Origin: a phage
Length of the DNA stretch: 64,000 nt
Strand: one strand, 5' to 3'
Sequence record: PZ445488.1
Shown here: piece by piece, positions 1-64,000 of the stretch
Layout: the number at the start of each line of letters is the position of its first letter
Numbering within the stretch: position 1 is the stretch's first letter
Program-made: the position numbers and the translations under genes
The notes under the pieces: generated by a model
Told to the model about the DNA's origin: nothing
The model's database searches: none
What the model saw: only the letters and a program-made list of their open reading frames with translations

Positions 1-398
1 GCATACGTTGCAATAATCATTGCTTCTTCACGCGTCCAGTAATTAGAGTATTGGTCAATAAAGCCTTGGTCGTCACCACAAACTTGTTGCGAGACTAATT
101 GAGGACCAACTATATCAAGTACTTCAGCCATATCTTTAGAGTAATGACGAACTCCAGGAATAACCAGAGTTCCACCGCTCTTCAATTTAAACCTATTAGC
201 TGCACATACTATAACACGTTGAACTTTTTGGTCATTGTTCCAATAGCACGTTTGCCAACAGATTTCAGGAACTTCATTCATTATATCATCAGCAGAATAA
301 TTATAACCGTATGACTGGAATTTTTCTGCTAGACTTTCAGGAGTCTCACGAGACAAGGCCAAATCTAATAGCTCTAAACGTTCTTTAAATGATTTCAT
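1..398 (-). CDS. hypothetical protein, N-terminal part only (gene runs off the window start)
   Basis: Minus-strand frame open from ATG (398-396) to position 1; ATG overlaps the TGA of the upstream ORF (ATGA coupling). Not in the ORF track because it has no stop in the window. Confidence 0.4.
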
Positions 399-739
399 TT
401 AAACCATTCCTTAATACGTTGCCAAATAGATTTTTGTGCTTGTTTATTTACACCAATCGAACGAATAACCGGTTGTGACTGCTGATATTCTTTATAATCT
501 TCTTTATAGATTTCGTAAGCTGCATCAACAAATGAACTGATCGCTGCCATAAAGTTTTTACGTATACCGCCAGGAGCTACTCCATTAGGGAATTCGGAAT
601 TTTCGCGAATAATTAAATATAACCCAGCTCTAACTTTAACGATAGTTCCAAGATAAGCCCCGTGGTACCAAATATCCCATCCTTCCTGAGTAGGTTCTGC
701 ACATTTACGAAGTTCGTTAATAATATTCAGCTTATTCAT
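395..739 (-). CDS. hypothetical protein (114 aa)
   Basis: Track ORF on operon strand, directly downstream of motA; no motif recognised. Confidence 0.5.
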
Positions 740-749
740 TATGTATTCC

Positions 750-1382
750 TCACAGTACGTTAGTTACAAGGGTAATGATTTCTTTAGACACATTAGGGAA
801 GTCAATGTAAGTATATTTACCACCGATCTTAATCTTAACATCATTTTCAAGAGAAGTAAACAGCTTTGATTCAGTTTCTGACATGTTGTATGCAAAGATT
901 CTAAGAGCGCCATCTCGTCGAATTTCAATTTGGCGAATGCCTAGAACTCGTTTAGCGAATCGAACTTCTAAGTTACTACGGTTTTCACCAATTTCTTTAA
1001 CTTCAACTTTATCTTTAATATTTTCAAAAACAAAGTTTGCTAATTCATGCATTTCAGGAGTAACTCCACGTGCTTTTCTGGTGTTACGTTTCTGAAGAAG
1101 TTCTGGAGCATTTTCTTGAGCAAATAGGTCTGCAGCTTTTTGGATAATATCCATTGCTTCGCCGGTTGCCACAAGTCCATCACCAGATTTTTCGACTAAA
1201 CCTTTCTTAATCAATACACCAATGTTAGAGTTAACAACTGATGCATTGTATTCTGCTTCCAGAGCTTCACGGACATTGGCAGCAGTGGTGAAGTTGTTCT
1301 TAATGATATAAACCATTATTGCAGCAGTTTTTTCATTCAGAGTGTTTTCAGAAGCTTTGATGATGTAAGTAACTTTAGACAT
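750..1382 (-). CDS. motA: MotA, activator of middle transcription
   Basis: 210 aa; N-terminus MSKVTYIIKAS...NSNIGVLIKKGLVEKSGDG...AQENAPELL matches recalled T4 MotA (211 aa); adjacent to gene 52 as in T4. Confidence 0.8.
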   Translation of the reverse strand: MSKVTYIIKASENTLNEKTAAIMVYIIKNNFTTAANVREALEAEYNASVVNSNIGVLIKKGLVEKSGDGLVATGEAMDIIQKAADLFAQENAPELLQKRNTRKARGVTPEMHELANFVFENIKDKVEVKEIGENRSNLEVRFAKRVLGIRQIEIRRDGALRIFAYNMSETESKLFTSLENDVKIKIGGKYTYIDFPNVSKEIITLVTNVL

Positions 1383-1410
1383 TTTATTTCTCCAAATTAG
1401 TATTTTTTTT

Positions 1411-1449
1411 TGATAGGTCTATAATATCATGTTTGAAGCAAAAGTAAAC
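1411..1449 (-). promoter_or_regulatory. early promoter with embedded stem-loop (PeSL-like), upstream of motA
   Basis: Plus strand tgataggtctataatatcatgtttgaagcaaaagtaaac; on minus strand reads GTTTAC(-35)-spacer-TATTAT(-10); near-identical copy at 1733-1770. Confidence 0.55.
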
Positions 1450-1486
1450 TTTATTTTGGGCTCTTTTTCAAAAGCCCTGGTAAAAT

Positions 1487-1702
1487 TTACAAACTCATTT
1501 CTTTAATAAGGCTAATAAGTTTTGCCTTTTTAGAACGAAGCTTTTCTAAATGATACCCGTTTGAACCGCGAACAACTAAAGAATTGATTTCAACTTCTAA
1601 GAAATTTAATTCTTCAACAAGTGCTTTACGGGGAGCATTCATACCAGGTTTAACTTTACCGAAACGAGTAGTTGTGTTTTGGGTTAATTTCATTTTAGAC
1701 AT
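1487..1702 (-). CDS. hypothetical protein (71 aa)
   Basis: Track ORF between 52 and motA; preceded by its own PeSL-like promoter. Confidence 0.45.
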   Translation of the reverse strand: MSKMKLTQNTTTRFGKVKPGMNAPRKALVEELNFLEVEINSLVVRGSNGYHLEKLRSKKAKLISLIKEMSL

Positions 1703-1732
1703 TTTATTTCTCCAATTTGGTTGTTTTGTTTT

Positions 1733-1770
1733 GATAGGTCTATAATATCATGTTTGAAGCACATGTAAAC
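1733..1770 (-). promoter_or_regulatory. early promoter with embedded stem-loop (PeSL-like)
   Basis: gataggtctataatatcatgtttgaagcacatgtaaac; duplicate of the 1411-1449 element. Confidence 0.55.
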
Positions 1771-1782
1771 TGTTTTGTGAGG

Positions 1783-1812
1783 AAAAATGCACAAAAGGGA
1801 GCTTCGGCTCCC
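1783..1812 (-). terminator. intrinsic terminator downstream of gene 52
   Basis: GC stem gggagc/gctccc (1797-1812) with 4-nt loop; minus-strand RNA followed by U-rich run UUUUGUGCAUUUUU. Confidence 0.5.
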
Positions 1813-1888
1813 TAATCATGTTTGTCCAACCAATACAACCAAATCACTAGTGCAGCTATTGCACTGAGAAATCCTAAGGCTAGGGCAC

Positions 1889-3214
1889 TCAAAGTGCCTC
1901 CAAGTCTTTAGTGTACTCTGTCACAACATCAGTAGACTTCCAATACTCATTTTCTTCTTTCTTAGCTTTAGCTTCTTCTGCTAGTTTACGTGCTTCATCG
2001 GAAGTGATATGGAAGATGTTAAGACCTACCAGTTTATCGACATGTTCTTTATACATTTCGATTTGTGCTAGCTCTTCGGTCAAAGCTTTACGAGTCTTGC
2101 CCTGAATCACAATTTCGCCACTGATAACTTTTTTGATGAAGTGTGCCTTAGCAAAAGCAAGTTTAAATGCTTTTTCAGATTCAAGGATTTTGTTGTCAAT
2201 ACGTTTCTGAACGTAAGTCTTACGGACTTCAACAAAATCTTTGATTAAGTCCACTACGTTATCGTAGACTGCTAATTTACCCTTTTCATTAATCACTGTG
2301 ATGTTTTGTGAACGACGTTCGATGAGACTAAAATCTTTCATGATTTTTTCATGACGTAGATCTTCATCATCAGGAAGCGAGTACTCTTTACGGAACTTCA
2401 CCTTAAACCCAAAGCCGTGTTCACCACAATCATCTTCCCATGAGATTAGACCTTTGTCTTCCAACGGGTCAAGAACCTTACTCACATACGTTTCACGGTC
2501 GAATTTATATGGGATTTCAGTTATCTGCATTTGAGTACGAGATGTGAACTTGTATGTTCCGTGAATCTCATAACGCCCATCAACTTCATGCACTTCACCA
2601 CGGAATTCCGGGAATTCAACTTTTGGCTTAGTGACATTTTTACCTTGAAGAGCTTGTAATACAGCCTTTTTGACTGATTTAAAACTATGAGGCAGAATAT
2701 TTGTTGCGTAACCGGTTGCAATACCAGAGACGCCATTCAAAAGAACTGTCGGAATAATAGGAAGATAGAATTTTGGTGGAACGTGTTCTTTATCTTCGTG
2801 AGCTGGAGCATATTCAGTATCTTTATATACGTTATAGAAATTTTTACTTACACGAGCAAAAATATAACGAGATGCTGCAGCTTTTTGGACTGTTCTAGAA
2901 CCAAAGTTGCCTTGGCCATCTAACAGTGGATAATTGTTGTTCCATGTGTTAGCCATTAATGCACCTGCATCTTGTGCAGAAGATTCACCATGGTGATAAC
3001 CTAAATCTGCAACACCGCCTGCAATTGACGCAAGTTTATGAAATTTTTCTTTATTACCACGAGCCAAATCTAATGCACGATGAACCACAAAACGTTGAAC
3101 CGGCTTAAATCCATCAATCATGTTTGGGATTGCACGGTTTTCAACGGTGTACATAGCATATGCTAAGGCTTCGTTATCAATAATACTTTTTAGATTACGA
3201 GAATTCAATTGCAT
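1889..3214 (-). CDS. 52: DNA topoisomerase II medium subunit (GyrA-like)
   Basis: 441 aa (T4 gp52 is 442 aa); GyrA/ParC-like breakage-reunion region; position beside motA. Confidence 0.85.
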   Translation of the reverse strand: MQLNSRNLKSIIDNEALAYAMYTVENRAIPNMIDGFKPVQRFVVHRALDLARGNKEKFHKLASIAGGVADLGYHHGESSAQDAGALMANTWNNNYPLLDGQGNFGSRTVQKAAASRYIFARVSKNFYNVYKDTEYAPAHEDKEHVPPKFYLPIIPTVLLNGVSGIATGYATNILPHSFKSVKKAVLQALQGKNVTKPKVEFPEFRGEVHEVDGRYEIHGTYKFTSRTQMQITEIPYKFDRETYVSKVLDPLEDKGLISWEDDCGEHGFGFKVKFRKEYSLPDDEDLRHEKIMKDFSLIERRSQNITVINEKGKLAVYDNVVDLIKDFVEVRKTYVQKRIDNKILESEKAFKLAFAKAHFIKKVISGEIVIQGKTRKALTEELAQIEMYKEHVDKLVGLNIFHITSDEARKLAEEAKAKKEENEYWKSTDVVTEYTKDLEAL

Positions 3215-3218
3215 ATTT

Positions 3219-3359
3219 TCACCATATTAATGAACGAATAACCATTATAACATCTGAAATGAAAAGCACTACTTGGATTAGTCCAAACATCACACCATAG
3301 TACAGAACCGTAAGCAACAACAAGAGCCCGAAGGCTCCTGCTAAGATTTTCTTAATCAT
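3219..3359 (-). CDS. small hydrophobic peptide (46 aa)
   Basis: Hand-translated MIKKILAGAFGLLLLLTVLYYGV...; start overlaps stop of next small ORF (TAATG); but contains a GAGCC-UUCG-GGCUC hairpin, so could be terminator sequence rather than coding. Confidence 0.3.
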   Translation of the reverse strand: MIKKILAGAFGLLLLLTVLYYGVMFGLIQVVLFISDVIMVIRSLIW

Positions 3360-3505
3360 TACTCGCCTTTTAATACGTTAAGAAGAGCTAAGACCGCTAA
3401 GGTACCTTGTGATACAGCCTGTTGAAATACTGTTGTTTCGCCTGTAACTAAAGTGTTAACGAATAAAAACGACCAACACAGCAATGCAATAATCCATGCT
3501 ACCAT
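3359..3505 (-). CDS. small membrane peptide (48 aa)
   Basis: Hand-translated MVAWIIALLCWSFLFVNTLVTGE...; GAGG Shine-Dalgarno 7 nt upstream; at the T4 ac/stp-equivalent position. Confidence 0.3.
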   Translation of the reverse strand: MVAWIIALLCWSFLFVNTLVTGETTVFQQAVSQGTLAVLALLNVLKGE

Positions 3506-3557
3506 TTTAATTACCTCAAAAATAAATTAAAGGCCTAACTTAATAGGCCTGTATAAA

Positions 3558-4004
3558 TTAGTAACTCTGCAGAATAAATTTGAAATTATCGGCCAGAAGA
3601 CGGTTCATTTCAGTGAGTGTTTGATATTCTGATGTATGGTTGCGAGTGAACGCTAGAGCCAATTGTCCTTTACCATAACCGGTAGTTAGGGGTTTCATGT
3701 TCTTAGCTGAAACAAAGATTACATCATATTCAATATTATTAGTGCCCATGGTACGGGCGAGTTGTGAGCGGCCTTGACGAATGTGAGAAAGAATTGCATC
3801 CAACCCTTGTTTAGAACGTTGACGTCCTACAAAGAATCGTGCTGCTACTTGTCGCCAATCAGATGAACCTTTAACAAAGAAGTAAAAACCTTCACGAGAA
3901 CGAAACTCTTTAGAAACTTCAGAACCGTATTCACCATTACGAACTACTGCAACAACTTCACCGCCAACTGCCAGAAGGTCTTTACGAGTTAAATATTTGG
4001 ACAT
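3558..4004 (-). CDS. ndd: nucleoid disruption protein Ndd-like
   Basis: 148 aa (T4 Ndd 151 aa); C-terminal block [13 protein letters not shown]...[39 protein letters not shown] matches recalled Ndd; between rIIB and 52 as in T4. Confidence 0.55.
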
Positions 4005-4042
4005 GCTAATTTCCTCAATTGATTAATGTTTTTGTAATCCAT

Positions 4043-4078
4043 GAGAGCATTATACTCTGCTCTCAAGAGTTTGTACAA
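4043..4078 (-). promoter_or_regulatory. early promoter upstream of ndd
   Basis: Minus strand TGTACA(-35)-17 nt-TATAAT(-10) (plus attata 4049-4054); same element repeated at 48952-48986. Confidence 0.5.
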
Positions 4079-4080
4079 TT

Positions 4081-4281
4081 TTATTCGGTTATATCAGAAC
4101 GTTCAAAAAGCTCTTCAACAGTTAAACATTCAGTGTCATCCTCAATAAAGAATCGAGTCCAACACGTTGGGGCGATACAGTTATGAGTTTGTCCGGTGAT
4201 AGAAGCTACACGAATAAGCTGCTGACCATTATTCAGAACAAATTTTTCACCAATTTCAACATCTTTAAAAAGCTTAGCCAT
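4081..4281 (-). CDS. hypothetical protein (66 aa)
   Basis: Track ORF with own PeSL-like promoter. Confidence 0.45.
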   Translation of the reverse strand: MAKLFKDVEIGEKFVLNNGQQLIRVASITGQTHNCIAPTCWTRFFIEDDTECLTVEELFERSDITE

Positions 4282-4300
4282 TTTGTGTTCCTCATGTTTT

Positions 4301-4339
4301 GATAGGACTACTATACCATAATCCTATCGTGATGTAAAC
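4301..4339 (-). promoter_or_regulatory. early promoter with embedded stem-loop (PeSL-like)
   Basis: gataggactactataccataatcctatcgtgatgtaaac; stem gatagga/tcctatc; GTTTAC on minus strand. Confidence 0.5.
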
Positions 4340-4531
4340 AATTAAATTACATTAAAATATGTTAAAGCCAGCCATGTTCCAGTGAACGAACATGCAATGT
4401 AAAAACCCGTATCACAAATTGTTCTTAGTACAATAAGAAGTGCATTTTTCATAAGTACCTCAACACAATTGAAAATATTATACAAATCATTGGGATACTA
4501 AGCAACCATATTCCTATCCACATTTTAGAGC

Positions 4532-4795
4532 TCATATCTCAACTTCCGCGAGTTCCATATATCCTTTGTTGATAACCTCTTTAAGGTCTTTAGAAAGAAT
4601 AACACCAAAATGGTCGTTCATATGTCCATTAACTAAACGAGTTATTTCGGCTTCAGATGACATATAAGGCACGTCTGAGTCCCAATGAGATAGACCCAAA
4701 TGGGTATAAATCATCCCTTCGTCATCTGCAGTGTTGTACATTGAAACAAATTCGCCTGTTACTTTATGTTTTGCGTAGAAAAATTTAAATTTCAT
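4532..4795 (-). CDS. hypothetical protein (87 aa)
   Basis: Track ORF with own PeSL-like promoter. Confidence 0.45.
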   Translation of the reverse strand: MKFKFFYAKHKVTGEFVSMYNTADDEGMIYTHLGLSHWDSDVPYMSSEAEITRLVNGHMNDHFGVILSKDLKEVINKGYMELAEVEI

Positions 4796-4812
4796 GATGT
4801 TATCCTCTTTTA

Positions 4813-4851
4813 GATAGGACTACTATATCATAGTCCTACTTAGTTGTAAAC
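4813..4851 (-). promoter_or_regulatory. early promoter with embedded stem-loop (PeSL-like)
   Basis: gataggactactatatcatagtcctacttagttgtaaac; stem aggacta/tagtcct. Confidence 0.5.
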
Positions 4852-4863
4852 ACTTTTGTGAAA

Positions 4864-5484
4864 TTAAAGATGAAGATACCACCCGTTGTAGTTGCTCTTG
4901 CGGACGATTTTCTTTAGGTCTTCATGGTCTCCCACGAACTTTATAGAATAAGAGAAGACGTCAGGTGAGGTTTCTTTGACATCTAATATAATAATGCAAT
5001 CTGCGACTCGATGGTTCAAGAAGGGCCCTATATTGATTCCATTACCACCCGGATAATCACCACTGTATCCTGTGGTAACCGAAATCCATTTCGAATCCAT
5101 CTGATGGGTCTTTACTTCTACGCGTAGACCACAGTACTTAGGATGAGCTAAAACGTCCCATGCATACGTGTACGGGTCTTCTACGTCTTCATTACCTTTA
5201 TTAACATATCCGTCTAGCCAATTTGCTACTACATACTCTGCAAAGACTGCAACCTTACAACGTCGAACAACGTCTTCTTTTATTTGACCTGGATCTTGTT
5301 TCAACGAGTACCGAGCAGTATCAGCGATCTTAACCTTCATTTCGCTAGTCAAAAACTCATTCGACAGGATAAATGTCGGAAGACTCTTCAGCCTCAACAG
5401 TCCCAAGTTCGTCTTTACCATAGATACCTCTAATGTGTAGTTCGCCAAAATAAATGCGGTCACCTTCTTCAAGATATTCTGCAT
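4864..5484 (-). CDS. hypothetical protein at the denB-syntenic position (start uncertain; 159-206 aa)
   Basis: Track ORF; the 5' end overlaps the upstream ORF in another frame, so an internal Met (5421 or 5340) is the likelier start. Identity with endonuclease IV not established. Confidence 0.4.
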   Translation of the reverse strand: MQNILKKVTAFILANYTLEVSMVKTNLGLLRLKSLPTFILSNEFLTSEMKVKIADTARYSLKQDPGQIKEDVVRRCKVAVFAEYVVANWLDGYVNKGNEDVEDPYTYAWDVLAHPKYCGLRVEVKTHQMDSKWISVTTGYSGDYPGGNGINIGPFLNHRVADCIIILDVKETSPDVFSYSIKFVGDHEDLKKIVRKSNYNGWYLHL

Positions 5485-5644
5485 CTACCGGTGGGATTTC
5501 AATAACAACTTCGTCACATTCTAACCAGCCATAGTGTGCATCACCTGGGTGTTTTACCAATTTAGCGCAATACACTGATTTACATTTATGATGGCCACGA
5601 AGATTAGCGATTTTGGATTCTGATACGTCAAATGGATGAATCAT
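5357..5644 (-). CDS. hypothetical protein (95 aa)
   Basis: Track ORF 5357-5683 trimmed to the Met at 5644 because the first 13 codons are the rIIB terminator hairpin. Confidence 0.4.
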   Translation of the reverse strand: MIHPFDVSESKIANLRGHHKCKSVYCAKLVKHPGDAHYGWLECDEVVIEIPPVDAEYLEEGDRIYFGELHIRGIYGKDELGTVEAEESSDIYPVE

Positions 5645-5654
5645 AATTACCCCT

Positions 5655-5681
5655 AAAGAAAAAAAGGGGACCGAAGTCCCC
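5655..5681 (-). terminator. intrinsic terminator downstream of rIIB
   Basis: Minus-strand RNA GGGGAC-UUCG-GUCCCC followed by UUUUUUUCUUU. Confidence 0.65.
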
Positions 5682-5686
5682 AATTA

Positions 5687-6622
5687 TTATTCTGCAAATA
5701 ATTCAGTAACGTCTGAAATTACTTCATAACGACAAGTACGCATCTTAGCATCACCATAGTCAACTGGGATGGATACAACATCACGTGGATGAACTTTAAC
5801 CTTCACAACTTTATCTGAGCTTGAACCAAAGTGGCGAATATAAGATTTAGCACAAACGTGGAGACCGCGAGAACAGGTTTGAGTATCATCGTCGTTAACT
5901 CGAGTACGAGGCATTGAAACAACTTTACCTGGGGAGTTATCAAATGTACCACTATAGCAGTCTAAATAGTCCTTACGAACTACTTTCCACGCATAGAAAT
6001 GACCATCTTCAGTGATTTCAATATCATTTGCAACCAAGAAGTCGAATAAACGTTGTACAGCTTTTTCGCTTGGGTTTTCTAACAGGTTTTCAAGGAACGG
6101 CAGATAGAATTTAAAGTCTTCGCCTTTTTCCATGGAATCAATAATACGATTAACCAAGCCAGAACGAATCTCTATACCTTGATAAAATAAACTACCACCT
6201 TCAATAACAACATTACCGTCAACAAACTTACTAATAGCTTTCTTGATGTTAATAAGTTCGACAGCTTTACTAAGGTTTCCTGCGACCAGATTAGCTTTAA
6301 TTTCTTCAAAATTTGCATGACTTGATGGGGTCGCATTGTATGCTACGCGTCCTTCAATAATTGAAATAAATTTAGATGACGCGTTCCATACTATTTCAGG
6401 ACGATGTCCGCCGATAATAGGTTCATTATTTTCTTGGACCTGTTCTTCGTCTTCAAATTCAGCTGCTTTCTCTTCAGCTTTAAAGTTCTTAACAATCTTA
6501 CGAAGAGTGTCAGTGGAAATATTGAAGTAATCAGCAATTTCCCGACGGGTCCATTGGCCTGATTTAACCAGACCGTAAGCTTCTAACTGTTCTTCTTGAG
6601 ACAAGCATTTAATATTGTACAT
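5687..6622 (-). CDS. rIIB: rIIB rapid-lysis/membrane integrity protein
   Basis: 311 aa (T4 rIIB 312 aa), immediately downstream of rIIA. Confidence 0.75.
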   Translation of the reverse strand: MYNIKCLSQEEQLEAYGLVKSGQWTRREIADYFNISTDTLRKIVKNFKAEEKAAEFEDEEQVQENNEPIIGGHRPEIVWNASSKFISIIEGRVAYNATPSSHANFEEIKANLVAGNLSKAVELINIKKAISKFVDGNVVIEGGSLFYQGIEIRSGLVNRIIDSMEKGEDFKFYLPFLENLLENPSEKAVQRLFDFLVANDIEITEDGHFYAWKVVRKDYLDCYSGTFDNSPGKVVSMPRTRVNDDDTQTCSRGLHVCAKSYIRHFGSSSDKVVKVKVHPRDVVSIPVDYGDAKMRTCRYEVISDVTELFAE

Positions 6623-6631
6623 AATGTTTCC

Positions 6632-8845
6632 TTATTTGGCTGCTTCCACAGCCTTCATGAATTTAACGATTTGAGCGACTTGTTCTTTAGAAAGAGTACC
6701 ACGTCGTCCCATGTAGTCTGACACAATATGATAATTGGTTTCGAATTCAATAACCATTTTATCATCATTATCGTAAGCATTATCTTTAAGCTTATCGAAA
6801 ATTTTAGCACACAATTCTAACTTCTTATTCAGGTCTGTATTAGTAGCACCTGCGAATCGATTCCATCCCCAACGATTATTTACTGTTGAGAGTTTTGCAA
6901 AGTCTTTACTGATTTCTTTGTTCTTAGAGCTAAAATACTTACTAAGGAAGTTAAGCTCTTCATTACGAGTAATATGATTCAAATAAGGCTGTGCTCTACG
7001 ACTTGGTGATACATACTCATCATAATCTACTTTATCGATTAGCGTAATATAGTCATTAATTGATTTTTCGAACAAGCATTCTACTTCACCAAGTTTACGA
7101 ACTTTCTTAGCAATCTGTGGACGAACTACAGTGAACTCTTTAATACCTGACAAATCAGCAATACGGGTCAAGAAATTGGAGTCATAGTTCAACCAACCTT
7201 TATCTGCGTCAAGACATTCAGCATTAGAACGATTACGAACTATAGCATAACCTTGGATTTCATCTGCTTCACTTGCCGGAATAAAGAGGTCTTCTGATAC
7301 CCAAACATCGTTTTCATTCTTAAAGAATCGATGAGCACTTGGGGATTTAGGACGAGGCTCATTAGTCCGTTTCCTGACTTCAATCCATGGCTTAACGATT
7401 TGTAAAAGCTCTGAAGTCTTGTACATGTTAATGTTGTCGCCATCAAAGATAACTTTAAGGCGTTCCAGAAGTTTCATTGCATCTTCGTCTGTAGGGTCAA
7501 CGAATAGTACGCTTTTACCAAAACCGCGTGGAACTTTACCGGTTAATTTAACCTCGTCTTTAGACATTTCAATTGAATTAAGAGCTCGCATTAATGGAAC
7601 GCGTCCCTTAACGTCGTCAATAACAATTTCAACGTTTTTAATGTTAATGCCAATCAGGCTGTTAATTGAAATAGTTGATGATGAGCTACCACTTTCACGA
7701 ATACGACGAAGACGAGGGGATTCAACGATATCGTATACGACGCCAAGATTACACCACTCAGGCCCCATTTTAAAACGTTTGTACAACTCAGAATAAGTTA
7801 GTTGTTCTTTAGAGTATTTCAGTGATTCAATATTAGACCCGGCCTTTTCCATGTATTTACGAGCGGTATAGCCAAGAGAATCAATTTCACGGAACACATG
7901 ACGTGGGTATTTACAATCAATCCATTTCTTAGAATCTTCAGCGAACAATTTAGCATCGATTTCTGCAACGCGTTTATGGATATTTGCTACCGTACGTTTA
8001 TCAAATGACAATGCTTCACGAGACGGAGCTACATCTAGTTCACCCATAGGGAATTTAATATAAGCTGTAGTGCATCGTGTCATCATCCATGTTTGTTCTT
8101 TAATAACACTTCCGATTGGATATACAATACCACCGTAAACAGCCATGATATTACCGCGTTCACCCCATGGAGCTTCCTTGGCCAAATATACATCATCAAA
8201 TTCAGGGAAGTATTTAATATCTTTAACACCACGAACTTCTGCAATATCACCTAGAGGACGCATAACATATGCAATTTCGGATGCGAACTTTTCAAAATCT
8301 TCCGGGTTAACCGGTACGACTACTTCTACACCAGTACGGTCATCAGGACCCATCTTATCTACAAAGGTCGGCTTAATTTGTGGACCCGTATCATCTTGGT
8401 AGATTACGTAACCACGAACTTCGCCGTTGTGATAAGACGTAAGGTTAAACGTATCGGTATATGCTAGCGGAGCTTTAGAGCCGAGTCCGAATCCACCGAT
8501 GAAATCGTTACTCGATGTTTTAGTTGAAGCAAAATATGAGTTATAGATTCCTGGCTCTTCGTCATTACCTCGAATGGTGAAATCGCTCATACCAGGACCA
8601 AAGTCTCGAACTACAAAACGTGGGTCTAAACGACCTGGAGCCTGAACAATAAACTTATCAGTGCAACCGTTAAGAATTTGTCCATCGATACAGTTTGTAA
8701 TTAATTCACGTACACAAGCCAATTCTTTGTTTGTATAAAGGTCATTAGACAAAATCTTATAAACTTTGCTATTGCCTTGAATAGTGAATGCTGTGCTCTT
8801 ACCACCGGAACCAATAATCGTTTCTTTAGCAGTTTCAATAATCAT
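6632..8845 (-). CDS. rIIA: rIIA rapid-lysis/membrane integrity protein
   Basis: 737 aa (T4 rIIA 725 aa); N-terminal ATPase-like region; synteny with rIIB and topoisomerase genes. Confidence 0.8.
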   Translation of the reverse strand: MIIETAKETIIGSGGKSTAFTIQGNSKVYKILSNDLYTNKELACVRELITNCIDGQILNGCTDKFIVQAPGRLDPRFVVRDFGPGMSDFTIRGNDEEPGIYNSYFASTKTSSNDFIGGFGLGSKAPLAYTDTFNLTSYHNGEVRGYVIYQDDTGPQIKPTFVDKMGPDDRTGVEVVVPVNPEDFEKFASEIAYVMRPLGDIAEVRGVKDIKYFPEFDDVYLAKEAPWGERGNIMAVYGGIVYPIGSVIKEQTWMMTRCTTAYIKFPMGELDVAPSREALSFDKRTVANIHKRVAEIDAKLFAEDSKKWIDCKYPRHVFREIDSLGYTARKYMEKAGSNIESLKYSKEQLTYSELYKRFKMGPEWCNLGVVYDIVESPRLRRIRESGSSSSTISINSLIGINIKNVEIVIDDVKGRVPLMRALNSIEMSKDEVKLTGKVPRGFGKSVLFVDPTDEDAMKLLERLKVIFDGDNINMYKTSELLQIVKPWIEVRKRTNEPRPKSPSAHRFFKNENDVWVSEDLFIPASEADEIQGYAIVRNRSNAECLDADKGWLNYDSNFLTRIADLSGIKEFTVVRPQIAKKVRKLGEVECLFEKSINDYITLIDKVDYDEYVSPSRRAQPYLNHITRNEELNFLSKYFSSKNKEISKDFAKLSTVNNRWGWNRFAGATNTDLNKKLELCAKIFDKLKDNAYDNDDKMVIEFETNYHIVSDYMGRRGTLSKEQVAQIVKFMKAVEAAK

Positions 8846-8857
8846 ATTTTTCTCTCA

Positions 8858-9058
8858 TCACAAGTTACGTTTAAAAATTTCTGCTACTTCAAGAAGTTCT
8901 TCTTTAGTAGCTGTATCGGTTTGTATTTTATATCGAATTTCTTTAAAGCGTTCTTTAAAGGACTCTGCTGACTCTATATCAAAAAATCTTTGGATAAGCC
9001 GGAATTCCCGGAGCACTGCTTTATCAAAAAGTTCCAAGTCCACGTTATATGTTCTCAT
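8858..9058 (-). CDS. hypothetical protein (66 aa), rIIA.1-like position
   Basis: Track ORF immediately upstream of rIIA. Confidence 0.45.
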   Translation of the reverse strand: MRTYNVDLELFDKAVLREFRLIQRFFDIESAESFKERFKEIRYKIQTDTATKEELLEVAEIFKRNL

Positions 9059-9150
9059 AATATTCTCTTCAGTAGATTCCTAGGGCACTATTACTAAAGA
9101 CCATATAATCTATCATCTTATGGGTAATAGTGCCTCAGGCGATTCAGGAT

Positions 9151-10251
9151 TTACGCTGTGAAGATTTTATCCCACATCGCAACAACTGCATCTCGGTTAT
9201 ACTTCTTCCATACTGCTTCAGCACGTTTAACTCGAGCTTCGTATGTGTCAGTGAATTCTAATACAGCTTTTGCGTAAAGCGCAACTACTTCTTTCTTAGG
9301 AGTAGAGGAATCAATTTCTACACGCACAGTATCTGGGTCATATTCGAATGTCGCGTGCGGATAATCCTTAAAAACTAACTGAATTACAGGGACACCTTTA
9401 GAGATGGCTTCAATAGAACTATTCTCTACCGTACCCGTGTCAGGACACGTATTGATAAGTGCTTTAGCTGTTTTAAGACGTTCCATGATTTCACTGTGTG
9501 GAGCATCAATAATAACAGGATACTTAGCCGGTGGTGCCCATTTACTAGGACAGTATCCTACACCATTTTCGCCTAGTGCTTTAATCGCTTCAAGAGCAAC
9601 ATCAGTACGACGCATTTTAGTGTCATAACGTTGTGCACTAATAATCAGATCAGTCGCCGGAAGAACTTCAGGTTTATCATTCAAACAAATAACCGGATAA
9701 TCTTCGGCTTCAAACAACGGATTTGCTCGCCAATAATCATAATCAATTTTGTCAGTCAGACCTGAAGTCATATAACAATATTTGCGTTCAAATTCACGGA
9801 AGGCTTTAGTAGGAGCATAACTCTTACCACCGTTCTTATGAATTTGAATAGTCTGGTCCCAAATTTGAACAATGCCACGAGATACCGGTTCAAATGGTGT
9901 TGCCATAAAATTCTTATGAACTTTAGAGAGACCCGCGTCTTTAATTGCCTGAACGGTTAGTTTGGTCGGTTCCATAGTAACAACAAAATCGTATTCATGG
10001 ATGCCGGCTAGTTCAACAATCTTACGAGCCATAGTATAACTCATACCTAGACTGAATTTAGTCAGATGACCAACAGGATGATGATTAACCTTCCAATCAC
10101 CAAATGTGTCATTATCAAAGCCGATATAATCAATATCAGCACCGATAGAAACTAAATATTTCAACACATTTAAATGTACTGCTTCAAGACCACCTTGTAC
10201 ACGTTCTGGGTTAAATGGGACTGCGCGAGATGGGATAAACATAACTTTCAT
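9151..10251 (-). CDS. GT-B fold glycosyltransferase (GT4-like)
   Basis: 366 aa; C-terminal ENSSIEAISKGVPVI fits the GT4 E-x7-E / G-x-P-V-I donor-binding motif; N-terminal MKVMFIPS...GGLE Rossmann start. Confidence 0.6.
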   Translation of the reverse strand: MKVMFIPSRAVPFNPERVQGGLEAVHLNVLKYLVSIGADIDYIGFDNDTFGDWKVNHHPVGHLTKFSLGMSYTMARKIVELAGIHEYDFVVTMEPTKLTVQAIKDAGLSKVHKNFMATPFEPVSRGIVQIWDQTIQIHKNGGKSYAPTKAFREFERKYCYMTSGLTDKIDYDYWRANPLFEAEDYPVICLNDKPEVLPATDLIISAQRYDTKMRRTDVALEAIKALGENGVGYCPSKWAPPAKYPVIIDAPHSEIMERLKTAKALINTCPDTGTVENSSIEAISKGVPVIQLVFKDYPHATFEYDPDTVRVEIDSSTPKKEVVALYAKAVLEFTDTYEARVKRAEAVWKKYNRDAVVAMWDKIFTA

Positions 10252-10260
10252 AATTAAGCC

Positions 10261-10294
10261 TTATTAAAATTAAAATGAAGCTCCCGAAGGAGCT
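10261..10294 (-). terminator. stem-loop terminator downstream of the topoisomerase gene
   Basis: agctcc-cgaa-ggagct hairpin (10279-10294) then U-rich UCAUUUUAAUUUU on the minus-strand RNA. Confidence 0.45.
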
Positions 10295-12129
10295 TAGGAC
10301 ATCCATTCTTTACGAAGTTCTGAATCATCACCCAACAACATTTCAAAGAGTTCTTTCCAATTTTCAGGAAGTTTAACTACGTCGTACACAGGGTTCTGAA
10401 TCATTTCACGATACTCTGACTTTTCAAGGGAGCCCAATCCCTTGATGTATCGAATACTATGCTTAGGCAGCGTATCTTTAACTTCTTCATACTCAGCTAC
10501 AGTATAAAACCATTTTTGAGTTTTGCCAATTTGTGCAATAATTACAGGTGTTTTAACAAAGCGAATACGTCCTTGTTCAAACAATTCAGGCCAATTACTA
10601 AAGAAAGCAAGCAAAGCAGGATAAATACTTCCAAGGCCGTCATGATCGGCATCGGTCATAATTGCAATATTACGATAGTTCGTATTCTCTGCCTTTTCAC
10701 CAAGAATAAGACCTGTGATAGCACAGATATCAAAGAGCTCTTTGTTCTTCATCATATCAGCATATGACATACCCCAGCTATTCATCACCTTACCACGTAA
10801 TGGGAATCCGCCGTGTAGTTCACGGTCACGAACATCAATGAGATAACCAATTGCCGAATCACCTTCTGTTAAGAACAATGTCGTATCTGCATCTTTACCA
10901 CATTGGTTAGCTTTAATATGCTTATGAACCTTAGCTTTAGTTGCCTTTTTAGCTGCTTTAGTTTCTGCGGCCTTTTCTGCTGCCAATTTACGAGCTAATG
11001 CTGCTTCAATTATAGGCATTAAAACTGCTTCAGAATTCAAAATATTTTTTGCCAATTTTTTGGTATCTAATTTAATATGCGTCCGAATTTCGCCATAAGG
11101 ACTTGTTAAACGCTCTTTGGTTTGGGAATCAAAACGAAGGTTCTTCATTCCACGAACGAACATTAAGAGAGTGAGACATTCCTTGATGCGCGCTTTAGTC
11201 ACGTCGATTTTATATTTGCGTTTAATAGCCGGAATTAATTCTTCGCAAATGTCGTCCATCACACATTCAATGTGATGACCGCCATTTTTGGTATGGATGT
11301 TATTAACATAAGTTAAATGACGGAAGCCATCTGGTGACCGACCAATGGCAATAGAGCATCCATCTTGTTCTTGAATGACGGTCTCTTCATCAAATTGTTT
11401 AGCAAACTTCTTAAAGTTACCTTTAATCCTTTTGCCATTAAATTTAAATTCAATACCAGGATAAACGACTGCCAATGTTTGGAGCCGGTCTATAGTAATA
11501 TCTTGGTATATTTTTTCAAATTGATTCATTTCAAAATGAGAGAAATCAGGAATAAACTCGACCTTAGTCCCGTTGTTTTTAGACGGCTTAGATTTCCAAG
11601 AAATATTATCAGCATTATTAGAACAATTAACTGTCAATTCGTTTTTACCATCTGAAGTAGTGCCAACAAAAGAGACAGAAAAAATATTTGTTAATGAAGA
11701 ACCGACACCGTTTTGTCCACCCGTAACACGTTCTTTGTCGTCACCAAAGTTGCCACCAGCTTTTGTACGTGTCCACGCCGCAACTGGTCCTGGAATTTCT
11801 TCTCCTTCAGGAGTAATAACTGTTTCTTGAGGAATACCTCGTCCATTATCTTCAACAGTCACTTTATTAGAATTTAAATCAATACTAACAGAAATTTTAT
11901 TAGCATATTTGAAATTGGTTCGAATAGCTTCATCTACCGAGTTGTCAATAATTTCATCAATTAATTTGAGAACACCTGCAACATATTTAACCTTTTTAAA
12001 TTCACCGAATAGGAAACGTTCTTGTTCTTCATTGGCAACACTTCCAATATACATGCCAGGACGCTTCAAACAATGCTCTTTATCAGATAGCATTTCAATT
12101 TTATTATCAATCATTAGATTTTCTCTCAA
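10294..12129 (-). CDS. 39: DNA topoisomerase II large subunit, GyrB-like ATPase + Toprim (single fused 39/60-type gene)
   Basis: 611 aa continuous ORF with GyrB-like ATPase N-terminus; in T4 this function is split into genes 39 and 60. Confidence 0.85.
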   Translation of the reverse strand: MRENLMIDNKIEMLSDKEHCLKRPGMYIGSVANEEQERFLFGEFKKVKYVAGVLKLIDEIIDNSVDEAIRTNFKYANKISVSIDLNSNKVTVEDNGRGIPQETVITPEGEEIPGPVAAWTRTKAGGNFGDDKERVTGGQNGVGSSLTNIFSVSFVGTTSDGKNELTVNCSNNADNISWKSKPSKNNGTKVEFIPDFSHFEMNQFEKIYQDITIDRLQTLAVVYPGIEFKFNGKRIKGNFKKFAKQFDEETVIQEQDGCSIAIGRSPDGFRHLTYVNNIHTKNGGHHIECVMDDICEELIPAIKRKYKIDVTKARIKECLTLLMFVRGMKNLRFDSQTKERLTSPYGEIRTHIKLDTKKLAKNILNSEAVLMPIIEAALARKLAAEKAAETKAAKKATKAKVHKHIKANQCGKDADTTLFLTEGDSAIGYLIDVRDRELHGGFPLRGKVMNSWGMSYADMMKNKELFDICAITGLILGEKAENTNYRNIAIMTDADHDGLGSIYPALLAFFSNWPELFEQGRIRFVKTPVIIAQIGKTQKWFYTVAEYEEVKDTLPKHSIRYIKGLGSLEKSEYREMIQNPVYDVVKLPENWKELFEMLLGDDSELRKEWMS

Positions 12130-12790
12130 ATTGCATGACTATATTTTTGTATGAACCTTCCGGAAATCCACGTTTAACGCTTTCTTTAGCAAATTTACCG
12201 ACCTTTGGTTTATCCAATTCTAACCATAATTTATATAAAGAAGATTCATATTCCCATACAGGACTTTTACGATTTTTAAGCCCACACTTTATAAGCGCTT
12301 CCTTTGTATGTTTCTTATTATAAAATGGATTGTTTTTGCCACTCATTGCTTTAGAATGTTCAGGGCGCTTAATTCCATACATCGGATTAAGATCGCCTTT
12401 CTTGATAATTGATTGTAGTTCAATAGTTTCTTCAGAGTGATTGTGTCCATAAAATGGATTTAACTCTTTTGAAACATCCATACCAAAGCACCCATCGACT
12501 GTGGCATAAGACATGTTGAAAAATTTTTCAGATTTAACCACATTATGCAATTTCTGGTAATACAACTCACAAAACGTCGCTTCTTCACGTGTATCAAATT
12601 CGCCAATAATACATGAATCAAATAAATGAGGATTATCTTTTATCTCTTTATCATAAATTTGTTTATATTTTTTCGACTTTACCGTACCATGATAGTAACT
12701 GTTTGTATGTTTATCAAGATAAGTAGACCCTATATAAAACGGTGGCAACTTATCGCCTGTGTATATTGTTAAGTATGTTATGTATTTCAT
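12107..12790 (-). CDS. GIY-YIG homing endonuclease (Seg-like) with NUMOD3 repeats
   Basis: 227 aa; YITYLTIYTGDKLPPFYIGST...YHG GIY-YIG core plus three NPxYG..HSEET-type repeats; 3' end overlaps the first 23 nt of gene 39. Confidence 0.75.
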   Translation of the reverse strand: MKYITYLTIYTGDKLPPFYIGSTYLDKHTNSYYHGTVKSKKYKQIYDKEIKDNPHLFDSCIIGEFDTREEATFCELYYQKLHNVVKSEKFFNMSYATVDGCFGMDVSKELNPFYGHNHSEETIELQSIIKKGDLNPMYGIKRPEHSKAMSGKNNPFYNKKHTKEALIKCGLKNRKSPVWEYESSLYKLWLELDKPKVGKFAKESVKRGFPEGSYKNIVMQFERKSND

Positions 12791-12824
12791 AAAGGTATTC
12801 TATCATCCGAAATCTAAAGCAAAA
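12791..12824 (-). promoter_or_regulatory. putative MotA-dependent middle promoter
   Basis: Minus strand TGCTTTA (MotA box) - 12 nt - TAGAAT; the same GCTTTA...CGGATGATAGAAT block recurs upstream of gene 47. Confidence 0.4.
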
Positions 12825-12838
12825 AGGGCCGAAGCCCT
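12811..12838 (-). terminator. stem-loop terminator
   Basis: agggc-cgaa-gccct hairpin then UUUUUGCUUU on the minus-strand RNA. Confidence 0.45.
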
Positions 12839-13260
12839 TATTTAAATTTAATTTTCTGAAGTGCATCAATTGCAGCCAGACGCCCTTGTTCACTTTTAAC
12901 TGTAATGACCACATCACCTGATACGATCACCGAACCATCAACAAATTCTATAGAGCCTTTTTTGAAATCAACTGACGTAGGTTCCGGAACTTCTTCAAAG
13001 AATTTAAATTCTGCACCATAAAGCAGAATATCACCTTGCATACTATGAATAGTTCGGCCATAATCGCCTACGGCTTCTACAGCAATAACCGAAACGCCGT
13101 AACCAATCATCTCTTCCACAATAAAATCTTTGGACAATAAAGTAGTATGCAGATTAGTATTAAGACGTTTACCAGTCGTATTAAGAATTCTCAAGAAATT
13201 ATCTTCTTGTCCTTTGATAATACGATATTTCTTACCAACTTCAAAACCTTTAAAAGCCAT
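12838..13260 (-). CDS. hypothetical protein (140 aa)
   Basis: Track ORF, operon strand. Confidence 0.45.
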   Translation of the reverse strand: MAFKGFEVGKKYRIIKGQEDNFLRILNTTGKRLNTNLHTTLLSKDFIVEEMIGYGVSVIAVEAVGDYGRTIHSMQGDILLYGAEFKFFEEVPEPTSVDFKKGSIEFVDGSVIVSGDVVITVKSEQGRLAAIDALQKIKFK

Positions 13261-13262
13261 AA

Positions 13263-13442
13263 TTAACCCTTTTTAAGTAAGTCGTAAAAACCACCGTTCA
13301 CATGTTTAGGAGCAGAAACCCGACGAGTAGACAGACGATGACATTCAGGGCAAACATCGTTTTCTCGTTCAGAAATTCTTTTAATTTTTTCATATTCATG
13401 GCCGCAATCTTCAGATTGGCATTTATAGTCGTATAACGGCAT
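13263..13442 (-). CDS. small zinc-ribbon protein (FmdB-like CxxC...CxxC), 59 aa
   Basis: Hand-translated MPLYDYKCQSEDCGHEYE...CPEC; below the 60-aa track cut-off. Confidence 0.4.
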   Translation of the reverse strand: MPLYDYKCQSEDCGHEYEKIKRISERENDVCPECHRLSTRRVSAPKHVNGGFYDLLKKG

Positions 13443-13447
13443 TATTA

Positions 13448-13876
13448 TTATTCCTTAAAATGTGCTTTCAACATTTGATACAAAGACCATGCCTGGTCGT
13501 TATTTTTGATAGTAATCGTCATCACCGGAAATTCAGACAATTCGTCAAGTTCACCAGAATCTTGCTCTTCGGACGCTTGATACGGATTTCCAACTTCATC
13601 AAAAAACTCTGCTTCATTCGTGGAGAGCCAGATAAAGTTTTCATCAAGGATATCACCACCTGTCGCGTATCCAACCATGCCAGTAGATGTCACAATTTTA
13701 GTAGGACGACCAAGATGGTCAACATCTAATACTTTAAATGGTTCCATGCCAAGACGTCGTGCATAAATCCCATTATCGGTGTGGTCCTTAATAAACTCTT
13801 CTTGGGCACGTTTATCTTTAAATTGGTACCACGAGTTAACGCGGAATTTATTAGCCATTAGTAAGTTTCCTTCCAA
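13448..13876 (-). CDS. hypothetical protein (142 aa)
   Basis: Track ORF, operon strand. Confidence 0.45.
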
Positions 13877-14130
13877 TAAGTTGTACCGTTTTCAGTGATT
13901 TCACGGAAGATACCGTAGATAGGCATTTCATCACCGAGTTTTTCGTAAACGTAAACCACTTCAGTGTAGCATAAAAATCCGGTCCAGTTTTTCTGTACAA
14001 CAACTAAATCAGGATTAAACAGAACATCTTCAAACTCATCGATGTTTGAATCAGTAGTTACGTTTTTAATGATTTGACGTTTCATAATATTCTCCTCTTG
14101 TTTTGATAGGTCTATAGTATCATAGACCAT
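13858..14130 (-). CDS. hypothetical protein (90 aa)
   Basis: Track ORF with own PeSL-like promoter and GAGGAG RBS. Confidence 0.45.
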
Positions 14131-14144
14131 AGTTGTTGTACATC
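14105..14144 (-). promoter_or_regulatory. early promoter with embedded stem-loop (PeSL-like)
   Basis: gataggtctatagtatcatagaccatagttgttgtacatc; stem ggtctat/atagacc. Confidence 0.5.
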
Positions 14145-14667
14145 ATTTTAGCAAAATAAAATCAACTTGTTCTGCCAATGAACGTCTAAACATTAATTGA
14201 CAACTTCCGAGGATGAAATCAGGTGCTTCATAGACCGCGATGTAGTATCCTTTAGCTTTCAAGAGTTCAACATCCACCTGGTCATCAAACCATGCATAAA
14301 CCGCGTCAACGCTTTCAAATCCAAAATAGAACCCTTGAGCCCAATCTTCACTCAATTCAAATGTGTACTCAATTCTATGGTATCTTAAGATATTTTGTTC
14401 AAGAAGTTTGTCTTCATTTACTGTAGGACGATTAGGGACATTATAGTTGTCGCCGTGATGGTAGAAGTTACCTGAGAGTATTCCATGCTTATCAAGGAAC
14501 TCCCATGTTTCTTCAGAGTTGTCAGTGCCAGACCAACCGTAAGGTGAGCGAGGTTCTTTATTCCAAGAGGTTTCCCAAATTCTGACGGCTTTACCGTCTT
14601 CGATAACAATTCCTGGTAATGATTCACGTTGAGTACAAAAACTACGTTCTACGCGGTAAACTAACAT
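14143..14667 (-). CDS. hypothetical protein (174 aa)
   Basis: Track ORF with own PeSL-like promoter. Confidence 0.45.
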   Translation of the reverse strand: MLVYRVERSFCTQRESLPGIVIEDGKAVRIWETSWNKEPRSPYGWSGTDNSEETWEFLDKHGILSGNFYHHGDNYNVPNRPTVNEDKLLEQNILRYHRIEYTFELSEDWAQGFYFGFESVDAVYAWFDDQVDVELLKAKGYYIAVYEAPDFILGSCQLMFRRSLAEQVDFILLK

Positions 14668-14672
14668 ATTAT

Positions 14673-14722
14673 TCTCCTCTGGTTGATATGGTTATAATAT
14701 CAAAACCAGAGGAGAAGTAAAC
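14673..14722 (-). promoter_or_regulatory. early promoter with embedded stem-loop (PeSL-like)
   Basis: 12-bp stem tctcctctggtt/aaccagaggaga around a loop containing tataat; GTTTAC at 14717-14722 on minus strand; the distal stem arm doubles as the GAGGAG RBS. Confidence 0.55.
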
Positions 14723-14726
14723 AACT

Positions 14727-15146
14727 TTATGCGAAAGCAGCTGGGCTATATTTTTTAATTTGGAATTCAGGAACTACCATGAACTGACCAGCGAAAACGA
14801 TGTTATAAAGCTTAACACCATCTTCTACCCAACGGTCGCTAATAAATCCGGCGATTTGCTTAGTTTTCCATGGCGTTCCATCAGTTGCCGCAGCAATAGT
14901 GAATTCATGGTCTTTTTCAACAGAAACTGATCTGCATAGTCCCCATTTGAACGCTTTTTCTTCTGGCTCAATGAACTGGCTTGAGACGTAGCCAATATTA
15001 CCATTAGCATCACGAACTTTAACTTGGTTACGACCAAAAACCGGATCACTCACAGAAAGAACTTCAACCAACTTCCCGGCAACTTTAGAGCGAGAAGCAA
15101 CAGATACATATACGTAATCACCTGTAGAGAGATTTACAATATTCAT
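14727..15146 (-). CDS. paralog family protein A (139 aa)
   Basis: C-terminal GFISDRWVEDGVKLYNIVF shared with the next two ORFs. Confidence 0.5.
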   Translation of the reverse strand: MNIVNLSTGDYVYVSVASRSKVAGKLVEVLSVSDPVFGRNQVKVRDANGNIGYVSSQFIEPEEKAFKWGLCRSVSVEKDHEFTIAAATDGTPWKTKQIAGFISDRWVEDGVKLYNIVFAGQFMVVPEFQIKKYSPAAFA

Positions 15147-15155
15147 AATAATTCC

Positions 15156-15641
15156 TTAAGCTTTACGAGGAGACACATAGCGAGTGATTTCAGATTCTTT
15201 AACAACTCTGAAGTCACCTAAGAATATGATATTGTATAACTTTTCACCATCTTCAACCCATTGGTCACTAATGAAGCCGCACATAGTATCAGTTTTGCTT
15301 GGATAACCGTATTCATCGATGAAGTCAAATTCTTTATCAGTCTGGAATTCAACGCCTTTGCAAAGGGCCCATTTGAACTGTACATTATGCTCTGTGGATT
15401 CAACTTTTTCTCTTGAAGCAAAAGCACTACTCACAGGCGTTTCCAAGAACTTTGCACGAACATAAGCAAATTTGGTTTCCTGTGTCCCAAAACTAGGAAT
15501 AATACGAACTTTTACCTCAGAATCTTCATCTTTAACGCCTTCTTTAAGTTGAATACTTACAACTTCGACCAATTTTCCTGCGGCTTTAGAACGAGATTTG
15601 TTAGATACGCGAACGATTTCACCAATAATACCAAGATTCAT
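15156..15641 (-). CDS. paralog family protein B (about 162 aa from internal Met)
   Basis: Track ORF 15156-15704 trimmed to MNLGIIGEIV...; shares SRSKAAGKLVEV and GFISDQWVEDGEKLYNIIF with neighbours. Confidence 0.5.
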   Translation of the reverse strand: MNLGIIGEIVRVSNKSRSKAAGKLVEVVSIQLKEGVKDEDSEVKVRIIPSFGTQETKFAYVRAKFLETPVSSAFASREKVESTEHNVQFKWALCKGVEFQTDKEFDFIDEYGYPSKTDTMCGFISDQWVEDGEKLYNIIFLGDFRVVKESEITRYVSPRKA

Positions 15642-15703
15642 AATTTCTCTCTCTTTGTTTAAATTGAATTCATTATACTCCATCCATCCTTGGATATACA
15701 ACA

Positions 15704-16198
15704 TTAATTAAGGATATTAACCACAGCACTACGTGGAACTACACTAAAATCACCTGCATGAACAACGTTCAGAAGTTCAACACCGTCTTCAATCCACTGG
15801 TCAGTTACCCATCCATTTACTGGACCTGCGAACGGGCGTCGAATTGAAACATATTTACACAGCAAATCAGTAGGCTCAATAGGCTTAATCAGAGTACCGT
15901 ACATACAAGCGATATCCATATCAATACAGATGTCTTTAACGGGTTCTACTTCTTCAATCAACAGTTCAAAGTCTGTGCTTGGAAGGGCGGTAGTAGAAAT
16001 TGTACCATATGAATTTTTAATTTCTAAGAATAACCAAGGGCCTTCAGCTTGTTTGATGAAGTTAACAATAGTGAAACTATTGCCTTGAGTGGCACCTAAA
16101 ATTTCACAAAACTTTTCGTAAGCTCGCACTGAAGCACTGTACCAGTTGATTTGTTTTTCGTCTTTCAGGATGTAAGTAGCCGTAGTATTGATATTCAT
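15704..16198 (-). CDS. paralog family protein C (164 aa)
   Basis: C-terminal GWVTDQWIEDGVELLNVV motif. Confidence 0.45.
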   Translation of the reverse strand: MNINTTATYILKDEKQINWYSASVRAYEKFCEILGATQGNSFTIVNFIKQAEGPWLFLEIKNSYGTISTTALPSTDFELLIEEVEPVKDICIDMDIACMYGTLIKPIEPTDLLCKYVSIRRPFAGPVNGWVTDQWIEDGVELLNVVHAGDFSVVPRSAVVNILN

Positions 16199-16228
16199 AA
16201 TGTTTTTCCTGTTTGGTTAAGATAGAAA

Positions 16229-16259
16229 GATTATACTCCAACCATCCTTGGTTGTAAAC
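16229..16259 (-). promoter_or_regulatory. early promoter, hairpin-in-spacer type
   Basis: attatactccaaccatccttggttgtaaac = minus GTTTAC-18 nt-TATAAT; spacer holds the caacca/tggttg hairpin; repeated at 57174 and 58193. Confidence 0.55.
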
Positions 16260-16264
16260 TGGTT

Positions 16265-16942
16265 TTATCGCTGTTTTACACTTATCGGGTCAGGATTCTC
16301 AGGGACATCTTCAAGGCCAAGCGCATAACGCTGAGCATATTTTAACATCAAAATATCTTTAGCACAATCGTGAATACTATCATGGGCAACGAATCCTTTT
16401 AGCGTACCCATCGGTAATGGACACATACTTAATCCTCGTGTCAACGAGTAAGCTTCGATTGCCGTACGAATATCACGTTGAGCCCAGAATTTAACAGGTT
16501 CTAATTTATCGGTATCAATATCTGGTTCAAGAACACCTTCATCACGATAGAGGTCACGAATCAAATCGACCAAGATCGGGAAGTCAAAGCTCATACCACG
16601 GCACCACATCTGTGATTTCCATTGGTCAACTTTATTAGCTCGACAATAATCTAAAAAGATTTTAATGCCTTCAAGCGTAGTGACATCGTCTTCAGACGGA
16701 GCCAGGTTTTTACGTGCTTCTGCTGATTGTTCTTTCCACCATTTCATAGTGGATTTAGCGAAAACTCGCTTCCCTTTTTGAGAAGCTAAATTAAATTTAA
16801 TTCGCTTACCTCGTTGAACAAGTTCTTCAAATGTTTCAACAACTTCAGGGTCGGAATTATATGCAATAACCGCAAGGTCAATAACAGCCGCTTTTGATGT
16901 ATTGCCGAATGTTTCAAAATCTATAATAACATCAGTGCTCAT
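16265..16942 (-). CDS. dexA: exonuclease A (DEDD 3'-5' exonuclease)
   Basis: 225 aa (T4 DexA 227 aa); N-terminal DFETFG exonuclease motif; adjacent to dda. Confidence 0.7.
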   Translation of the reverse strand: MSTDVIIDFETFGNTSKAAVIDLAVIAYNSDPEVVETFEELVQRGKRIKFNLASQKGKRVFAKSTMKWWKEQSAEARKNLAPSEDDVTTLEGIKIFLDYCRANKVDQWKSQMWCRGMSFDFPILVDLIRDLYRDEGVLEPDIDTDKLEPVKFWAQRDIRTAIEAYSLTRGLSMCPLPMGTLKGFVAHDSIHDCAKDILMLKYAQRYALGLEDVPENPDPISVKQR

Positions 16943-16951
16943 AATTTTCTC

Positions 16952-18265
16952 TCAAATAAAATGGACGTCAAAACGACCGCGAGTTGTGCCGACATACAAT
17001 AACTGTTTAGCTAATTCTGAATCAGCATAATGGATACACGGTGTATAAACAAAGGCCGTGTCAACAGACATACCCTGGGCCTTATGGAAGGTTGATACTG
17101 GTAGTGCCTTCACCTTAGTGAACATACGTTTAGCATCCCAGAATTCACTCCATGGAGCTTTACCACCTTTATTCCAGAATTTGTATGTTTCTGCTGTCTT
17201 AGCCAAAAACAAATTGAATTTATAAAGCTCTTCTTCAGAAGAAATAACCTTTATATCCTCGCGGACGTATTCTTCATCATCCACATATGTTTCTACTGTA
17301 AGATTCCAATATCGTATCATATACTCGCCTGAAACACCACGTGCTTTAACGAATGTAGACGTTTCTACAGCATCTCGAATACGAACGAATTGCCCGTTAT
17401 TGAAAAGCATTTCGGTCATATTTTTGCCATCTAGCTTATACGTCTTGGTAAACGGCTCTTGTAGAACAATGACCTCGTCTTTAATAAATGGTTTTTCTGT
17501 TTCGAGAAGTTTTCGGCGAATAATTGAATTCAACTTATCTACTGACTTATTTGTGAATGCCATCATTCGATTTTCGAAAAGGTCTTCAGGAGTTTTAACG
17601 ACGTTAAAATAGTTCATCATATACGATTTAAGGTCTGTATATCCATGAACACCGTGCCCATCAACTACTTTATCGTAAATCCATTTGCCATTACGAATAT
17701 CAGTCGCAACATCAATAATTGGTGCATTGCTACGTTTAACTTCTGTAAGGTTGCATTGCACGAAGTCTTTGTGAGTGAAGAAAGGACTTAGATACGCAGT
17801 TGATTCGCCTGGGTCTACCGGTCGAATTTGACATCGGTCGCCGATTCCAATTACTGTGCACCATTTAGGGATACTAGCTAACATTATTTTAAACAGAGAA
17901 CGGTCACACATTGACGCTTCATCAAATAACAGTACACGACACAAGGCTAAGTCGGGAACCTTTTTCTGTTCAAATAATACGTTTTCTTCGTATGTAGTTG
18001 GGTTGATTTTAAGAATGCTATGAATAGTCGATGCTTCTTGACCTGCAAGTTTGCTTAGAACCTTTTTAGCAGCGTGTGTAGGGGCTGCTAAAATAATACC
18101 TGATTCTCCAGAAGAAATAAGGGCTTCAACGATGAATCTAGTAAGGGTTGTTTTACCTGTACCAGCAGGCCCATTAATAGTTACGTGATGTTTCTTTTCT
18201 TTAATAGCTTTCATAACAACGTTGAAGGCGTTTTTCTGGCCTTCGGTCAAATCGTCAAATGTCAT
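16952..18265 (-). CDS. dda: Dda SF1 DNA helicase
   Basis: 437 aa (T4 Dda 439 aa); Walker A GPAGTGKTT; synteny. Confidence 0.8.
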   Translation of the reverse strand: MTFDDLTEGQKNAFNVVMKAIKEKKHHVTINGPAGTGKTTLTRFIVEALISSGESGIILAAPTHAAKKVLSKLAGQEASTIHSILKINPTTYEENVLFEQKKVPDLALCRVLLFDEASMCDRSLFKIMLASIPKWCTVIGIGDRCQIRPVDPGESTAYLSPFFTHKDFVQCNLTEVKRSNAPIIDVATDIRNGKWIYDKVVDGHGVHGYTDLKSYMMNYFNVVKTPEDLFENRMMAFTNKSVDKLNSIIRRKLLETEKPFIKDEVIVLQEPFTKTYKLDGKNMTEMLFNNGQFVRIRDAVETSTFVKARGVSGEYMIRYWNLTVETYVDDEEYVREDIKVISSEEELYKFNLFLAKTAETYKFWNKGGKAPWSEFWDAKRMFTKVKALPVSTFHKAQGMSVDTAFVYTPCIHYADSELAKQLLYVGTTRGRFDVHFI

Positions 18266-18573
18266 CGTAAAGTCCCTGCAATTGGAATACTAACAATACG
18301 ACCCGTGTCCAGGATTCGTTGATATAATCTTTGCGTCTCCGCATCTAGTTTAACGTGTTTCATTTCAAGCTTATTAAACCAGAACTTACGCGGAGTTTCG
18401 ACCATTCTTAGAACTCCCATTTTTAAATCTGTTTTATACTGTGTTTTCAAAGTATCGAAAACTTTATCTGCAATATCCTTTCTAAAAAATACTGCAGGAC
18501 GATGTTCATCAAGTGGAACCGGGACAGTAAATCCTTCCATATCTCGATAAACTATTGCATATACATAAACCAT
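18262..18573 (-). CDS. hypothetical protein (103 aa), dda.1-like position
   Basis: Track ORF overlapping the dda start by 4 nt. Confidence 0.45.
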   Translation of the reverse strand: MVYVYAIVYRDMEGFTVPVPLDEHRPAVFFRKDIADKVFDTLKTQYKTDLKMGVLRMVETPRKFWFNKLEMKHVKLDAETQRLYQRILDTGRIVSIPIAGTLR

Positions 18574-18575
18574 AA

Positions 18576-19324
18576 TTAACCTTTAATCAGTTGGAATAAT
18601 GATGCGCTAAGTGGTAAGCCACGTTTCAATTTTAATTTACCAATGAAACCAATCTTTTCAAAACGTTGCAGACCTTGGATAACTTTATCATATGTATCGA
18701 AAAGCGATTCAGCGTCAGTTAATTTAGTTTTAGTTTTCCAGTCAGAGCCTTTAAGAAGAACATTGAGTTTAGTAAGTTCATGTCCTTCCGCTTGATGTGA
18801 ACCATTAATGCGTGCTTTCAAAGCAACAATTCTAAGTTTAGATTCGTTAGATAAAGGTTGATTTTTCATCATGTTCGCCATATGCTTAACACGATTTTCA
18901 CGTTTTGCTCGGATTTTTAAAATAGTACCATAAACCTTTTTAATTTGGGCCCATTTCTTCTCGTCGAGATTAAGTTTCTCTACTTTACGGACAGAAGGAT
19001 TAGCGATACGTCTTGCAATGGCATCACGTTTCTCAATAAGTTCTTCTAATGTTAAATCAGAACGAGCCGTGTTATATTTTTTCTTAACTGGGATAACATT
19101 ACCTTTAATGTATCCTATATCGTTATTAAAACGTTCTAAGGATAATTTCTCACCTTCAACAGAGTTATTGAAAGATTCACCTGAGTAAGCGCAGACCTTT
19201 TGATCAAGAATGTTTTTAAGGTAATTAAAGTCTAAGTTAAAATCCTTAGAGCGTCTCTTCGCAGAAGCTCTGGTGTGGTAAAGACGACGATTGATTTTTT
19301 TTTAATTTTATTATTTGATAACAT
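18576..19324 (-). pseudogene. srd: srd-like gene interrupted by a 1-nt frame change in an A9 run (or sequencing error / slippage site)
   Basis: ATG at 19324 with AGGA RBS gives only 30 codons; shifting frame in the A9 tract (plus T9 at 19295-19303) joins a stop-free frame running into track ORF 18576-18881, about 250 aa in total (T4 Srd 247 aa). Confidence 0.45.
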
Positions 19325-19477
19325 AATATTTTCCTCTGTCTTACGGACGTTAAGGTCATTTAGCTGATAAGCTTATAATATCATGCCCTCAGGTAGTGTA
19401 CACTCTTTTTTCATAAAATGCTTTAATTTTTTATGTGTTATAATGGTTTTGAGTTCCATCCGGTTATTCCAATCCAG

Positions 19478-20086
19478 TCAGTAACCGACAATAGACAGAT
19501 TCCAGATTGTATAACGTCCATCTTGAATAATAGAATCTACACGCAGTGTAGTCCCTATAGGGAGCATAAATTCACATTCGTCAGATATAAGTCTAGCATT
19601 AGACCGTCTTGTCGCTTCAGGGAAAGCTCCATTGAACTCACAAGATGGCGCAGCCAGAATCATGTTAAGCATATGTTCACGGAAGTTGAAAGCAAATGGT
19701 GCATCTTTGATGCAGAACATATTAAATGTTCCATAAAAATTATATGAAGCGAAGTTACGTGCTACACCGAACACTGGACTAAAGCTCATTACTCTGTCAA
19801 ATTTAATAATACTACCAATGCCTTTATCAACAAGTGTGGCCATAGTTTTCTTAGAGATTCCACGATACATTGTCTCAGGAACTGAAGACGTCCAATTTCT
19901 ACGAACAATTGCACTTAAATCTTGTTGAATGCTATCAGGCTTGTTTTCCATACACTGCCATAGTACACTTTGTTCAATGTCGCTGAATTGCTCATCGATT
20001 TTGTACTGAAGCATATCTTGATAATCCGGGCATTGAGCACGACGAACCATTTCTTCAATTTCACACTCGTTATACGGCATAAACAT
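19478..20086 (-). CDS. ADP-ribosyltransferase, ModA/ModB-like
   Basis: 202 aa; ordered YRG ... SFS ... E-x-E motifs consistent with the R-S-E ADP-ribosyltransferase triad; at the modA/modB position. Confidence 0.5.
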   Translation of the reverse strand: MFMPYNECEIEEMVRRAQCPDYQDMLQYKIDEQFSDIEQSVLWQCMENKPDSIQQDLSAIVRRNWTSSVPETMYRGISKKTMATLVDKGIGSIIKFDRVMSFSPVFGVARNFASYNFYGTFNMFCIKDAPFAFNFREHMLNMILAAPSCEFNGAFPEATRRSNARLISDECEFMLPIGTTLRVDSIIQDGRYTIWNLSIVGY

Positions 20087-20143
20087 TTAGGTTTCTCCTG
20101 TGGTTGATAAAGGTATAGTATCATCATCGGAAGAGTTTGTACA

Positions 20144-20725
20144 CTAAAAATTCAACATTTTCAAATGAATGATTTTGTATAACCGAGATAAAGGGTCATA
20201 TTCTAAGTCTTCAATTTCTACAATCTCAAATCTAGAGATACCTGAGACCATATATTCTTGTTCAGATTCAATCATATCTAGGACGTCAACACGTTTTTCT
20301 TCCATAACATGCTTAGGGTTCTTTCCGGCGAGTACAATGTTAATCATGTTTTGGTAGTAATCAAAAATGAATGGAGCATTCCTGAGACTAAGAATAGTGT
20401 ACGTCTGATATTCCCAACTCCCAGAGAACTGTCTGGCCGTACCAAAGTCTGTTGTAAACGATGTTACTCGTCCAGGAGACCAATGGCATCCAACAGAAAG
20501 AAGGGAAAGACGTTCTACTTCTTCTGGAGTTACACCACGATAGAGTTCTACTGGTACTGTAGAAGTCATATGCTTACGAACAAGATGGTCTAATTCATAG
20601 TGGAAATCTGGGTCTTCCTTATAATCAGTGCAAGCCCAGAGAATGTTTTGTTCTTGTTTAGTGAATTTATCATCAATTAGTGCTGCGAGATATTCGCGTT
20701 CTTGAAGTTCAGATTGACATGTCAT
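20144..20725 (-). CDS. ADP-ribosyltransferase, ModA/ModB-like paralog
   Basis: 193 aa; LYRG ... SFTT ... ESEQEYMV motifs; tandem to the previous gene. Confidence 0.45.
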   Translation of the reverse strand: MTCQSELQEREYLAALIDDKFTKQEQNILWACTDYKEDPDFHYELDHLVRKHMTSTVPVELYRGVTPEEVERLSLLSVGCHWSPGRVTSFTTDFGTARQFSGSWEYQTYTILSLRNAPFIFDYYQNMINIVLAGKNPKHVMEEKRVDVLDMIESEQEYMVSGISRFEIVEIEDLEYDPLSRLYKIIHLKMLNF

Positions 20726-20743
20726 GATAGACCTCCATTTAAA

Positions 20744-20781
20744 GATAAGCCTATCATAACACGAGAGGAGGGAATGTAAAC
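20744..20781 (-). promoter_or_regulatory. early promoter
   Basis: Minus strand GTTTAC-17 nt-TATGAT upstream of the 193-aa gene. Confidence 0.45.
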
Positions 20782-20941
20782 TACTTTTTAAGCTTTCCTA
20801 CTAAAGGTCCATCAGGGCCAGGTTGTTCTAACATGAATAACGATGCTTTAAAAAGCAATGTCAACCCTTTCACCATTCGATACCATGTCTCAAAGTCTTT
20901 TTCCTTGATTTCTAGTAAGAATTTCTCTTTAAATTTCTCTT

Positions 20942-21130
20942 TCATTTCCAAGGACTCCATGGTGGAGGGTCGTCATAATAAGAGGCAAGGTCTTTCAGGG
21001 CTTCAACAGGTAAACTAAAGCCGTGTCGTTGTATAATACTATCTAGTTCATCGACAAGTTCACTACGATGCACTTTAGGAGCCTTGACTTCAGGCTCATC
21101 AAACATACTCATAAGGTCCATATTATTCAC
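20942..21130 (-). CDS. hypothetical protein (62 aa)
   Basis: Track ORF, operon strand. Confidence 0.4.
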   Translation of the reverse strand: MNNMDLMSMFDEPEVKAPKVHRSELVDELDSIIQRHGFSLPVEALKDLASYYDDPPPWSPWK

Positions 21131-21587
21131 CTAAATAAAAACTAGCAGGTTCAGAGAATGTTTCTAGTGCTACACCTTTTGTCTTAAAAAATTTCCAAAT
21201 AGCTCGTTGCAAATGGATTAAATCTGCTAATGATGTAATAAAGTATTTTTTGGCAAAATATGTATGGTCTCGCTTTTCAAACAGGTCTAAACGCTTTTCA
21301 GGATTCACATAAACAGCATTTTCTGTAGATTCATACCCTAAGTCCTTTATGCCTTCTTCAAGACTAAACGGAGAATTTTTAGAATGAGTAATAGCTCCAA
21401 CTCGCTCTACACGAATTTTGTAACCTTTAGGAATCTGCAATTTGCAGAATTCTTCTACGATATATTGCGGATTATTTAGACTTTTGTTAATGAGAATAGC
21501 TATTTCTAGTGGAGTCTTATCTTCTACTGGTATATGTTTAAATGACTTGGCTTCAAGCAAATACATTTTAAATAACATAGCATCCAT
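21123..21587 (-). CDS. hypothetical protein (154 aa)
   Basis: Track ORF, operon strand. Confidence 0.45.
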   Translation of the reverse strand: MDAMLFKMYLLEAKSFKHIPVEDKTPLEIAILINKSLNNPQYIVEEFCKLQIPKGYKIRVERVGAITHSKNSPFSLEEGIKDLGYESTENAVYVNPEKRLDLFEKRDHTYFAKKYFITSLADLIHLQRAIWKFFKTKGVALETFSEPASFYLGE

Positions 21588-21762
21588 TATAATTTCCTCG
21601 ATGGTTCACCCATATAAAGTTTTACAATACGTTCGCCTTCATCTTCGACGAGCTTTTCTTCATGTTTCTGGAATTCTTTAGCCATATTCTCTTCAAGAAC
21701 ATCCAGCCAATCTTCTGGACCGACACCATCATTCCAGCTTTTAAACCATTTTACTATTCTGT

Positions 21763-21951
21763 TCATTCGCAGCTCCCTGAGTCCGAACTACAATCGGAAT
21801 AACTTGAACCAGAATCTCCAGACCAGGATGATACGTAAGAATGATTATAACTTGAAGAGTTTGAAGCAGACTTAGGACGAATAACTTCTTCCATCATGAC
21901 GTCACCAATATATTCCCAACTTTTTTCATGTGTATCAGGAATAGGCATCAT
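21763..21951 (-). CDS. hypothetical Ser-rich small protein (about 62 aa)
   Basis: Track ORF 21763-22074 trimmed to an internal Met to avoid overlap; C-terminal low-complexity SSWSGDSGSSYSDCSSDSGS. Confidence 0.35.
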   Translation of the reverse strand: MMPIPDTHEKSWEYIGDVMMEEVIRPKSASNSSSYNHSYVSSWSGDSGSSYSDCSSDSGSCE

Positions 21952-21964
21952 ACCTTCGCCTGGT

Positions 21965-22192
21965 TTAACAACAAATAACTTCTTCAGCATCGTAAGCATT
22001 AATTGTTCCTCGAACAAAACGAACACCACCATCATCCCAACGGATTTCGGCATTAAATTTGACGTCTTCACCATCCATCATGAATGAGTGTACGACTACG
22101 TCATCATAATATCCAAGACCGTATTTCAGCGAAACTTCTTGTGCAATCAAAGCGCCTAATGTGTTATTAGGTTTAATCCAACGATTTAACAT
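21965..22192 (-). CDS. hypothetical protein (75 aa)
   Basis: Track ORF with GTTTAC early promoter about 55 nt upstream. Confidence 0.4.
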   Translation of the reverse strand: MLNRWIKPNNTLGALIAQEVSLKYGLGYYDDVVVHSFMMDGEDVKFNAEIRWDDGGVRFVRGTINAYDAEEVICC

Positions 22193-22254
22193 AATGTTCT
22201 CCTCTTGAGTAAGTAAGAATATCTTAACATAGTTTTTAGTGGATGTAAACTCTA

Positions 22255-22285
22255 GAAACGAAAAAAGGAATCCCGAAGGATTCCT
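22255..22285 (-). terminator. intrinsic terminator downstream of soc
   Basis: Minus-strand RNA AGGAAUCC-UUCG-GGAUUCCU followed by UUUUUU. Confidence 0.65.
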
Positions 22286-22293
22286 TAAATTAT

Positions 22294-22530
22294 TTAACCA
22301 CTTACTGGTGTAGGGGTAAACATTGCAGCGTTCTTAGTTTTCCAAGTTGCTGCATCAGAAACGACATCAGAATAAGCTGCCTTTTCTGATGGAAAGATTT
22401 GGTAATGAGAATCTGCAATCCGATGTTCGTTTGAATAAATCTCAAACGGTACAGAAACTTCCATACCTTTAACTTCTTTACCTTCACCCGCAGGATGCGT
22501 AAAGGTTTTGATGTTTACATAACCACCCAT
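22294..22530 (-). CDS. soc: small outer capsid protein Soc
   Basis: 78 aa; GYVNIKTF and HYQIFPSEKAAYS match recalled T4 Soc; TATAAATA late promoter 33 nt upstream. Confidence 0.7.
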   Translation of the reverse strand: MGGYVNIKTFTHPAGEGKEVKGMEVSVPFEIYSNEHRIADSHYQIFPSEKAAYSDVVSDAATWKTKNAAMFTPTPVSG

Positions 22531-22562
22531 AATTAACTCCTTTGTTGTTTAATTACAGGTGT

Positions 22563-22570
22563 ATTTATAA
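22563..22570 (-). promoter_or_regulatory. T4-type late promoter TATAAATA for soc
   Basis: Plus tatttata = minus TATAAATA, about 30 nt upstream of the soc ATG. Confidence 0.65.
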
Positions 22571-22575
22571 CTTAA

Positions 22576-23094
22576 TTAGTAACCATTATCCTGACGTTCA
22601 AAGTTGTGTTGGTTTTTCAAGTAGTAAAGTTTAAAGATTTCTTCAGCCGAAAGACCTAGACCTTGGAACATATTTAGAACGAAATGCAGAATATCAATCA
22701 TTTCAAATTTAATTTCAAGCTGGTCTTCAGGAGACAGTTCATCAATACGACGATTTCGATATTCAGCATGTTGTGCCTTCCACGGCTTCCATACACTGCT
22801 GGCGGCTTTTTCACCATTGCTCATACCACCAAGTGAAGTCAGCAGTTCACGGAATTCATCATCAATATAATCTTTCTGATTACGCAGCCAATCAACAACA
22901 TCACCAGCAGTGGCCAATTCATCAGGATGTTTGTTATGTTCAGGCTTGTCATTTGCCAGACGAACCTGTAAAGATTTTTGCATATCAAGCATTACCTGCA
23001 GTGGGTCTTTATCTTCGTGAATCAGAGCATTAAAATAAGCTTCTTCTGCTTTATCAACACCAGAAATAAGTTGTGAACATTCATTAAAGTGCGC
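22576..23094 (-). CDS. 56: dCTP pyrophosphatase (dCTPase/dUTPase)
   Basis: 172 aa from the second ATG (first ATG lies in the AAAGGAAA RBS); MAHFNEC...DPLQVMLDMQ...ELLTSLG...SPEDQLEIKFE...EEIFKLYYLKN matches recalled T4 gp56. Confidence 0.75.
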   Translation of the reverse strand, partial: AHFNECSQLISGVDKAEEAYFNALIHEDKDPLQVMLDMQKSLQVRLANDKPEHNKHPDELATAGDVVDWLRNQKDYIDDEFRELLTSLGGMSNGEKAASSVWKPWKAQHAEYRNRRIDELSPEDQLEIKFEMIDILHFVLNMFQGLGLSAEEIFKLYYLKNQHNFERQDNGY

Positions 23095-23185
23095 CATTAT
23101 TTTTCCTTTCAATTCAGTATAAGAGAGTTAATTCTAACATTAATTTTATAAAGCGTAATAAATAATAGGTAACCAAGGAGATATT

Positions 23186-23383
23186 ATGTTTAAACTTCCA
23201 TCGTTAATCAACGCTATTAAAGGCAATAAAAAGAAAACTGCTATCGCTGCAATAGTTGTAGGCGGCATTATTTCATGGAACTTCGGGATTGCACCATTGT
23301 TAGTTGCCCATGGTATTATAGTTCCTTCTGTTCCATTGGATACTGTAGTTGATTTGGCCTTTGCTATTATAGGACTTGTTTAA
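23186..23383 (+). CDS. small two-helix membrane protein (65 aa), opposite strand to the operon
   Basis: AAGGAG RBS 7 nt upstream of ATG; hydrophobic AIAAIVVGGIISW...LAFAIIGLV; lies in the 56-61 intergenic gap, convergent with gene 61. Confidence 0.35.
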   Translation: MFKLPSLINAIKGNKKKTAIAAIVVGGIISWNFGIAPLLVAHGIIVPSVPLDTVVDLAFAIIGLV

Positions 23384-24402
23384 ATCTTCGAATAACGAGA
23401 TAATCTCATTTTAGCATGCAACCCACTTGAAATATTCTGTTTCATATATTCTAAAATTTCTTGTGGTGTTGCATTTTCTTTCATTACCATATCATTCACA
23501 TCCTTTGAACTCCATGGAGCTCGGTCCCAGAACATAACACGTTCGCCTGCATCTACTAATCGCTTCATACGAGCTATAGTATCCGGATGCCTAGGTTCAT
23601 TATCCATTACCCATACCCGACGTTCTTTAAATGGTACCACATCTAAATCTATTGAGCCGCCTGTAATAGCGATTGCGTTTGGTATGAATAAACTATCAAT
23701 AGGACCTTCCATTACCCAGACGTCTCCTTCCTTAACACGTTCAACACCATAAATTTTTGTTGCAGACTCAAAAGCTTTAATAGTGATATATTTCTGAGGA
23801 GCATCTTTGCGAAGTGCACGTCCTTGAAATGACTCAGCCTTCCCGTCTTTATTAAAAATAGGAATCACTAAACGCGGTTCTGGAATCTCTTTCTTATACG
23901 TGCCTGGTTGAATCTTGTTGACCAATTTAGGCCATTCTAATGTGAACCATAATCTGTTCCATGATTCTTTAGGAATACACCGGGACTTAACATATTTCAC
24001 AATAGGATGCTCTTCAGGCAACTTGTCCAGACGAGAACAAGACGGCAAAGAATTTATAGTCTTTTTCTCCGGTTCTGGTTTATGTTCAGGAACCTTTTCA
24101 ATCTTTGGTTCCATTCTAGCTTTTTCTTTACGAACTTCCATTAGATATTCACGATAAAGCTCTTCGTCATACTCTTTTAAGTATCCGGAAATTGTATTAT
24201 GATATTGACAGTTATAGCAATGCACATTACCTGGAGTACCGCCATAATACCATCCGCGAGCTTTCATTGCATCTGTCTGGGAGTCGCCACAAACCGGGCA
24301 TCGAAATGTTAATTTAAATGTGCTTGAATTATTGATTTGTCTAAAACGAGGTAGGTGAGAAAACGCACGATAAGCAAATTCATTATCTATCCATTCAGCC
24401 AT
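23380..24402 (-). CDS. 61: DNA primase
   Basis: 340 aa (T4 gp61 342 aa); N-terminal zinc ribbon CPVCGDS...CYNC followed by Toprim-like region. Confidence 0.8.
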   Translation of the reverse strand: MAEWIDNEFAYRAFSHLPRFRQINNSSTFKLTFRCPVCGDSQTDAMKARGWYYGGTPGNVHCYNCQYHNTISGYLKEYDEELYREYLMEVRKEKARMEPKIEKVPEHKPEPEKKTINSLPSCSRLDKLPEEHPIVKYVKSRCIPKESWNRLWFTLEWPKLVNKIQPGTYKKEIPEPRLVIPIFNKDGKAESFQGRALRKDAPQKYITIKAFESATKIYGVERVKEGDVWVMEGPIDSLFIPNAIAITGGSIDLDVVPFKERRVWVMDNEPRHPDTIARMKRLVDAGERVMFWDRAPWSSKDVNDMVMKENATPQEILEYMKQNISSGLHAKMRLSRYSKI

Positions 24403-24441
24403 AGTATTCTCCAGAGGCCTTAAATTAATAAGGCCATCATA

Positions 24442-24936
24442 TCACAACTTATTAATATTTACTTTAATTCGCTTTCTTTTCTTGGAAGGAATTTGTTCTG
24501 GACCTTTATTTACGACTGCACCTGTAGTTGTTCCTGATGCAATAGCTTGAGGACTGCCACCTGAATCACCAGCAACCATATCCTCAAATAAAGGGAGTTC
24601 TTTAAATATTTCTTTCTGTTGTTCTTCAGTAATGTTATAGCGTGAAGCTACAGCACTCCAGGCAGACATCATTGAGGCCATTCCATTAAGACCTGGAACA
24701 GTACTCATCATTCGCTTCATTGAACGAACTGAAGCATGAAAAGGTGTATAAGCCGCTTTCTCTTCGGGAGTAGAAGGACGTTTAAGAACACTTCCACGTT
24801 CGTCGATTATTTTGGCTTCGTACGCTTTCCATTCGGTAAAAGGTTTTTGCATTAGTCGAATAAACTTATATGCGTAAACAGAATCTATTGCAGTGTTAAT
24901 AATACCCATAGGTACCTCCTGAGTATATTTAATCAA
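24442..24936 (-). CDS. hypothetical protein (164 aa)
   Basis: Track ORF in the 61.x-equivalent block. Confidence 0.45.
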   Translation of the reverse strand: MIKYTQEVPMGIINTAIDSVYAYKFIRLMQKPFTEWKAYEAKIIDERGSVLKRPSTPEEKAAYTPFHASVRSMKRMMSTVPGLNGMASMMSAWSAVASRYNITEEQQKEIFKELPLFEDMVAGDSGGSPQAIASGTTTGAVVNKGPEQIPSKKRKRIKVNINKL

Positions 24937-25126
24937 TCACAAAGATCGCTTTATCACCGTTCGCATCTGTGACTTCATATGTAGTGTCTTCATAGTGTGG
25001 AATATTCCAAATTACACCATCATTAGCTTTTACGCTAATATGGTATTGGTGTTTTGAAACAACTTCATAATCTTCAAAACTTGTAAAAACACTAATTTTA
25101 GAACCAGTGCAAATTGCAGTAGTCAT
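24929..25126 (-). CDS. hypothetical protein (65 aa)
   Basis: Track ORF, operon strand. Confidence 0.4.
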   Translation of the reverse strand: MTTAICTGSKISVFTSFEDYEVVSKHQYHISVKANDGVIWNIPHYEDTTYEVTDANGDKAIFVID

Positions 25127-25127
25127 T

Positions 25128-25787
25128 TTAACCTCGATTCATAAATGCATTAAATATTTGGTCATCAACAGAAATTTCTAATTCGACTTCAATTGTTTCA
25201 GCCTTTTCTTCAGGTGGTAATTCGTATCCACACACTACAATTTTTTCATCGATATCAAAATATACAGAAGCAATACGATTAATGTTACTTTCAGTTAAGT
25301 CTAAATCAACATCAACATCTTTTTGACCTACACTTAAAGGATAACTAATACGAGTTATTTTATTATCTTTAACAAAGAGTCCACCAACATACTCTGTACT
25401 ACGTTTGAAGTTTACACGTTTCCGAATTGAAAGATATGATACATCTTTACCGTGAGCTCGGCTCATAGGACATAATGAATAACTAGAATAAGAGATGTCA
25501 AATCCTACGCCTTCAACATGTGCTAGAGTATCATGAGTAAACCAATTATAGTCGTATGCCAAATCCATTAAATTATAATATGTGAAAGGCACTGGATTAA
25601 CATCATATGTTGTACCTTTAAAATCTGCCCAGGCAACGATTTCGTTATCTTTAACAATTACAAAAATTACACCAATATGGTATCCGTTATTATTTTCATT
25701 CGGCGTTATATTATAACATTGTGCATTAGGAAATTTACCATATTTAAATGGCGCGTTTTTGTGCATGTAATAAATCATATTATTCAC
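25128..25787 (-). CDS. hypothetical protein (219 aa)
   Basis: Track ORF in the 61.2-equivalent position. Confidence 0.45.
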   Translation of the reverse strand: MNNMIYYMHKNAPFKYGKFPNAQCYNITPNENNNGYHIGVIFVIVKDNEIVAWADFKGTTYDVNPVPFTYYNLMDLAYDYNWFTHDTLAHVEGVGFDISYSSYSLCPMSRAHGKDVSYLSIRKRVNFKRSTEYVGGLFVKDNKITRISYPLSVGQKDVDVDLDLTESNINRIASVYFDIDEKIVVCGYELPPEEKAETIEVELEISVDDQIFNAFMNRG

Positions 25788-26073
25788 CTGTGATTTCGGT
25801 TACGATATCTTTGTTATCGAAATTAGGGTCACAATACAAAACATAGTTGTACTGCATGATACCGCCAGACTTAAGTTGTTCAACAACTTTATTAACCATA
25901 TTAGGACGGTCTCGTTTAGTGATGTTCATGATATCAGAGAAGATTTGTTGTTCAACATCTTCTTGATTTGCAGTCATTGACCACTCACAGAGGTCTTTAT
26001 CATAACCTGCTGTAACTGGAGCTGGTGCACATGATACTGCAAGTAAGATTGCTGCCAATGATAACTTTTTCAT
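25780..26073 (-). CDS. sp: Spackle-like periplasmic protein (lysozyme inhibitor / superinfection exclusion)
   Basis: 97 aa with signal peptide MKKLSLAAILLAVSCAPAPVTA; GYDKDLCEWSM...GGIMQYNYVLYCD matches recalled T4 Sp (97 aa); between 61 and 41 as in T4. Confidence 0.6.
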   Translation of the reverse strand: MKKLSLAAILLAVSCAPAPVTAGYDKDLCEWSMTANQEDVEQQIFSDIMNITKRDRPNMVNKVVEQLKSGGIMQYNYVLYCDPNFDNKDIVTEITGE

Positions 26074-26093
26074 TTTAACTCCTTAGTTGATTT

Positions 26094-26132
26094 GATAGGA
26101 CTACTATACTATAGTCCATCTATAATGTAAAC
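26094..26132 (-). promoter_or_regulatory. early promoter with embedded stem-loop (PeSL-like)
   Basis: gataggactactatactatagtccatctataatgtaaac. Confidence 0.5.
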
Positions 26133-26136
26133 AAGT

Positions 26137-26385
26137 TTATTCTTTTTCGCGAATAATAATTACTTGTTGAGGCTGCTGAGCAGATTTCTTTTCGGCAACG
26201 ATAGACCAAATTAAAGTTCCAATCCAACCAATCATCGTCCAGTTAAAGAGTAAAGATACAAAGAAGATTGCTGTTGTGCTTTTTGTGCCACGAATAAGTG
26301 CGATTACCCAAGGCAACATGTAAATGATGATTGAACCAATACCTGCGATTAAAACTGCTACTGAACTAGCTACGAATAATTCCAT
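26137..26385 (-). CDS. small two-helix inner-membrane protein (82 aa), possible immunity-type
   Basis: Two hydrophobic segments (SSVAVLIAGIGSIIIYML / LLFNWTMIGWIGTLIWSIV); own promoter and AGAGGAAA RBS. Confidence 0.5.
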   Translation of the reverse strand: MELFVASSVAVLIAGIGSIIIYMLPWVIALIRGTKSTTAIFFVSLLFNWTMIGWIGTLIWSIVAEKKSAQQPQQVIIIREKE

Positions 26386-26410
26386 GTTAATTTCCTCTTG
26401 ATTTGTTATG

Positions 26411-26443
26411 TTTATAGTATCTTATTTTAACTTTGGTGTAAAC
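26411..26443 (-). promoter_or_regulatory. early promoter
   Basis: Minus strand GTTTAC-18 nt-TACTAT. Confidence 0.45.
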
Positions 26444-26446
26444 CGA

Positions 26447-26815
26447 TTAATTAAATTTGTTTAAACGTTCAATACACTGGACATAGTTATTCGCGATTTG
26501 TTTCTGGGAAGGCTCTTTACCAGTTGTTTCAACATAGCGAATGAATGCGATTTCAGTAGCCTGTAGACAATGTTCTTTAACGCGTTGTTCTTTTGACAAT
26601 GCTACAGTATCAGAATCACGATAACGTTGAGCATGAGCATCAGCTTTAATCATTCGATTACCTACAGTAACCGGGTCTTCCACTTCAACTTTAGGTTGGT
26701 CATACTGTTTAACATTCGGATTGTAAATCAATTGGCCAACGTTATTAGGGATAAAGCCATGAGCACCACATCCGGTTAATCCAAATACCATTGCTAAAGT
26801 GATTAATTTTTTCAT
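26447..26815 (-). CDS. predicted lipoprotein (122 aa)
   Basis: Signal peptide ending in lipobox LTGC (MKKLITLAMVFGLTGC). Confidence 0.55.
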   Translation of the reverse strand: MKKLITLAMVFGLTGCGAHGFIPNNVGQLIYNPNVKQYDQPKVEVEDPVTVGNRMIKADAHAQRYRDSDTVALSKEQRVKEHCLQATEIAFIRYVETTGKEPSQKQIANNYVQCIERLNKFN

Positions 26816-26834
26816 TTCAATTTCCTCTGTAGTT

Positions 26835-26873
26835 GATAGAAAGATAGTAACGCAGTATGTGGTGCTTGTAAAC
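26835..26873 (-). promoter_or_regulatory. early promoter
   Basis: gatagaaagatagtaacgcagtatgtggtgcttgtaaac; GTTTAC on minus strand. Confidence 0.45.
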
Positions 26874-26885
26874 AGTTATTTAAAA

Positions 26886-27074
26886 TTATTGAAAATCTGC
26901 TTCGAAAACTTTCTCGTCATTAACAAATGCTTTAACTAATGCGTTGTTCACTTCGGCAAGTTGTACCGTAACCCACTCGATTTCTTCGCGATCACCTGAT
27001 AACATGATATCTTTAGTGAACATCTCACCGCTTTTAAACCAACCGATAAAAGTAACTTTAGTTAATTTGCCCAT
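26886..27074 (-). CDS. dmd: Dmd-like antitoxin (discriminator of mRNA degradation)
   Basis: About 62 aa from the second Met; VTFIGWFKSGEMFTKDIML...AEVNNALVKAFVNDEKV resembles recalled T4 Dmd (60 aa); adjacent to gene 41 as in T4. Confidence 0.5.
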   Translation of the reverse strand: MGKLTKVTFIGWFKSGEMFTKDIMLSGDREEIEWVTVQLAEVNNALVKAFVNDEKVFEADFQ

Positions 27075-27388
27075 ATTTCCTCGCAAAATGCCCATTCAGC
27101 GTGATAAACTGTAGCACCTTTAGTATCATTCATTTGAACTACGTCTACTGGAGAAATTACTCGATAGAGACGTGGTTCACCTCCATAAGAGCGTGCTGCT
27201 CGTCCTGCATAAATCTTTGCTAAACCGATATCTTCAGTAAAGAATACACGATTCAAGTTTTTCTTACGTCCAGTTTCAGACAGAACTCCTGTTTCTTCAG
27301 GAGGACAAAGCATGTTTTCGATGTTAGCTGAACTACTTGAACCGTGATAAAAAATCTTAAATTCTGCTTTGCAATCGATGGTTTCCAT
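27062..27388 (-). CDS. hypothetical protein (108 aa)
   Basis: Track ORF with own early promoter (27410-27448). Confidence 0.45.
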   Translation of the reverse strand: METIDCKAEFKIFYHGSSSSANIENMLCPPEETGVLSETGRKKNLNRVFFTEDIGLAKIYAGRAARSYGGEPRLYRVISPVDVVQMNDTKGATVYHAEWAFCEEIWAN

Positions 27389-27409
27389 TTTGTTCTCCTC
27401 TTGGTTGGT

Positions 27410-27448
27410 GTAAGTACATCATATCATGCCTAGAGGAAGATGTAAACC
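27410..27448 (-). promoter_or_regulatory. early promoter
   Basis: Minus strand GTTTAC-18 nt-TATGAT. Confidence 0.45.
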
Positions 27449-27454
27449 CCGAAA

Positions 27455-27478
27455 GGAGACCGAAGTCTCCTTTTTATT
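27455..27478 (-). terminator. stem-loop at the 3' end of gene 41
   Basis: ggagac-cgaa-gtctcc perfect hairpin; the T5 run lies on the plus-strand side, so polarity is ambiguous. Confidence 0.4.
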
Positions 27479-28919
27479 AAAATTTTAACTCATTGGCTAA
27501 GCTATCTAGGTCAGCACGTGTTGCTTTGGCTTTACCTACGCGTTCCGTACGATTCACCTCTGCCTGACGCATCTGAGCACCTGCGTTTTCATTTACTGTG
27601 TTAGGTGTGTTCATGCCTTCTTGCTCAATCTCAATCCATTTCTGGTTGCCTTTACGTACACCCATCAAGAACTTGTTCCACTTATTCTTATCACCGTATC
27701 GTGATTTGATTTGTTTGATAAGTTGTTGTTCAGCTTGTGCAAGTTCTTCGGTTTCAATTACGGCCAACATGAAATCTGCCGTTGCTGGTAAACCTGCTGA
27801 TTCTGCGATATCACTCATGTTCATGTCTGAAGCATCCCATGCTGCACGTCCTACTTGGGCTGCAGTCCATAGAACTGTTTCAGATTCTACTGCTAATGCA
27901 CGAAGTTCTTCTGCGATAGCTTTAACTAATGTGTAGCTATTTTCAGTGTAAACTCTGATACGACAAGACCCACAAATACCTAAGTAATCAACCATGATTA
28001 CAGATGGCACAAAGTTCTTCTTAAGTTTTAACTCATTAAGCAATGCACGGAATGTATTAGCATTAGCTCCACCAGTAGGATACTGTTTAACTACTAAACG
28101 TCCTAATGTGGATTTTGAACGCCATTTTTCCATCTTGGCTTTATATTCAGCATAAGATACGTTACCATCATCGATATCATCGAGCGATACGTCAAGCATA
28201 TTTGCATCTATACGCTTAGCACAAACTTCTTCAGCCATTTCCATGGAAATATAAAGAACATTATGTCCTGTTTGAAGATAATCTGCAGCAAGTGAACAAA
28301 GGCCTAAAGATTTACCAACGTTAACACCGGCCATTAAAACGTTCAGTGTACCTGTTTCTGCGCCACCTTTGGTGATTTTATTAAGAATGTTTAATTTGAA
28401 CGGGACCTTACGTGCTTTATTTAGATAAGAAAGCCAGCGTGCTTCATAGTCTTCCATCCAGTCATGTCCAACATAACTATCAAACGAAATTGAAAGTGCT
28501 TGACGCATAATATCAGGAATAGCTCCTACGTCAGGCATTTTCTTGTTACGTTGTTCTGGAGGTAGTTCAGCATTAGACTGAATCTCAATGATTTTGGATG
28601 TAGCATTATACATCGCTTTTTGCTGGACATATTTCTCAGTTTCTTTAACCAACCATTCGTGGTCTTCAGGAGTATCAGCCAATTTTTCAATTAGGTCTGA
28701 AGTTCCTTTATATTCGGCTTCAGTTAAAGAACTGTTATCTAAAGCCACCTTTAACGCATTGATAGATGGCATTGCATTATATTCGTTAACGTGGCTCTTT
28801 ATAATTTTAAAGACGTTTTTTGCCGGTCCACGCTCAAAATACTCAGAATCCATATAAGGCCAGACCTTAGAAAAATAAGCCTGGTCATATACTAGATGAG
28901 ACAAAATAATTTCTACCAC
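27477..28919 (-). CDS. 41: replicative DNA helicase (DnaB-like)
   Basis: 480 aa (T4 gp41 475 aa); Walker A GVNVGKS; synteny with 61 and uvsX. Confidence 0.85.
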   Translation of the reverse strand: MVEIILSHLVYDQAYFSKVWPYMDSEYFERGPAKNVFKIIKSHVNEYNAMPSINALKVALDNSSLTEAEYKGTSDLIEKLADTPEDHEWLVKETEKYVQQKAMYNATSKIIEIQSNAELPPEQRNKKMPDVGAIPDIMRQALSISFDSYVGHDWMEDYEARWLSYLNKARKVPFKLNILNKITKGGAETGTLNVLMAGVNVGKSLGLCSLAADYLQTGHNVLYISMEMAEEVCAKRIDANMLDVSLDDIDDGNVSYAEYKAKMEKWRSKSTLGRLVVKQYPTGGANANTFRALLNELKLKKNFVPSVIMVDYLGICGSCRIRVYTENSYTLVKAIAEELRALAVESETVLWTAAQVGRAAWDASDMNMSDIAESAGLPATADFMLAVIETEELAQAEQQLIKQIKSRYGDKNKWNKFLMGVRKGNQKWIEIEQEGMNTPNTVNENAGAQMRQAEVNRTERVGKAKATRADLDSLANELKF

Positions 28920-28928
28920 GATAACTCC

Positions 28929-29270
28929 TTAAAAGAATTTAAATTTTTTCTTGGTTCGTTCATTAAAAGCTTGTTGTACTTGCATTGTAACACATTTTTC
29001 AACATGTGGTGCAAGTTCTGCTTTTCTGTCCTGGTCAAGAACTGCAAAGTCCATTACGATTTTACCATCAACCCAGTCTAGTTTTGTAATATAGACTATA
29101 TGATGAGAACCATCTTCAAGTGTAATCAGAATCTCTTGAATGACATTTTCCATTGCTGAACGGATAATTTTAAGAGATTCATTAAACACTCGTTCTTTGC
29201 GAATGTCTTCCCCTTCCGAAGAAGGGGATTCATCAACGATTTCTAGATTTAAATCATCGAGATTATTCAT
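28929..29270 (-). CDS. 40: gp40-like protein (114 aa)
   Basis: Track ORF 28929-29414 trimmed to Met 29270 to remove the overlap with uvsX; length and position match T4 gp40. Confidence 0.45.
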   Translation of the reverse strand: MNNLDDLNLEIVDESPSSEGEDIRKERVFNESLKIIRSAMENVIQEILITLEDGSHHIVYITKLDWVDGKIVMDFAVLDQDRKAELAPHVEKCVTMQVQQAFNERTKKKFKFF

Positions 29271-30435
29271 CGAAATCTTCCATTTCGTCAAGGTCGTTTT
29301 CAATATCTGCTGCAGACGGAGCATCAGAAGCTTTAACAGGAACTTTAGTTGTTGCTTTGCAATTAATAAGGTCGTTAACAGCGTCATCAACTTCTTTAAT
29401 AGAAGAGATAGCACCTAGTTTATATTTAGTTTCAATTGCATCTCGGAAAGGTTTGTGTTTAAACAACGGTCCCCAGAATTCTACACAATCAGTAGCTTTA
29501 GCACGCCACGATTTCTCTTCACGAATCATTTCACCTGTTTCTTCGTCAAGGAATTCACGAGCATACCAACCAGCTTTAGGCTTAACAACAAATCCAATTT
29601 CAGTTGCCATTTCTAACAAGCCACTGAATGGATCAATACCGCCATCAAAATTAACCGTGATTGGGAAAGTAGATTTCTCTTTAACTGTACGAGATTTTTC
29701 TGCTTTCAACGTGAAGTCATAACCGGTCAATTCTGTACCTTCTTTAACCTGACGTTTAGAGATAAAGAATACAGTGTTAGCAGAGTAAAGAATACCTGTA
29801 CCACCACCCATAATCTCTTTAGGATATAGTCCGCCGATTTCCATTGCTGTATGGTTGATTGCAACACACGGAATATCTTTAATAGTCAGATAAGGAGTCA
29901 CAATGCGGAACAGAGATTTAAGTGCCTTAGCACGAGACATATCACCTACAACTTTCTCGTTCAATGCATCTTCGGTTTCTTTCTTAGATGCAGTATTACC
30001 GATTGAATCGATAAAGATAATAACTTTATCACCGCGTTCAATAGCATCAAGCTGATTAGTCATATCGACTTTAAGTTGTTCGACAGACTGAATTGGTGTA
30101 TGAACTACGCGGTCCAAATCAACACCCATTGAACGAAAATAAGATTCTGAAGCACCAAATTCAGAATCATAGAACAAACAAATTGCATCTTTATATTTCT
30201 TCATATACGCTGCAACCATAGTTAGTCCAAACAGCGTTTTAAAGTGTTTAGAAGGAGCAGCAAAAATAGTTAAGCCTGATTGCAATCCTGCATTCAGAGA
30301 ACCACCTAGTGCGATATTCAACATCGGAATACGAGTAGGGACTTCATCACGATTATTAAACAGCTTAGACTTAGTCAAGTCTGCAGTCATTTTAGAAGTA
30401 GAAGCTTTAATCAGACGAGATTTTAAATCAGACAT
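29263..30435 (-). CDS. uvsX: UvsX recombinase (RecA-like)
   Basis: 390 aa; MSDLKSRLIKASTSK...GWYAREFLDEETGEMIREEKSWRAK matches recalled T4 UvsX over most of its length. Confidence 0.9.
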   Translation of the reverse strand: MSDLKSRLIKASTSKMTADLTKSKLFNNRDEVPTRIPMLNIALGGSLNAGLQSGLTIFAAPSKHFKTLFGLTMVAAYMKKYKDAICLFYDSEFGASESYFRSMGVDLDRVVHTPIQSVEQLKVDMTNQLDAIERGDKVIIFIDSIGNTASKKETEDALNEKVVGDMSRAKALKSLFRIVTPYLTIKDIPCVAINHTAMEIGGLYPKEIMGGGTGILYSANTVFFISKRQVKEGTELTGYDFTLKAEKSRTVKEKSTFPITVNFDGGIDPFSGLLEMATEIGFVVKPKAGWYAREFLDEETGEMIREEKSWRAKATDCVEFWGPLFKHKPFRDAIETKYKLGAISSIKEVDDAVNDLINCKATTKVPVKASDAPSAADIENDLDEMEDFDE

Positions 30436-30533
30436 TGTATTTTTCCATAGGCATCATTATATTTTACTCATGTTTAAAAGATAAGATGATTATATACTAA
30501 GGGTTATACAGCATTTAAAACTTTAAATGGCTC

Positions 30534-31082
30534 TTAACGAGCCCATTTGATGATTTCTGTAATCAAACCATTACGTTCGCTTGCATTAAATCCTATAACT
30601 TTGTTAGCACCATCATGATTAAGTAATTGATATGTTTGGATTTTGTTATGAATTGCAAACTCTTCAAAATGTGAAATGACTGTATTAAAACCGAATGAAG
30701 ACAAAGTAATAAGGTCGTCTTCAAAACTTTCAGTCATTTCGTTACGTGTTAAAATAATTGTGAACACATCATGGTTTTGGCAAAGACGAACATAATCCTG
30801 CTCATAAACATCAAGAACAGAGTCCGCATCTTGACGAATACGTCCATAAACCCAGTTACTAATATATCCACGGTCTAACAGATAAATCTTAGTAGGGTCT
30901 AAATAATTCAACATCGTTTCGAAACAGCCAACTTCATTTCGAGACTTAACATCGAAACGTCCATCAACTGTTCGTTTAGGGAAATCAATCTTTACATATC
31001 TTTCACTAATTTCCATTATGTCATTAATGAAAGTTGTTTTACCGGCATTATCCGGGCCATCTACTAAAATAATTTTAGCCAT
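30534..31082 (-). CDS. P-loop nucleotide kinase, thymidylate-kinase-like
   Basis: 182 aa; Walker A DGPDNAGKTT and DRGYIS (DRY-type) motif; start overlaps stop of the upstream gene. Confidence 0.5.
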   Translation of the reverse strand: MAKIILVDGPDNAGKTTFINDIMEISERYVKIDFPKRTVDGRFDVKSRNEVGCFETMLNYLDPTKIYLLDRGYISNWVYGRIRQDADSVLDVYEQDYVRLCQNHDVFTIILTRNEMTESFEDDLITLSSFGFNTVISHFEEFAIHNKIQTYQLLNHDGANKVIGFNASERNGLITEIIKWAR

Positions 31083-31083
31083 T

Positions 31084-31983
31084 TTATTCCTCGATTACGA
31101 CATCTTCGTATTTAGGTATATTATACGGCGAAGAAATTAAAGCGTTAAAGTAGATGAACTCACCAAGACCTGGATGGAATACTTCTTCAGGATTTTCGAA
31201 ATATTGAATCTTCGGGCGTCCTTTAAGAATTTTATAGTACTCAGTTTTAGTTGGTTTAAAAATTCGAATCAGCGCTTCTTCAGGATACTTATTTCTGTCG
31301 AAGCTATTATTTGGATCGGTTATATAAAGCGGTTGGCCTAATTGAATTGCACATTCAACCACTTGTTCAAAACGATAGCACGGGTCACTAATTCGAAATG
31401 GATGAAAAATACCATCTAGATGAATAGGAGCCAAATCACCTACAAGACGCTGCATGATGGAAGGACGTATAACTTTCTGAGTTACGATAATCTTATTACC
31501 ATCTGCACCGGCGTTAACCAGCACTTCTTTTTGACGTTCATTCAACACAGTAGTTTGAAGTGAACGATTAACCGACAACATATCGGTTTTTAAGAATTCG
31601 TCAATATAAAAACGTGGTTTATTAGGGTCTGCCGTGATATTGAAATTGAATTCTACATCAAAAGCGCCGTCATATCCAGTGATATCTGTTATTAGAAAAT
31701 CACAATCATAATAAGCAATTAATGAATCAACCACAAATTCATTTTCAGACCAGAAATATTTACGAGTGTTATACGCGTTATCTTTATACCATAATGGAAC
31801 AAACTTAAATTCCGGGAAAAGACGTTCACATTCTTTAATATCAGATGCATTACGTGGATATGTAATCACATCACCTGGATTAGCACGGTGCAAATGAAGT
31901 TGGAAGTTGCCATCCTTAAGGATAGCATACTGTCCAGTTTCATAAGACCGCATACTCAAGATTGGTACGCGGAAAATAGCCAT
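31084..31983 (-). CDS. hypothetical protein (299 aa), candidate hmC sugar transferase
   Basis: Sits where T4 carries beta-gt; its ATG overlaps the stop of gene 42 (ATGA). No catalytic motif recognised; the functional call is by position only. Confidence 0.4.
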   Translation of the reverse strand: MAIFRVPILSMRSYETGQYAILKDGNFQLHLHRANPGDVITYPRNASDIKECERLFPEFKFVPLWYKDNAYNTRKYFWSENEFVVDSLIAYYDCDFLITDITGYDGAFDVEFNFNITADPNKPRFYIDEFLKTDMLSVNRSLQTTVLNERQKEVLVNAGADGNKIIVTQKVIRPSIMQRLVGDLAPIHLDGIFHPFRISDPCYRFEQVVECAIQLGQPLYITDPNNSFDRNKYPEEALIRIFKPTKTEYYKILKGRPKIQYFENPEEVFHPGLGEFIYFNALISSPYNIPKYEDVVIEE

Positions 31984-32699
31984 TAGTCAAGGAATCCTTT
32001 AACATAATCAAAATCACGTTCAAACACATGGGCACTTACCATGGTATGAGTATAATCACCAACTTCTACACCGCATTCGTTAGCGATATAATGAAGTAAT
32101 TTTCCTTGGAGATAAAAATCCAACTGCATAACAACAGCACAGTTCTGAGAACGCATATGACAGTGGGTATAAAGCTTACCATCACGAATATAATAAGTTA
32201 CTGAGTCAGTACATGGATATTCAAGTGTTTCGTCCGAATCAAGCAAAGCCTGATCAGAACTTTCTAGAATTTGGAACACAACTCTTCGAGAGTTAGGTTT
32301 TTCTTTAAGTTCTTTTAGAAGAGTTGGTAATTGGGCCGCAATGCGAGGACCATAGAAAGTGTTGAAGTTCGCCGGCAAAACATCTGATTTTGGTTTAGAA
32401 ATAAATTTAGCGACATTAGGATATGCCTTAAACGCTTCTTCTGCGTTGGTACCACCAGAAATCATAAACTTCCAGAAGTCTTCGGCATATTCATAAGAGA
32501 TGCGGTTAATACGTGGGTCGGTCATTTTGAATGATGATGGAGTGTCAACAACTACTGTCATAGACCCAATTTCATTACAACGTCCAATACGAGAATCAGT
32601 TACGAATTCCGGGTTTTCTAAAATTTCACGATTGACTGCTTTAAATGCGGTTTGAAAATCTGCGGCTTTGATATATTTCATTGTGTTATGTTTTCCCAT
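31983..32699 (-). CDS. 42: dCMP hydroxymethylase (thymidylate-synthase fold)
   Basis: 238 aa (T4 gp42 246 aa); NSRR and YPCTD motifs at the positions of the recalled T4 gp42 blocks; synteny. Confidence 0.8.
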   Translation of the reverse strand: MGKHNTMKYIKAADFQTAFKAVNREILENPEFVTDSRIGRCNEIGSMTVVVDTPSSFKMTDPRINRISYEYAEDFWKFMISGGTNAEEAFKAYPNVAKFISKPKSDVLPANFNTFYGPRIAAQLPTLLKELKEKPNSRRVVFQILESSDQALLDSDETLEYPCTDSVTYYIRDGKLYTHCHMRSQNCAVVMQLDFYLQGKLLHYIANECGVEVGDYTHTMVSAHVFERDFDYVKGFLD

Positions 32700-32741
32700 G
32701 TTTACCTCAATACAATTTATTATATACTCAATTCATAAAGC

Positions 32742-32981
32742 TTATTTGAATTTCTTGGCAATGTTGATATAACGTAAAGCTTCAGAATCTATACTTCCAA
32801 GAACACTATGAAGAAATGCATCAGCGTAGTATTCCAATTGAACAGGTTCTTTAATCACTTTAGCCGCTTTGGTTTCAAACAGGCCCATCAGGGCCTTTTT
32901 AAGAATTTGTTCGTTAGTGTTCAGTTTCATAGTCAAAATCTCTTCGTTAAGTTTATAATTAAAACTTTTTCTAGAAATCAT
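32742..32981 (-). CDS. hypothetical protein (79 aa)
   Basis: Track ORF overlapping the stop of the 386-aa gene. Confidence 0.4.
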   Translation of the reverse strand: MISRKSFNYKLNEEILTMKLNTNEQILKKALMGLFETKAAKVIKEPVQLEYYADAFLHSVLGSIDSEALRYINIAKKFK

Positions 32982-34138
32982 TCCGGGTACCTCAAAGCGT
33001 CATCAGAGCTAGTTATATCAATAATAGATATGGAGTTTTCTGCTAACCCGTTTTTAGATAATTGACGTTTATAATATCTTTCACAATATGTACACGTCGT
33101 CCCGCAGATTTCATTAGCACAATCGAAATCTGGATGTCTGAACCACCTTTTTTCTAAAAAGCCATCTAACAAAGAGGTTTCAATATTTACTGTATGTGAA
33201 AACTCAGTTTCGTTTTCAAGAGTGAAAATAGTCTCTAAAGGCTTCCACAGTTCTAACAAATTACCTTCAAACTTTTCAGAAGCGTATGCTTCAAGAACTT
33301 TCAAAATGTAGTCTGTGCTACCTGTACGTCCTGAAACTTTGAATTGAGTGATACCAATATCATTATAAAGTTTCAAATCTTGAGGACGAACAAAACGAGT
33401 TCTCAGCCAGTTAAATGGGTCTGTATCACGAGCTTTAATACAGTGTTGCATTGGATATCCATTTAAGGATTTAGCATCATCAGCGGTAACATCAGTACTA
33501 TGGAAAATATAGCAAGAGTCACGATAGCTACAATGTGTTGTATACCCTTTACCAGCATTAGAACAGAACTCATTTACAAGAACTTCAAATATTATATTGT
33601 TCTTATTGCAAAACTCTGCTGCACGCTTCAGGAAAGAAACTGAACGGTTCTTATGAATTCCGCAGCAGACCTTTTTGATATTATATTGGTCATGCAAGTA
33701 TTTGATTTGAGTTACAGCATCGACATGTAGAATTGTTGAAACTTCAATCTCAATATCTTTATTGACTTCACGAACAATTTCCATAACAACAGGGTTAGCG
33801 ATAGTAATACGCCATACGCCTATTGACCAAAGATACTGAACATAATCCTGAATAGCTTTCTTCTTCCACTCAACTAGTTCTCTTTTTGAACCAGGATTTA
33901 TCGTGTTGAGTGTATAGTTAAAGCAAATACCTAATTCGTTACAACGTTTAACGTAATCTTCTAACATCTTTTTGTCAACGTCAGGAAGCCTAAAATCAGG
34001 TCTGGCTGCTACAAAAGCCATTTCTCTTGTAGAGCCGTATACTTCGTTTATCAAGCTATTAGGATAAGTTTTATTGAGCTCTACGATTTTATCAAGAAGA
34101 GCTAAATCAAAATTCGTTCCGATTTTAAAAGTATTCAT
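32978..34138 (-). CDS. hypothetical Cys-rich protein (386 aa), possible Fe-S / U32-like enzyme
   Basis: Cys clusters EFCSNAGKGYTTHCSYRDSCYIFHS and C-terminal CANEICGTTCTYC (Cx4Cx3Cx2C); not the radical-SAM CxxxCxxC layout; fold unassigned. Confidence 0.4.
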   Translation of the reverse strand: MNTFKIGTNFDLALLDKIVELNKTYPNSLINEVYGSTREMAFVAARPDFRLPDVDKKMLEDYVKRCNELGICFNYTLNTINPGSKRELVEWKKKAIQDYVQYLWSIGVWRITIANPVVMEIVREVNKDIEIEVSTILHVDAVTQIKYLHDQYNIKKVCCGIHKNRSVSFLKRAAEFCNKNNIIFEVLVNEFCSNAGKGYTTHCSYRDSCYIFHSTDVTADDAKSLNGYPMQHCIKARDTDPFNWLRTRFVRPQDLKLYNDIGITQFKVSGRTGSTDYILKVLEAYASEKFEGNLLELWKPLETIFTLENETEFSHTVNIETSLLDGFLEKRWFRHPDFDCANEICGTTCTYCERYYKRQLSKNGLAENSISIIDITSSDDALRYPE

Positions 34139-34195
34139 TTTTTTTGCATCTCACGTTAATTGATGCGATGGTTTTTGCAGGTCTTACTTAAATTA

Positions 34196-34597
34196 TTATA
34201 GATTAGGTTTATATGATTTAAATGTTTCGAATTCGCCTTTATTCATAAGAGCTTTGAATTCGTCAGGACGCATAGCTTTGTCGTCGATAATCCAATCATA
34301 TACTGGTTTATGTGTTAGCAAATTATGGTACTTCAAGCCAATGTTTGCCAAGTTCTGAATCAGACTTGGGAGAATGTCAATTGCTATACGACCAGGACCT
34401 ACTGACTTCATACCACGAGCCGTGTAAAGCGTTATGGTATGCCCTGCATCATACAGGGCATTAATGGCAGACACCATTTCGACGTCTGGTTTGAAGTTCA
34501 CGTAATCACGATTGTTATTCCATTCCGTGATGCAATCATCGATATCAAAACAAAGATTAAGCATGTTTTCTACATGGTGCATTAGATTCGTTCCCAT
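34196..34597 (-). CDS. HAD-like phosphatase (small)
   Basis: Ordered motifs FDIDDCIT (I), ITLYTARG (II), THKP (III), DWIIDD (IV); likely starts at Met 34582, overlapping the upstream stop. Confidence 0.45.
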   Translation of the reverse strand: MGTNLMHHVENMLNLCFDIDDCITEWNNNRDYVNFKPDVEMVSAINALYDAGHTITLYTARGMKSVGPGRIAIDILPSLIQNLANIGLKYHNLLTHKPVYDWIIDDKAMRPDEFKALMNKGEFETFKSYKPNL

Positions 34598-36270
34598 TGA
34601 TGAGTGATATCGCCACCGATTGGACGATAGGAAACACCAGTTTCTTTATCAGTTAGTACCCATTTACCAGGATTTTTTGTAATCAGAGTAGCCGTTACAG
34701 GTTCTGCTACGTCATAACTAATAGAGCCGTCTTGAAGTACACGGCCCATGTTATGTAATTGCTTAGTCAGAAGTTCCATACCTTTATAATATGCGGCCAC
34801 CGCTTTAAGTGGATTATTCTTGAAATAACCACCTAATGCAATCCAGATAATTGCTACTGCCAAATGATGATACTCATTAAACGAACTCATCTTTCCATAT
34901 TTGTAAACTAATGGATTGATGTTAATAGTCACATTACAAGTTGTTTCATCAATAGTAAACTGACCCCAGGTCGGATTAGCATTGAATTCATCATAACCTG
35001 AAACAGCATAAAGCACTTTAGCTTCATCGTACAATTTTGGCCCGTAAATCTTGGTTTCACCAAAATATCCACGAGGGTCGATAAACTTGACTTCACCATT
35101 ATCAGTAATCATAGTATTACTGAAGTTCGGGTCGCCGTGAATAACAGAGTACTGTCCCTGAGAACGGTTATGATAACGAATAAGATGTTCTAAAGCTTGT
35201 TTCAACATTGGCTTCAGACGTCCAATCTTAGTGTAGTTCACGTGTGTGATTTTACCAAATGAATCAATCAATGGCTGAATGCTTTCACAACGATCAATAA
35301 CTTTCGTATAGAACTCTTTAGTGAAATCACGGCGAACAGTTTCAGGACTTACAAAATAAGTGTCTGTGCTGAATTTCAGTGCATCTAAAATTGCATCAAC
35401 AATTTGTGGACGAGCAAGACTTGATTTGGATTTAATATATTCAAATGCCGGCTTACCTTTAATGCGTTCCATAATAAAGTGGCCGCCAGGATGATAACTT
35501 ACAATCCGTGGAACTGAATCTGATTTAACTTTCTTATACCAATTGACTTCATCTTTTTGAAGTGCAACGCCCTGTTCTGTTAAAGCAATCTTTGTTACCG
35601 TTTCTTCGCCAATTTCAACTGCATTAAAACTACGATTAAGTTCACGAACTTCATGAGCTTTTTCAAGTTTAGGCATATCACCTAAATCAATTAGATTCAT
35701 AAGCTCTGATTTATTGAATGCACTACCGTAAAGGAATTCTACGAAATCACGTCCTTTGCAGTATTCGTGAATTTCCTCATCAGTAGAACCCATGTAGAAT
35801 TCCCAGTCTTTGAACTGATAAATTCCTACAACATTACCACCTGTTGAACCTACGTTAGTGATATTTTCACCATCGAAATTATATCGACATTCATCACCCT
35901 TAACATAGATTGCGTTAACATTCCAAGACCATGAACCAAAGTCAGGAATAATATCACACCAGTTAACAATTACGTTATGGCCATCTAAATCTTTGTATAA
36001 TTTAGCAAGAGCATAAGCAGAACCATACGCTTCATCAACTGTACGAATAGTCACATTGAACCCTTCTTGCTCGCAATAAGCTCGAACAGTTTCAGCAAAT
36101 TTTGAATGAACTACTACAATAATTTCATCTGCGCCAAGGTCAGAATAAATTGTATACAAATTGCTCAGAATAGTGTCTTGTTTATAGTTAACAAGCACCT
36201 TAGGAATATGGTGCGTTATTGGATACAAACGAGTTGCCAGTCCAGCACCAAGAATAACAGCTTTTTTCAT
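34582..36270 (-). CDS. bifunctional sugar-1-phosphate nucleotidyltransferase (RmlA/GlmU-like) + anomeric sugar kinase (APH/choline-kinase fold)
   Basis: 562 aa; N-terminus AVILGAGLATRLYPIT (G-x-G-T-R-L-x-P-x-T); C-terminal half has HGDPNFSN (Brenner HGDxxxxN) and FIDPRG (DFG-like). Confidence 0.7.
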   Translation of the reverse strand: MKKAVILGAGLATRLYPITHHIPKVLVNYKQDTILSNLYTIYSDLGADEIIVVVHSKFAETVRAYCEQEGFNVTIRTVDEAYGSAYALAKLYKDLDGHNVIVNWCDIIPDFGSWSWNVNAIYVKGDECRYNFDGENITNVGSTGGNVVGIYQFKDWEFYMGSTDEEIHEYCKGRDFVEFLYGSAFNKSELMNLIDLGDMPKLEKAHEVRELNRSFNAVEIGEETVTKIALTEQGVALQKDEVNWYKKVKSDSVPRIVSYHPGGHFIMERIKGKPAFEYIKSKSSLARPQIVDAILDALKFSTDTYFVSPETVRRDFTKEFYTKVIDRCESIQPLIDSFGKITHVNYTKIGRLKPMLKQALEHLIRYHNRSQGQYSVIHGDPNFSNTMITDNGEVKFIDPRGYFGETKIYGPKLYDEAKVLYAVSGYDEFNANPTWGQFTIDETTCNVTININPLVYKYGKMSSFNEYHHLAVAIIWIALGGYFKNNPLKAVAAYYKGMELLTKQLHNMGRVLQDGSISYDVAEPVTATLITKNPGKWVLTDKETGVSYRPIGGDITHQWERI

Positions 36271-36308
36271 GTTGTGGTCCTCATTGGTAAGTAGGTGTAT
36301 TGTACACT

Positions 36309-36455
36309 ATTCTAGTTAAAGCATTCATACTTTGCTTGTAGTCCAATCATAATCCATCCGATTATAAGAGTCGGAATCATTACTGGAGCCGTTAAGCTCC
36401 AGTAGATAGTCATGACAAGCATCAATAGTAAAAGTCCTATTGTTATTGCTTTCAT
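36309..36455 (-). CDS. small membrane peptide (48 aa)
   Basis: Hand-translated MKAITIGLLLLMLVMTIYWSLTAPVMIPTLIIGWIM...; ATG overlaps the TGA of the isomerase gene. Confidence 0.3.
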
Positions 36456-37087
36456 TGTTCGCCTCGTAACATGGCACCTAGTGCACCACCAGGGTGGAAC
36501 TTAAGGAAGTCATTAGAGGTAAATCCGCGTTCAGACGAAAGGTTGATAGCGAACGTATCGATAAGCGCTAACAACAATGTAGTGGACATTGTAGGAGCCA
36601 GAGAATTCTCATCAACCTCTACCGCGATACCGGTACAGAATGTATAATCAAAAAGAGCTTCGTATTCTTGTGGAATGTCCGGGTTACAATGCAACAGAAT
36701 CTGTTTGACATTTGGACGAATCATTTTAAGATGCTTAGCCACGCCTATCATTTCTTCAGTCTTACCAGAACGACTAATATGAATCAACACATCATTAGGC
36801 GCAATGAATCCTGCATCACCGTGAGAATAATGCCCAGTGTTCAAGTACATACTCGGGATACCGAGCGAAGCAAATGTCTCAGAAGCTTTAGTTGCAATAT
36901 TAGCATTCTTACCAACACCTGTAATAATTACTCGGCTTTCATAATTACTAAGTCCAGGGCGTCGAAGAGTTTCTAGAATAGCATTATAACGAGCAGGGTT
37001 TTGACTAATTACTTTGGCCATAGCGGCCAAAGAAGAAGCTTGTTTTATGATTGCGTCAATAGCGATAGTAATAGGAGTAGTTTTCAT
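36452..37087 (-). CDS. SIS-domain sugar-phosphate isomerase, KdsD/GutQ-like arabinose-5-phosphate isomerase (no CBS domains)
   Basis: 211 aa; TGVGKNANIATKASETFASLGIPS...HGDAGF...ISRSGKTEE...LAPTMSTT...RGFT.NDF..HPGGALG aligns block-for-block with recalled E. coli KdsD SIS domain. Confidence 0.7.
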   Translation of the reverse strand: MKTTPITIAIDAIIKQASSLAAMAKVISQNPARYNAILETLRRPGLSNYESRVIITGVGKNANIATKASETFASLGIPSMYLNTGHYSHGDAGFIAPNDVLIHISRSGKTEEMIGVAKHLKMIRPNVKQILLHCNPDIPQEYEALFDYTFCTGIAVEVDENSLAPTMSTTLLLALIDTFAINLSSERGFTSNDFLKFHPGGALGAMLRGEQ

Positions 37088-37127
37088 ATTTCTCTCATTT
37101 AATTAGTTTACCGTCCATGACATTATA

Positions 37128-39839
37128 TCAAAAATCGAACATATCGAACAGAGATGCTTTCTTCTCGTAATCGAGTTTCGCTGCTGATGTGAATCCTTCA
37201 AGTGGTTTAATAAATGTCTTCTCAAGGAGAACAGTGTAGTCCATCCAATGAAGTACGTCGTCTTTAATTAAATCTGTGATTTCAGTACCAGAAGGCCATG
37301 CGATACATTTATCACCGAATGGGTTTCCATCACGTAAAGGCAGAACGTATACCTTTTCGCCTTCTACAACTTGTGGAGCATCAATATTACCTTTGATAGC
37401 TCTGTTATATGTCAGAATTCCACGAATATGGAACGGGCATTTAGGACCAGGGAATCCACCAACGTCATATTTAGCAATGTTATTCGCAGAAGATACCGAC
37501 GCGATGCTAATATAATTCAATTGACGGAATTCTTTTTCAAACTCTTTAAAATATTCTTGTAATGATTCTTCACCTTCTTGAAGCATACGACGAATACATT
37601 CTTTAAGAGCTTTCTGTACTGCTTTAGGGGTCGAAGATTTCTGTGTTTCGAGACCCATGATTTTGAGTTTAGGCTCAGCGTATCTGGTTCCTTCCATATC
37701 CCACACGTTTAATGCATAACGTTTCTTACCAGTCCAGAATCCACCAATACCTTTAGAACCGAGTGGAGGACCAGCAATAGCTTCTCGGTCCATGAACATC
37801 AAATGTTGCTTATTATTCATGTATTCACACATTTCACGGAAACCTCTATCAATAGCCGGTTCCATACGTTCACGAGCAAACTTATCTAAGAAGTCTACCC
37901 AATGGTTGGTATCACGGAATTTAGATTCACCAACCTTATCGATAATTTTATCAGCAGATACGTAAATAGAGTCTGTATCACCATAAAGAACGAAAGCTTC
38001 ACCTTCTGTACCACAAACTTCATTCAGATATTCATTAACTTTACGTTCAATCCACTGTAAAGCCATTTGCCCGAATGTTGTGATTGCAGTAGCATTACGC
38101 AAATCATAATAACGGAACCAAACGTTACCAAGTGCACCATAAAGCGAGTTGATGAGCAATTTACGGTTAATTTGTGCAGTCATACCTGCAACTTCAGTAC
38201 GTTGAGCTCTAAACAACATTTCATTAAGAGATTTAGCAGACAACTTTTTAATCTTTTCTTTAATCTCGTCAGTGAAGTCGAAACGATAATCAACATCTAA
38301 TGGTTCGTCAACAGAAAGATTAGGATTATGTAACGCCTCTTTAATTATTTCACCATTACGTTGAGCCGCAAGCATATAACCTTTATGTTCTTTACGTTGA
38401 TTAAAGACCTTAGTGATTTCAGTTGGAACTACACCATCACGGTCTTTATAATACATCATGCCGTTAGGAGAGCAACTGTACACATCTGAAGGACGTTCAG
38501 CGATTGCGTTAATATAATCATGCAATGGAGCTACTTTAAACGTTCCTGCTATTGTTTCTGGGCTAATATTCACTTGGCGAATAATACTTGGATACAGAGA
38601 TGTAAGGTCGAAACTCATTACATATTTGTATCGATTTGGAATAGGTTCCTTAACAAAAGCGCCAGGATAAGGTTGAACCGGGTGAGAACGACCTTGTGGA
38701 ATCACCTTGTTCTGCTCTTTAAGGCTATTAAAAATAATAGCATCCCATGTTTTAATTGGGCTGAACACAGATTGAATCTGTATCTTAGCATAATAACCCA
38801 TGTCCAAACTCAAGTTGATGAACTGGCGCTTAGCATCAATTTGCAATACACGATACACGTCGATAATGTTATAAGAAATATATCGTTGGTGATTGCTTTC
38901 ACGAAGCTTAGAAATAGGGCCGTCATATTTCAGTTTACCGACATTCAATTCAAATTCTGAAATGTAATCCAGAGAATACGACGGTTGGTTTGTGAAAGAG
39001 AATTTTTTGTAAAGGTCAATGTAATCAAGAACAGAAATACCGAACAATGTAATGATTTCACGAGAACCATACATGTTTTCGATAACTTTAACACGAGTTT
39101 TACGATGTGGTGATAAACGTTTCGCAGTAGATTCGCCAAAAATATTCTTGATTCGGTTATACACATATGGAATATCAAATGACTCAACGTTCCATCCGGT
39201 TAAAATGACAGGAGTTTTCTGTTGCCAGAAGTTGAGATATTCCATCAACAATTCTTTTTCGTTATCGAACGGCATATAAATGATTTTATCGATAATTTCG
39301 GATGGAACTTCATCACCACCTTGTTCTTGAAGCTTAGCCGCAATTTCGATAGACCATTCTTCTACATTACCATATGGAGAATTCAAAAGGTCGAATACGT
39401 AGAACCTGTCGTCAATTGAGTCATAATGGGTGATAGCATCAATCGGATGTTTTGCTTGTGACGGCTCAGGGAACCCATCCGGAGATGTTACTTCGATATC
39501 GAAGTTAGCCACACGAATTTTTGTATGGTCGTATTTGATTTCATAGTTATAAGTGTCAGACAAATACGACAATTTGAAATCGTCCATACCTAATGCTTCA
39601 AGACCGATATCTTCCATGCGTTTAATCCATTGGGAGGCATCACGCATATTAGCGAACAACTTACGAGTACACGGCTTACCGTAGATATCGAAATATTTCG
39701 TAGCCTGACTTTCTGGACAATGAGCAAACAATGATGGTTTATATTCTACTTCACGAGTACGTTCACGGCCATTAGAATCGATGTAACGTTCAAAAATTGA
39801 ATCACCAATCTGTTCAACCGTTAAGTAAAATTCTTTCAT
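37128..39839 (-). CDS. 43: DNA polymerase (family B) with 3'-5' exonuclease
   Basis: 903 aa (T4 gp43 898 aa); YGDTDS polymerase motif C and SLYPS motif A; uninterrupted. Confidence 0.9.
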   Translation of the reverse strand: MKEFYLTVEQIGDSIFERYIDSNGRERTREVEYKPSLFAHCPESQATKYFDIYGKPCTRKLFANMRDASQWIKRMEDIGLEALGMDDFKLSYLSDTYNYEIKYDHTKIRVANFDIEVTSPDGFPEPSQAKHPIDAITHYDSIDDRFYVFDLLNSPYGNVEEWSIEIAAKLQEQGGDEVPSEIIDKIIYMPFDNEKELLMEYLNFWQQKTPVILTGWNVESFDIPYVYNRIKNIFGESTAKRLSPHRKTRVKVIENMYGSREIITLFGISVLDYIDLYKKFSFTNQPSYSLDYISEFELNVGKLKYDGPISKLRESNHQRYISYNIIDVYRVLQIDAKRQFINLSLDMGYYAKIQIQSVFSPIKTWDAIIFNSLKEQNKVIPQGRSHPVQPYPGAFVKEPIPNRYKYVMSFDLTSLYPSIIRQVNISPETIAGTFKVAPLHDYINAIAERPSDVYSCSPNGMMYYKDRDGVVPTEITKVFNQRKEHKGYMLAAQRNGEIIKEALHNPNLSVDEPLDVDYRFDFTDEIKEKIKKLSAKSLNEMLFRAQRTEVAGMTAQINRKLLINSLYGALGNVWFRYYDLRNATAITTFGQMALQWIERKVNEYLNEVCGTEGEAFVLYGDTDSIYVSADKIIDKVGESKFRDTNHWVDFLDKFARERMEPAIDRGFREMCEYMNNKQHLMFMDREAIAGPPLGSKGIGGFWTGKKRYALNVWDMEGTRYAEPKLKIMGLETQKSSTPKAVQKALKECIRRMLQEGEESLQEYFKEFEKEFRQLNYISIASVSSANNIAKYDVGGFPGPKCPFHIRGILTYNRAIKGNIDAPQVVEGEKVYVLPLRDGNPFGDKCIAWPSGTEITDLIKDDVLHWMDYTVLLEKTFIKPLEGFTSAAKLDYEKKASLFDMFDF

Positions 39840-39886
39840 TATTTTTCCTTTAGACGAGTTATTGTCTTTTGTTTGTTGATGAACTT

Positions 39887-39915
39887 ATTATACTCCAAAT
39901 GGGACCGAAGTCCCA
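39887..39915 (-). promoter_or_regulatory. regA-43 intergenic stem-loop with adjacent -10-like box
   Basis: tgggac-cgaa-gtccca hairpin 5 nt after the regA stop; minus-strand TATAAT immediately downstream, about 50 nt before the gene 43 ATG. Confidence 0.4.
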
Positions 39916-39920
39916 TTGCT

Positions 39921-40298
39921 TTAATTACCAATTGTATATTTTGCTTTCAAAGTCCAGTCATCTTTCTGTTTAAAAGAGATAACACGGAAGTTATTAGTCA
40001 GGCCAAACAGATCTTCACGAGCAGAGTCTTCAATAACAATCAAGCCCCAGTCTTCAAGCAACTGAGCAATCGAATCACGACGCTGATAGTCTTCACCATC
40101 AATATCAACCTGACGTCCATCCATACGCAACATTTCTTTAAAGTGGACAATATAGTACTTACCTTGCTTTTGGAGGATATGACAAGACTGGTAAAGGACT
40201 TTATCTTTGTTATTAGCGATGCCCATACGGGTTAGAGTCTCTTTGACTTTCAGAAAATCTTCAGGGTTCTTCAATTTAATTTCAATCATTTTTACCAT
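39921..40298 (-). CDS. regA: RegA translational repressor
   Basis: 125 aa; [28 protein letters not shown]...[15 protein letters not shown]...[11 protein letters not shown] matches recalled T4 RegA. Confidence 0.8.
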
Positions 40299-40855
40299 TC
40301 CAATGCTAATTTTTTAAATTGTTTTTGTTCTTTTACGTTTTTAGTAACTTCTTTGAGAAATTCATCAGTGACCATGGCCTTCAGTTCTTTAAGGACTATT
40401 GGCAACTTGTTATTTTTTTCAAGGAGCCGCTTATACTCGGTAGCATCATTCATGTTGATTGTGTAATGTTTCATCAACAGTTTGATAACTAGTAACTCTG
40501 AAGTGTCTTCGACTAGTTTAGCCCATTTAGAGAATCGACGACCACGCGGAATTGCCGCCATCATATAGTTGAAGTGCGCTTCATCACTTAATTCAGAACC
40601 GACTAAGTTCATCATGTAAACGGCTGGCATACATTCTGGAAACTGTGATAATGAGTTCTCAACCATAAATTTTGAGTAGTCGACCTGAGCAATTGACATA
40701 GATTTCTTTTCATTAATAGCATTAATGATTTTAAAGAATTCATTCTCAGGTTTTTCTTTAAACATATCAGCACATTTTTGAATCGCATCAGCGTCATTAG
40801 ACTTCCATGCAATTTGGTGCTCGTTAAGCTGGACGTCATCATCGAATAAGTTCAT
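40292..40855 (-). CDS. 62: clamp loader small subunit
   Basis: 187 aa (T4 gp62 187 aa); between regA and 44. Confidence 0.75.
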
Positions 40856-40856
40856 A

Positions 40857-41819
40857 TTATTTCCAAGTCAGTTCGCAGGTCAGTTGAAGAAGCATATACA
40901 TAACATGTAATTCAATATTACATGCTAGTCCATGAAACTTATTATTTTCGCCTGCAATTTCGTAAAGCGAAATAATACTTTTACCGGGTGCAACTTGGTC
41001 ATAACATTCTGAAACTAATTTATCGATGAACCATGAATAATCTGCAGCATATTTTGGAGCTAATGCACGAAGCTGTTTGATATCTTTGTTCTTCATTGCT
41101 TCGATAACATCAGAGACTGTGCCACGGTCATTAGTTACGATAGACAGAATACCTGCATCAAGAACACCTTTAGACGAGTACTGGTCTAATTGGCCAATTG
41201 TGCGACGAAAGTCTGGGAAGTTCTTTTTAACCAGAGCTGCAACAACTTTCATATCAGCGATTTCGATATTTTCGTTCTTACAGATTTCAACCATACGATG
41301 AATCATTTTCTTCATCATCGAGATTTTATCTTCTTCAGTCGGACGACCGAATTCGATAACTCGACAACGACTACGTAATGGTTCAATAATTCCATCAATA
41401 TTGTTAGCAGTGATAATAATAGAGCAGTTACTAGAGAATTCTTCCATAAACGTACGAAGGTGACGTTGTGATTCGGCAAGGCCACTACGGTCAAATTCGT
41501 CAATAACAATAACTTTAGGCTTGCCTTCCATTGAGACTGAACGAGCGAATGCAGTTAACGGACCACGCACAAAATCAATCTTACAATCAGAACCGTTGAC
41601 GAACATCATTTCGGCATTGATATCATTACATAATGCTTTTGCTACGGTTGTTTTACCTGTACCAGGAGAAGGAGAGTGCAAAATAATATGAGGAAGTTTT
41701 CCTTTAGATACTAAAGACTTGAATATTTCATGGTCATACGCAGGCAGAATACATTCGTCAATGGAAGAAGGACGATATTTCTGTTCTAGAATGTGTTCTT
41801 TGGAATTGATAGTAATCAT
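40857..41819 (-). CDS. 44: clamp loader large subunit (AAA+)
   Basis: 320 aa; Walker [11 protein letters not shown], Walker B VIVIDEFD. Confidence 0.85.
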
Positions 41820-41894
41820 GTAATTTTCCTCATTATCATTAAACTGGAGGATTTCTCCTCCATAATCGTACTACATTAAACGTAAAGCTTTGAC

Positions 41895-42581
41895 TTAGAA
41901 GTCGTGAGTAGAATCGGCTTCCATTGCAATAACATAACTTACTTGAGAGCTTTCAAACTTGGCTGCAACTTTATCACCAGCTCCCCACAACATTACTTTA
42001 TAGTTACCTGGCTGGATTTTCATATTAGCCATGTTGATTACGAAGTTAAAGTTGTTAGAACCATCATAATCGGTAAGAGTCAAAGAATACTTAGGACGAG
42101 TCAAGCCAGAATCTTCAACTTTATTGTAACCATTGATAACAATTTTACCATCTTTATTTGTAATAGCAATTGTATCAATCTGAAGACCACGTGAAACTCG
42201 AAGCAATTGTTGAAGGTCTTCGGCTTTAATTTCAGTAATCACAGAAGCCACTGGGAATTGAATTGGCTTATTAGGAAAAACAATGGTGCTCTTGTCGGCA
42301 GCAGGCCAATAAACTGTGGAACGTGTATCTGCAATTTTAATATTGCCATCAGTGTGCATTGAAATTTCAGCATCATCAGACACTAGACTCAAAATGCTTA
42401 AGAAGCTATTCAAATCATAAAGTGCTACGTCAAAATCAATTTCATCAGAGATATTTGCTTCTGCATAAGTGGTGCCATTAACTGCACGAGTCATAATAAA
42501 TTTACCTTGACTCAGCAGAATACCGGAGTTAATAGAGGCAAAGTTTTTCAGAATAGCGATAGTATCTTTAGACAGTTTCAT
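41895..42581 (-). CDS. 45: sliding clamp
   Basis: Track ORF 41895-42596 trimmed to MKLSKDT...; 228 aa; matches recalled T4 gp45 along its length. Confidence 0.85.
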   Translation of the reverse strand: MKLSKDTIAILKNFASINSGILLSQGKFIMTRAVNGTTYAEANISDEIDFDVALYDLNSFLSILSLVSDDAEISMHTDGNIKIADTRSTVYWPAADKSTIVFPNKPIQFPVASVITEIKAEDLQQLLRVSRGLQIDTIAITNKDGKIVINGYNKVEDSGLTRPKYSLTLTDYDGSNNFNFVINMANMKIQPGNYKVMLWGAGDKVAAKFESSQVSYVIAMEADSTHDF

Positions 42582-42623
42582 TTTATTTCCTTTCAAGACA
42601 ATTCAAAGTTTATAACAAATTTA

Positions 42624-43040
42624 TTATGCATCAACCATCTGCTTTTTAATAGCTTCAGGCAGTGATTCAATATATTCTGGAATTTTAGAAGCAACAATTT
42701 CGCCAGCTGCAATTAATTGTTCGTCTGCATCAACACAGTAGAAATCTTCCAGACGCTCAGAACCGTCTTTATCAAGAACGATTTTTCCACCGGCTTCAAT
42801 AGAATCTTTATAGTGCTTACGCATCAGATGAATCCACATATCAGATACATCGTTATCAATAAAACCATAAATCATAAAACGAGTTTCTTGTGGCAAAGAT
42901 TGAAGCTTTTTAGCACTTGCGTCATCACAATGCAGGACCCATGCTTTACGAACACGATTATGGTTATGCGGGTTAGCGTCAGTACGGATAGAAGTAACTT
43001 TCAGATCAGCAGCAGTGAAACCTTTAGCAGTAGTAAACAT
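42624..43040 (-). CDS. rpbA: RNA polymerase binding protein RpbA-like
   Basis: 138 aa at the rpbA position between 45 and 46; assignment by synteny. Confidence 0.45.
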   Translation of the reverse strand: MFTTAKGFTAADLKVTSIRTDANPHNHNRVRKAWVLHCDDASAKKLQSLPQETRFMIYGFIDNDVSDMWIHLMRKHYKDSIEAGGKIVLDKDGSERLEDFYCVDADEQLIAAGEIVASKIPEYIESLPEAIKKQMVDA

Positions 43041-43052
43041 ATTATTTCTCTC

Positions 43053-43253
43053 TTATTCGTAGAAGTCAGTAACTGTCCATGCGGAATTGCGATTAGACAT
43101 TATTTTATTATACTCATCTTTAAAAGCAGATTTGAGCATTTGTTCAGTAACAATATGTTCTTCACCTGAAAACGTATTGGTCAAAACATATTTTTTAATT
43201 TCAGGGACAACGAGAAGATGTTGTCCGGTTGAATACTCCATGTTGTTCTCCAT
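43053..43253 (-). CDS. hypothetical protein (66 aa)
   Basis: Track ORF between 46 and rpbA. Confidence 0.4.
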   Translation of the reverse strand: MENNMEYSTGQHLLVVPEIKKYVLTNTFSGEEHIVTEQMLKSAFKDEYNKIMSNRNSAWTVTDFYE

Positions 43254-43295
43254 TTAATTTGATGTGGTCATTATAACCACATCGTGTTAAAGCGT

Positions 43296-44984
43296 TTATG
43301 AAACAGTCATTACCGTAAATCGTCCAACTTTGCTCATCTGAAGATGTTGTCCATAACGTTGAGGGTCATGGTCTCGATGAGAGATAATGAACACATTAGT
43401 ATTTTGTAAACTTCCAAGAATGGTATCTATAGCCTTAACAGCCTCAGAATCGACAGCACCATCAAAAACCTCATCAAGAATCAGAGTGTTGATTTTAACG
43501 CCAGAGACCTTTTCAGCAATATCTCGCCATGTAAACAACAATGCGATATCGATACGTGCCTTTTCACCTTGACTAAATGAAGCATAACTGAACTCTTCAC
43601 GGCCACGTGATTTTATAGATTCATTGAATTCTTCGTCAATAGAAAACACGTAATCAGCTTCCATGATTTTAAGATAGTGGTTAATCTGCTTGTTGAACAG
43701 AGGCACATATTTTTTAATGATAGCACCTTTAATACCAGAATCTTTTAACATATCTGTGATAATACCACGATGGTATTTTTCAAGAACGATATCCGATTTT
43801 GTTTTAATGATTTTATCAAGTTCTTTTTGAAGCAAAGCTATCTCATCGGCGTGGTCGATAAATTCCGCCGAGGCTTGCTCTATTGCAGCTTTAACTTTCT
43901 TAGCTTTATCAATAGTGGCAATCATTGCTTGTTTCTTGGTACGGATATCGGATGCAAGGTCCTGTTTAGTCTTAACATTAGCTCGATATTCGTCCACTAG
44001 GACACTCAGATTATCTCTGTGGCAGGTAAGTTGCTCGAATGAGTGATTACATTCATGAAGCTTATCGGTAATCTTAGAGACAATAGGGTCACCCTGGTGC
44101 AACTGTGATGCGCAAGTAGGACATGTACCGCCATCATGATACATCTTAATAACTTTGTTATATGAGTCAATTTTAGATTTAATCAAGAATGCTTCTTGTC
44201 CGATCTTGTTGAATGCCTCAGTAGGGTCTTCGTCAAGAACGATATTAAGTAGACGCTCGTTAGCTTCTTCAATTTCTGCTTTTAATGAACGAGCTTCTTT
44301 GGCTAGGTCGTCATACATATTCTGTAGACGCGCTACATTATCGCCAGATAATTTCTTTTGACGTTCGATATTCTCGTTATAAATCTTAATTTGTTGGATA
44401 ATACCATCTTTCTTGGCATCGAGAACTTGTCCCTGGGAATTAAGTTCTCGAACTTGAGACTTATTGATTTTATCCATTTCAGCTAGTGTTCCAACTTCTA
44501 ATAAGTCTTCAACAAGCTTTCTGCGAGCAGGGGTGCTAAGAGCCATGAAAGGGGTATACCCTGCCGTCCCAAGCACAACGATCTGTTTAAAAGACGCGTA
44601 TGACATTCTGATGCTACGTTCAAATTCTTCTTGGAAGTCACGACTGCTGGCAGATTCATCAAGACGAACACCGTCAACGGAGATTTCGAAAATATTAGGC
44701 TTTTGGCCTCGTTTAATGAAGTATTTTTTATCATCGAATTCCATCCAAAGCTCAACTAAGAGCTCTTTCTTGTTCGTGCTATTAATGATTTGTCCTTTCT
44801 TAACATCACGAAATGGTTTACCGAAAAGTCCGAAAGTAATGGCTTCTAACATCGTAGATTTACCACCGCCATTTTTACCAGTGATTAATGTCTTTTGGAC
44901 TTTATCTAATTGGATATCAATAGGATTCCCACCTACCGACATGATGTTTTGATAACGAACACGATTTAATTTAAATGATTTCAT
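43296..44984 (-). CDS. 46: recombination endonuclease subunit (SbcC/Rad50-like)
   Basis: 562 aa (T4 gp46 560 aa); Walker A GKNGGGKST, coiled-coil middle, C-terminal LILDEVFD Walker B. Confidence 0.85.
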   Translation of the reverse strand: MKSFKLNRVRYQNIMSVGGNPIDIQLDKVQKTLITGKNGGGKSTMLEAITFGLFGKPFRDVKKGQIINSTNKKELLVELWMEFDDKKYFIKRGQKPNIFEISVDGVRLDESASSRDFQEEFERSIRMSYASFKQIVVLGTAGYTPFMALSTPARRKLVEDLLEVGTLAEMDKINKSQVRELNSQGQVLDAKKDGIIQQIKIYNENIERQKKLSGDNVARLQNMYDDLAKEARSLKAEIEEANERLLNIVLDEDPTEAFNKIGQEAFLIKSKIDSYNKVIKMYHDGGTCPTCASQLHQGDPIVSKITDKLHECNHSFEQLTCHRDNLSVLVDEYRANVKTKQDLASDIRTKKQAMIATIDKAKKVKAAIEQASAEFIDHADEIALLQKELDKIIKTKSDIVLEKYHRGIITDMLKDSGIKGAIIKKYVPLFNKQINHYLKIMEADYVFSIDEEFNESIKSRGREEFSYASFSQGEKARIDIALLFTWRDIAEKVSGVKINTLILDEVFDGAVDSEAVKAIDTILGSLQNTNVFIISHRDHDPQRYGQHLQMSKVGRFTVMTVS

Positions 44985-45235
44985 ATGTATTCTCTTCGAA
45001 TGAAGTCCTCTACATATTTTAACATGTCATCCCTATCAGCAAAATATTCATCTAGTTCTGCATACATAACAACACCTGGGGCGTACTCACAGGTAACATA
45101 CATTGTTCCAAAGAAACGAGGAGTTGATTCCTCGTAATTCTCAGTCCATTCAACTATACCAATATAACCGTCACCAACACTAAATTCATGACGATGGATT
45201 TCATAATCAGTCTTCGTCATTATACGCATCCTCAA
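44981..45235 (-). CDS. hypothetical protein (84 aa)
   Basis: Track ORF between 47 and 46. Confidence 0.4.
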   Translation of the reverse strand: MRMRIMTKTDYEIHRHEFSVGDGYIGIVEWTENYEESTPRFFGTMYVTCEYAPGVVMYAELDEYFADRDDMLKYVEDFIRREYI

Positions 45236-45464
45236 TACACGCTTCAGCCATTTTAAGAATAGAGCCAGGAGTATCGTTGTCCATTATATTAAAGCTAAAT
45301 TCAATAGCCCAGTCGGTACAGACATGAACGGCTTTAACTTCATTGCCTTCAACGCGTAATGGCTCAATCCAATACTTGATAGTGTTCTCGAATCCATCAT
45401 CATCTTTAACGTCTATTTCAACTTCAAGCCCGAGCCCAGCATTGTTAAATTCATCTAAAGTCAT
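45207..45464 (-). CDS. hypothetical protein (85 aa)
   Basis: Track ORF between 47 and 46. Confidence 0.4.
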   Translation of the reverse strand: MTLDEFNNAGLGLEVEIDVKDDDGFENTIKYWIEPLRVEGNEVKAVHVCTDWAIEFSFNIMDNDTPGSILKMAEACIEDAYNDED

Positions 45465-46480
45465 TGTGTTGCCTCAATATAAAGTTCGTTGGAATATTTG
45501 ACCAGCGCTTCTCTGTCTTCGTCTGAGATATCTGGAATCGCGTCAATATATTCTTTAATGATATCTTGAAGTGATTTAATCTCGATTTCCTGGTCGTCAT
45601 CAGATTCAACACTGTTATCAACTTTAGAAACCATACGAAGAGAGTGAACTACTTTTTCAAGTTCAGATTCAAACTTAGTCAACTCTGAATCAATTTCTGA
45701 TACTATAACACGTACGGCTAGATTAGTATAATCAGAATAATTAATTTTGCCTTTAAACGGATAAGTGATTCGTCGATGCCATGTTGTTTCATTAGGAATA
45801 AATTCCATACGTTCAACATCAGTGTCAAATACCCAGAATCCGCGCGGATCGTTCTCATCACCTGCAGTAAGGGTCCATGGTGTCCCAATATATTTGACGT
45901 TAGCAGCTTCAGAGATTGTGTGGAAGTGGCCAGACCAGACTTGTTTATAGGTCTTTAAGAAATCAGGTTCAAGCCCATGAGACTTCATTCCTTTATAGAA
46001 ATAAAAACCGTTCAGTTCCCAGTGACCAACACAATACGCAGCAGAAGAAGTCTTGATGTGCTCTAAGATTTCACCTGTATTTTCTTCACACATCCACGGA
46101 ACGATATCGATCAGACATCCGTCAAAATCTACAGTAGTTGGATGTTCGTAAATAGTAAAGTTTTCAAATTGAGTTAACAATTCAGAAACAGTGTTAGGTG
46201 TTATTGTATTCTTAAACGCCATGTCATGGTTTCCTATCGTGACATGAACGTGAATGCCTGCCTTAGAAATCATATCAACGATTTCACGATTGAATTCCAT
46301 TGTACGATGTGTTATTGCTTTACGGACGTCGAACCAATCACCGTACTGAATCCAAGTTTTAATCCCGTGTTTCTTAGAGTATTCAATTGCTTGACGAATA
46401 CCATCGCGTTGAATATCTTGAACCCATGGGTCGTCTTGTTTGACTCCAATATGGAAGTCGCCTAAGTGCAAAATTTTCAT
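45461..46480 (-). CDS. 47: recombination endonuclease subunit (SbcD/Mre11-like phosphoesterase)
   Basis: 339 aa (T4 gp47 339 aa); N-terminal MKILHLGDFH metallophosphatase motif. Confidence 0.85.
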   Translation of the reverse strand: MKILHLGDFHIGVKQDDPWVQDIQRDGIRQAIEYSKKHGIKTWIQYGDWFDVRKAITHRTMEFNREIVDMISKAGIHVHVTIGNHDMAFKNTITPNTVSELLTQFENFTIYEHPTTVDFDGCLIDIVPWMCEENTGEILEHIKTSSAAYCVGHWELNGFYFYKGMKSHGLEPDFLKTYKQVWSGHFHTISEAANVKYIGTPWTLTAGDENDPRGFWVFDTDVERMEFIPNETTWHRRITYPFKGKINYSDYTNLAVRVIVSEIDSELTKFESELEKVVHSLRMVSKVDNSVESDDDQEIEIKSLQDIIKEYIDAIPDISDEDREALVKYSNELYIEATQ

Positions 46481-46497
46481 ATTATTTCCTCATTAGT

Positions 46498-46530
46498 TAA
46501 TTCATTCTATCATCCGTTTATAAAGCAAAA
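46498..46530 (-). promoter_or_regulatory. putative MotA-dependent middle promoter for 47/46
   Basis: Minus strand TGCTTTA - 12 nt - TAGAAT, 22 nt upstream of the gene 47 ATG with GAGGAAA RBS. Confidence 0.5.
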
Positions 46531-46550
46531 AAGGAACTCCGAAGAGTTCC
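46519..46550 (-). terminator. intrinsic terminator
   Basis: Minus-strand RNA AGGAACUC-UUCG-GAGUUCCU followed by UUUUUUGCUUU. Confidence 0.6.
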
Positions 46551-46762
46551 TATCCACATAGTACACCATACAGAGGCTCATTTGAACTTTTAAATCGAAT
46601 GGGCTTGTATGTAATAGTTCCTTCGGCTTTAGCTTTATCATAAGACTCTTTAAAACGTCTCATTCTTTCTGCTTTGCCTTTACGGATTTTATCGAAATTT
46701 TCAGAAGTCGGGATGTTCGTCATGCATAATCACCTCTCAGAAAATACCTAAATCGATTTCTC

Positions 46763-46984
46763 TCATCGTTTCCACCATTTCTTAACTTGAAATGAATCAA
46801 CCCACACGAGTTGTTTTGGGTCTGCCTTTACAATAGGCGGACAAATTTCTGTAATAGAACCGTCGTGATATTCCTTTTCAGAAATTTTAACACAAAGAGG
46901 ACCTCCCAATTTAAGGGTGAACCCTGCATTCAGCTTCAGACGTTTAAACTTTGTTTGAACTAGCGCCATTAATGATGTCCTCAA
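46763..46984 (-). CDS. hypothetical protein (73 aa)
   Basis: Track ORF in the interval where T4 carries alpha-gt. Confidence 0.4.
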   Translation of the reverse strand: MRTSLMALVQTKFKRLKLNAGFTLKLGGPLCVKISEKEYHDGSITEICPPIVKADPKQLVWVDSFQVKKWWKR

Positions 46985-47267
46985 TAGCCTGACGAGTAGT
47001 AACCCACTGGATTTTAATTAACTTGTCATTATATGGTTGTCGTAGAATATCCCGAGATTTCTTAATAGCATATTCGTAAGCTTCGAAGTTGTTTTGAATT
47101 GCTGCTTCTTGAGCATGAGCATAAAGACGGTTTAGTTCAAAACGATTCTTTTTAAGAATCTTTTCGGATTTTTTACGTGCTTCAGCTTCATTTTTCTTTT
47201 GGATTTCTTGTAGCATTTTAGCTACTGCATCTTCTGCTTCTTTATTTTCAATAATCTCGGTAGTCAT
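46944..47267 (-). CDS. hypothetical protein (107 aa)
   Basis: Track ORF, operon strand. Confidence 0.4.
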   Translation of the reverse strand: MTTEIIENKEAEDAVAKMLQEIQKKNEAEARKKSEKILKKNRFELNRLYAHAQEAAIQNNFEAYEYAIKKSRDILRQPYNDKLIKIQWVTTRQAIEDIINGASSNKV

Positions 47268-47268
47268 A

Positions 47269-47478
47269 TTATCTCATTAAATTAAAATAAAAACGTCCAT
47301 CCTCTTCAATACAGAACTCATACTCAACCGGAGTCCCATTTATCGAAAATGACACGTCATGTGGGTTCAAAGGGTCGATGTCAAAATTAATTTTAAATTC
47401 ACGACCCAACAGTTTTACCAAATAAGGGATTGCTTCGTCAAAAGGTTCTTCTAAGTAGTTAGAGATGTCAATTGTCAT
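47269..47478 (-). CDS. hypothetical protein (about 69 aa)
   Basis: Track ORF 47269-47562 trimmed to an internal Met to limit overlap with gene 55. Confidence 0.35.
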
Positions 47479-48025
47479 CCTCATATAAAAAATCCAAACT
47501 AGGCGAATCGCTAACAACTTCCTTCTTTTCAGCCCCAGGAGCTTTATAAGCGGATTCTTCATAATGCGTCATTTTATCGTAGATGTCTTGAATAAACGTT
47601 TCATCTACCAACGCTACCATATCATCGTCATGACTGTCGTAGACATTATGAACGAAGTAACTATATTTCTTTGCAACTTCCTTACGTTCTTTTTTGATAC
47701 GTTGGACAAAAGCATTAAAACAAGCTCGAGTTATGTATGCATGTGGGTTATTGTACTTAGTTTCGTCGAAATTATGAAGTCCCTTAATAGAGGCTTCAAT
47801 CCCATCTGCAATCATCTCCTGCTTCCAAGACTGGGTATATCCTGAAAAGTTGAAACGTTTGGACAGGCCTTCGGCAATAAGCATAATTGCTAAACCGATG
47901 GTATCATTCTGACGAATAATTTTGTTTGGGTCTTTATTATTTAAGAGCTCCTTTTTCCACTCGATTATAGCGGCGAGAAGCTCTTTATTATTCACATAGT
48001 TATTTTTAGGTTTTTGTTCAGTCAT
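47468..48025 (-). CDS. 55: late-transcription sigma factor
   Basis: 185 aa from [17 protein letters not shown]...; [59 protein letters not shown] matches recalled T4 gp55. Confidence 0.85.
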
Positions 48026-48046
48026 AAGTACCTCTTGGCTCAATTC

Positions 48047-48090
48047 ATAGGTCTATTATATCATAATATTTAGAGACCTATCTTAAAGCA
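48047..48090 (-). promoter_or_regulatory. stem-loop element with MotA-box-like motif upstream of gene 55
   Basis: ataggtct...agacctat hairpin (PeSL type-1 core) and minus-strand TGCTTTA. Confidence 0.35.
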
Positions 48091-48097
48091 CGAGATA

Positions 48098-48367
48098 CTA
48101 TCGGAGCAAACAATAAGCCTGAAACACTTTTTCCATTAAACGTTTGAACTCATGTATATCAATATAAAGCTCAGTAAGACCGGCATTATAAAGAAAATCT
48201 AAAAAGTTCTCATGTGTTTCGTTATAGTCGCCTTCATTTAATTGAGATACATGAGTTTCCCAAAAACCAACACCTTTAACGAATGGAAAATACGTGACTT
48301 TCATGTATTCGTCAACATAAAATTCGCCCAGCTTTTCTTCAGTTATACTGATTCGAGTTAATTTCAT
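48098..48367 (-). CDS. hypothetical protein (89 aa)
   Basis: Track ORF, operon strand. Confidence 0.4.
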   Translation of the reverse strand: MKLTRISITEEKLGEFYVDEYMKVTYFPFVKGVGFWETHVSQLNEGDYNETHENFLDFLYNAGLTELYIDIHEFKRLMEKVFQAYCLLR

Positions 48368-48591
48368 TCTAGTTCCTTTGCTGCTTCAAGAGCAGCATCA
48401 AGCGAATCAAATTGGTCAACGAAATCAATATTCAACGCATCGTCAACCGTAGCATATAGCCACCATTGTTTAAATTCATATTCTAGAATAAATCCAGGAC
48501 CTTCGATCTGAGGAAGACCTAGACTATTTGTACCAACTTCGTAACCAGCTAGACGCAGATCATTAATCAAAGTTTCTGTTAGTACGCTCAT
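48364..48591 (-). CDS. hypothetical protein (75 aa)
   Basis: Track ORF with 4-nt overlap to neighbour. Confidence 0.4.
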   Translation of the reverse strand: MSVLTETLINDLRLAGYEVGTNSLGLPQIEGPGFILEYEFKQWWLYATVDDALNIDFVDQFDSLDAALEAAKELE

Positions 48592-48920
48592 TTTACCGCC
48601 TTAACAATTTTCAAGTCAGCGAATTTTTTCTTACGTTGATTTTTCATACGACGGATAGTTTTTTCAGAGATTTCATGTTTCTGATAAGCTTTAGATTCAA
48701 CACCAAATGCAGCAACGTCAAATTCAGAAAGAATATATTGTACTAGAATTTCGCGAATAGAATTACGTCCAATTTTCTGGTCGTGTTTTTGCATGATTTC
48801 ATAAAGACGGAATTCCCACGCGTCAAGAACTTGAGGAGTAACAATACCACCTTTTTCTAGAAGACTAACAACTTTATCGAAAGCGAAAGAGTTCACTACG
48901 TTTTTGATTTTAGTAGACAT
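48588..48920 (-). CDS. hypothetical protein (about 110 aa)
   Basis: Track ORF 48588-48959 trimmed to Met 48920 (AGAGGAAAA RBS) because the first ATG lies inside the promoter -10. Confidence 0.4.
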   Translation of the reverse strand: MSTKIKNVVNSFAFDKVVSLLEKGGIVTPQVLDAWEFRLYEIMQKHDQKIGRNSIREILVQYILSEFDVAAFGVESKAYQKHEISEKTIRRMKNQRKKKFADLKIVKAVK

Positions 48921-48951
48921 ATTATTTTCCTCTGTTATTTTATTATCCAAC

Positions 48952-48986
48952 GAGAGCATTATACTCTGCTCTCAAGAGTTTGTGCG
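48952..48986 (-). promoter_or_regulatory. early promoter (copy of the ndd promoter)
   Basis: gagagcattatactctgctctcaagagtttgtgcg, near-identical to 4043-4078. Confidence 0.45.
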
Positions 48987-49226
48987 TTATTTCGTGATAA
49001 GATAATGTAAATAGTTTGCTTGACGAACACTGATATCAACACCCATATCAAAGATACCTTTATAGAACGGGTATTTGTTTTCAGTAGAATCTAGACTAAA
49101 AGCCTTTCCGCCACAACTAACGGTAATAGCATCAGTTAAAGTGTCATATGCAAACTTAATAGTTGAGCCGTTCACTACGACTTCAAGACGTTTTTTCGAT
49201 GTAATAATGTCTAATTCTTGTTCCAT
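48987..49226 (-). CDS. hypothetical protein (79 aa)
   Basis: Track ORF, operon strand. Confidence 0.4.
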   Translation of the reverse strand: MEQELDIITSKKRLEVVVNGSTIKFAYDTLTDAITVSCGGKAFSLDSTENKYPFYKGIFDMGVDISVRQANYLHYLITK

Positions 49227-49286
49227 GATATTTTCCTCATTTTAAGACGATAGGAAGATAACACTTCTTCCTACCATCGTAAACTA

Positions 49287-49499
49287 TTAACCGAACTTTT
49301 TAGCGCCTTTCCAGCCTTCGTACATAATTGCGCAAGTCAATAGCACAGCATGTTGGCATTCTTTGTATTTGTAAATCCAGAACCAGCGTAAAAAGTCTTC
49401 ATCCTCAACACCGTTGAGTTTCATATTGGCAAAGAATTCGGCACGTTCTTCACGAAGTTGCCATGACACAATATTTTCAGGATTCATTTTGTGTTCCAC
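49287..49499 (-). CDS. hypothetical protein (70 aa)
   Basis: Track ORF, operon strand. Confidence 0.4.
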   Translation of the reverse strand: MEHKMNPENIVSWQLREERAEFFANMKLNGVEDEDFLRWFWIYKYKECQHAVLLTCAIMYEGWKGAKKFG

Positions 49500-49711
49500 G
49501 CCCCATTTTCATCGATGAACTTAATCCAGTCATTTACAGACCATTTAGTTGTATCACCCTTTGGATTAACATTTAAAGTATATAATCCCTGCTTAAAAAG
49601 CATTCGTTTGATATTCATAATTTCCTCAACTGTAACGATAACATTCGTTAGCTTTACGTTTGGCTTCAGTATGAGAAGTATTATAATCATACTCTTCTTT
49701 ACTGTAAACAT
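49484..49711 (-). CDS. hypothetical protein (up to 75 aa; start uncertain)
   Basis: Track ORF; 5' part overlaps the upstream ORF in another frame. Confidence 0.3.
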   Translation of the reverse strand: MFTVKKSMIIILLILKPNVKLTNVIVTVEEIMNIKRMLFKQGLYTLNVNPKGDTTKWSVNDWIKFIDENGAWNTK

Positions 49712-49949
49712 CTTTTTTCAACTTACGAACCTCTTTGCGGAGTTGTCGATTCATTTCATTCTTGACTTCAGAATCAACACCTTTCATACGTTTCCATTTA
49801 TCTGAGCGGAAGATGTTTTCAACCATGTCTTTGTGGCTAACACCGTCAGGAGCTTTACGCTTACCAAAATAGTCGTAATCGCGAACTTTCAAATCTTTAC
49901 GACGATATGTTTTACCCATAAGTACCTCAGAGGTTGATTGATACGACAC
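49626..49949 (-). CDS. hypothetical basic protein (107 aa)
   Basis: Track ORF, Lys/Arg-rich. Confidence 0.4.
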   Translation of the reverse strand: MSYQSTSEVLMGKTYRRKDLKVRDYDYFGKRKAPDGVSHKDMVENIFRSDKWKRMKGVDSEVKNEMNRQLRKEVRKLKKDVYSKEEYDYNTSHTEAKRKANECYRYS

Positions 49950-50175
49950 GTTTGATAAAATTCACTTCACTTACTGAAAGGTCTTTGAGACCGATTGATT
50001 CTAAACGCTGAGTAAGCGTCAACATCGGGATATAATCCCATTGTGTTTTAGTCGTTTGATAAGTACGGACGCCATTAGCAATTTCAACATGTAAATCGGA
50101 AATGGTAATGAATACCAGTCGCTCGTCATTAACTTTAAGGGTTAGAACAACTTTCTTTGAATCTAAACTAATCAT
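49927..50175 (-). CDS. hypothetical protein (82 aa)
   Basis: Track ORF, operon strand. Confidence 0.4.
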   Translation of the reverse strand: MISLDSKKVVLTLKVNDERLVFITISDLHVEIANGVRTYQTTKTQWDYIPMLTLTQRLESIGLKDLSVSEVNFIKRVVSINL

Positions 50176-50474
50176 GGCTTAATTTCCTTCGCAATTGAAC
50201 AGAAGATACCACGGTCACAAAGCATTTCACCAATTTCTGGATATTTGATTGAACGGTACCAAACATCCAGGCTTGAAACTCTGGTTATCTGTACTGCATT
50301 ACCGTTGACAGAATAATACTGGTCAACCTTAATTTCTTTATCTTCAATTGTCATTTTATTTTCCTCTATAGTAGATGGTTTAATCTTAACACATCTATTG
50401 AGGATGTAAACTGTTTTATGAAAATATTTTTGATTTGAGAGGGGCACAAGGAGATAGTGAAGTGAGGATTCCAA
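50172..50474 (-). CDS. hypothetical protein (100 aa)
   Basis: Track ORF, operon strand. Confidence 0.4.
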   Translation of the reverse strand: MESSLHYLLVPLSNQKYFHKTVYILNRCVKIKPSTIEENKMTIEDKEIKVDQYYSVNGNAVQITRVSSLDVWYRSIKYPEIGEMLCDRGIFCSIAKEIKP

Positions 50475-50489
50475 TAGATTATATTAGAA

Positions 50490-50521
50490 ATGGGATAAAG
50501 AAGACCAGGCGGCACCTGGTC
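50490..50521 (-). terminator. stem-loop terminator downstream of the nrdH-like gene
   Basis: gaccagg-cggca-cctggtc hairpin followed by UUCUUUAUCCC on the minus-strand RNA. Confidence 0.4.
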
Positions 50522-50843
50522 AATCTTCTATGATATCAGAGTCGTATCCTAATGAAATCAAGGACTTTTTAAACTCTGCAATATTCTTTTGTTTCTTATC
50601 ATTTAAAAATATGACAGGATAACGAATATTAAGTGAAGTGAATCCTGCACGTTTAGCAAGAGATACGATTAAAGGACGATCATATTCAATCTTACCATTA
50701 TTAGTGAGGACTTTATAAAATGTATAAGGAGCATTGAGCTCCTTTAAAAGTTTTGTAACAGTATAACATCCTGGACAACGACCTACTTCTTCAGGGATGC
50801 CATAAATTTCAATCTTGTTCTTTAAGTTCGAGTTTTGTTCCAC
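50520..50843 (-). CDS. nrdH: glutaredoxin-like protein (NrdH-like)
   Basis: CPGC redox motif; likely GTG start at 50843 with AAGGAA RBS (about 107 aa); the longer track ORF 50520-50972 overlaps the upstream gene. Confidence 0.5.
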   Translation of the reverse strand: MEQNSNLKNKIEIYGIPEEVGRCPGCYTVTKLLKELNAPYTFYKVLTNNGKIEYDRPLIVSLAKRAGFTSLNIRYPVIFLNDKKQKNIAEFKKSLISLGYDSDIIED

Positions 50844-51126
50844 GAGAAATAATTCCTTGATAAGCCCAATAAGGAGGATTAACAGAATCATCACCAGAGT
50901 TTTCTTCAGGAAAATAAACCTGGATAACAAATCCAGATGCATCAAATGTAAAATAAACTGTAGGCAGTTCACCTAACAATTCGACACGAGCATTAATTTC
51001 TTCGAGATCTCGTTCGCGTTCAGCCCAAAAACTAGGATTTAGATTACATTCGTAAAAATAATAGTCATTACCGAACATATCAAACCCATTCCAACTCTCT
51101 ACCACGTACCGCTCAAAACTAATCAT
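50809..51126 (-). CDS. hypothetical protein (105 aa)
   Basis: Track ORF, operon strand. Confidence 0.4.
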   Translation of the reverse strand: MISFERYVVESWNGFDMFGNDYYFYECNLNPSFWAERERDLEEINARVELLGELPTVYFTFDASGFVIQVYFPEENSGDDSVNPPYWAYQGIISRGTKLELKEQD

Positions 51127-51128
51127 AA

Positions 51129-51344
51129 TTAAGCCTTTTTATCAAGAACAGAATTCAGTCTGTTAGTAATTTTATCCAGACGCTCATTGAACTCATTAGA
51201 AGATAAGCCCTTTTCTGGAGAAATTAAACTAATCACGAAAAATACACCAGTAAAAGGAATAAGAAAAATAGCTCCAACTGCCATAAACAAAAAGAACGTT
51301 ACAGTTGTAAGAAAATCAGCTAAACCTTTACGAAATTTATACAT
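51129..51344 (-). CDS. small membrane protein (71 aa)
   Basis: One long hydrophobic segment TTVTFFLFMAVGAIFLIPFTGVFFVISLI. Confidence 0.4.
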   Translation of the reverse strand: MYKFRKGLADFLTTVTFFLFMAVGAIFLIPFTGVFFVISLISPEKGLSSNEFNERLDKITNRLNSVLDKKA

Positions 51345-51458
51345 ATTTACCCTTAATTAATTAACCAAGCATTGATAAGCACTAAACCATATTGCGAATA
51401 AAATTCTGGACCAAAATGAAAAATCATATCATTTATAGTATCCATAATGTAATTCAAT

Positions 51459-51929
51459 TTAATCATGTTTCCACACCCCATCGGTATTTGACCAAAGTCG
51501 CTGATTATCTGATCCTCGCCACAGCTTTTTGGTCGGAAGATTTTTCTCATACTTCCCATCAATAATAACATCAACATATTTAAGCATTTCTAGCTGTTTA
51601 ATATCTTCAAACTTATATCCTGTCCACAACCAAATGCTTTTATTGGGATAAAGATTTTTTACTGTTTGAACAATGTAATGAATAACATCTCGGTTATCAG
51701 GATAGAGAGGGTCTCCTCCGGTTATAGTTAATCCTTCTATATAATCATTATTCAAACATTCAATTAATTGTTCTAGTGTTTCACCAGTGAATGGAATACC
51801 ATTTCTAGCGTTCCATGTTGATTTATTATAACACCCTTCGCATTTATGCAAACAACCTGTAACGAAAAGAACGACCCTACAACCAGGGCCATTCACAAAA
51901 TCGCAAGGATAAAATCTATCATAATTCAT
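51459..51929 (-). CDS. nrdG: anaerobic ribonucleotide reductase activating protein (radical SAM)
   Basis: 156 aa (T4 NrdG 156 aa); CLHKCEGC = CxxxCxxC cluster. Confidence 0.8.
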   Translation of the reverse strand: MNYDRFYPCDFVNGPGCRVVLFVTGCLHKCEGCYNKSTWNARNGIPFTGETLEQLIECLNNDYIEGLTITGGDPLYPDNRDVIHYIVQTVKNLYPNKSIWLWTGYKFEDIKQLEMLKYVDVIIDGKYEKNLPTKKLWRGSDNQRLWSNTDGVWKHD

Positions 51930-53743
51930 TGGTGTTTAACCCTATGCATGATTTCTTTATTTTTACCGAGATTAAATCCGCGTTCGTTCGGATTTCCAAG
52001 ATAACCGCATGTTCTTCTTATGGTGTTCATCTTTTTAGGATCAGTTTCTCCACAAACTGAACAAACAAATCCGTTTTCAGTAGGAGTCATTTCATGGGTA
52101 CTTCCACACGTAAAACATTTATCTACTGGCATATTAACACCAAAATAATCTAAATGTTGTGCAGCATAATCCCACACAGCCTCAAGACCTTTTAGGTTAT
52201 TTTTCATATCAGGAAGTTCAACATAAGAAATGTGACCACCTGTCGCAATGAAATGATATGGCGCTTCACGAGAAATCTTTTCAAACGGAGTAATATTTTC
52301 TTCTACTGAAACATGGAAACTATTAGTGTACCAGCCTTTATCAGTGACATCCTTTACACTTCCATATTTTTCTGTATCAAGTTTACAGAAACGATAACAC
52401 AAGTTTTCAGCAGGAGTAGAATATAAACTAAAAGCAAATCCAGTTCTTTCAGTCCACTGTTTAAGATGAGCATTCATTTTAGTTAAAATTTCTTGTCCAA
52501 TATCACGACCAACAAGAATATTCAATTCATGAATACCAATATATCCTAAAGACACTGAACTTCTACCGTTTTTAAATAACTCAATTATATCATCGTCGGG
52601 TTTAAGACGAACACCAAATGCACCTTCTTGGTAAAGAATAGGAGCAACAGTAGCTTTAACTCCTTTTAAGGAACTAATTCTACACATCAAGGCTTCAAAG
52701 CACAGATCCATTCGTTCATTAAATAACTCAACAAATTTCTGTTCATTGAACTGTGTTCCAATATAAGAATCTAACGCGATGCGAGGAAGATTCAGTGTTA
52801 CAACACCGAGATTATTACGTCCATCAAGAATTTCATTACCAGTCGAATCTTTCCATACACTCAAGAAACTACGGCAGCCCATTGGAGAAACAGGAATAGA
52901 TGAGCCGGTGATAGCTTTATTATTCTTAACAGAAATAATGTCAGGATACATTCTTTTGCTTGCACACTCTAGAGCGAGTTGCTTAATATCATAGTTCGGA
53001 TCGTCTTTATAAAGATTAACACCCTCTTCGACAAACATAACAAGTTTAGGGAAAATAGGAGTTATTCCATCACGACCAAGACCTTTAATCCGATTTTTCA
53101 GAATTGCTTTCTGAATCATTCGTTCGGTCCAATCAGTTCCAGTACCAAATGTAATTGTTACAAAAGGCGTTTGCCCGTTTGAACTAAAAAGAGTATTTAC
53201 CTCATACTCATAAGCTTGAAATGCGTCATATACATCTTTTTCTGTTTTAGATTGAGCATAATTCAGAATGTCTGGTATTTGCCATTTTTCTGCATCTTCA
53301 ACATGTTTAGCGTATGTACGTTTAACATAAGGAGAAAGAACTTTATCGACATTCGCAAATGTAGTTCCGCCGTACTGATGTGAAGCAACTTGTGCAGTAA
53401 TTTGTGCCATAATTGCAGTAGCAACACCAATCGATTTAGGCGTTTCAATTTGAGCATTGCCCAATTTAAATCCGTTCTCAAGCATCCCCTTTAAATCGAC
53501 TAAACAGCAATTGGTAAACGGAAGAGCAGGAGAATAATCAATATCATGCATGTGGATAATTCCACTTTCATGCGCATTCATAATAAAAGACGGGACCATA
53601 TTTTTGGCAATGTGCTTAGACACAATACCAGCCATAAGGTCCCGTTGAGTTGGAAAAACACGAGAATCTTTATTAGCATTCTCGTTCAAAAGATCTTTAT
53701 TAGTTTTATAAATTAATCCTTCAATTTCTTTTTCAATTTTCAT
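51926..53743 (-). CDS. nrdD: anaerobic ribonucleoside-triphosphate reductase
   Basis: 605 aa, uninterrupted; C-terminal glycyl-radical motif RRTCGYLG and CxxC zinc site. Confidence 0.85.
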   Translation of the reverse strand: MKIEKEIEGLIYKTNKDLLNENANKDSRVFPTQRDLMAGIVSKHIAKNMVPSFIMNAHESGIIHMHDIDYSPALPFTNCCLVDLKGMLENGFKLGNAQIETPKSIGVATAIMAQITAQVASHQYGGTTFANVDKVLSPYVKRTYAKHVEDAEKWQIPDILNYAQSKTEKDVYDAFQAYEYEVNTLFSSNGQTPFVTITFGTGTDWTERMIQKAILKNRIKGLGRDGITPIFPKLVMFVEEGVNLYKDDPNYDIKQLALECASKRMYPDIISVKNNKAITGSSIPVSPMGCRSFLSVWKDSTGNEILDGRNNLGVVTLNLPRIALDSYIGTQFNEQKFVELFNERMDLCFEALMCRISSLKGVKATVAPILYQEGAFGVRLKPDDDIIELFKNGRSSVSLGYIGIHELNILVGRDIGQEILTKMNAHLKQWTERTGFAFSLYSTPAENLCYRFCKLDTEKYGSVKDVTDKGWYTNSFHVSVEENITPFEKISREAPYHFIATGGHISYVELPDMKNNLKGLEAVWDYAAQHLDYFGVNMPVDKCFTCGSTHEMTPTENGFVCSVCGETDPKKMNTIRRTCGYLGNPNERGFNLGKNKEIMHRVKHQ

Positions 53744-54213
53744 TTTAAACTCTTTCTAAGCTGCTTTTTGAATGAAGCTATTAATTGTGTTTTAGTATCA
53801 GATTCATTATATTCAAATCCTCTTTGAAGCATCTCAGTCATCATTTCCTCTTTACCTAGTCTTGAGAACTCTTTAGTTTTGTCTGGAACAAAATTAGGAT
53901 GGATATTATTATCAGAATAATCTTGTTTCAAATAAGCAAGAAGAGCTTCAAGCCATTCGAGGTAGTCGACATCACGACCTTTAAGACCAGAACGGTTGAA
54001 CTTATGCTTCATTTGGCCTTCTGCTGCGTTGCACAGATTACAGAGTAATCCACGAACTCTACCGGCTTTTGGCCCGTTTAACTCGTGGTCGTGGTCAAGA
54101 TGGTTACCTTGAACATCAGGGTCTAATTCACGGTGGCAAATAGGACACTTACCGTTCTGTGCATCATAAAATTTTTGTTTTTCTTCTTTATATTTTGCGC
54201 CTGATAATAACAT
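53740..54213 (-). CDS. 49: endonuclease VII (Holliday junction resolvase)
   Basis: 157 aa (T4 EndoVII 157 aa); CPICHREL...HLDHDH His-Me finger; TATAAATA late promoter 30 nt upstream. Confidence 0.8.
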   Translation of the reverse strand: MLLSGAKYKEEKQKFYDAQNGKCPICHRELDPDVQGNHLDHDHELNGPKAGRVRGLLCNLCNAAEGQMKHKFNRSGLKGRDVDYLEWLEALLAYLKQDYSDNNIHPNFVPDKTKEFSRLGKEEMMTEMLQRGFEYNESDTKTQLIASFKKQLRKSLK

Positions 54214-54242
54214 GATAAACCCTTACCTTAAATAGATAAGGG

Positions 54243-54250
54243 TATTTATA
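54243..54250 (-). promoter_or_regulatory. T4-type late promoter TATAAATA for gene 49
   Basis: Plus tatttata = minus TATAAATA, 30 nt upstream of the ATG. Confidence 0.6.
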
Positions 54251-54252
54251 AT

Positions 54253-54450
54253 TTAGTAAATGTTATAAAAGTTACGATGAGAACGTTTAGCTTTGCGAAG
54301 CTGACGTTTAGTAGGACGAACTGTAAATGGTTGTCCAGAGAAAAAATTCGGATCGGTTTTAATAAGCAAATACCAATCACGCTTGCCATTTTTTAATAAA
54401 CGGTACAATAATTTAACTTGCATAATAATCTCTTCCCATTTCCATATCAA
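54253..54450 (-). CDS. hypothetical protein (65 aa)
   Basis: Track ORF, operon strand. Confidence 0.35.
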   Translation of the reverse strand: MIWKWEEIIMQVKLLYRLLKNGKRDWYLLIKTDPNFFSGQPFTVRPTKRQLRKAKRSHRNFYNIY

Positions 54451-54551
54451 TTAATTCATTTATTGAAGGTTCATCATAACATGGTTCTTCGTCGTTGTAA
54501 ACCGTTTCGACGTCTGGCTCGACAGTCTCCCATCGAGCCGAATACCATGGT

Positions 54552-54908
54552 TTAACCCCGGAGTTTATTGAGCTCTTCATAATCAATCCAGGATTCTAGC
54601 CCTGATGGCAGGTCACATTCAATGTTCCACAGAAGCTCTTCAATGGCTTGCAGGCGATTATATTCTTCAACGGTAATGGTAACCATTGGTGCAACCGGTT
54701 CTGCCTTTTTAACCATCATGTCGTTCATCAGGACGTAAAGGTCATCACGAACGACAGTGTCGTTCCAACCCCATGATTTGGCTTCGTAAGCTAATGATGA
54801 AGGGAGCACATTTAAAACTTCAATAATAGTTGGAGCATCAGGACCAAGTTCATTGGCACAAACTTCGTATACATCTTGGAAATCTTTAAGATTTAATGAA
54901 TATGTCAT
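54552..54908 (-). CDS. hypothetical protein (118 aa)
   Basis: Track ORF, operon strand. Confidence 0.4.
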   Translation of the reverse strand: MTYSLNLKDFQDVYEVCANELGPDAPTIIEVLNVLPSSLAYEAKSWGWNDTVVRDDLYVLMNDMMVKKAEPVAPMVTITVEEYNRLQAIEELLWNIECDLPSGLESWIDYEELNKLRG

Positions 54909-54926
54909 TTAAAATATTCTCGCAGT

Positions 54927-55223
54927 TTATTGTTCTACCCAGGCACAGGAAACTTCGAAATCAGGACCACCGTATTCCCAGTGATATTCACCAACAGGAA
55001 TCCAGTCACCGTGCTCGTTTTCTTCATAGTCCTCAGCCTCAAGGCCAACGAATCGCCATTGGACACCGATGATTCGATTACCCATTAATATATGAAATTC
55101 ACCCCATGGATTATCGATAGCATATTGGATATCGTTCTTAGCACGAGAACACATTTCTTGATATAACAAAGCTTCTAATTCGCCCTGATCATAAGGGCCC
55201 GGGAAAGTTAAATCAATACTCAT
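54927..55223 (-). CDS. hypothetical protein (98 aa)
   Basis: Track ORF, operon strand. Confidence 0.4.
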   Translation of the reverse strand: MSIDLTFPGPYDQGELEALLYQEMCSRAKNDIQYAIDNPWGEFHILMGNRIIGVQWRFVGLEAEDYEENEHGDWIPVGEYHWEYGGPDFEVSCAWVEQ

Positions 55224-55483
55224 TTAAAATATTCTCGTAGTTGGTCAAATCCACCAATATGACTTCCATCAGGAGCAAATACTTGAGGCATAGTCAATCC
55301 AACTTGTGATTCACGTCCAAGCTTAACCAGAAGCTCAGCAATTTTCTCATCATCAAAAACACCTTTTTCTGGCATAACATTAATGAATTCGAATGGCTGT
55401 TTCTTAACAGTCAGCAATCGTTTCGCATTATCACAATAAATGCATTTATGAATAGTAGAGTCATACCCGTACACTTTAAACAT
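55220..55483 (-). CDS. nrdC: thioredoxin/glutaredoxin NrdC
   Basis: 87 aa from MFKVYGYDS...; CIYC redox motif; matches recalled T4 NrdC. Confidence 0.7.
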   Translation of the reverse strand: MFKVYGYDSTIHKCIYCDNAKRLLTVKKQPFEFINVMPEKGVFDDEKIAELLVKLGRESQVGLTMPQVFAPDGSHIGGFDQLREYFK

Positions 55484-55889
55484 TATTTTTCCTTTCATCG
55501 ATTAAATATGCAATGCCAAATACAATACATGTAATAAAACCTGTGATACAGATAGAAACCAACAACACTGTACCAAAGAACCAAATCAAGTTATTTTTAG
55601 TAGTTTGTTTGATATCCATCTCACGAATTTCTATAGCTATCGTATCACCTTTATTCAGAAGCGTATAAAACGACGGTGATACACGCCTGTCAAAAACTCG
55701 TCCTTGCTCATCTTTATAGACTGCAATAAATTCTAATTTAGAATATTTTCCTGTAGATTGGCCTGAGATTAATTCCACTACCTCCACAGGAATTACTTTA
55801 GTTTCCATGTAAGTATTCTGACTGTTCCAAATGAATGGAATAATGGCAAAAACTAAAGCTGCGATAAAACAACGAAGGCTATATCTCAT
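55476..55889 (-). CDS. membrane protein (137 aa)
   Basis: N- and C-terminal hydrophobic helices. Confidence 0.4.
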   Translation of the reverse strand: MRYSLRCFIAALVFAIIPFIWNSQNTYMETKVIPVEVVELISGQSTGKYSKLEFIAVYKDEQGRVFDRRVSPSFYTLLNKGDTIAIEIREMDIKQTTKNNLIWFFGTVLLVSICITGFITCIVFGIAYLIDERKNNV

Positions 55890-56194
55890 TATAATATTCT
55901 CTCAAATTTGTGGAAGCATTTACGGCATTTCAATTTCAAGTTATCAGTGGTCCAGTTAACCAGTTGGACTTGGATAGTTCCACATTCCGGGCATGGATGT
56001 TTTGCTGCTGATTTGGCAGCATTTTCACGTCGTTCAACCATTTTCATTATTTCGTTCCATGCCGGAGGAACGAACTCTTCTTCACCGTGGATTTTATCTC
56101 GCTGAACAAATTCAATCTTTGAACTATCGTCAATAAACTTAACCAAGCAGTGGTTAGTGTTCATATCAATATCCTCTAAAAGACGTAGTTTCAT
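55889..56194 (-). CDS. zinc-ribbon protein (101 aa)
   Basis: C-terminal CPECG...CRKC. Confidence 0.4.
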   Translation of the reverse strand: MKLRLLEDIDMNTNHCLVKFIDDSSKIEFVQRDKIHGEEEFVPPAWNEIMKMVERRENAAKSAAKHPCPECGTIQVQLVNWTTDNLKLKCRKCFHKFERIL

Positions 56195-57144
56195 TATAAC
56201 ACCTCAATGGCATTTCGTAAACCATCCGCTTTTGCATTCAGAGCTTTTAATGATTTAGTTTGTTCTGCAATCTGGGCTTCGACTTCTTTCAGACGTGATT
56301 TGAGGTATTCACGTTCTTCGCTCAGGTTATCAACCTTTTCTGCTTTAGGTTCTTTAATAGGCTTAGACTTAAACACATTAGGATTCTTCAGCTTAATTCG
56401 GGTGCGAGAACTATATAACATTGAACCGTTATCTTCGGATTCGTCGAACGTTTCAACAACATCCATAGTCTCTAACAATGTAATAAGTTTATAAGACAAT
56501 GAACGAACGGTTTTGTTATGCTTATTAATTTCTTCAGCTTTCATGGTACCGAGATTACGTGAGTAGTAATAAGGAACCTGGATATCAATTGATAATGATG
56601 CGTTACCATTACCGGTTGGTTTGAATACTGCAGTAACCCAATCTTTAACATGAACTTTATTTGTACGGCCATCACCGCCAGTGAATAATTTACGAGAATG
56701 TTTAAAAAGCATATTCACTTGGTTATTGAATTCACAAGCAAATTTATCAGCAAATTTAGTTTCAGGAATGGTAGATAACCAATCAGCCAAATGAGTCTTT
56801 TTAACATCATTAACAATAGTGAATTCAACCAAATCGGTTTTAGATGTCACAGATTTAATAAAGCTCGGCTTCATAAAGTTTTTAATGTTATCGCGAGCTA
56901 CAGTAGAAGATAATAAACGAGAACGTTTGAACCATTGAAGCAGTGTCCCTAATGAATGAGAATACGCATTCTGAGTATCTTTACAGATATGATTTTCTTG
57001 ACCTGTGTATGTACCAAAATCGCGAAGAATACCACTTACTACATCTCGGTGTGGAACATCAAATCCTAGTGCACCAACAGCGCGCTTGGCATGAACGTTA
57101 GCGATAAGACCGGCAAAGTATTCAATGTAATGTGAACGTGTCAT
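56194..57144 (-). CDS. hypothetical protein with C-terminal coiled coil (316 aa)
   Basis: Heptad-like C-terminus LSEEREYLKSRLKEVEAQIAEQTKSLKALNAK; own hairpin-in-spacer promoter. Confidence 0.45.
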   Translation of the reverse strand: MTRSHYIEYFAGLIANVHAKRAVGALGFDVPHRDVVSGILRDFGTYTGQENHICKDTQNAYSHSLGTLLQWFKRSRLLSSTVARDNIKNFMKPSFIKSVTSKTDLVEFTIVNDVKKTHLADWLSTIPETKFADKFACEFNNQVNMLFKHSRKLFTGGDGRTNKVHVKDWVTAVFKPTGNGNASLSIDIQVPYYYSRNLGTMKAEEINKHNKTVRSLSYKLITLLETMDVVETFDESEDNGSMLYSSRTRIKLKNPNVFKSKPIKEPKAEKVDNLSEEREYLKSRLKEVEAQIAEQTKSLKALNAKADGLRNAIEVL

Positions 57145-57173
57145 AATATTTTCCTCTCGTTAAGATAGATTCA

Positions 57174-57203
57174 TTATACTCCAACCATCCTTGGTTGTAA
57201 ACC
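57174..57203 (-). promoter_or_regulatory. early promoter, hairpin-in-spacer type
   Basis: attatactccaaccatccttggttgtaaac, exact copy of 16229-16259. Confidence 0.55.
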
Positions 57204-57206
57204 GTT

Positions 57207-58166
57207 TTATGATTTTAATGCATTCATTGCATTAAAAAGTTTAGAATACTGCAACTGGAGATTCGTTACAACACTTTGAGCATCACGAAGCTTAGCTTGT
57301 GCTTTGTCAAGTTCAACGGACAGTTGGTCCATAGTGGCCTTGATTTGATTGTAATGGTAATCTTCGACCGGAAGAAGGTCATTAGAAACATTTAGTTTTA
57401 CTGCAGACAGTTTGCACACATTTGGCAAACCTTTAAACATTGATTTACCCGAAGTAGAATATGAACCTAGAACTTCAGCATTACCAATTGGGGTTGCAGT
57501 AATTGACGCTTCAAATGTTGCATTTTCCTTTTTAAGATTTTGATAGTATTCAGAGTCTTTGTGCCACCATGGCGCAGGAACCTTTTTACCAATAGATACA
57601 CGAGCCTGGATAGCGATATGGCCCTTATTCTTGATAGGGTCGATAATATTAAGCTCACGAGAATAAATTGCTTTAATCTGGTGGATATTATCACCTAAAA
57701 CTTCCAACGCTTGGTGGAATACACGAGCAACGTTATCATTCTTAGGTTTATACGTAAGAGTGAACTCGTTCTCACTGATAACCATGATTTCCAACTTATC
57801 GTAAGTATATTTCAAATGTTTCATGTTAATTGCTTGAGGACGAATACGAGAAGCAATGGCCATCAGATTGTTAAGGTTATTCCGGAACTGCTTAGCGAAA
57901 TATTGTCCTTCACCGCCAATACAAAAATTACGAAGTTTCTGTTTGGCTAATAAACGGCTGAACTCACCATTTTTAATGAACTCTTTAACGGGCGTGTTAG
58001 TAACACATTCAAATTGAGTAAACATACGAGAAGTAATCCCATAATACGAACAGACTTCCTCAATCTCTTCAGGAGTTTTTACAGGCATACGGATAGGATT
58101 AGGTCCTGGAGTATATGCGTTCGAGGTAAATTCTTTGATAAGTTCTCTACGTGTAATAAAAGCCAT
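57207..58166 (-). CDS. hypothetical protein with C-terminal coiled coil (319 aa)
   Basis: C-terminal MDQLSVELDKAQAKLRDAQSVVTNLQLQYSKL; own hairpin-in-spacer promoter. Confidence 0.45.
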   Translation of the reverse strand: MAFITRRELIKEFTSNAYTPGPNPIRMPVKTPEEIEEVCSYYGITSRMFTQFECVTNTPVKEFIKNGEFSRLLAKQKLRNFCIGGEGQYFAKQFRNNLNNLMAIASRIRPQAINMKHLKYTYDKLEIMVISENEFTLTYKPKNDNVARVFHQALEVLGDNIHQIKAIYSRELNIIDPIKNKGHIAIQARVSIGKKVPAPWWHKDSEYYQNLKKENATFEASITATPIGNAEVLGSYSTSGKSMFKGLPNVCKLSAVKLNVSNDLLPVEDYHYNQIKATMDQLSVELDKAQAKLRDAQSVVTNLQLQYSKLFNAMNALKS

Positions 58167-58192
58167 TTTATATTCCTCATGTTGAAAAATTT

Positions 58193-58223
58193 ATTATACT
58201 CCAACCATCCTTGGTTGTACATC
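58193..58223 (-). promoter_or_regulatory. early promoter, hairpin-in-spacer type (variant -35)
   Basis: attatactccaaccatccttggttgtacatc. Confidence 0.5.
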
Positions 58224-59217
58224 ATTCCTTAAGAAGTTTTACTACTTGAATAAGATTAGCTCGTTCTGTTTTATTTTTACCATTTAAGCCTGCTAATCGT
58301 GAGATTTCATCGTCAGTCTGTTGAATAGTTACATTAAGTTCGTTAATCAAAGCTTCAAAGTATTTGATTTGCTCAGCATGTTTTGATTCAAATTTCTGAA
58401 CCGGAATAACGTCTTGGTTCAGTTCATCAATAAGGTCTTTAAGAGCATCTTCTTGGTTGATATCATATTCAACTTCTTTTATTTCTTCAACGAGCTCGTC
58501 TTTATATCTAACGTCTTTTAGTCCTGGAGCTGGTCCTGAAATCTCTTCTTTAAGAGTACAAACATACCCAATACGGTATCCAATGCCGTCTCGCTTGATA
58601 TCAACTTCGTCGATAAATCCACAATGTTTAAGACCAGAGCCGATTATGTCAAAATATCCTTGACGTCGTCCTTCAAACGTTACACGAACTACTAAGACAG
58701 TTTTACCACCAACCTTTTGAAGCTCACATTTATAAAAGTCTGTTGAACCTGAATAACGTGGATGAGTTTTAAAGTTCATCTGACGATCTAGGCCCATTTG
58801 TAAACGTGCTGTTACGGCCATAAAACGTGTTTGGTTCTCGTTAAGATGAGCAACAATCCATTTCAAAGGCATTTTACACTGTTCACGACCGAACAAATCA
58901 GTACGTCCTAGATTACGCAGGATATTGTTAGAGTTAATCATCGACAGAACGTTAAGTTTATTCAGCGCGCTGAAGATTCCATCAGCCATTGATTTTCCAT
59001 AACCTTTACACGCTTTAATAAGTGCTCGCGGCAGATTAGTATAGATTTCAGACGGCATATGAAAATCAAATTTACTAGTCAGTAATTGATGAACTTGGAT
59101 AGCAATTTGCTCATAATTAAGTGCTCTGCGATCGTTATGGTCTTTAAACCACACTTTAATCTGTGAAGCACATAAACCGTTAATTTCATGTTTTACCGCA
59201 TCAGATGTAATACTCAT
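58222..59217 (-). CDS. hypothetical protein with C-terminal coiled coil (331 aa)
   Basis: C-terminal EQIKYFEALINELNVTIQQTDDEISRLAG. Confidence 0.45.
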   Translation of the reverse strand: MSITSDAVKHEINGLCASQIKVWFKDHNDRRALNYEQIAIQVHQLLTSKFDFHMPSEIYTNLPRALIKACKGYGKSMADGIFSALNKLNVLSMINSNNILRNLGRTDLFGREQCKMPLKWIVAHLNENQTRFMAVTARLQMGLDRQMNFKTHPRYSGSTDFYKCELQKVGGKTVLVVRVTFEGRRQGYFDIIGSGLKHCGFIDEVDIKRDGIGYRIGYVCTLKEEISGPAPGLKDVRYKDELVEEIKEVEYDINQEDALKDLIDELNQDVIPVQKFESKHAEQIKYFEALINELNVTIQQTDDEISRLAGLNGKNKTERANLIQVVKLLKE

Positions 59218-59279
59218 AACTATTTCCTCAGATTGAATTGGAACTCAAAACCATTATAACCCGTCCTTGGGTAAAGCGT

Positions 59280-59807
59280 TTATGCGTGAACCGTCTTTAA
59301 ACGTTCTTCAAATTTCCGAAGAGTACTAATACGTTCTGCTTTCTGTTTTGTATAGTTTGCAATACGTTCTGAAGTGAGAGCGTATCGTTCGTTTACTGTT
59401 TCTTTCATGAAGTCAGGGATTTCACGAGAAGCTTTAATTTCATCAAACTTGTCGAGTACTGCCTGGTCTTCAGCGATTAAATTTTCATACATCTCGATAT
59501 CTTTCTTGATAAACTCGATATCTTCCTGAGTTACTTTGGATAAACGAGATGCTTTATCCTTTTTGTACTGCTCGTTAGTTTCACGAGACCAGAATAATGT
59601 ACGTTTTTTGTTAGTGTTTTTGTAGACTTCCACAATTCCAACTGAATCGATGATAACAATCCAATTCCAGCGAGATTTGAAAATCTGACCTCCATCCACG
59701 GTAATCTCGTTACCATAAGCAACGTCATTAAAGAACTTGCTCTGTGCTTCAGATTTAAATTTACCGTCGTTATAATTTACCAGGTTGAAAATATCTTTAG
59801 CGTTCAT
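59280..59807 (-). CDS. hypothetical protein (175 aa)
   Basis: Track ORF with PeSL-like promoter. Confidence 0.45.
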   Translation of the reverse strand: MNAKDIFNLVNYNDGKFKSEAQSKFFNDVAYGNEITVDGGQIFKSRWNWIVIIDSVGIVEVYKNTNKKRTLFWSRETNEQYKKDKASRLSKVTQEDIEFIKKDIEMYENLIAEDQAVLDKFDEIKASREIPDFMKETVNERYALTSERIANYTKQKAERISTLRKFEERLKTVHA

Positions 59808-59825
59808 GTTTTACCTCCAGTAGTT

Positions 59826-59863
59826 GATAGGTCTATAATAACATAACCATAGACCTTGTAAAC
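59826..59863 (-). promoter_or_regulatory. early promoter with embedded stem-loop (PeSL-like)
   Basis: gataggtctataataacataaccatagaccttgtaaac. Confidence 0.55.
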
Positions 59864-59865
59864 AA

Positions 59866-60153
59866 CTAAAAGAAACTTTTTTCGGTATTTTTTCCACTGA
59901 ACCAAACAGACTTCGGGATTTTTTGTAATTTTTCAGATTTAAGTTTCTCTTCCTGTTCTTTCTTATATACACTCTTGTCGTACTGGAGCATCTCTATGGC
60001 ATTCTTTTGCAAATGATCTAAGGTAATTAAGGCTTTAGTTTTTCCTTTCAAGGAAGAGTCCTGGCGAACTTCCTCGCTATATTGCATCGTAGAACTAACC
60101 ATACGATGTGCATAGAGTTCGACTGCGGCTTTAATTTTTTGCATAAAATCCAT
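59866..60153 (-). CDS. hypothetical protein (95 aa)
   Basis: Track ORF, operon strand. Confidence 0.4.
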   Translation of the reverse strand: MDFMQKIKAAVELYAHRMVSSTMQYSEEVRQDSSLKGKTKALITLDHLQKNAIEMLQYDKSVYKKEQEEKLKSEKLQKIPKSVWFSGKNTEKSFF

Positions 60154-60290
60154 AACATATCCTCTTTGATTTGTACATCATTATTTTAAATATTTCTATG
60201 CCCTCAGTAGGTTCCTGGTGTCCTTCTTTGAGGTAAGCCATATGATTATTCATCTTTATGGCTTTTGTTACCTCAGGACTTCCTGTAAGC

Positions 60291-61292
60291 TTATTTCAGT
60301 AAAGTTACTTCAGAGATTTCCTCCCAACCATCTTTATCAGTTGAAATAAAATCTGCTACATAAAGAGCCGTACGTAATGATACATTGCGAAGACGAGATA
60401 CGTTAGCCTTCATCCAGGACAATGCTTTGTACGTTTCAGCATCAGTCAAGCCACGTTTCTGCATCATGTCAGTAGATAATATTACATCTTCAACTCGAAC
60501 CATAATCTCTTCATTAGAGTGTACTCCAAGGTCCAAATACACTGAACGAGATACTAAAGCTTGAAGGTGTGGAGCAAGTTTCGAACCGCGTTCTAACTCT
60601 TTATCAATATCAACGTTTGTAATGAAAACGATAGTACCTTCAAACTCAAATTCTTTATCGATACCCTTATCCTCGAGATAAGATGACGCAGTGCTCCAAC
60701 AAACTTTGCGTTTATCTCCGGTATCTAATGCTGCTTTAAGAAGGTTCAGGATGTCCATATCTGAGAATACGTCAACGTCATCGATTAAGAGAACGCTGTC
60801 TTCATCACGGTTGAGCCAAAGTTGTTCGTAAAGGCCAATACCGGAGATTTTACCATTAATGCTTTTGTATTTGATGAAACCATTATCATTAGCATTATTA
60901 AGTGCTTTATCCAGAGAATACGTCTTACCAATACCAGCTGCACCTGAAATAATGAGTGAACGAATTTTGCCATCAATAATGCCATTCGTCATCATGTTCA
61001 TTACTTTAAAGCGTTTGTTGATACGAGTTTTCATATCTTCAGTGCTTTCAACAACTGCAACTGGTGACGTCTCAACTCCTTCCATTACGATGTCTGATTT
61101 GAAGACCCATACTCCACGTTCAGAACCATCAATCATAACGAAAATTTTACCGTCACCTAAGTGGGAACATTCAGGATTAAGCTTTGCCGGGAACCATGTC
61201 TTTGTGGCAACATAAGAACCAGAGATTTCGTTATTACGATAGATACCTTTTTTGATTTGAACGTTGAACATTTTATTCTCCAATTTACTCAT
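60291..61292 (-). CDS. P-loop NTPase (AAA-like) of unknown function (333 aa)
   Basis: Walker A SGAAGIGKTY and Walker B VLLIDDVD after a roughly 110-aa N-terminal domain. Confidence 0.5.
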   Translation of the reverse strand: MSKLENKMFNVQIKKGIYRNNEISGSYVATKTWFPAKLNPECSHLGDGKIFVMIDGSERGVWVFKSDIVMEGVETSPVAVVESTEDMKTRINKRFKVMNMMTNGIIDGKIRSLIISGAAGIGKTYSLDKALNNANDNGFIKYKSINGKISGIGLYEQLWLNRDEDSVLLIDDVDVFSDMDILNLLKAALDTGDKRKVCWSTASSYLEDKGIDKEFEFEGTIVFITNVDIDKELERGSKLAPHLQALVSRSVYLDLGVHSNEEIMVRVEDVILSTDMMQKRGLTDAETYKALSWMKANVSRLRNVSLRTALYVADFISTDKDGWEEISEVTLLK

Positions 61293-61300
61293 TTCGTTTC

Positions 61301-61338
61301 GATAGGTCTATAGTATCATATCCTAAAAGCATGTACAC
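61301..61338 (-). promoter_or_regulatory. early promoter with embedded stem-loop (PeSL-like)
   Basis: gataggtctatagtatcatatcctaaaagcatgtacac. Confidence 0.45.
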
Positions 61339-61344
61339 TACTTT

Positions 61345-61385
61345 TTAAAAATATTTTAACCCCCTAAGGGGACCCGAAGGTCCCC
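61345..61385 (-). terminator. stem-loop terminator
   Basis: ggggacc-cgaa-ggtcccc hairpin right after the stop of the 88-aa gene, followed by a U-rich stretch. Confidence 0.45.
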
Positions 61386-61389
61386 ACAT

Positions 61390-61656
61390 TTACTTATCAC
61401 ACTTAGCAACATAATTAGGCATATCACAGAATACAGAGCGAGTAACTACTCGTCCCTTTGACCATGCTTCAGTTGCTTGTCCGGCCGTGCTATTAATATA
61501 GCTTGATTTAATGTTCTCAATACCCTGAGAATGTGATGCATTTACCGAACCGTTAGAAGGCGCAGGAGCCGGTGGTAACCAGTCTCCTGCGCCCGTGGTA
61601 GCACCAACAGAGAATGCCATCATTACTGCGAATAAACCAATTACTAATTTTTTCAT
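61390..61656 (-). CDS. secreted/periplasmic small protein (88 aa)
   Basis: Signal peptide MKKLVIGLFAVMMAFSVGA; TATAAATA late promoter 29 nt upstream. Confidence 0.5.
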   Translation of the reverse strand: MKKLVIGLFAVMMAFSVGATTGAGDWLPPAPAPSNGSVNASHSQGIENIKSSYINSTAGQATEAWSKGRVVTRSVFCDMPNYVAKCDK

Positions 61657-61683
61657 ATTTACCTCAAGTTAATGGTTATTTAT

Positions 61684-62673
61684 CTATTTATAGTAAGAAT
61701 TATGATTTTCGAGATAGACTTGCTCAAGGAAATCATCCCAGAAACTCATATCTACTTTTTGTTGCATACCATTCTTGGCAGCTTGTTCTGACGCATGTTC
61801 AACTTGGTCAACGATATCTTCTAGGAATTCTTGTACAGTTTTAAACGTATGTTTACCAAGCTTAACATCGAGAATAAATGGAGCATCTTGAAGTGGGTAA
61901 ACCAGGTCGCCGGTTTTGTAAATTTCCAATAATTGAAGTCCACCACGACATGCATGACTCAATGCTTTCCAGTCAATACCTTCGTTAGCTTCTGCCTTAC
62001 GAGCACGTTCACCATAGTTCTCTTCCAGTTTAACCAGGATGGCATTGAACTCTTTATTGGTTAACGTGTCTTGGAATTTACGGTCTAACAGATTATAGAA
62101 TGTTTGCTTACCTGTTTTCTCGTTTTCGGTTTCAACCCACGAAGCAAATTCACCTACAGGCAGAACATTCTTCATATGTGATAAACGAATTACTGCACCA
62201 TTATCAAAGTATTGTCCCCATTCATTAGAACGTTTAAGGGCTTGACGAAGAACAGCCAGTCGAGAACCCTTGACACCGTATTTAGAAGCTTGCTTACGGA
62301 CATACCCTAAATAAGATTTCATGTTAGTGGTATAGAAACGAGACCTGTTATCTTGAATATACTTCCATACATCAGGCAAATCAGATTTAACTACTAGACT
62401 TGGTGGAGTGTGAAGCATATCTAATGCGACGGTTTCACCATCCGCAGCTAGTTTAAAGAAATATTTGAGACTATACAACTCATGGTCTACGTCGTCTTTT
62501 GTGTTCTTAGAAGATGTGTTATTCGTGTTCTTGCTCATGTGTTCTTTAACGTTACCGGTCAAGATATCACGAGCATGAGGGACATAAATTTCTTTAAAAT
62601 CGACGTCAGATTCAGGAGTAGACGTTCCATAAAGGTGGCTACCAAAGTAGCTTTTCATAATTGTTTTCATCAT
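61684..62673 (-). CDS. Pol-beta-type nucleotidyltransferase-fold protein (329 aa)
   Basis: N-terminal FGSHLYGTSTPESDVDF = G-S-x9-D-x-D minimal NTase signature. Confidence 0.5.
   Translation of the reverse strand: MMKTIMKSYFGSHLYGTSTPESDVDFKEIYVPHARDILTGNVKEHMSKNTNNTSSKNTKDDVDHELYSLKYFFKLAADGETVALDMLHTPPSLVVKSDLPDVWKYIQDNRSRFYTTNMKSYLGYVRKQASKYGVKGSRLAVLRQALKRSNEWGQYFDNGAVIRLSHMKNVLPVGEFASWVETENEKTGKQTFYNLLDRKFQDTLTNKEFNAILVKLEENYGERARKAEANEGIDWKALSHACRGGLQLLEIYKTGDLVYPLQDAPFILDVKLGKHTFKTVQEFLEDIVDQVEHASEQAAKNGMQQKVDMSFWDDFLEQVYLENHNSYYK
61685..61692 (-). promoter_or_regulatory. T4-type late promoter TATAAATA
   Basis: Plus tatttata = minus TATAAATA; overlaps the stop codon of the upstream gene. 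Confidence 0.55.
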
Positions 62674-63143
62674 TTAGCCTTATATTCAAGAGTAGGACAG
62701 ACTTTTTCTTTACGAGCTTTAAGGTATTCACCTATTAATGATTTCTTACGTTCAATAGGCTCAAGTCCATTTTTAATTCGTTCTTGGTTTTGCGCAATGA
62801 GCTCAATTTCTTTATAATATTTTCTGTCGTTATATTTGTCTAACAACCAAGACGGACCAATTACCAACCCGGTAGCAATAAAAGCCATGACTGCTACAAT
62901 TAAAATGCCTACACCAATTGAGGCTGGAACTAATGTCCATAGACTGCTAAAAACAAAGAATTTAGTTAAAATTTCCTGGCCAATGATTGTGACTGCTGCT
63001 AAAATCGCAAATCCAATAATTGAAACAGCCAATACCGGGATTAACGTTTTCCAAAAATAAGCACATAATGTTTTCGGACGATTCCACGTACTATTGAACG
63101 CGGCATAAATTTTAAAGTGCCAAGAGTTTTCATTGATAATCAT
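62670..63143 (-). CDS. membrane protein (157 aa)
   Basis: Several hydrophobic helices (LIPVLAVSIIGFAILAAVTII; LVPASIGVGILIVAVMAFIATGLVI). Confidence 0.45.
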   Translation of the reverse strand: MIINENSWHFKIYAAFNSTWNRPKTLCAYFWKTLIPVLAVSIIGFAILAAVTIIGQEILTKFFVFSSLWTLVPASIGVGILIVAVMAFIATGLVIGPSWLLDKYNDRKYYKEIELIAQNQERIKNGLEPIERKKSLIGEYLKARKEKVCPTLEYKAK

Positions 63144-63152
63144 AATAATTCC

Positions 63153-63695
63153 TTATTTCAAAGTCGGGATAATAGAATCGAGATAAGCTTTAAGAGCAAC
63201 TGCTTCATCTTTGTCTAATGTAACGATATGTTGACGAAGGTCATCAATTTGGCGAATAACTACGACATCACCGTCTTCATAAGAAGGATTAACGCCTAGG
63301 ACCGTTGTATAGTCAGGGCGGTCCTGATTTGTAATAAAAGCATTACGGCATTTAGCCCATTGAAGTTTGGCTTTTTTGACTGTTTCAGATTCCATGAATT
63401 CTTTCACCTTAGTGACAAATGTTTTCCAATTATTAATAGAAAAACATTTGTCTTCAGTTTCGATATTAACCCCACTATAAAGTCCGTGATAAAAACGAAC
63501 TTGAAGGTCTTCATCAATGTTAATTACAGATGCATGGCCGGGTGGATTGAGTTTCAAAATCTTGTCCAGTTCCATAGGAAGAATAGTAACAGCATCATCT
63601 TCTTGTGTCAGAACGTAAGCATAACCACGTTTTTCGATACATAAATCACCAAACAACTCGGTTGTTTCAATTACAATTTTCATATTATTCACCAA
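63153..63695 (-). CDS. hypothetical protein (about 176-180 aa)
   Basis: Track ORF begins with TTG; the ATG four codons in (63683) is the likelier start. Confidence 0.4.
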   Translation of the reverse strand: MVNNMKIVIETTELFGDLCIEKRGYAYVLTQEDDAVTILPMELDKILKLNPPGHASVINIDEDLQVRFYHGLYSGVNIETEDKCFSINNWKTFVTKVKEFMESETVKKAKLQWAKCRNAFITNQDRPDYTTVLGVNPSYEDGDVVVIRQIDDLRQHIVTLDKDEAVALKAYLDSIIPTLK

Positions 63696-63864
63696 TTAAA
63701 GTTTCAACAAAATTCACCAAAGCATTCTGGCACGCATCAACCTGATTTTCATAAAAGTCTCCGTTATCATTTACCGCGTGATAAGCTACATCATTCAAAT
63801 CTGAATCGGCTTCACGTAGGTCACGGATAAGGCCCATCAATTTATTAGCTTGTTCACGGGTCAT
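63685..63864 (-). CDS. hypothetical small protein (59 aa)
   Basis: Hand-translated MTREQANKLMGLIRDLREADSDLN...; below the track cut-off. Confidence 0.3.
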   Translation of the reverse strand: MTREQANKLMGLIRDLREADSDLNDVAYHAVNDNGDFYENQVDACQNALVNFVETLIGE

Positions 63865-64000
63865 TTTACCATACTCGTTTCAATAAGATTCACTATGCCG
63901 TTTACCATGTTATAAGTAAACATCGGATAATTGTATTGTACTACAACATAAGCGATAAGCAAAAGTTTCATTTTGTTCTCCGTTCATTTTGGTAGGACTA

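What the first reader, a model, noticed from the sequence alone, without database searches (positions are those of the whole stretch)
31084..31983. 299-aa protein translationally coupled to dCMP hydroxymethylase at the beta-gt position
Its ATG overlaps the gene 42 stop (ATGA) and it sits where T4 encodes beta-glucosyltransferase, yet it shows no recognisable GT motif. It is a strong candidate for the hmC-directed pentosyl/arabinosyl transferase with a novel or highly diverged fold.
Basis: inference. Interest (0 to 1): 0.75.

Follow-up and report, generated by a model that had tools for sequence, protein, structure and literature searches.

The report
First-step 5-hydroxycytosine DNA arabinosyltransferase candidate
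This gene is the RB69 gp46:47-type enzyme that the recent literature already proposes adds the first arabinose sugar to the unusual 5-hydroxycytosine bases of RB69-like phage DNA; it has an ordinary glycosyltransferase (GT-B) fold with an unrecognisable sequence, and it is not directed at hydroxymethylcytosine.

The parts
31084..31983 (-). GT1: 299-aa GT-B-fold glycosyltransferase, ortholog of RB69 ORF047c+046c (gp46:47) and DLP3 gp79; proposed base-proximal 5hoC arabinosyltransferase
31983..32699 (-). HYD: ThyA-family 5-hydroxy-dCMP synthase (RB69 gp48 ortholog); makes the acceptor base. Not a hydroxymethylase.
   Evidence: 98.7% to RB69 gp48, 24.8% to T4 gp42. E 2.9e-160 to PDB 9iqc. Active-site signature ECMRSQNVD against T4 gp42 DCMRSNDGD. 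Activity of RB69 gp48 shown experimentally in PMC13326640.
30534..31082 (-). KIN: 182-aa TMP-kinase-like P-loop protein (RB69 gp45 ortholog), strictly co-inherited with GT1
   Evidence: phrog_761 thymidylate kinase E 5.7e-45. 98.9% to RB69 ORF045c. 344 phage records with the same taxon spread as GT1's 349. Within 4 kb of GT1 in 51 of 53 loci.
32742..32981 (-). 79-aa basic protein (RB69 gp49 ortholog), function unknown
   Evidence: phrog_8601 unknown function. 91% to RB69 ORF049c, pI 9.4.
32978..34138 (-). U32-family protein (RB69 gp50 ortholog); role in the pathway unassigned
   Evidence: Pfam Peptidase_U32 E 7.3e-11. 99% to RB69 ORF050c. 10 invariant Cys.
34196..34597 (-). HAD-type sugar-phosphate phosphatase (RB69 gp51 / HY126 AfhF analog)
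   Evidence: TIGR01689 capsule biosynthesis phosphatase E 3.7e-13. 99% to RB69 ORF051c. Role as described in PMC13326640 sec. 27.
34582..36270 (-). Bifunctional sugar kinase / NDP-sugar pyrophosphorylase (RB69 gp52:53 / HY126 AfhE analog); makes UDP-arabinofuranose
   Evidence: Pfam NTP_transferase E 1.5e-9 plus weak APH-type kinase hits. Role as in PMC13326640.
36452..37087 (-). Arabinose-5-phosphate isomerase (SIS domain; RB69 gp55 ortholog)
   Evidence: Pfam SIS E 1.7e-10. NCBIfam KpsF/GutQ E 2.2e-32 and KdsD E 1.2e-30. 99% to RB69 ORF055c.
9151..10251 (-). GT2: second GT-B glycosyltransferase (RB69 gp3/ORF003c ortholog; HY126 GT with solved structure); proposed chain-extending arabinosyltransferase
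   Evidence: E 1e-248 to PDB 9iqz/9ir0 'phage HY126 glycosyltransferase'. 98.9% to RB69ORF003c. Found in only 212 phage records, none from Serratia, Klebsiella, Yersinia, Proteus or Shewanella phages.
22576..23112 (-). dCTPase-like NTP pyrophosphohydrolase (T4 gp56 type); supplies dCMP and excludes dCTP
   Evidence: phrog_173 E 1.8e-45. Role assigned to RB69p028 in PMC13326640 Table 1. Orthology to RB69p028 was not checked directly.

Best explanation
The ORF encodes the base-proximal glycosyltransferase of the arabinosyl-5-hydroxycytosine pathway of RB69-like phages. The upstream, translationally coupled ThyA homolog hydroxylates dCMP at C5; this is shown for the 98.7%-identical RB69 gp48. The neighbouring SIS isomerase, bifunctional kinase/pyrophosphorylase and HAD phosphatase make UDP-D-arabinofuranose; this is shown for HY126 AfhE/AfhF according to Lee et al. 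and inferred here by orthology. The 299-aa protein is a compact GT-B enzyme. I infer that it binds the UDP-sugar in its C-terminal Rossmann domain, using the family-invariant F193-x-P-F-R197-(I/L)-S-D200, T222-D-P-N225, K246, H270-P-G272 and the always-acidic residue 275. I infer that it transfers arabinofuranose to the 5-OH of 5-hydroxycytosine, giving the alpha-linked first sugar. The second GT (window 9151..10251, RB69 gp3 type) then extends the chain. By analogy with T4, the transfer is most likely post-replicative on DNA, but that step is not established.
Against: No enzymatic activity has been shown for this protein or any ortholog in the literature I could read. Lee et al. saw no arabinosylation by individual purified DLP3 GTs on 5hoC-DNA with UDP-Araf or UDP-Arap (data not shown), and they state that the stage of the first transfer is undetermined. 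The canonical GT4 EX7E motif is absent; E267 is conserved in only 2% of homologs. No sequence profile links the family to any GT family. Foldseek scores UDP-GlcNAc 2-epimerases almost as high as GTs. He et al. 2026 (Nat Chem Biol) and Mahler et al. 2025 (Cell Host Microbe) could not be read and might assign roles differently. He et al. crystallised GT2, not GT1.
Confidence: 0.75

Rival explanations
1. Same chemistry but pre-replicative. GT1 arabinosylates the mononucleotide (5-hydroxy-dCMP), and the strictly co-inherited TMP-kinase-like protein phosphorylates the glycosylated nucleotide. The first sugar would then enter DNA through the polymerase, and only later sugars would be added on DNA.
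For: GT1 and KIN co-occur almost perfectly (349 vs 344 phage records with the same taxa). They are adjacent, often overlapping, in 36 of 53 loci. Natural GT1::KIN fusion proteins exist: P0226, P0236, P0250, P0258. hhalign of the P0250 C-terminal domain against the KIN family gives 95.5%, E 1.4e-8. Pfam Thymidylate_kin hits are sub-threshold. RB69 already has a T4 gp1-type dNMP kinase that phosphorylates 5hodCMP (PMC13326640), so KIN needs another job. Single GTs were inactive on 5hoC-DNA and the authors leave the stage open. The nearest structural neighbours (SPS, BshA, MshA) glycosylate small, often phosphorylated acceptors.
Against: HYD plus dNMP kinase alone put unglycosylated 5hodC into E. 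coli plasmid DNA, so 5hodCTP is polymerase-competent. All characterised phage DNA glycosylations, including DLP3 gp76/77 on RB69 DNA, are post-replicative. KIN may simply be the dedicated 5hodCMP kinase in lineages that lack a gp1-type enzyme. Fusion can reflect co-assembly rather than consecutive steps. Fusion-domain scores are modest: P0236 reaches only 69% hhalign probability.
Confidence: 0.2
2. GT1 is the chain-extending (second) arabinosyltransferase, and the gp3-type GT2 puts on the first sugar.
For: He et al. chose GT2 for crystallography (PDB 9iqz/9ir0). Thomas et al. 2018 originally nominated ORF003c as the arabinosyltransferase. There is no biochemical assignment for GT1.
Against: Mono-modified phages (LC53, Thanatos) carry GT1, and no Serratia or Shewanella record is among GT2 hits. 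GT2 copy number tracks the number of extra sugars. DLP3 GT2-type enzymes gp76+gp77 were shown to add the third sugar to already di-arabinosylated DNA. The Bas46 Aat is deletable.
Confidence: 0.05
3. It is a non-transferase member of the GT-B fold superfamily, for example an NDP-sugar 2-epimerase-like or hydrolase-like enzyme acting on the sugar donor.
For: Foldseek ranks UDP-GlcNAc 2-epimerases at E ~2e-6, next to MshA at 1.2e-6. The canonical EX7E motif is missing.
Confidence: 0.04
4. One reading: an hmC-directed pentosyltransferase working downstream of a dCMP hydroxymethylase.
For: Thomas et al. 2018 reported arabinosyl-hmC. Many GenBank records annotate the upstream gene as dCMP hydroxymethylase. 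A remote (19% identity) GT1-like protein sits downstream of a genuine hydroxymethylase in Serratia phage PS2.
Against: NMR, MS and 18O2 work shows that the RB69 base is arabosyl-linked 5-hydroxycytosine (arabinosyl-5-hydroxycytosine) and that gp48 is a hydroxylase (PMC13326640; PMC13390438). The window enzyme is 98.7% identical to gp48. The Asn-169 signature is present in 49 of 50 GT1-linked ThyA homologs. The PS2 cousin lacks nearly all family-invariant residues.
Confidence: 0.02

Closest known systems
RB69 gp46:47 / Acinetobacter phage DLP3 gp79 'arabinosyltransferase 1' (Lee et al., NAR 2026, PMC13326640); PHROG 3891
   Same: Ortholog: 99% identity to RB69 ORF047c+046c. Same neighbours and same predicted fold, with the same structural hits (3c4q, 6kih).
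   Different: Nothing of substance. In this window the ORF is intact, whereas the RB69 reference record splits it through a sequencing error.
GT4-type retaining GT-B glycosyltransferases (sucrose-phosphate synthase 6kih, BshA 6n1x, MshA 3c4q, PimA 2gej)
   Different: 7-12% identity. No Pfam or HMM match. 299 aa against 360-400 aa. EX7E motif not conserved. The Gly-rich N-terminal loop is replaced by an invariant P-I-x-S-M-R-S motif. The acceptor is a modified nucleobase.
T4 beta-glucosyltransferase (b-gt)
   Same: Same genomic slot, immediately downstream of the gene-42-family enzyme and upstream of uvsX. Same logical role, first sugar on a C5-oxygenated cytosine. GT-B superfamily.
T4 alpha-glucosyltransferase (1y6f)
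   Different: 12% identity, 400 aa, hmC acceptor, UDP-glucose donor.
RB69 gp3 / HY126 glycosyltransferase (PDB 9iqz, 9ir0) / probably 'Aat' of Mahler et al.
   Different: No pairwise sequence similarity (E 3.0). 366 aa. Restricted to di- and tri-arabinosylating phages. Proposed to extend the chain rather than start it. Dispensable in Bas46.

Membership tests
RB69 gp46:47 / DLP3 gp79 family (PHROG 3891; proposed 5hoC arabinosyltransferase 1) | Full-length sequence homology to RB69 ORF047c+046c | tested here: met
   98.9% over residues 1-181 and 99.1% over 184-299. phrog_3891 E 7.5e-156.
RB69 gp46:47 / DLP3 gp79 family (PHROG 3891; proposed 5hoC arabinosyltransferase 1) | Adjacent to a 5hodCMP-synthase-type ThyA homolog (Asn at ThyA-169) | tested here: met
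   1-nt overlap with the upstream gene. Signature ECMRSQNVD. 49 of 50 linked homologs have Asn-169.
RB69 gp46:47 / DLP3 gp79 family (PHROG 3891; proposed 5hoC arabinosyltransferase 1) | Family-invariant residues present (M11 R12 S13, K23 D24 G25 N26, R33, F193/P195/F196/R197/D200, T222/P224/N225, K246, H270 P271 G272) | tested here: met
   All are invariant in the 55-sequence alignment A1 whose first row is the window protein.
RB69 gp46:47 / DLP3 gp79 family (PHROG 3891; proposed 5hoC arabinosyltransferase 1) | Transfers arabinofuranose from UDP-Araf to 5-hydroxycytosine | not testable with these tools
   Not shown for any member in the readable literature. Individual DLP3 GTs were inactive on 5hoC-DNA (PMC13326640 sec. 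26).
GT-B fold glycosyltransferase superfamily | Two Rossmann-like alpha/beta domains with an inter-domain cleft | tested here: met
GT-B fold glycosyltransferase superfamily | Match to a curated GT sequence family (e.g. Pfam Glycos_transf_1 / Glyco_trans_4) | tested here: not met
   0 of 55 members match any GT Pfam model at E<=10. A profile against PDB sequences found nothing. The exhaustive profile search returned only 230 clusters, with no bridge to large GT families.
GT-B fold glycosyltransferase superfamily | C-terminal-domain nucleotide-sugar binding residues (Arg/Lys for phosphates, Glu for ribose) | tested here: inconclusive
   Invariant R197, K246, H270-P-G and an always-acidic residue 275 lie in the C-terminal domain. 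Their equivalence to donor-binding residues could not be checked without coordinates.
CAZy GT4-like retaining enzymes | EX7E motif | tested here: not met
   E267...E275 fits the spacing in this protein, but E267 is conserved in only 2% of homologs (Lys or Thr elsewhere).
CAZy GT4-like retaining enzymes | Retention of anomeric configuration | not testable with these tools
   Lee et al. report an alpha linkage for the base-proximal arabinose. The donor anomer and mechanism are not established.
T4 beta-glucosyltransferase family | Sequence or close structural homology to T4 b-gt | tested here: not met
T4 beta-glucosyltransferase family | Acts on hydroxymethylcytosine made by gp42 | tested here: not met
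   The upstream enzyme is the 5hodCMP synthase type, not the gp42 type. The phage base is 5hoC (PMC13326640, PMC13390438).
UDP-GlcNAc 2-epimerase-like (non-transferase GT-B) | Closest structural neighbours are epimerases | tested here: not met

The most novel reading that the evidence does not exclude
The first arabinose is added before replication. GT1 glycosylates 5-hydroxy-dCMP, and the always-linked (sometimes fused) TMP-kinase-like protein is a dedicated kinase for the bulky arabinosyl-nucleotide. A sugar-bearing dNTP would then be polymerised into DNA. This would be a departure from the T4 paradigm, in which phage DNA sugars are added only after synthesis.
Probability: 0.2. Interest if true: 0.7.

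Novelty: already known. Interest (0 to 1): 0.27.

Why it matters
Arabinosyl-5-hydroxycytosine protects a large group of therapeutic-candidate coliphages and Acinetobacter phages against restriction, DNA glycosylases and some CRISPR systems. The enzyme that attaches the first sugar to the base is the one step of the pathway without published biochemical proof in what I could read. Identifying it correctly matters for engineering these phages, for making defined modified DNA, and for annotation. Most of the annotated phage records listed label this gene 'hypothetical protein', and they label its upstream partner either generically as 'thymidylate synthase' or wrongly as 'dCMP hydroxymethylase'. 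The identity of this gene is already in the literature, so the finding itself adds little. The residual value lies in the unresolved question of whether the first transfer occurs on DNA or on the nucleotide.

Tried and rejected
1. An isoelectric-point argument: GT1 family median pI is 5.2 against 9.05 for T4 b-gt, which might suggest GT1 does not bind DNA. I rejected it because gp3-type GTs, whose DLP3 members act on DNA, have pI 5.3-8.4.
2. Canonical EX7E motif: the spacing fits in this protein but the first Glu is not conserved.
3. The N-terminal ~185-aa extension of the ~550-aa GT1 proteins (e.g. L054). It is not the kinase and is not matched by my HAD profile. Only sub-threshold Pfam HAD hits appear. 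Unresolved.
4. The promoter/terminator scan of the cluster was no better than shuffles.
5. BLASTP alignment of the ThyA homolog to E. coli ThyA gave a register shifted by two residues around the diagnostic positions. A 53-sequence MAFFT alignment resolved it.
6. He et al. 2026 and Mahler et al. 2025 are not in the library. Searches for Afh gene names found nothing usable.
7. The transposon-mutagenesis preprint on Bas46 and LC53 gives no gene-level essentiality data for this gene.

Full report
OBSERVATION. The ORF exists exactly as given (31084..31983, 299 aa, ATG start), but it lies on the minus strand. Reading the minus strand, the upstream ORF (31983..32699) ends GAC-TAA, and the last A of TAA is the A of the target's ATG. 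The junction is therefore TAATG, a 1-nt overlap, not ATGA. The target's own stop is followed after one base (TAA-A-ATG) by a 182-aa gene at 30534..31082. Three genes are thus packed head to tail, which is compatible with translational coupling. An AAGGA sequence lies 11 nt upstream of the ATG. A consensus promoter/terminator scan found nothing above shuffled expectation and no minus-strand terminator inside the cluster.

WHAT PHAGE THIS IS, AND ORTHOLOGY. The 5.8-kb neighbourhood is 97-98% identical to Mosigvirus genomes such as SHSML-52-1 and p000v. tblastn of the protein finds 349 phage records. One is RB69, where the match is 99% identical but split into two pieces under RB69ORF047c and RB69ORF046c. 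Direct BLASTP gives 98.9% identity for residues 1-181 against ORF047c and 99.1% for residues 184-299 against ORF046c. Lee et al. (NAR 2026, PMC13326640) state that RB69 genes 46 and 47 are one ORF split by a sequencing error. They model it as one protein and call it putative 'arabinosyltransferase 1'. Every neighbour is likewise 91-99% identical to its RB69 counterpart, gp45 and gp48 to gp55. Gene order is 43-55-54-53:52-51-50-49-48-47:46-45-uvsX-40-41 in RB69 and the window, against 43-imm.1-imm-42-b-gt-segA-uvsX-40-41 in T4. The target does occupy the beta-gt slot, but it shows no sequence similarity to T4 b-gt (E 3.8).

THE UPSTREAM GENE IS A HYDROXYLASE, NOT A HYDROXYMETHYLASE. It belongs to the thymidylate synthase family. 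It is 98.7% identical to RB69 gp48 and only 24.8% identical to T4 gp42. It matches PDB 9iqc/9ir2/9iqu at E 2.9e-160. Lee et al. showed in vivo, with 18O2 labelling, that RB69 gp48 converts dCMP to 5-hydroxy-dCMP using a flavin. They also showed that RB69 DNA carries mono- and di-arabinosylated 5-hydroxycytosine, not arabinosyl-hmC as first reported in 2018. An independent paper on the Mosigvirus NP agrees (PMC13390438). Lee et al. propose Asn at E. coli ThyA position 169 as diagnostic. In my MAFFT alignment the residues at positions 143/146/165-169/173/177 read ECMRSQNVD for the window enzyme. They read DCMRSNDGD for T4 gp42 and LCQRSCDGN for E. coli ThyA.

The family's invariant residues are M11-R12-S13, K23-D24-G25-N26, R33, F193/P195/F196/R197/D200/Y203, T222/P224/N225, K246 and H270-P271-G272. 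Residue 275 is always Glu or Asp. The apparent EX7E (E267...E275) is not conserved.

WHICH TRANSFERASE ACTS FIRST. The window also encodes the RB69 gp3 ortholog (9151..10251). It is near-identical to the crystallised 'phage HY126 glycosyltransferase' 9iqz/9ir0 (E 1e-248). I compared distributions in the phage collection:
- GT1 (the target) occurs in 349 records across Escherichia, Acinetobacter, Klebsiella, Shigella, Serratia, Enterobacter, Proteus, Yersinia, Shewanella and other phages.
- GT2 occurs in only 212 records. All are Escherichia/Shigella Mosigvirus-type phages, one Tegunavirus record, or Acinetobacter phages. The listed Acinetobacter records have two matching places each.
- LC53 carries one arabinose and Bas46 two (bioRxiv 10.64898/2025.12.19.695335). 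Thanatos carries one pentose and, according to Lee et al., a single GT. DLP3 carries three arabinoses and has GT1 plus two GT2-type genes.

The number of sugars therefore equals one plus the number of GT2 copies. GT2-type enzymes gp76+gp77 were shown to add the third sugar to RB69 DNA, and the Bas46 'Aat' can be deleted (PMC13216743). This supports GT1 as the universal, base-proximal transferase.

SYNTENY ACROSS DISTANT RELATIVES. I examined 53 loci that carry a GT1 homolog, down to 24% identity. Many are close relatives, so these are not independent counts.
- The ThyA-like hydroxylase lies within 4 kb in 48 loci and directly upstream (gap <=15 nt, often a 1- or 4-nt overlap) in 41.
- The TMP-kinase-like gene lies within 4 kb in 51 loci and directly downstream in 36.
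- Sugar-activation genes (SIS, NTP-transferase/kinase, HAD) are in the locus in 33. They are mostly missing near the 346-358-aa 'long' GT1 forms.
- 49 of 50 linked ThyA homologs have Asn-169 and one has Ser.

The conserved core is therefore hydroxylase plus GT1 plus kinase. The kinase-like gene is found in 344 phage records with the same taxon profile as GT1.

A NEW OBSERVATION: GT1::KINASE FUSIONS. Among distant family members, P0226, P0236, P0250 and P0258 (550-599 aa) carry GT1 at the N-terminus. Their C-terminal domain begins LIVLEGFDRIGKD(T/S), a TMPK/dNK-type P-loop. My kinase HMM matches them, and Pfam Thymidylate_kin gives sub-threshold hits at the same place (P0226 E 1.2e-4). hhalign against a 13-member kinase alignment gives 95.5% probability (E 1.4e-8) for P0250 and 69% for P0236. 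One fusion sits in a full SIS/NTP-transferase/U32 cluster (L060). RB69 already has a gp1-type dNMP kinase that phosphorylates 5hodCMP. [quoted passage not shown] Together this keeps a pre-replicative, nucleotide-level first glycosylation alive as a minority hypothesis, which I put at about 0.2. Against it, 5hodC reaches DNA without any GT, all characterised phage DNA glycosylations are post-replicative, and the kinase may simply be the pathway's 5hodCMP kinase.

MECHANISM, SHOWN VERSUS INFERRED.
- Shown, by others, for 98-99% identical proteins: dCMP is hydroxylated to 5hodCMP; 5hodCMP is phosphorylated by the gp1-type kinase; and the DNA carries alpha-linked arabinose on the 5-oxygen.
- Shown for HY126 according to Lee et al.: AfhE and AfhF make UDP-arabinose.
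- Shown here: orthology, GT-B fold, invariant residues, distribution, synteny, fusions.
- Inferred: this protein uses UDP-Araf and transfers the first arabinose to 5hoC; the C-terminal invariant residues bind the donor; transfer occurs on DNA.

NOVELTY AND VERDICT. The protein, its predicted fold and its proposed role were published in 2025-2026, so I rate it already known. The acceptor (hmC), the identity of the upstream gene, the 'novel fold' and the ATGA detail were wrong. Residual interest comes from the missing biochemical proof and the unresolved stage of the first transfer.

LIMITS. I could not read He et al. 2026 or Mahler et al. 2025. No model coordinates were available for residue-level superposition, so donor-site assignments are inference. 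The locus counts include redundant relatives.

Noticed in passing
window 32978..34138 (-); also L055 6954..8051, L056 5783..6865, L060 10053..11153: The cluster's U32 'peptidase' (RB69 gp50 ortholog) belongs to the family that includes the O2-independent C5 hydroxylases RlhA (ho5C in 23S rRNA, PMC5727448), TrhP (ho5U, PMC6599085) and UbiU/V (PMC6747719; prephenate as O donor, PMC10990095). It has 10 invariant Cys including CX4CX3CX2C. It accompanies GT1 in enterobacterial-phage loci but not in the Acinetobacter or Pseudomonas phage loci, nor in the JS98-like coliphage loci. In three loci from two lineages (L055/L056, L060), GT1, the kinase and U32 occur with no ThyA-like hydroxylase within the DNA held. 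It may be an anaerobic or alternative route to 5-hydroxycytosine. Lee et al. do not mention U32, TrhP or RlhA and label it 'sugar or heterocycle reductase'.
   Followed up: partly
P0226, P0236, P0250, P0258; L060 5412..7064: Natural fusion proteins join the GT1 domain to a C-terminal TMP-kinase-like P-loop domain, in the same order as the separate genes in the window.
   Followed up: partly
L059 (Serratia phage PS2, NC_024121) 5001..5927: A remote GT1 homolog (hhalign 99.2%, 19% identity) sits directly downstream of a genuine T4-type dCMP hydroxymethylase (signature DCMRSNDGD, 57% identical to T4 gp42). It lies upstream of a beta-glucosyl-HMC alpha-glucosyltransferase and b-gt. It has lost almost all family-invariant residues, so it is either a degenerate relic or a functionally diverged cousin in an hmC phage.
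   Followed up: partly
L003 6739..7293; L001 605..1123: In two distant metagenomic loci a Flavodoxin_2-family (NAD(P)H-dependent flavin reductase-like) gene lies immediately upstream of the ThyA-like hydroxylase (L003) or in the same cluster (L001). That fits the flavin dependence of 5hodCMP synthase.
   Followed up: no
L054 5452..7107; P0140, P0150, P0151, P0166, P0170, P0234: A subgroup of GT1 proteins of about 536-553 aa has an N-terminal extension of about 185 aa and unknown identity. It is not the kinase. There are only sub-threshold Pfam HAD hits, and my HAD profile does not match it.
   Followed up: partly
L035-L048 (long-form GT1, 346-358 aa): About 20 loci carry the hydroxylase-GT1-kinase trio with no arabinose-activation genes within +/-6 kb. 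These phages may attach a host-supplied sugar rather than arabinose to 5hoC.
   Followed up: no
window 31983..32699 and 31084..31983; GenBank records: Most of the public Mosigvirus records listed annotate the 5hodCMP synthase as 'thymidylate synthase' or 'dCMP hydroxymethylase'. They annotate GT1 as 'hypothetical protein', and in one case as 'RNA polymerase binding protein'. The RB69 reference record still splits GT1 and the NTP-transferase/kinase into two ORFs each.
   Followed up: yes
window 19478..20086 and 20144..20725 (-): Two adjacent paralogous ORFs both match the RNA polymerase ADP-ribosylase PHROG (phrog_832). They are ordinary T-even Alt/ModA/ModB-type genes and unrelated to the finding.
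   Followed up: no

Follow-up and report, generated by a model that had tools for sequence, protein, structure and literature searches.

The gene described here lies on the minus strand of a 64,000-nt stretch of DNA (the window) from an RB69-like T-even phage (Mosigvirus). RB69 and its relatives match the region from 30400 to 37200 at 97% identity, and uvsX and an RB69-type DNA polymerase flank it. The gene is real: it is an open reading frame from ATG to stop that encodes 386 aa, as the first-pass annotation had it, and it is the ortholog of RB69 gp50 (RB69p050), the name used below. The database record of RB69p050 carries the name 'peptidase'. A scan for promoters and terminators gave a result that was no better than shuffled sequence. 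The features of the cluster are the following.

30534–31082, minus strand: thymidylate-kinase-like nucleotide kinase, gp45
31084–31983, minus strand: DNA arabinosyltransferase 1, ortholog of RB69 gp46:47, homologs of which accompany U32 in divergent viruses
31983–32699, minus strand: ThyA-like 5-hydroxy-dCMP synthase, ortholog of RB69 gp48 (98.7% identical), dependent on flavin and O2; Pfam Thymidylat_synt; experiments in PMC13326640
32742–32981, minus strand: gp49, a 79-aa helical protein, the start of which overlaps the stop of the U32 gene (ATGA)
32978–34138, minus strand: gp50, a U32-family, putative Fe-S protein and candidate O2-independent pyrimidine C5 hydroxylase
32981–33046, minus strand: acidic C-terminal tail of gp50 (aa 365–386), of low confidence in the model and present in Straboviridae versions only
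33083–33121, minus strand: invariant C-terminal cysteine cluster of gp50, a probable second metal or Fe-S site
33281–33859, minus strand: profile match of gp50 to Pfam Peptidase_U32 (aa 94–286), within the TIM-barrel body (approximately aa 1–290)
33440–33565, minus strand: core cysteine set C192-x10-C203-x5-C209-x23-C233 of gp50, a probable [4Fe-4S] site
34196–34597, minus strand: HAD phosphatase gp51, AfhF-like, of the UDP-arabinose branch
34582–36270, minus strand: bifunctional nucleotidyltransferase/kinase gp52:53, AfhE-like
36452–37087, minus strand: SIS-domain arabinose-5-phosphate isomerase, gp55

It was reported that RB69 DNA contains arabinosyl-5-hydroxycytosine and not arabinosyl-hmC (Lee et al., NAR 2026, PMC13326640). 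In that study, gp48 was found to bind flavin and to make 5-hydroxy-dCMP, the oxygen of which comes from 18O2 by labelling. UDP-arabinofuranose is supplied by gp55, gp52:53 and gp51, and the transferases are gp46:47 and gp3. In the same paper, gp50 appears only as a table entry, 'sugar or heterocycle reductase', without discussion; the papers on RlhA and on tRNA ho5U are cited as unrelated routes of pyrimidine hydroxylation, and the kinship of gp50 to the U32 family is not remarked upon. The first-pass annotation had placed the gene between the phosphatase and 'gene 42'. The phosphatase gp51 does flank it, but the supposed gene 42 is the 5-hydroxy-dCMP synthase gp48.

The protein is rich in cysteine. 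Its 13 cysteines make up 3.4% of the residues, compared with 1.27% in the window's minus-strand ORFs of at least 100 aa (n = 68), which is the third highest content. Two groups that had been picked out from the letters are both present, namely EFCSNAGKGYTTHCSYRDSC (residues 190–209, nt 33512–33571) and the C-terminal cluster CANEICGTTCTYC, which reads C340-x4-C345-x3-C349-x2-C352 (nt 33083–33121). Across 35 aligned homologs (identities as low as 46%), 10 of its 13 cysteines never vary (C158, C177, C192, C203, C209, C233, C340, C345, C349 and C352), while the invariant columns amount to 64 out of 386 overall, a cysteine excess with a hypergeometric P of 1.6e-6. Among more distant full-length representatives (n = 128), C192 is retained in 126 and C233 in all 128, and the four C-terminal cysteines are nearly universal; C203 and C209 are retained in about 60% and are jointly swapped for G/H in one sub-branch. 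The protein as a whole is 99–100% identical in more than 130 Mosigvirus records and 83–89% identical across other genera, where no other protein of the cluster is as well conserved (gp48, 74–82%; glycosyltransferase, 51–72%). Through these conserved cysteines, gp50 probably binds Fe-S. A radical-SAM reading of C345-x3-C349-x2-C352, which has the right spacing and a Tyr before the last Cys, was rejected, as there is no PF04055 match, the motif lies C-terminal, after the barrel, and it is accompanied by a fourth cysteine, C340. The layout is thus not that of a canonical radical-SAM enzyme, in line with the first reading of the sequence.

Instead, that reading had likened the protein to Fe-S enzymes such as peptidase-U32-type hydroxylases, and the family likeness is borne out. 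The only Pfam family matched by gp50 is PF01136 (42.2 bits against a cut-off of 22.4, E-value 7.3e-11, residues 94–286), and by fold comparison its TIM barrel is that of Mk0906 (PDB 5d88), which is to our knowledge the only solved U32 structure. Both the membership of the U32 family and the fold are observations. When solved structures were searched by sequence, either with the single protein or with the family profile, no U32 entry was found, and the fold comparison alone found one; a viral structure library added nothing. Among the NCBIfam models, a weak match to UbiU alone was seen (18.5 bits against a cut-off of 440), far under every U32 equivalog. Because the sequence searches of the PDB were empty and NCBIfam gave a trace UbiU signal only, gp50 is regarded as a separate branch of the U32 family. 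An exhaustive profile search put the size of this subfamily at 1,675 representative proteins at E ≤ 1e-3 and 464 at E ≤ 1e-30; the 64-kb window holds no second U32 gene. Most database records name the protein as a collagenase-type (PrtC) protease. This function can be given almost no weight: it has the historical family name alone in its favour, whereas the U32 'peptidases' have no known catalytic mechanism, those family members that have been characterised are hydroxylation factors, and the gene context of gp50 is wholly one of nucleotide and DNA modification.

The canonical U32 motif, CX6CX15CX3/4C, binds a [4Fe-4S] cluster, and both UbiU (CX6CX16CX38C) and UbiV deviate from it (PMC6747719). 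The spacing in gp50, C192x10C203x5C209x23C233, departs from it as well, and the CX3/4C pair is missing. The family profile was compared by hhalign with RlhA, TrhP and UbiU, three of the four U32 paralogs of E. coli. The best match was RlhA (probability 78%, E-value 1.8e-5, 203 columns), followed by TrhP (9%) and UbiU (4.6%). It could be argued from this that gp50 hydroxylates RNA, either U34 of host or phage tRNA or C2501 of rRNA, and tunes translation during infection in the manner of TrhP or RlhA, since RNA is the substrate of all characterised U32 enzymes of nucleic acids, and RlhA stands nearest to gp50 among the E. coli paralogs compared. However, RlhA and TrhP are already present in E. 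coli, gp50 lacks the C-terminal domains of the U32 equivalogs, under all of which it scores so low, and the U32 gene is always found within DNA-modification or deoxynucleotide clusters. Such a role is considered to be very unlikely.

The gene context was examined further in 32 divergent viral loci from IMG/VR (40–55% identity, contigs of up to 295 kb), in which genes were counted within approximately 10 kb of the U32 gene. A DNA glycosyltransferase of the gp46:47 type was found within this distance in 23 loci, and directly adjacent in six of these 32; in most of the nine loci without one, the contig is short or ends at the U32 gene. The nucleotidyltransferase/kinase was present in 16 loci, the TMK-like kinase in 15 and the SIS-domain gene in nine. 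A ThyA-like gene was detected in a single locus, as a weak match of 24%. Within approximately 10 kb, the U32 protein is thus the only hydroxylase candidate in 31 of the 32 loci. Three metagenome loci (L015–L017) display the same pattern, with a TET-associated DNA glycosyltransferase, dCMP deaminase, dUTPase/DCD and UDG nearby, and ThyX and UDP-galactopyranose mutase also occur in metagenome neighbourhoods of the gene. A second recurring context consists of GP88, a methyltransferase (in some cases fused to guanylate kinase) and U32, which on one contig are followed by NT5C, dNK and a nucleoside deoxyribosyltransferase.

This context bears on the possibility that gp50 is no hydroxylase at all but an Fe-S redox partner of gp48, which would reduce the flavin of that enzyme or help it in another way. 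The binding of FMN by gp48 was found to be loose, and the enzyme requires reducing equivalents (PMC13326640); moreover, the U32 and gp48 genes of Straboviridae always co-occur, one to three genes apart. On the other hand, gp48 together with a dNMP kinase functions in E. coli without gp50 (PMC13326640), and the U32 gene has no ThyA-like gene nearby in 31 of the 32 divergent viral loci and in all 11 cellular or MAG loci. A redox partner is therefore highly improbable.

The presumed oxygen donor is indicated by another set of linked genes. An AroQ chorismate mutase (CM) is encoded next to or near the U32 gene in phages Entb_45 (Enterobacter), TG1 (Yersinia), X20 (Serratia) and Thanatos-2 (Shewanella), and CM lies beside U32 in Kanagawa-, Teguna- and Winklervirus as well as in Shewanella phage Thanatos, where the U32–CM pair has been relocated together to another position of the cluster. 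The phage CM matches Pfam CM_2 above threshold, its family profile matches the solved CM 1ybz (E-value 1.8e-17), and no variation is seen in the catalytic Arg/Arg/Lys/Glu/Ser/Gln columns. This CM occurs in 54 phage records, all from Straboviridae, and the informative annotations under or beside these matches are always thymidylate synthase and/or peptidase. Among the 15 Straboviridae U32 loci from IMG/VR that were examined, 13 also have this CM; Marfavirus EI has U32 alone. In three loci from uncultivated viruses (L043, L046 and L047), a DAHP synthase carries CM as its C-terminal domain, and the gene order is glycosyltransferase, SIS, nucleotidyltransferase/kinase, TMK-like kinase, DAHPS::CM, HAD, U32; in further uncultivated loci, a DAHP synthase gene stands beside the U32 gene. 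The product of chorismate mutase is prephenate. Prephenate is required by RlhA, TrhP and UbiU/V, and for UbiU/V it is the oxygen donor (PMC10990095). No CM is encoded anywhere in the 64-kb window, and Mosigviruses are generally without it; these phages would draw prephenate from PheA/TyrA of the host. The small protein gp49 was first suspected to be a CM, because in Entb_45 a gene of equal size occupies this position and encodes one. This candidate was rejected, as there was no BLAST match, no Pfam match even at an E-value of 10, and a probability of 0.1% by hhalign against the phage CM profile. In TG1, the gp49 homolog and the CM are two different genes. The AF2 model of gp49 is poor (pLDDT 66).

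The linkage to CM and DAHP synthase also helps to judge whether gp50 is an enzyme of the sugar branch, e.g., a reductase, an epimerase or another enzyme that makes or tailors NDP-arabinose. The published label and the BASEL annotation ('putative enzyme involved in UDP-arabinose biosynthesis') both point in this direction, the gene has the phosphatase on one side and the base-modifying genes on the other, and the TIM barrel is a fold common to many sugar enzymes. Nevertheless, the isomerase, the kinase/nucleotidyltransferase and the phosphatase already account for every step from Ru5P to UDP-Araf. The Acinetobacter phage DLP3 makes tri-arabinosyl-5hoC from a cluster without a U32 gene (PMC13326640). 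In addition, U32 is also found in clusters with GLF and TAGT in place of the arabinose genes, and sugar chemistry offers no reason for its linkage to CM and DAHP synthase. A sugar-branch function is distinctly unlikely. The first-pass annotation had suggested a role in nucleotide or sugar modification; the nucleotide half of this suggestion fits the gene context and the CM linkage, while the sugar half is improbable, given that UDP-Araf can be made without gp50.

The distribution of the U32 gene follows oxygen, with the aerobe/anaerobe contrast coming from few independent lineages. A search of phage records yielded 222 with the gene, none below 80% identity, and the named hosts are all Enterobacterales or Shewanella, which are facultative anaerobes. 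Homologs of gp48 were found in 374 phage records, including 57 from Acinetobacter and 20 from Rhizobium, two genera that are absent from the named hosts of the 222 U32 records. In the one Acinetobacter cluster that was inspected, the phosphatase is directly followed by the ThyA-like gene. The 11 cellular or MAG loci with U32 belong to Erysipelotrichales, Oscillospiraceae, Romboutsia, Tannerella, Phocaeicola, Gastranaerophilaceae, Woesearchaeota and similar taxa, which are anaerobic or come from anoxic habitats; the same glycosyltransferase is encoded in five of them. About 40 records of E. coli phages, including the Dhakavirus examined, have gp48 alone, and the U32 gene is therefore not obligatory in an enterobacterial host.

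Taken together, the sequence and the gene context suggest, with a probability of roughly 60%, that gp50 is an O2-independent, prephenate-using U32 hydroxylase that acts at C5 of dCMP and operates beside gp48. Prephenate as the donor, dCMP as the substrate and the anaerobic role are likewise inferred from the same kind of evidence. In the proposed mechanism, gp50 would carry one or two Fe-S clusters, held by C192/C203/C209/C233 and by C340–C352. It would oxidise the pyrimidine ring of dCMP, most likely the substrate among the cytosine deoxynucleotides, and capture a hydroxyl from prephenate, with phenylpyruvate and CO2 as by-products. The resulting 5-hydroxy-dCMP, made without O2, would then be phosphorylated, incorporated by the polymerase and arabinosylated by gp46:47 and gp3, so that the gp48 and gp50 routes may both feed one pathway. 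Since the hydroxylation is proposed to proceed without molecular oxygen, gp50 would be the anaerobic counterpart of gp48. The demand for hydroxylation would be large because a 168-kb genome at approximately 37% G+C contains, by our own estimate, about 62,000 cytosines, which amounts to millions of hydroxylations per burst.

A variant of this scheme is that the same U32 chemistry takes place on cytosine in DNA after replication and not on dCMP. Its appeal is that RlhA, the nearest characterised relative, acts on a polynucleotide, and that the U32 gene adjoins those of DNA glycosyltransferases, which act on DNA. However, dCTP is destroyed by the dCTPase of T-even-type phages (PMC13326640, Table 1), and under anoxia there would therefore be no cytosine nucleotide to polymerise. 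Furthermore, U32 recurs with genes for nucleotide kinases, dCMP deaminase, dUTPase/DCD and NT5C/dNK, and gp50 is without the extra RNA-binding-type domains of RlhA (DUF3656). Hydroxylation at the level of the polymer is regarded as unlikely, and hydroxylation of the mononucleotide dCMP by gp50 is the reading adopted in what follows.

A broader reading, to which we give somewhat less than even odds, is that this U32 subfamily (~1,700 representatives) may be the main and ancestral route to 5-hydroxypyrimidine deoxynucleotides, destined for glycosylated DNA, in viruses of anaerobes, with enterobacterial T-even-like phages keeping both enzymes and thereby coping with any oxygen level. Prephenate would be the stoichiometric donor, and for this reason the viral CM and DAHP synthase may serve to re-route the shikimate pathway of the host. 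The gene itself, its U32 annotation and the chemistry of U32 enzymes on RNA and quinones were already known. A virus-encoded U32 enzyme that acts on a DNA precursor and is coupled to viral shikimate-pathway genes would be new, and is undescribed within the literature searched. This literature, which covers part of the relevant recent work, contains nothing that links a phage U32 protein, CM or prephenate to 5hoC DNA.

If gp50 has the proposed activity, the phage could protect its DNA where oxygen is absent, as in the gut. This would close a gap in the 5-hydroxycytosine pathway, in which the known hydroxylase needs O2 although the phages replace all of their cytosine and infect hosts that live in the gut. 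The range of U32/prephenate hydroxylation, now RNA and quinones, would come to include DNA precursors and viruses, and the CM and DAHP synthase genes of phages would have an explanation. Mosigvirus and Dhakavirus should then differ in DNA modification under anoxia, and the sensitivity to restriction should therefore differ between phages with and without the U32 gene, which bears on phage therapy and on studies of defence. The substrates of U32 enzymes so far (ribosome precursors, tRNA and polyprenyl phenols) have blocked assays in vitro, and we know of no U32 enzyme that has been reconstituted in vitro. A U32 enzyme that uses dCMP would make the hydroxylase chemistry directly testable. Because its substrate would be a soluble mononucleotide and both cysteine sets reside in a single polypeptide, gp50 would be the first U32 hydroxylase open to such a reconstitution.

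Among the known systems, the closest parallel to gp50 is RlhA (YdcP), the 5-hydroxycytidine-2501 synthase of E. coli 23S rRNA. The two proteins have the U32 domain in common, and RlhA carries out its chemistry at C5 of cytosine, the same atom as proposed for gp50. The essential U32 cysteines C169 and C176 of RlhA align with C203 and C209 of gp50. In addition, RlhA, like gp50, has a second conserved cysteine cluster at the C-terminus; its C-terminal cysteines are essential, and its activity requires the isc genes/Fe-S biogenesis as well as prephenate (PMC5727448). The differences are considerable. RlhA is a protein of 653 aa with DUF3656 and the canonical CX6CX15CX3C motif, which acts on a pre-50S particle. 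In contrast, gp50 has 386 aa, no DUF3656 and another cysteine spacing, its gene lies within a deoxynucleotide/DNA-glycosylation cluster, and it scores far below the thresholds of the RlhA-type family models. The C-terminal four-cysteine cluster of gp50 could not be aligned to C572/C580/C611/C614 of RlhA. As for Mk0906, the identity to gp50 is 14%, and gp50 has an extra C-terminal segment of approximately 100 residues with four cysteines.

In the cluster itself, gp48 and its relatives, DLP3 gp80 and the HY126 homolog, are ThyA-like 5-hydroxy-dCMP synthases that make the same product as proposed for gp50, and the gp48 gene lies in the same cluster, two genes away. The two proteins are unrelated in fold, gp48 uses flavin and O2, and its activity was shown experimentally whereas that of gp50 is proposed. 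Genes of the gp48 type occur in phages of strict aerobes, from which the U32 gene is absent. By analogy, the pairing of gp48 (O2/flavin) with gp50 (U32/prephenate) would mirror two known dual pathways, those of UbiI/H/F with UbiU/V and of TrhO with TrhP. The TrhO/TrhP pairing for ho5U34 of tRNA was reportedly described by Sakai et al. in 2019, and its two-route logic is the one proposed here for gp48 and gp50. In the synthesis of ubiquinone, O2-dependent enzymes (UbiI/H/F) and an O2-independent U32/prephenate system (UbiU-UbiV) likewise lead to one product (PMC6747719, PMC10990095). Both dual pathways cover the whole oxygen range because one route depends on O2 and the other does not. In UbiU/V, two U32 proteins that each hold one cluster form a heterodimer, whereas gp50 is a single protein with two cysteine sets. 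Unlike either of these systems, the phage pair is encoded by a virus, its O2-dependent partner is a flavoenzyme of the ThyA fold, its product would be a DNA precursor, and the demand on it would be stoichiometric with every cytosine of the genome.

Genes for DAHP synthase, either fused to chorismate mutase or alone, adjoin the gene for the U32-family Fe-S protein in uncultivated viruses:

L043, 8411-9433; L046, 7302-8357; L047, 8332-9387 (uncultivated-virus loci): DAHP synthase::chorismate mutase fusion
L015, 8145-8891 (metagenome locus): a further DAHP synthase gene beside U32

In NCBIfam scoring, the viral genes come out as DAHP synthase and not as KDO8P synthase. They are viral auxiliary genes, which cover the first and the branch-point steps of the shikimate pathway.

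Among enterobacterial phages, the content of the cluster differs. The Dhakavirus examined, Escherichia phage UGJNEcP4, carries the ThyA-like hydroxylase and lacks both U32 and chorismate mutase, while Klebsiella phage EI (Marfavirus) carries U32 and lacks chorismate mutase and gp49. These two clusters offer natural controls on the oxygen hypothesis, by which gp50, the U32 protein of the window, would be an O2-independent, prephenate-using dCMP C5-hydroxylase parallel to the flavin/O2-dependent ThyA-like gp48.

Two features lie at the 3' end of the U32 gene:

32742-32981, (-): gp49, a three-helix protein of 79 aa
32981-33046, (-): acidic, apparently disordered C-terminal tail of gp50 (aa 365-386)

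The start of gp49 overlaps the U32 stop codon, and the two genes occur together in Mosigvirus, Tegunavirus, Pectobacterium phage PM2 and one IMG/VR phage. The residues Y51, D54-A-F56, H58-S59, R70 and N73 of gp49 are kept without exception. gp49 is no chorismate mutase and looks like no solved structure; the U32 enzyme may have it as a partner. The tail (...SSDDALRYPE) is an extra element of the Straboviridae U32 versions, absent from the metagenomic homologs (~360 aa). Speculatively, it could dock gp50 onto the T4-type dNTP-synthesis/replication complex. In the Mosigvirus record of Escherichia phage OLB35, the U32 gene is in two pieces of 269 and 108 aa (BFVD A0A3G3MCS7 and A0A3G3MCT7), a split that stems from a frameshift or else from an error in sequencing.

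Another U32 context is a recurring module of GP88, a methyltransferase, an uncharacterised ~265-aa protein and U32:

L075, 3044-7137: Phocaeicola faecalis; methyltransferase fused to guanylate kinase
L004, 5135-9098: contig with a second U32

After the module, the contig continues with NT5C, an NMN transporter, a deoxynucleoside kinase, a radical SAM/SPASM protein, the second, distant U32 (22% identity) and a nucleoside 2-deoxyribosyltransferase. The product of the module may be a 5-hydroxy- or 5-methoxy-pyrimidine nucleotide.

The arabinose genes of the window and a small neighbour can be compared with RB69:

31084-31983, (-): arabinosyltransferase, one intact ORF
34582-36270, (-): NTase/kinase, one intact ORF
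36312-36455, (-): strongly hydrophobic 47-aa ORF between the NTase/kinase and SIS genes

The 47-aa ORF is the counterpart of RB69 ORF054c, for which the record notes a similarity to the T4 42-imm intercistronic region. Whereas the RB69 reference record has the arabinosyltransferase (ORF046c/047c) and the NTase/kinase (ORF052c/053c) each in two, both are unbroken in the window, which agrees with the published statement that these RB69 splits are sequencing errors.

What the first reader, a model, noticed from the sequence alone, without database searches (positions are those of the whole stretch)
46481..47467. No alpha-/beta-glucosyltransferase genes at their T4 positions despite intact hmC machinery
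gp42 and gp56 are present, so cytosine is presumably replaced by hmC. The 47-55 interval (alpha-gt in T4) holds only three small ORFs, and the beta-gt slot holds an unrelated 299-aa protein. This is what one expects for a non-glucose hmC modification.
Basis: partly seen in the sequence, partly recalled or inferred. Interest (0 to 1): 0.55.

Follow-up and report, generated by a model that had tools for sequence, protein, structure and literature searches.

The report
RB69-type phage: arabinose replaces glucose
This T4-like phage really does lack both glucosyltransferase genes, but that is the already published hallmark of RB69-type phages, which replace cytosine with 5-hydroxycytosine (not hydroxymethylcytosine) and decorate it with arabinose using genes that sit in this same window.

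Summary
The window is a Mosigvirus (RB69-like T-even phage). It is 100% identical to two partial phage CEV1 records and about 96% identical to RB69. Between gene 47 and gene 55 there are only homologues of T4 a-gt.2 to a-gt.5; T4's 47.1, a-gt and mobB are absent. No Agt or Bgt homologue exists in the window or in the complete RB69 genome.

- The "gp42" is 25% identical to T4 gp42 but 99% identical to RB69 gp48. RB69 gp48 is an experimentally shown FMN/O2-dependent 5-hydroxy-dCMP synthase, and the window protein carries its diagnostic Asp169->Asn change. The hmC machinery is therefore not intact; it has been replaced.
- The "unrelated 299-aa protein" in the beta-gt slot is a GT-B-fold glycosyltransferase. 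It corresponds to RB69 gp46:47, the proposed first DNA arabinosyltransferase.
- The second arabinosyltransferase and the UDP-arabinose genes are also in the window.

All of this was published between 2018 and 2026, so the finding is already known.

One side lead may be new. A very conserved U32-family protein lies inside the cluster. In 51 related phage records a chorismate mutase gene lies in this cluster, directly beside the U32 gene wherever the locus was read. This suggests a prephenate-dependent, oxygen-independent route to 5-hydroxycytosine.

The parts
46481..46549 (.). 69-bp spacer between the start of gene 47 and the stop of the a-gt.2 homologue. This is where T4 carries 47.1, a-gt and mobB (about 2.3 kb).
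   Evidence: No tblastn hit for T4 47.1 or Agt (mobB was not queried; no ORF of its size lies in the interval).
46550..46723 (-). a-gt.2 homologue, 57 aa (DUF5486).
   Evidence: 76% identity to T4 a-gt.2. Pfam E=4.5e-28.
46763..46969 (-). a-gt.3 homologue, 68 aa from the ATG.
   Evidence: 71% identity to T4 a-gt.3. Annotated at the same place in p000v and RB69.
46944..47267 (-). a-gt.4 homologue, 107 aa (DUF2654).
   Evidence: 58% identity to T4 a-gt.4. Pfam E=1e-27.
47269..47484 (-). a-gt.5 homologue, 71 aa (DUF5491). It overlaps the 3' end of gene 55 by 17 nt.
   Evidence: 47% identity to T4 a-gt.5. Pfam E=1.4e-12.
45461..46480 (-). Gene 47 (SbcD-like nuclease subunit), left landmark of the interval.
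47468..48025 (-). Gene 55 (late sigma factor), right landmark of the interval.
31983..32699 (-). ThyA-family 5-hydroxy-dCMP synthase at the gene-42 position, 238 aa. It is not a hydroxymethylase.
   Evidence: 99% identical to RB69 gp48. Near-identical to PDB 9iqc/9ir2/9iqu. 25% identical to T4 gp42. Cys163, Asn186 (ThyA Asp169->Asn) and Asp194 (ThyA Asn177->Asp). Activity shown for RB69 gp48 in PMC13326640.
31084..31983 (-). 299-aa GT-B glycosyltransferase in the beta-gt slot; proposed first DNA arabinosyltransferase.
30534..31082 (-). 182-aa thymidylate-kinase-like nucleotide kinase (RB69 gp45 homologue); role unproven.
   Evidence: PHROG thymidylate kinase E=5.7e-45. Table 1 of PMC13326640.
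32742..32981 (-). 79-aa ORF (RB69 ORF049c homologue). It sits in the slot where related phages carry a chorismate mutase, but it is not recognisably one.
32978..34138 (-). 386-aa U32-family protein (RB69 gp50 homologue), function unknown. Proposed here to be an O2-independent hydroxylase.
   Evidence: Pfam Peptidase_U32 E=7.3e-11, 42.2 bits. All 222 phage homologues are at least 80% identical. Ten invariant Cys.
34196..34582 (-). 128-aa HAD-type sugar phosphatase (RB69 gp51 / HY126 AfhF analogue).
   Evidence: NCBIfam TIGR01689 E=3.3e-13. PMC13326640 section 27.
34582..36270 (-). 562-aa bifunctional sugar-1-phosphate nucleotidyltransferase and kinase (RB69 gp52:53 / HY126 AfhE analogue). It makes UDP-arabinofuranose.
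   Evidence: Pfam NTP_transferase at residues 3-99 and kinase-like hits at 238-410.. PMC13326640 section 27.
36452..37087 (-). 211-aa arabinose-5-phosphate isomerase (RB69 gp55 homologue).
   Evidence: Pfam SIS E=1.7e-10. NCBIfam KpsF/GutQ E=2.2e-32 and KdsD E=1.2e-30.
9151..10251 (-). 366-aa second DNA arabinosyltransferase (RB69 ORF003c homologue), between rIIA and gene 39.
   Evidence: 99% identical to RB69 ORF003c. E=1e-248 to PDB 9iqz/9ir0, 'phage HY126 glycosyltransferase'.
22576..23097 (-). gp56 dCTPase. It supplies dCMP and keeps dCTP out of phage DNA.
   Evidence: 72% identical to T4 gp56, E=1e-82..

Best explanation
The window comes from an RB69-type T-even phage (genus Mosigvirus, probably phage CEV1). 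Its DNA carries arabinosylated 5-hydroxycytosine instead of glucosylated hydroxymethylcytosine. Agt and Bgt are absent because their substrate, hmC, is never made.

Proposed pathway:
1. gp56 turns dCTP into dCMP.
2. The ThyA-like enzyme at the gene-42 position hydroxylates dCMP at C5, using FMN and O2.
3. The dNMP kinase gp1 (outside the window) and host kinases make 5-hydroxy-dCTP, and the phage polymerase incorporates it.
4. UDP-arabinofuranose is made from ribulose-5-phosphate by the isomerase (36452-37087), the kinase/uridylyltransferase (34582-36270) and the HAD phosphatase (34196-34582).
5. The 299-aa GT-B enzyme in the former beta-gt slot adds the first arabinose. The 366-aa enzyme next to rIIA adds the second.

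Shown experimentally in close relatives: the DNA chemistry (RB69, NP), the 5-hydroxy-dCMP synthase activity (RB69 gp48, HY126) and the UDP-arabinose steps (HY126).

Inferred: that this phage behaves identically, the order of action of the two transferases, and whether the first transfer happens on DNA or on the nucleotide.
For: - Identity of the phage: 100% to CEV1 fragments; 95.6% to RB69 across the window in the same gene order; p000v taxonomy is Mosigvirus.
- Absence of Agt/Bgt in the window and in the whole RB69 genome.
- In the phage collection, Agt homologues (657 records) fall into identity bands of 89% or more, about 66%, or below 60%. In the sampled rows the first two bands are T4-type coliphages and Klebsiella phages; no RB69-type phage appears there. 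Bgt homologues occur in only 126 records.
- Gene-42 homologue: 99% identical to RB69 gp48, 25% to T4 gp42, with the Asp169->Asn signature.
- 299-aa protein: same gene as RB69 gp46:47, with a confident GT-B model.
- 366-aa protein: 99% identical to RB69 ORF003c and near-identical to the solved HY126 glycosyltransferase.
- Sugar-nucleotide genes are recognised by Pfam, NCBIfam and PHROGs.
- Chemistry and enzymology come from PMC13326640 and PMC13390438. The original report of missing glucosyltransferases and of arabinose is PMC6024577.
Against: - No chemistry exists for this exact phage, and about 105 kb of its genome lies outside the window and was not seen.
- The first arabinosyl transfer has not been demonstrated in the papers I could read. 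Single transferases were inactive on 5hoC-DNA (PMC13326640). The Thanatos homologue of the 299-aa protein was reported to form UDP-xylose from UTP and xylose-1-phosphate rather than to transfer sugar to DNA (PMC12838424).
- The roles of the 182-aa kinase, the 79-aa ORF and the U32 protein are unexplained by this scheme.
Confidence: 0.93

Rival explanations
1. The phage makes hmC with an intact gp42/gp56 pair, as T4 does, and attaches a sugar other than glucose to the hydroxymethyl group. This is the arabinosyl-hmC model of 2018.
For: A ThyA-family gene sits at the gene-42 position and gp56 is conserved. Thomas et al. 2018 (PMC6024577) proposed exactly this for RB69.
Against: The gene-42 homologue is 25% identical to T4 gp42, while neighbouring genes are 47-76% identical. 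It carries Asp169->Asn and is 99% identical to RB69 gp48, which produced 5-hydroxy-dC with 18O from O2 in vivo. Two later papers state that the hydroxymethyl assignment was wrong.
Confidence: 0.03
2. Glucosyltransferases are present but lie elsewhere in this phage's genome or are too diverged to recognise. In that case the DNA is glucosylated after all.
For: Only 64 kb of roughly 170 kb is visible. The 299-aa and 366-aa proteins are GT-B enzymes whose sugar specificity cannot be read from sequence.
Against: The whole RB69 genome has no Agt/Bgt homologue. All RB69-specific ORFs outside the window-equivalent region are under about 100 aa. The window encodes a complete arabinose-5-phosphate to UDP-arabinose route. 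Relatives contain arabinose, not glucose.
Confidence: 0.02
3. The pathway is as in the best explanation, but the first arabinose is added to the nucleotide (5-hydroxy-dCMP) before replication. The adjacent thymidylate-kinase-like protein would then phosphorylate the bulky product. This would be unlike T4, where sugars are added to DNA.
For: A dedicated kinase gene is conserved next to the 299-aa gene in RB69, DLP3, RL38J1, LC53 and Thanatos. Single transferases did not act on 5hoC-DNA, and the authors say they cannot tell where the first transfer occurs.
Against: RB69 gp1 dNMP kinase already converts 5-hydroxy-dCMP to the diphosphate. Nothing shows that a polymerase accepts an arabinosylated dNTP. 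This is pure inference from gene adjacency.
Confidence: 0.15

Closest known systems
Escherichia phage RB69 arabinosyl-5-hydroxycytosine system (gp3, gp28, gp45-gp55). Sources: Thomas et al. 2018, PMC6024577; Lee et al. 2026, PMC13326640; also Mahler et al. 2025 and He et al., both known to me only as cited in PMC13326640.
   Same: Same genes in the same order at 96% nucleotide identity. The synthase and the second transferase are 99% identical in protein; the 299-aa gene is 99% identical at the DNA level. The 47-55 interval holds the same a-gt.2 to a-gt.5 genes, already annotated that way in the RB69 record.
   Different: The window has intact 299-aa and 562-aa ORFs where the RB69 reference record splits each in two. 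For the 299-aa gene the cause is one extra T; the paper calls both splits sequencing errors. The window also has an extra 227-aa endonuclease-like ORF beside gene 39.
T4 glucosyl-hmC system (gp42 dCMP hydroxymethylase, gp56, alpha-GT, beta-GT).
   Same: Same overall logic and the same chromosomal slots. A dCTPase and a ThyA-family enzyme make a C5-oxygenated dCMP, and GT-B enzymes then attach sugars. The flanking genes are conserved (47, a-gt.2 to a-gt.5, 55, uvsX, 43).
   Different: The base is 5-hydroxy-C made with flavin and O2, not hydroxymethyl-C made with folate. The sugar is arabinofuranose from a phage-made UDP-Araf, not host UDP-glucose. There are no Agt/Bgt homologues. The genes 47.1, a-gt and mobB are absent. 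The 42-43 interval holds sugar genes instead of imm and imm.1.
Prephenate-dependent U32-family hydroxylases: RlhA (ho5C2501 of 23S rRNA), TrhP (ho5U34 of tRNA) and UbiU/UbiV. This comparison applies to the side lead only.
   Same: Pfam Peptidase_U32 domain above the gathering score. The paired Cys of the U32 signature are retained. A chorismate mutase, which makes prephenate, lies next to the gene in related phages. The chemistry required, C5 hydroxylation of a pyrimidine, is the same.
   Different: Very distant in sequence: hhalign to UbiU gives probability 4%. It has an extra C-terminal Cys-x4-Cys-x3-Cys-x2-Cys module. It occurs in viral nucleotide-metabolism neighbourhoods. No activity is known.

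Membership tests
T4 alpha-glucosyltransferase (Agt) | Recognisable sequence homology to T4 Agt. | tested here: not met
   tblastn gives no hit at E<=1 in the window. In the whole RB69 genome there are only two short alignments (E=0.013 and 0.042), at the positions annotated nrdC.10 and e.5.
T4 alpha-glucosyltransferase (Agt) | A gene located between 47 and a-gt.2. | tested here: not met
   Only a 69-bp spacer lies there.
T4 beta-glucosyltransferase (Bgt) | Recognisable sequence homology to T4 Bgt. | tested here: not met
   No tblastn hit in the window or the RB69 genome. The 126 phage records with Bgt homologues show no RB69-type phage among the rows listed.
T4 beta-glucosyltransferase (Bgt) | The occupant of the slot downstream of gene 42 has the Bgt fold. 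| tested here: inconclusive
T4 gp42 dCMP hydroxymethylase | ThyA fold with the catalytic Cys, and Asn177->Asp for dCMP specificity. | tested here: met
   Pfam Thymidylat_synt E=1.9e-15. Cys163 and Asp194 are present.
T4 gp42 dCMP hydroxymethylase | Asp169 (ThyA numbering) retained, and close similarity to T4 gp42. | tested here: not met
   Asn186 stands in place of Asp. Identity to T4 gp42 is only 25%.
Viral 5-hydroxy-dCMP synthase (RB69 gp48 / HY126 type) | Asp169->Asn signature plus near-identity to an enzyme of proven activity. | tested here: met
   99% identical to RB69 gp48. E=2.9e-160 to PDB 9iqc. The signature is defined in PMC13326640 section 28.
Viral 5-hydroxy-dCMP synthase (RB69 gp48 / HY126 type) | FMN- and O2-dependent formation of 5-hydroxy-dCMP. 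| not testable with these tools
   Shown for RB69 gp48 and the HY126 enzyme, not for this protein.
Mosigvirus arabinosyl-5-hydroxycytosine system | The full gene set: dCTPase, synthase, two GT-B transferases, arabinose-5-phosphate isomerase, kinase/uridylyltransferase and HAD phosphatase. | tested here: met
   All are found in the window in RB69 order.
Mosigvirus arabinosyl-5-hydroxycytosine system | Virion DNA contains mono- and di-arabinosyl-5-hydroxy-dC. | not testable with these tools
   Measured in RB69 and NP. NP is 97.7% identical to the region tested.
U32 prephenate-dependent hydroxylases (side lead) | U32 domain with Fe-S-ligand cysteines. | tested here: inconclusive
   The Pfam hit is above threshold. 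Ten Cys are invariant, and two of them align with the UbiU signature Cys at a spacing of 5 rather than 6. The profile comparison with UbiU is weak.
U32 prephenate-dependent hydroxylases (side lead) | Link to a prephenate supply. | tested here: inconclusive
   A chorismate mutase lies in the cluster in 51 related phage records and overlaps the U32 stop in the three loci read. In Thanatos-1 the pair stays together after rearrangement. In this window the 79-aa ORF in that slot is not a chorismate mutase.

The most novel reading that the evidence does not exclude
The 386-aa U32-family protein inside the arabinosylation cluster (32978-34138) may be a prephenate-dependent, oxygen-independent C5-hydroxylase of cytosine, acting on dCMP or on DNA. 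It would let these gut phages make 5-hydroxycytosine when the O2/FMN-dependent ThyA-like synthase cannot work. Relatives carry their own chorismate mutase beside it to supply prephenate. This phage would rely on the host enzymes. None of the papers I could read on this system mention this idea.
Probability: 0.3. Interest if true: 0.7.

Novelty: already known. Interest (0 to 1): 0.15.

Why it matters
The given finding re-derives from raw sequence a fact already in the literature: RB69-type phages lack glucosyltransferases and arabinosylate their cytosines. Its practical value is a caution for annotation. A 'gene 42 homologue' does not mean hmC, because one residue (Asp169->Asn) separates hydroxymethylase from hydroxylase. 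Many GenBank records still label this gene 'dCMP hydroxymethylase', and label the transferase 'hypothetical'.

The side lead could matter more. If the U32 protein is an anaerobic cytosine hydroxylase, it would explain how an O2-requiring DNA modification is sustained by phages in the anoxic gut. It would also extend prephenate-dependent hydroxylation from RNA and quinones to DNA precursors.

Tried and rejected
- A word-size-2 tblastn gave T4 Agt a hit at E=0.006 in window ORF 60291-61292. Rejected: that ORF has only sub-threshold P-loop NTPase hits in Pfam, and its RB69 counterpart is annotated nrdC.10, a gene T4 also has.
- The RB69 Agt hit at E=0.042 falls at the position of the gene annotated e.5, which the RB69 record marks as having a T4 counterpart, so it is not an Agt replacement.
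- I tested whether the 79-aa ORF 32742-32981 is a diverged chorismate mutase. It has no Pfam or NCBIfam hit even at E<=10, no BLAST similarity, and aligns at only 17% identity with the three phage chorismate mutases. Rejected as a recognisable chorismate mutase.
- I tried to anchor the U32 protein to E. coli UbiU by profile comparison. The result was weak (probability 4%), so no specific assignment within the U32 family is claimed.
- I expected the 50-58% identical U32 homologues to be bacterial. The two contexts examined look viral, with nucleotide-metabolism genes around them. They say nothing about a cellular function.
- Searches for the Mahler 2025 and He et al. papers in the library failed. 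Their content is known only through citations.
- Loci L002, L005 and L006 never reached the scripting machine. T4 proteins were therefore pasted in by hand, and two RB69 segments were fetched again.
Full report
WHAT THE WINDOW IS

A 6-kb stretch around the finding is 100% identical to a partial record of Escherichia phage CEV1. It is 96.8-98.5% identical to the other listed RB69-type phages, and at least 147 records cover it almost fully at high identity. One of these, p000v, is classified as Mosigvirus. A second CEV1 fragment matches the 299-aa protein at 100%.

The whole window aligns to RB69 positions 161267-167560 followed by 1-57646, at 95.6% identity and in the same gene order. All genes discussed here are on the minus strand.

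THE OBSERVATION

Gene 47 occupies 45461-46480 and gene 55 occupies 47468-48025. The finding's coordinates are therefore exactly the 47-55 interval.

T4 carries 47.1, a-gt, mobB and a-gt.2 to a-gt.5 in this interval. The window has homologues of the last four only:
- a-gt.2 at 46550-46723, 76% identity;
- a-gt.3 at 46763-46969, 71% identity;
- a-gt.4 at 46944-47267, 58% identity;
- a-gt.5 at 47269-47484, 47% identity.

A 69-bp spacer stands where T4 has about 2.3 kb. There are four, and the fourth overlaps gene 55 by 17 nt.

tblastn with T4 Agt and Bgt finds nothing at E<=1 in the window. I rebuilt the complete RB69 genome from four fetched segments. Bgt has no hit in it. Agt has only two short alignments, at E=0.013 and 0.042. 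They lie at the positions of the genes annotated nrdC.10 and e.5. The window's nrdC.10 counterpart has only P-loop NTPase hits, and the RB69 record marks both genes as having T4 counterparts.

In the RB69 record, every RB69-specific ORF outside the window-equivalent region is under about 100 aa. Across the phage collection:
- Agt homologues occur in 657 records. They fall in bands of 89% identity or more, about 66%, or below 60%; the sampled rows in the first two bands are T4-type coliphages and Klebsiella phages.
- Bgt homologues occur in 126 records.
- No RB69-type phage appears in the rows listed for either search.

The absence is real. It was tested on a 96% relative, not on the unseen two-thirds of this phage's own genome.

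THE PREMISES

gp56 is present at 22576-23097 and is 72% identical to T4 gp56.

The "gp42" at 31983-32699 is a ThyA-family protein but only 25% identical to T4 gp42, whereas its neighbours are 47-76% identical. It is 99% identical to RB69 gp48. It is nearly identical to three 2025-era PDB entries, which are probably the HY126 enzyme.

Lee et al. 2026 (PMC13326640) showed that RB69 gp48 makes 5-hydroxy-dCMP, takes 18O from O2 and carries a flavin. They also showed that Asp169->Asn (E. coli ThyA numbering) marks this activity. The window protein reads MRSQNCAVVMQLD. This places Asn186 at ThyA position 169 and Asp194 at position 177, with the catalytic Cys at 163. T4 gp42 has Asp171 and Asp179 at the same two positions. 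The enzyme is therefore a hydroxylase, not a hydroxymethylase.

THE 299-AA PROTEIN

ORF 31084-31983 is the same gene as RB69 ORF046c plus ORF047c. The RB69 record has one extra T that splits it, which the 2026 paper calls a sequencing error.

It has no Pfam, NCBIfam or PDB sequence match. Homologues occur in T4-like phages of Edwardsiella, Yersinia, Acinetobacter, Serratia and other hosts.

- T4 beta-GT, not in the top 60.

So the beta-gt slot holds a different DNA-sugar transferase, not an irrelevant gene.

THE REST OF THE SYSTEM IS IN THE WINDOW

- The second transferase is at 9151-10251. It is 99% identical to RB69 ORF003c, and E=1e-248 to the solved HY126 glycosyltransferase.
- An arabinose-5-phosphate isomerase is at 36452-37087.
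- A bifunctional nucleotidyltransferase/kinase is at 34582-36270.
- A HAD phosphatase is at 34196-34582.
- A thymidylate-kinase-like protein is at 30534-31082.

These genes fill the 42-43 interval, which in T4 holds imm and imm.1.

The published pathway runs from ribulose-5-phosphate to arabinose-5-phosphate, then arabinose-1,5-bisphosphate, then arabinose-1-phosphate, then UDP-arabinofuranose. Transfer to 5-hydroxycytosine follows. RB69 and phage NP contain mono- and di-arabinosylated 5-hydroxy-dC. NP is hit H6, at 97.7% identity.

CAVEATS ON MECHANISM

The first transfer step is inferred, not shown, in the papers I could read. Single transferases were inactive on 5hoC-DNA, and the authors could not say whether the first sugar goes onto DNA or onto the nucleotide. 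A paper on phage Thanatos reports that its homologue of the 299-aa protein formed UDP-xylose in vitro. A kinase gene is conserved next to the transferase, which keeps a nucleotide-level first step open as a minority possibility.

VERDICT ON THE FINDING

The sugar is indeed not glucose, but the base is not hmC. All of it is already published: Thomas 2018, Mahler 2025, He et al., Lee 2026 and the Durham collection paper of 2026. The RB69 GenBank record already annotates the a-gt.2 to a-gt.5 interval without a-gt. Novelty is 'already known' and interest is low.

SIDE LEAD: THE U32 PROTEIN

The 386-aa protein at 32978-34138 has a Peptidase_U32 domain. The 2026 paper labels it only 'sugar or heterocycle reductase' and never mentions U32.

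The U32 family contains the oxygen-independent, prephenate-dependent hydroxylases RlhA (5-hydroxycytidine in 23S rRNA), TrhP (5-hydroxyuridine in tRNA) and UbiU/UbiV.

Evidence gathered here:
- The phage protein is unusually conserved. All 222 phage homologues are at least 80% identical, and the named hosts are Enterobacterales or Shewanella. The adjacent transferase, by contrast, falls to 45% identity.
- The transferase also occurs in 57 Acinetobacter phage records, a host genus absent from the listed U32 hits. The counts also imply that some E. coli phages with the transferase lack the U32 gene; their genus was not checked.
- In Enterobacter phage Entb_45 the gene overlapping the U32 stop is a genuine type II chorismate mutase (Pfam CM_2, E=2.4e-10). 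Chorismate mutase is the enzyme that makes prephenate.
- That mutase has homologues in 51 phage records. These include Serratia phages LC53 and 92A1, which PMC13326640 lists as containing arabinosylated 5-hydroxy-dC, and Shewanella phage Thanatos.
- In LC53 the order is U32, mutase, ThyA homologue. In Thanatos-1 the cluster is rearranged, yet U32 and the mutase stay as an overlapping pair.
- Ten cysteines are invariant across 40 homologues. Two of them align with the U32 signature Cys pair of UbiU. A C-terminal Cys-x4-Cys-x3-Cys-x2-Cys block is also invariant.
- More distant homologues (50-55% identity) sit in virus-like contigs next to thymidylate kinase, dCMP deaminase, a 5'-nucleotidase and a deoxynucleoside kinase.

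Evidence against:
- The profile match to UbiU is weak.
- This window's own 79-aa ORF in the mutase slot is not a chorismate mutase.
- No experiment exists.
- Two key papers could not be read.

I rate the hypothesis of an anaerobic route to 5-hydroxycytosine at about 0.3.

Noticed in passing
window 32978-34138 (U32) and 32742-32981 (79-aa ORF); L009 5989-7397; L013 3718-5228; L014 3850-5240: A highly conserved U32-family protein lies inside the arabinosylation cluster. A type II chorismate mutase has homologues in 51 related phage records and directly follows, overlapping, the U32 gene in the three loci read. The pair stays together even where the cluster is rearranged. This suggests a prephenate-dependent, O2-independent hydroxylase. 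In this window the ORF in the mutase slot is unrelated to chorismate mutase.
   Followed up: partly
window 30534-31082: A thymidylate-kinase-like gene is conserved directly downstream of the 299-aa transferase in RB69, LC53, Thanatos, DLP3 and RL38J1, although gp1 dNMP kinase already phosphorylates 5-hydroxy-dCMP. It might serve a nucleotide-level arabinosylation step.
   Followed up: no
window 12107-12790: A 227-aa ORF lies in a stretch of about 820 bp that is absent from RB69 (window 11967-12789). It overlaps the 5' end of gene 39 and has weak similarity to group I intron (GIY-YIG) endonucleases (NCBIfam E=2.7e-4). It is probably a homing endonuclease insertion.
   Followed up: partly
window 31084-31983 and 34582-36270; L003 24597-25497 and 28094-29780: The RB69 reference record splits two genes of the pathway (ORF046c/047c and ORF052c/053c) that are single intact ORFs here. 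For the first, the cause is one extra T in RB69. Many GenBank records still call the 238-aa gene 'dCMP hydroxymethylase' and the 128-aa HAD phosphatase 'phosphoheptose isomerase'.
   Followed up: partly
window 6632-11967: This stretch (rIIA, rIIA.1, second transferase, gene 39) is only 90.2% identical to RB69, against about 96% for the rest of the window. Yet the transferase protein itself is 99% identical, so the divergence must lie in rIIA and/or gene 39.
   Followed up: no
L010 and L011 (metagenomic contigs): Homologues of the phage U32 protein at 50-55% identity sit in a 466-kb and an 86-kb virus-like contig among nucleotide-metabolism genes. In L010 these are thymidylate kinase, UDG and dCMP deaminase; in L011 NT5C, a deoxynucleoside kinase, nucleoside deoxyribosyltransferase, a radical SAM protein and a second U32-like protein. 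No ThyA homologue lies within 7 kb.
   Followed up: no
PMC12838424 versus PMC13326640 (homologues of window 31084-31983): The literature conflicts on this protein family. The Thanatos homologue TH1_063 is reported as a UDP-xylose pyrophosphorylase in vitro. The RB69 and DLP3 homologues are proposed as the first DNA arabinosyltransferase, but without demonstrated activity.
   Followed up: no
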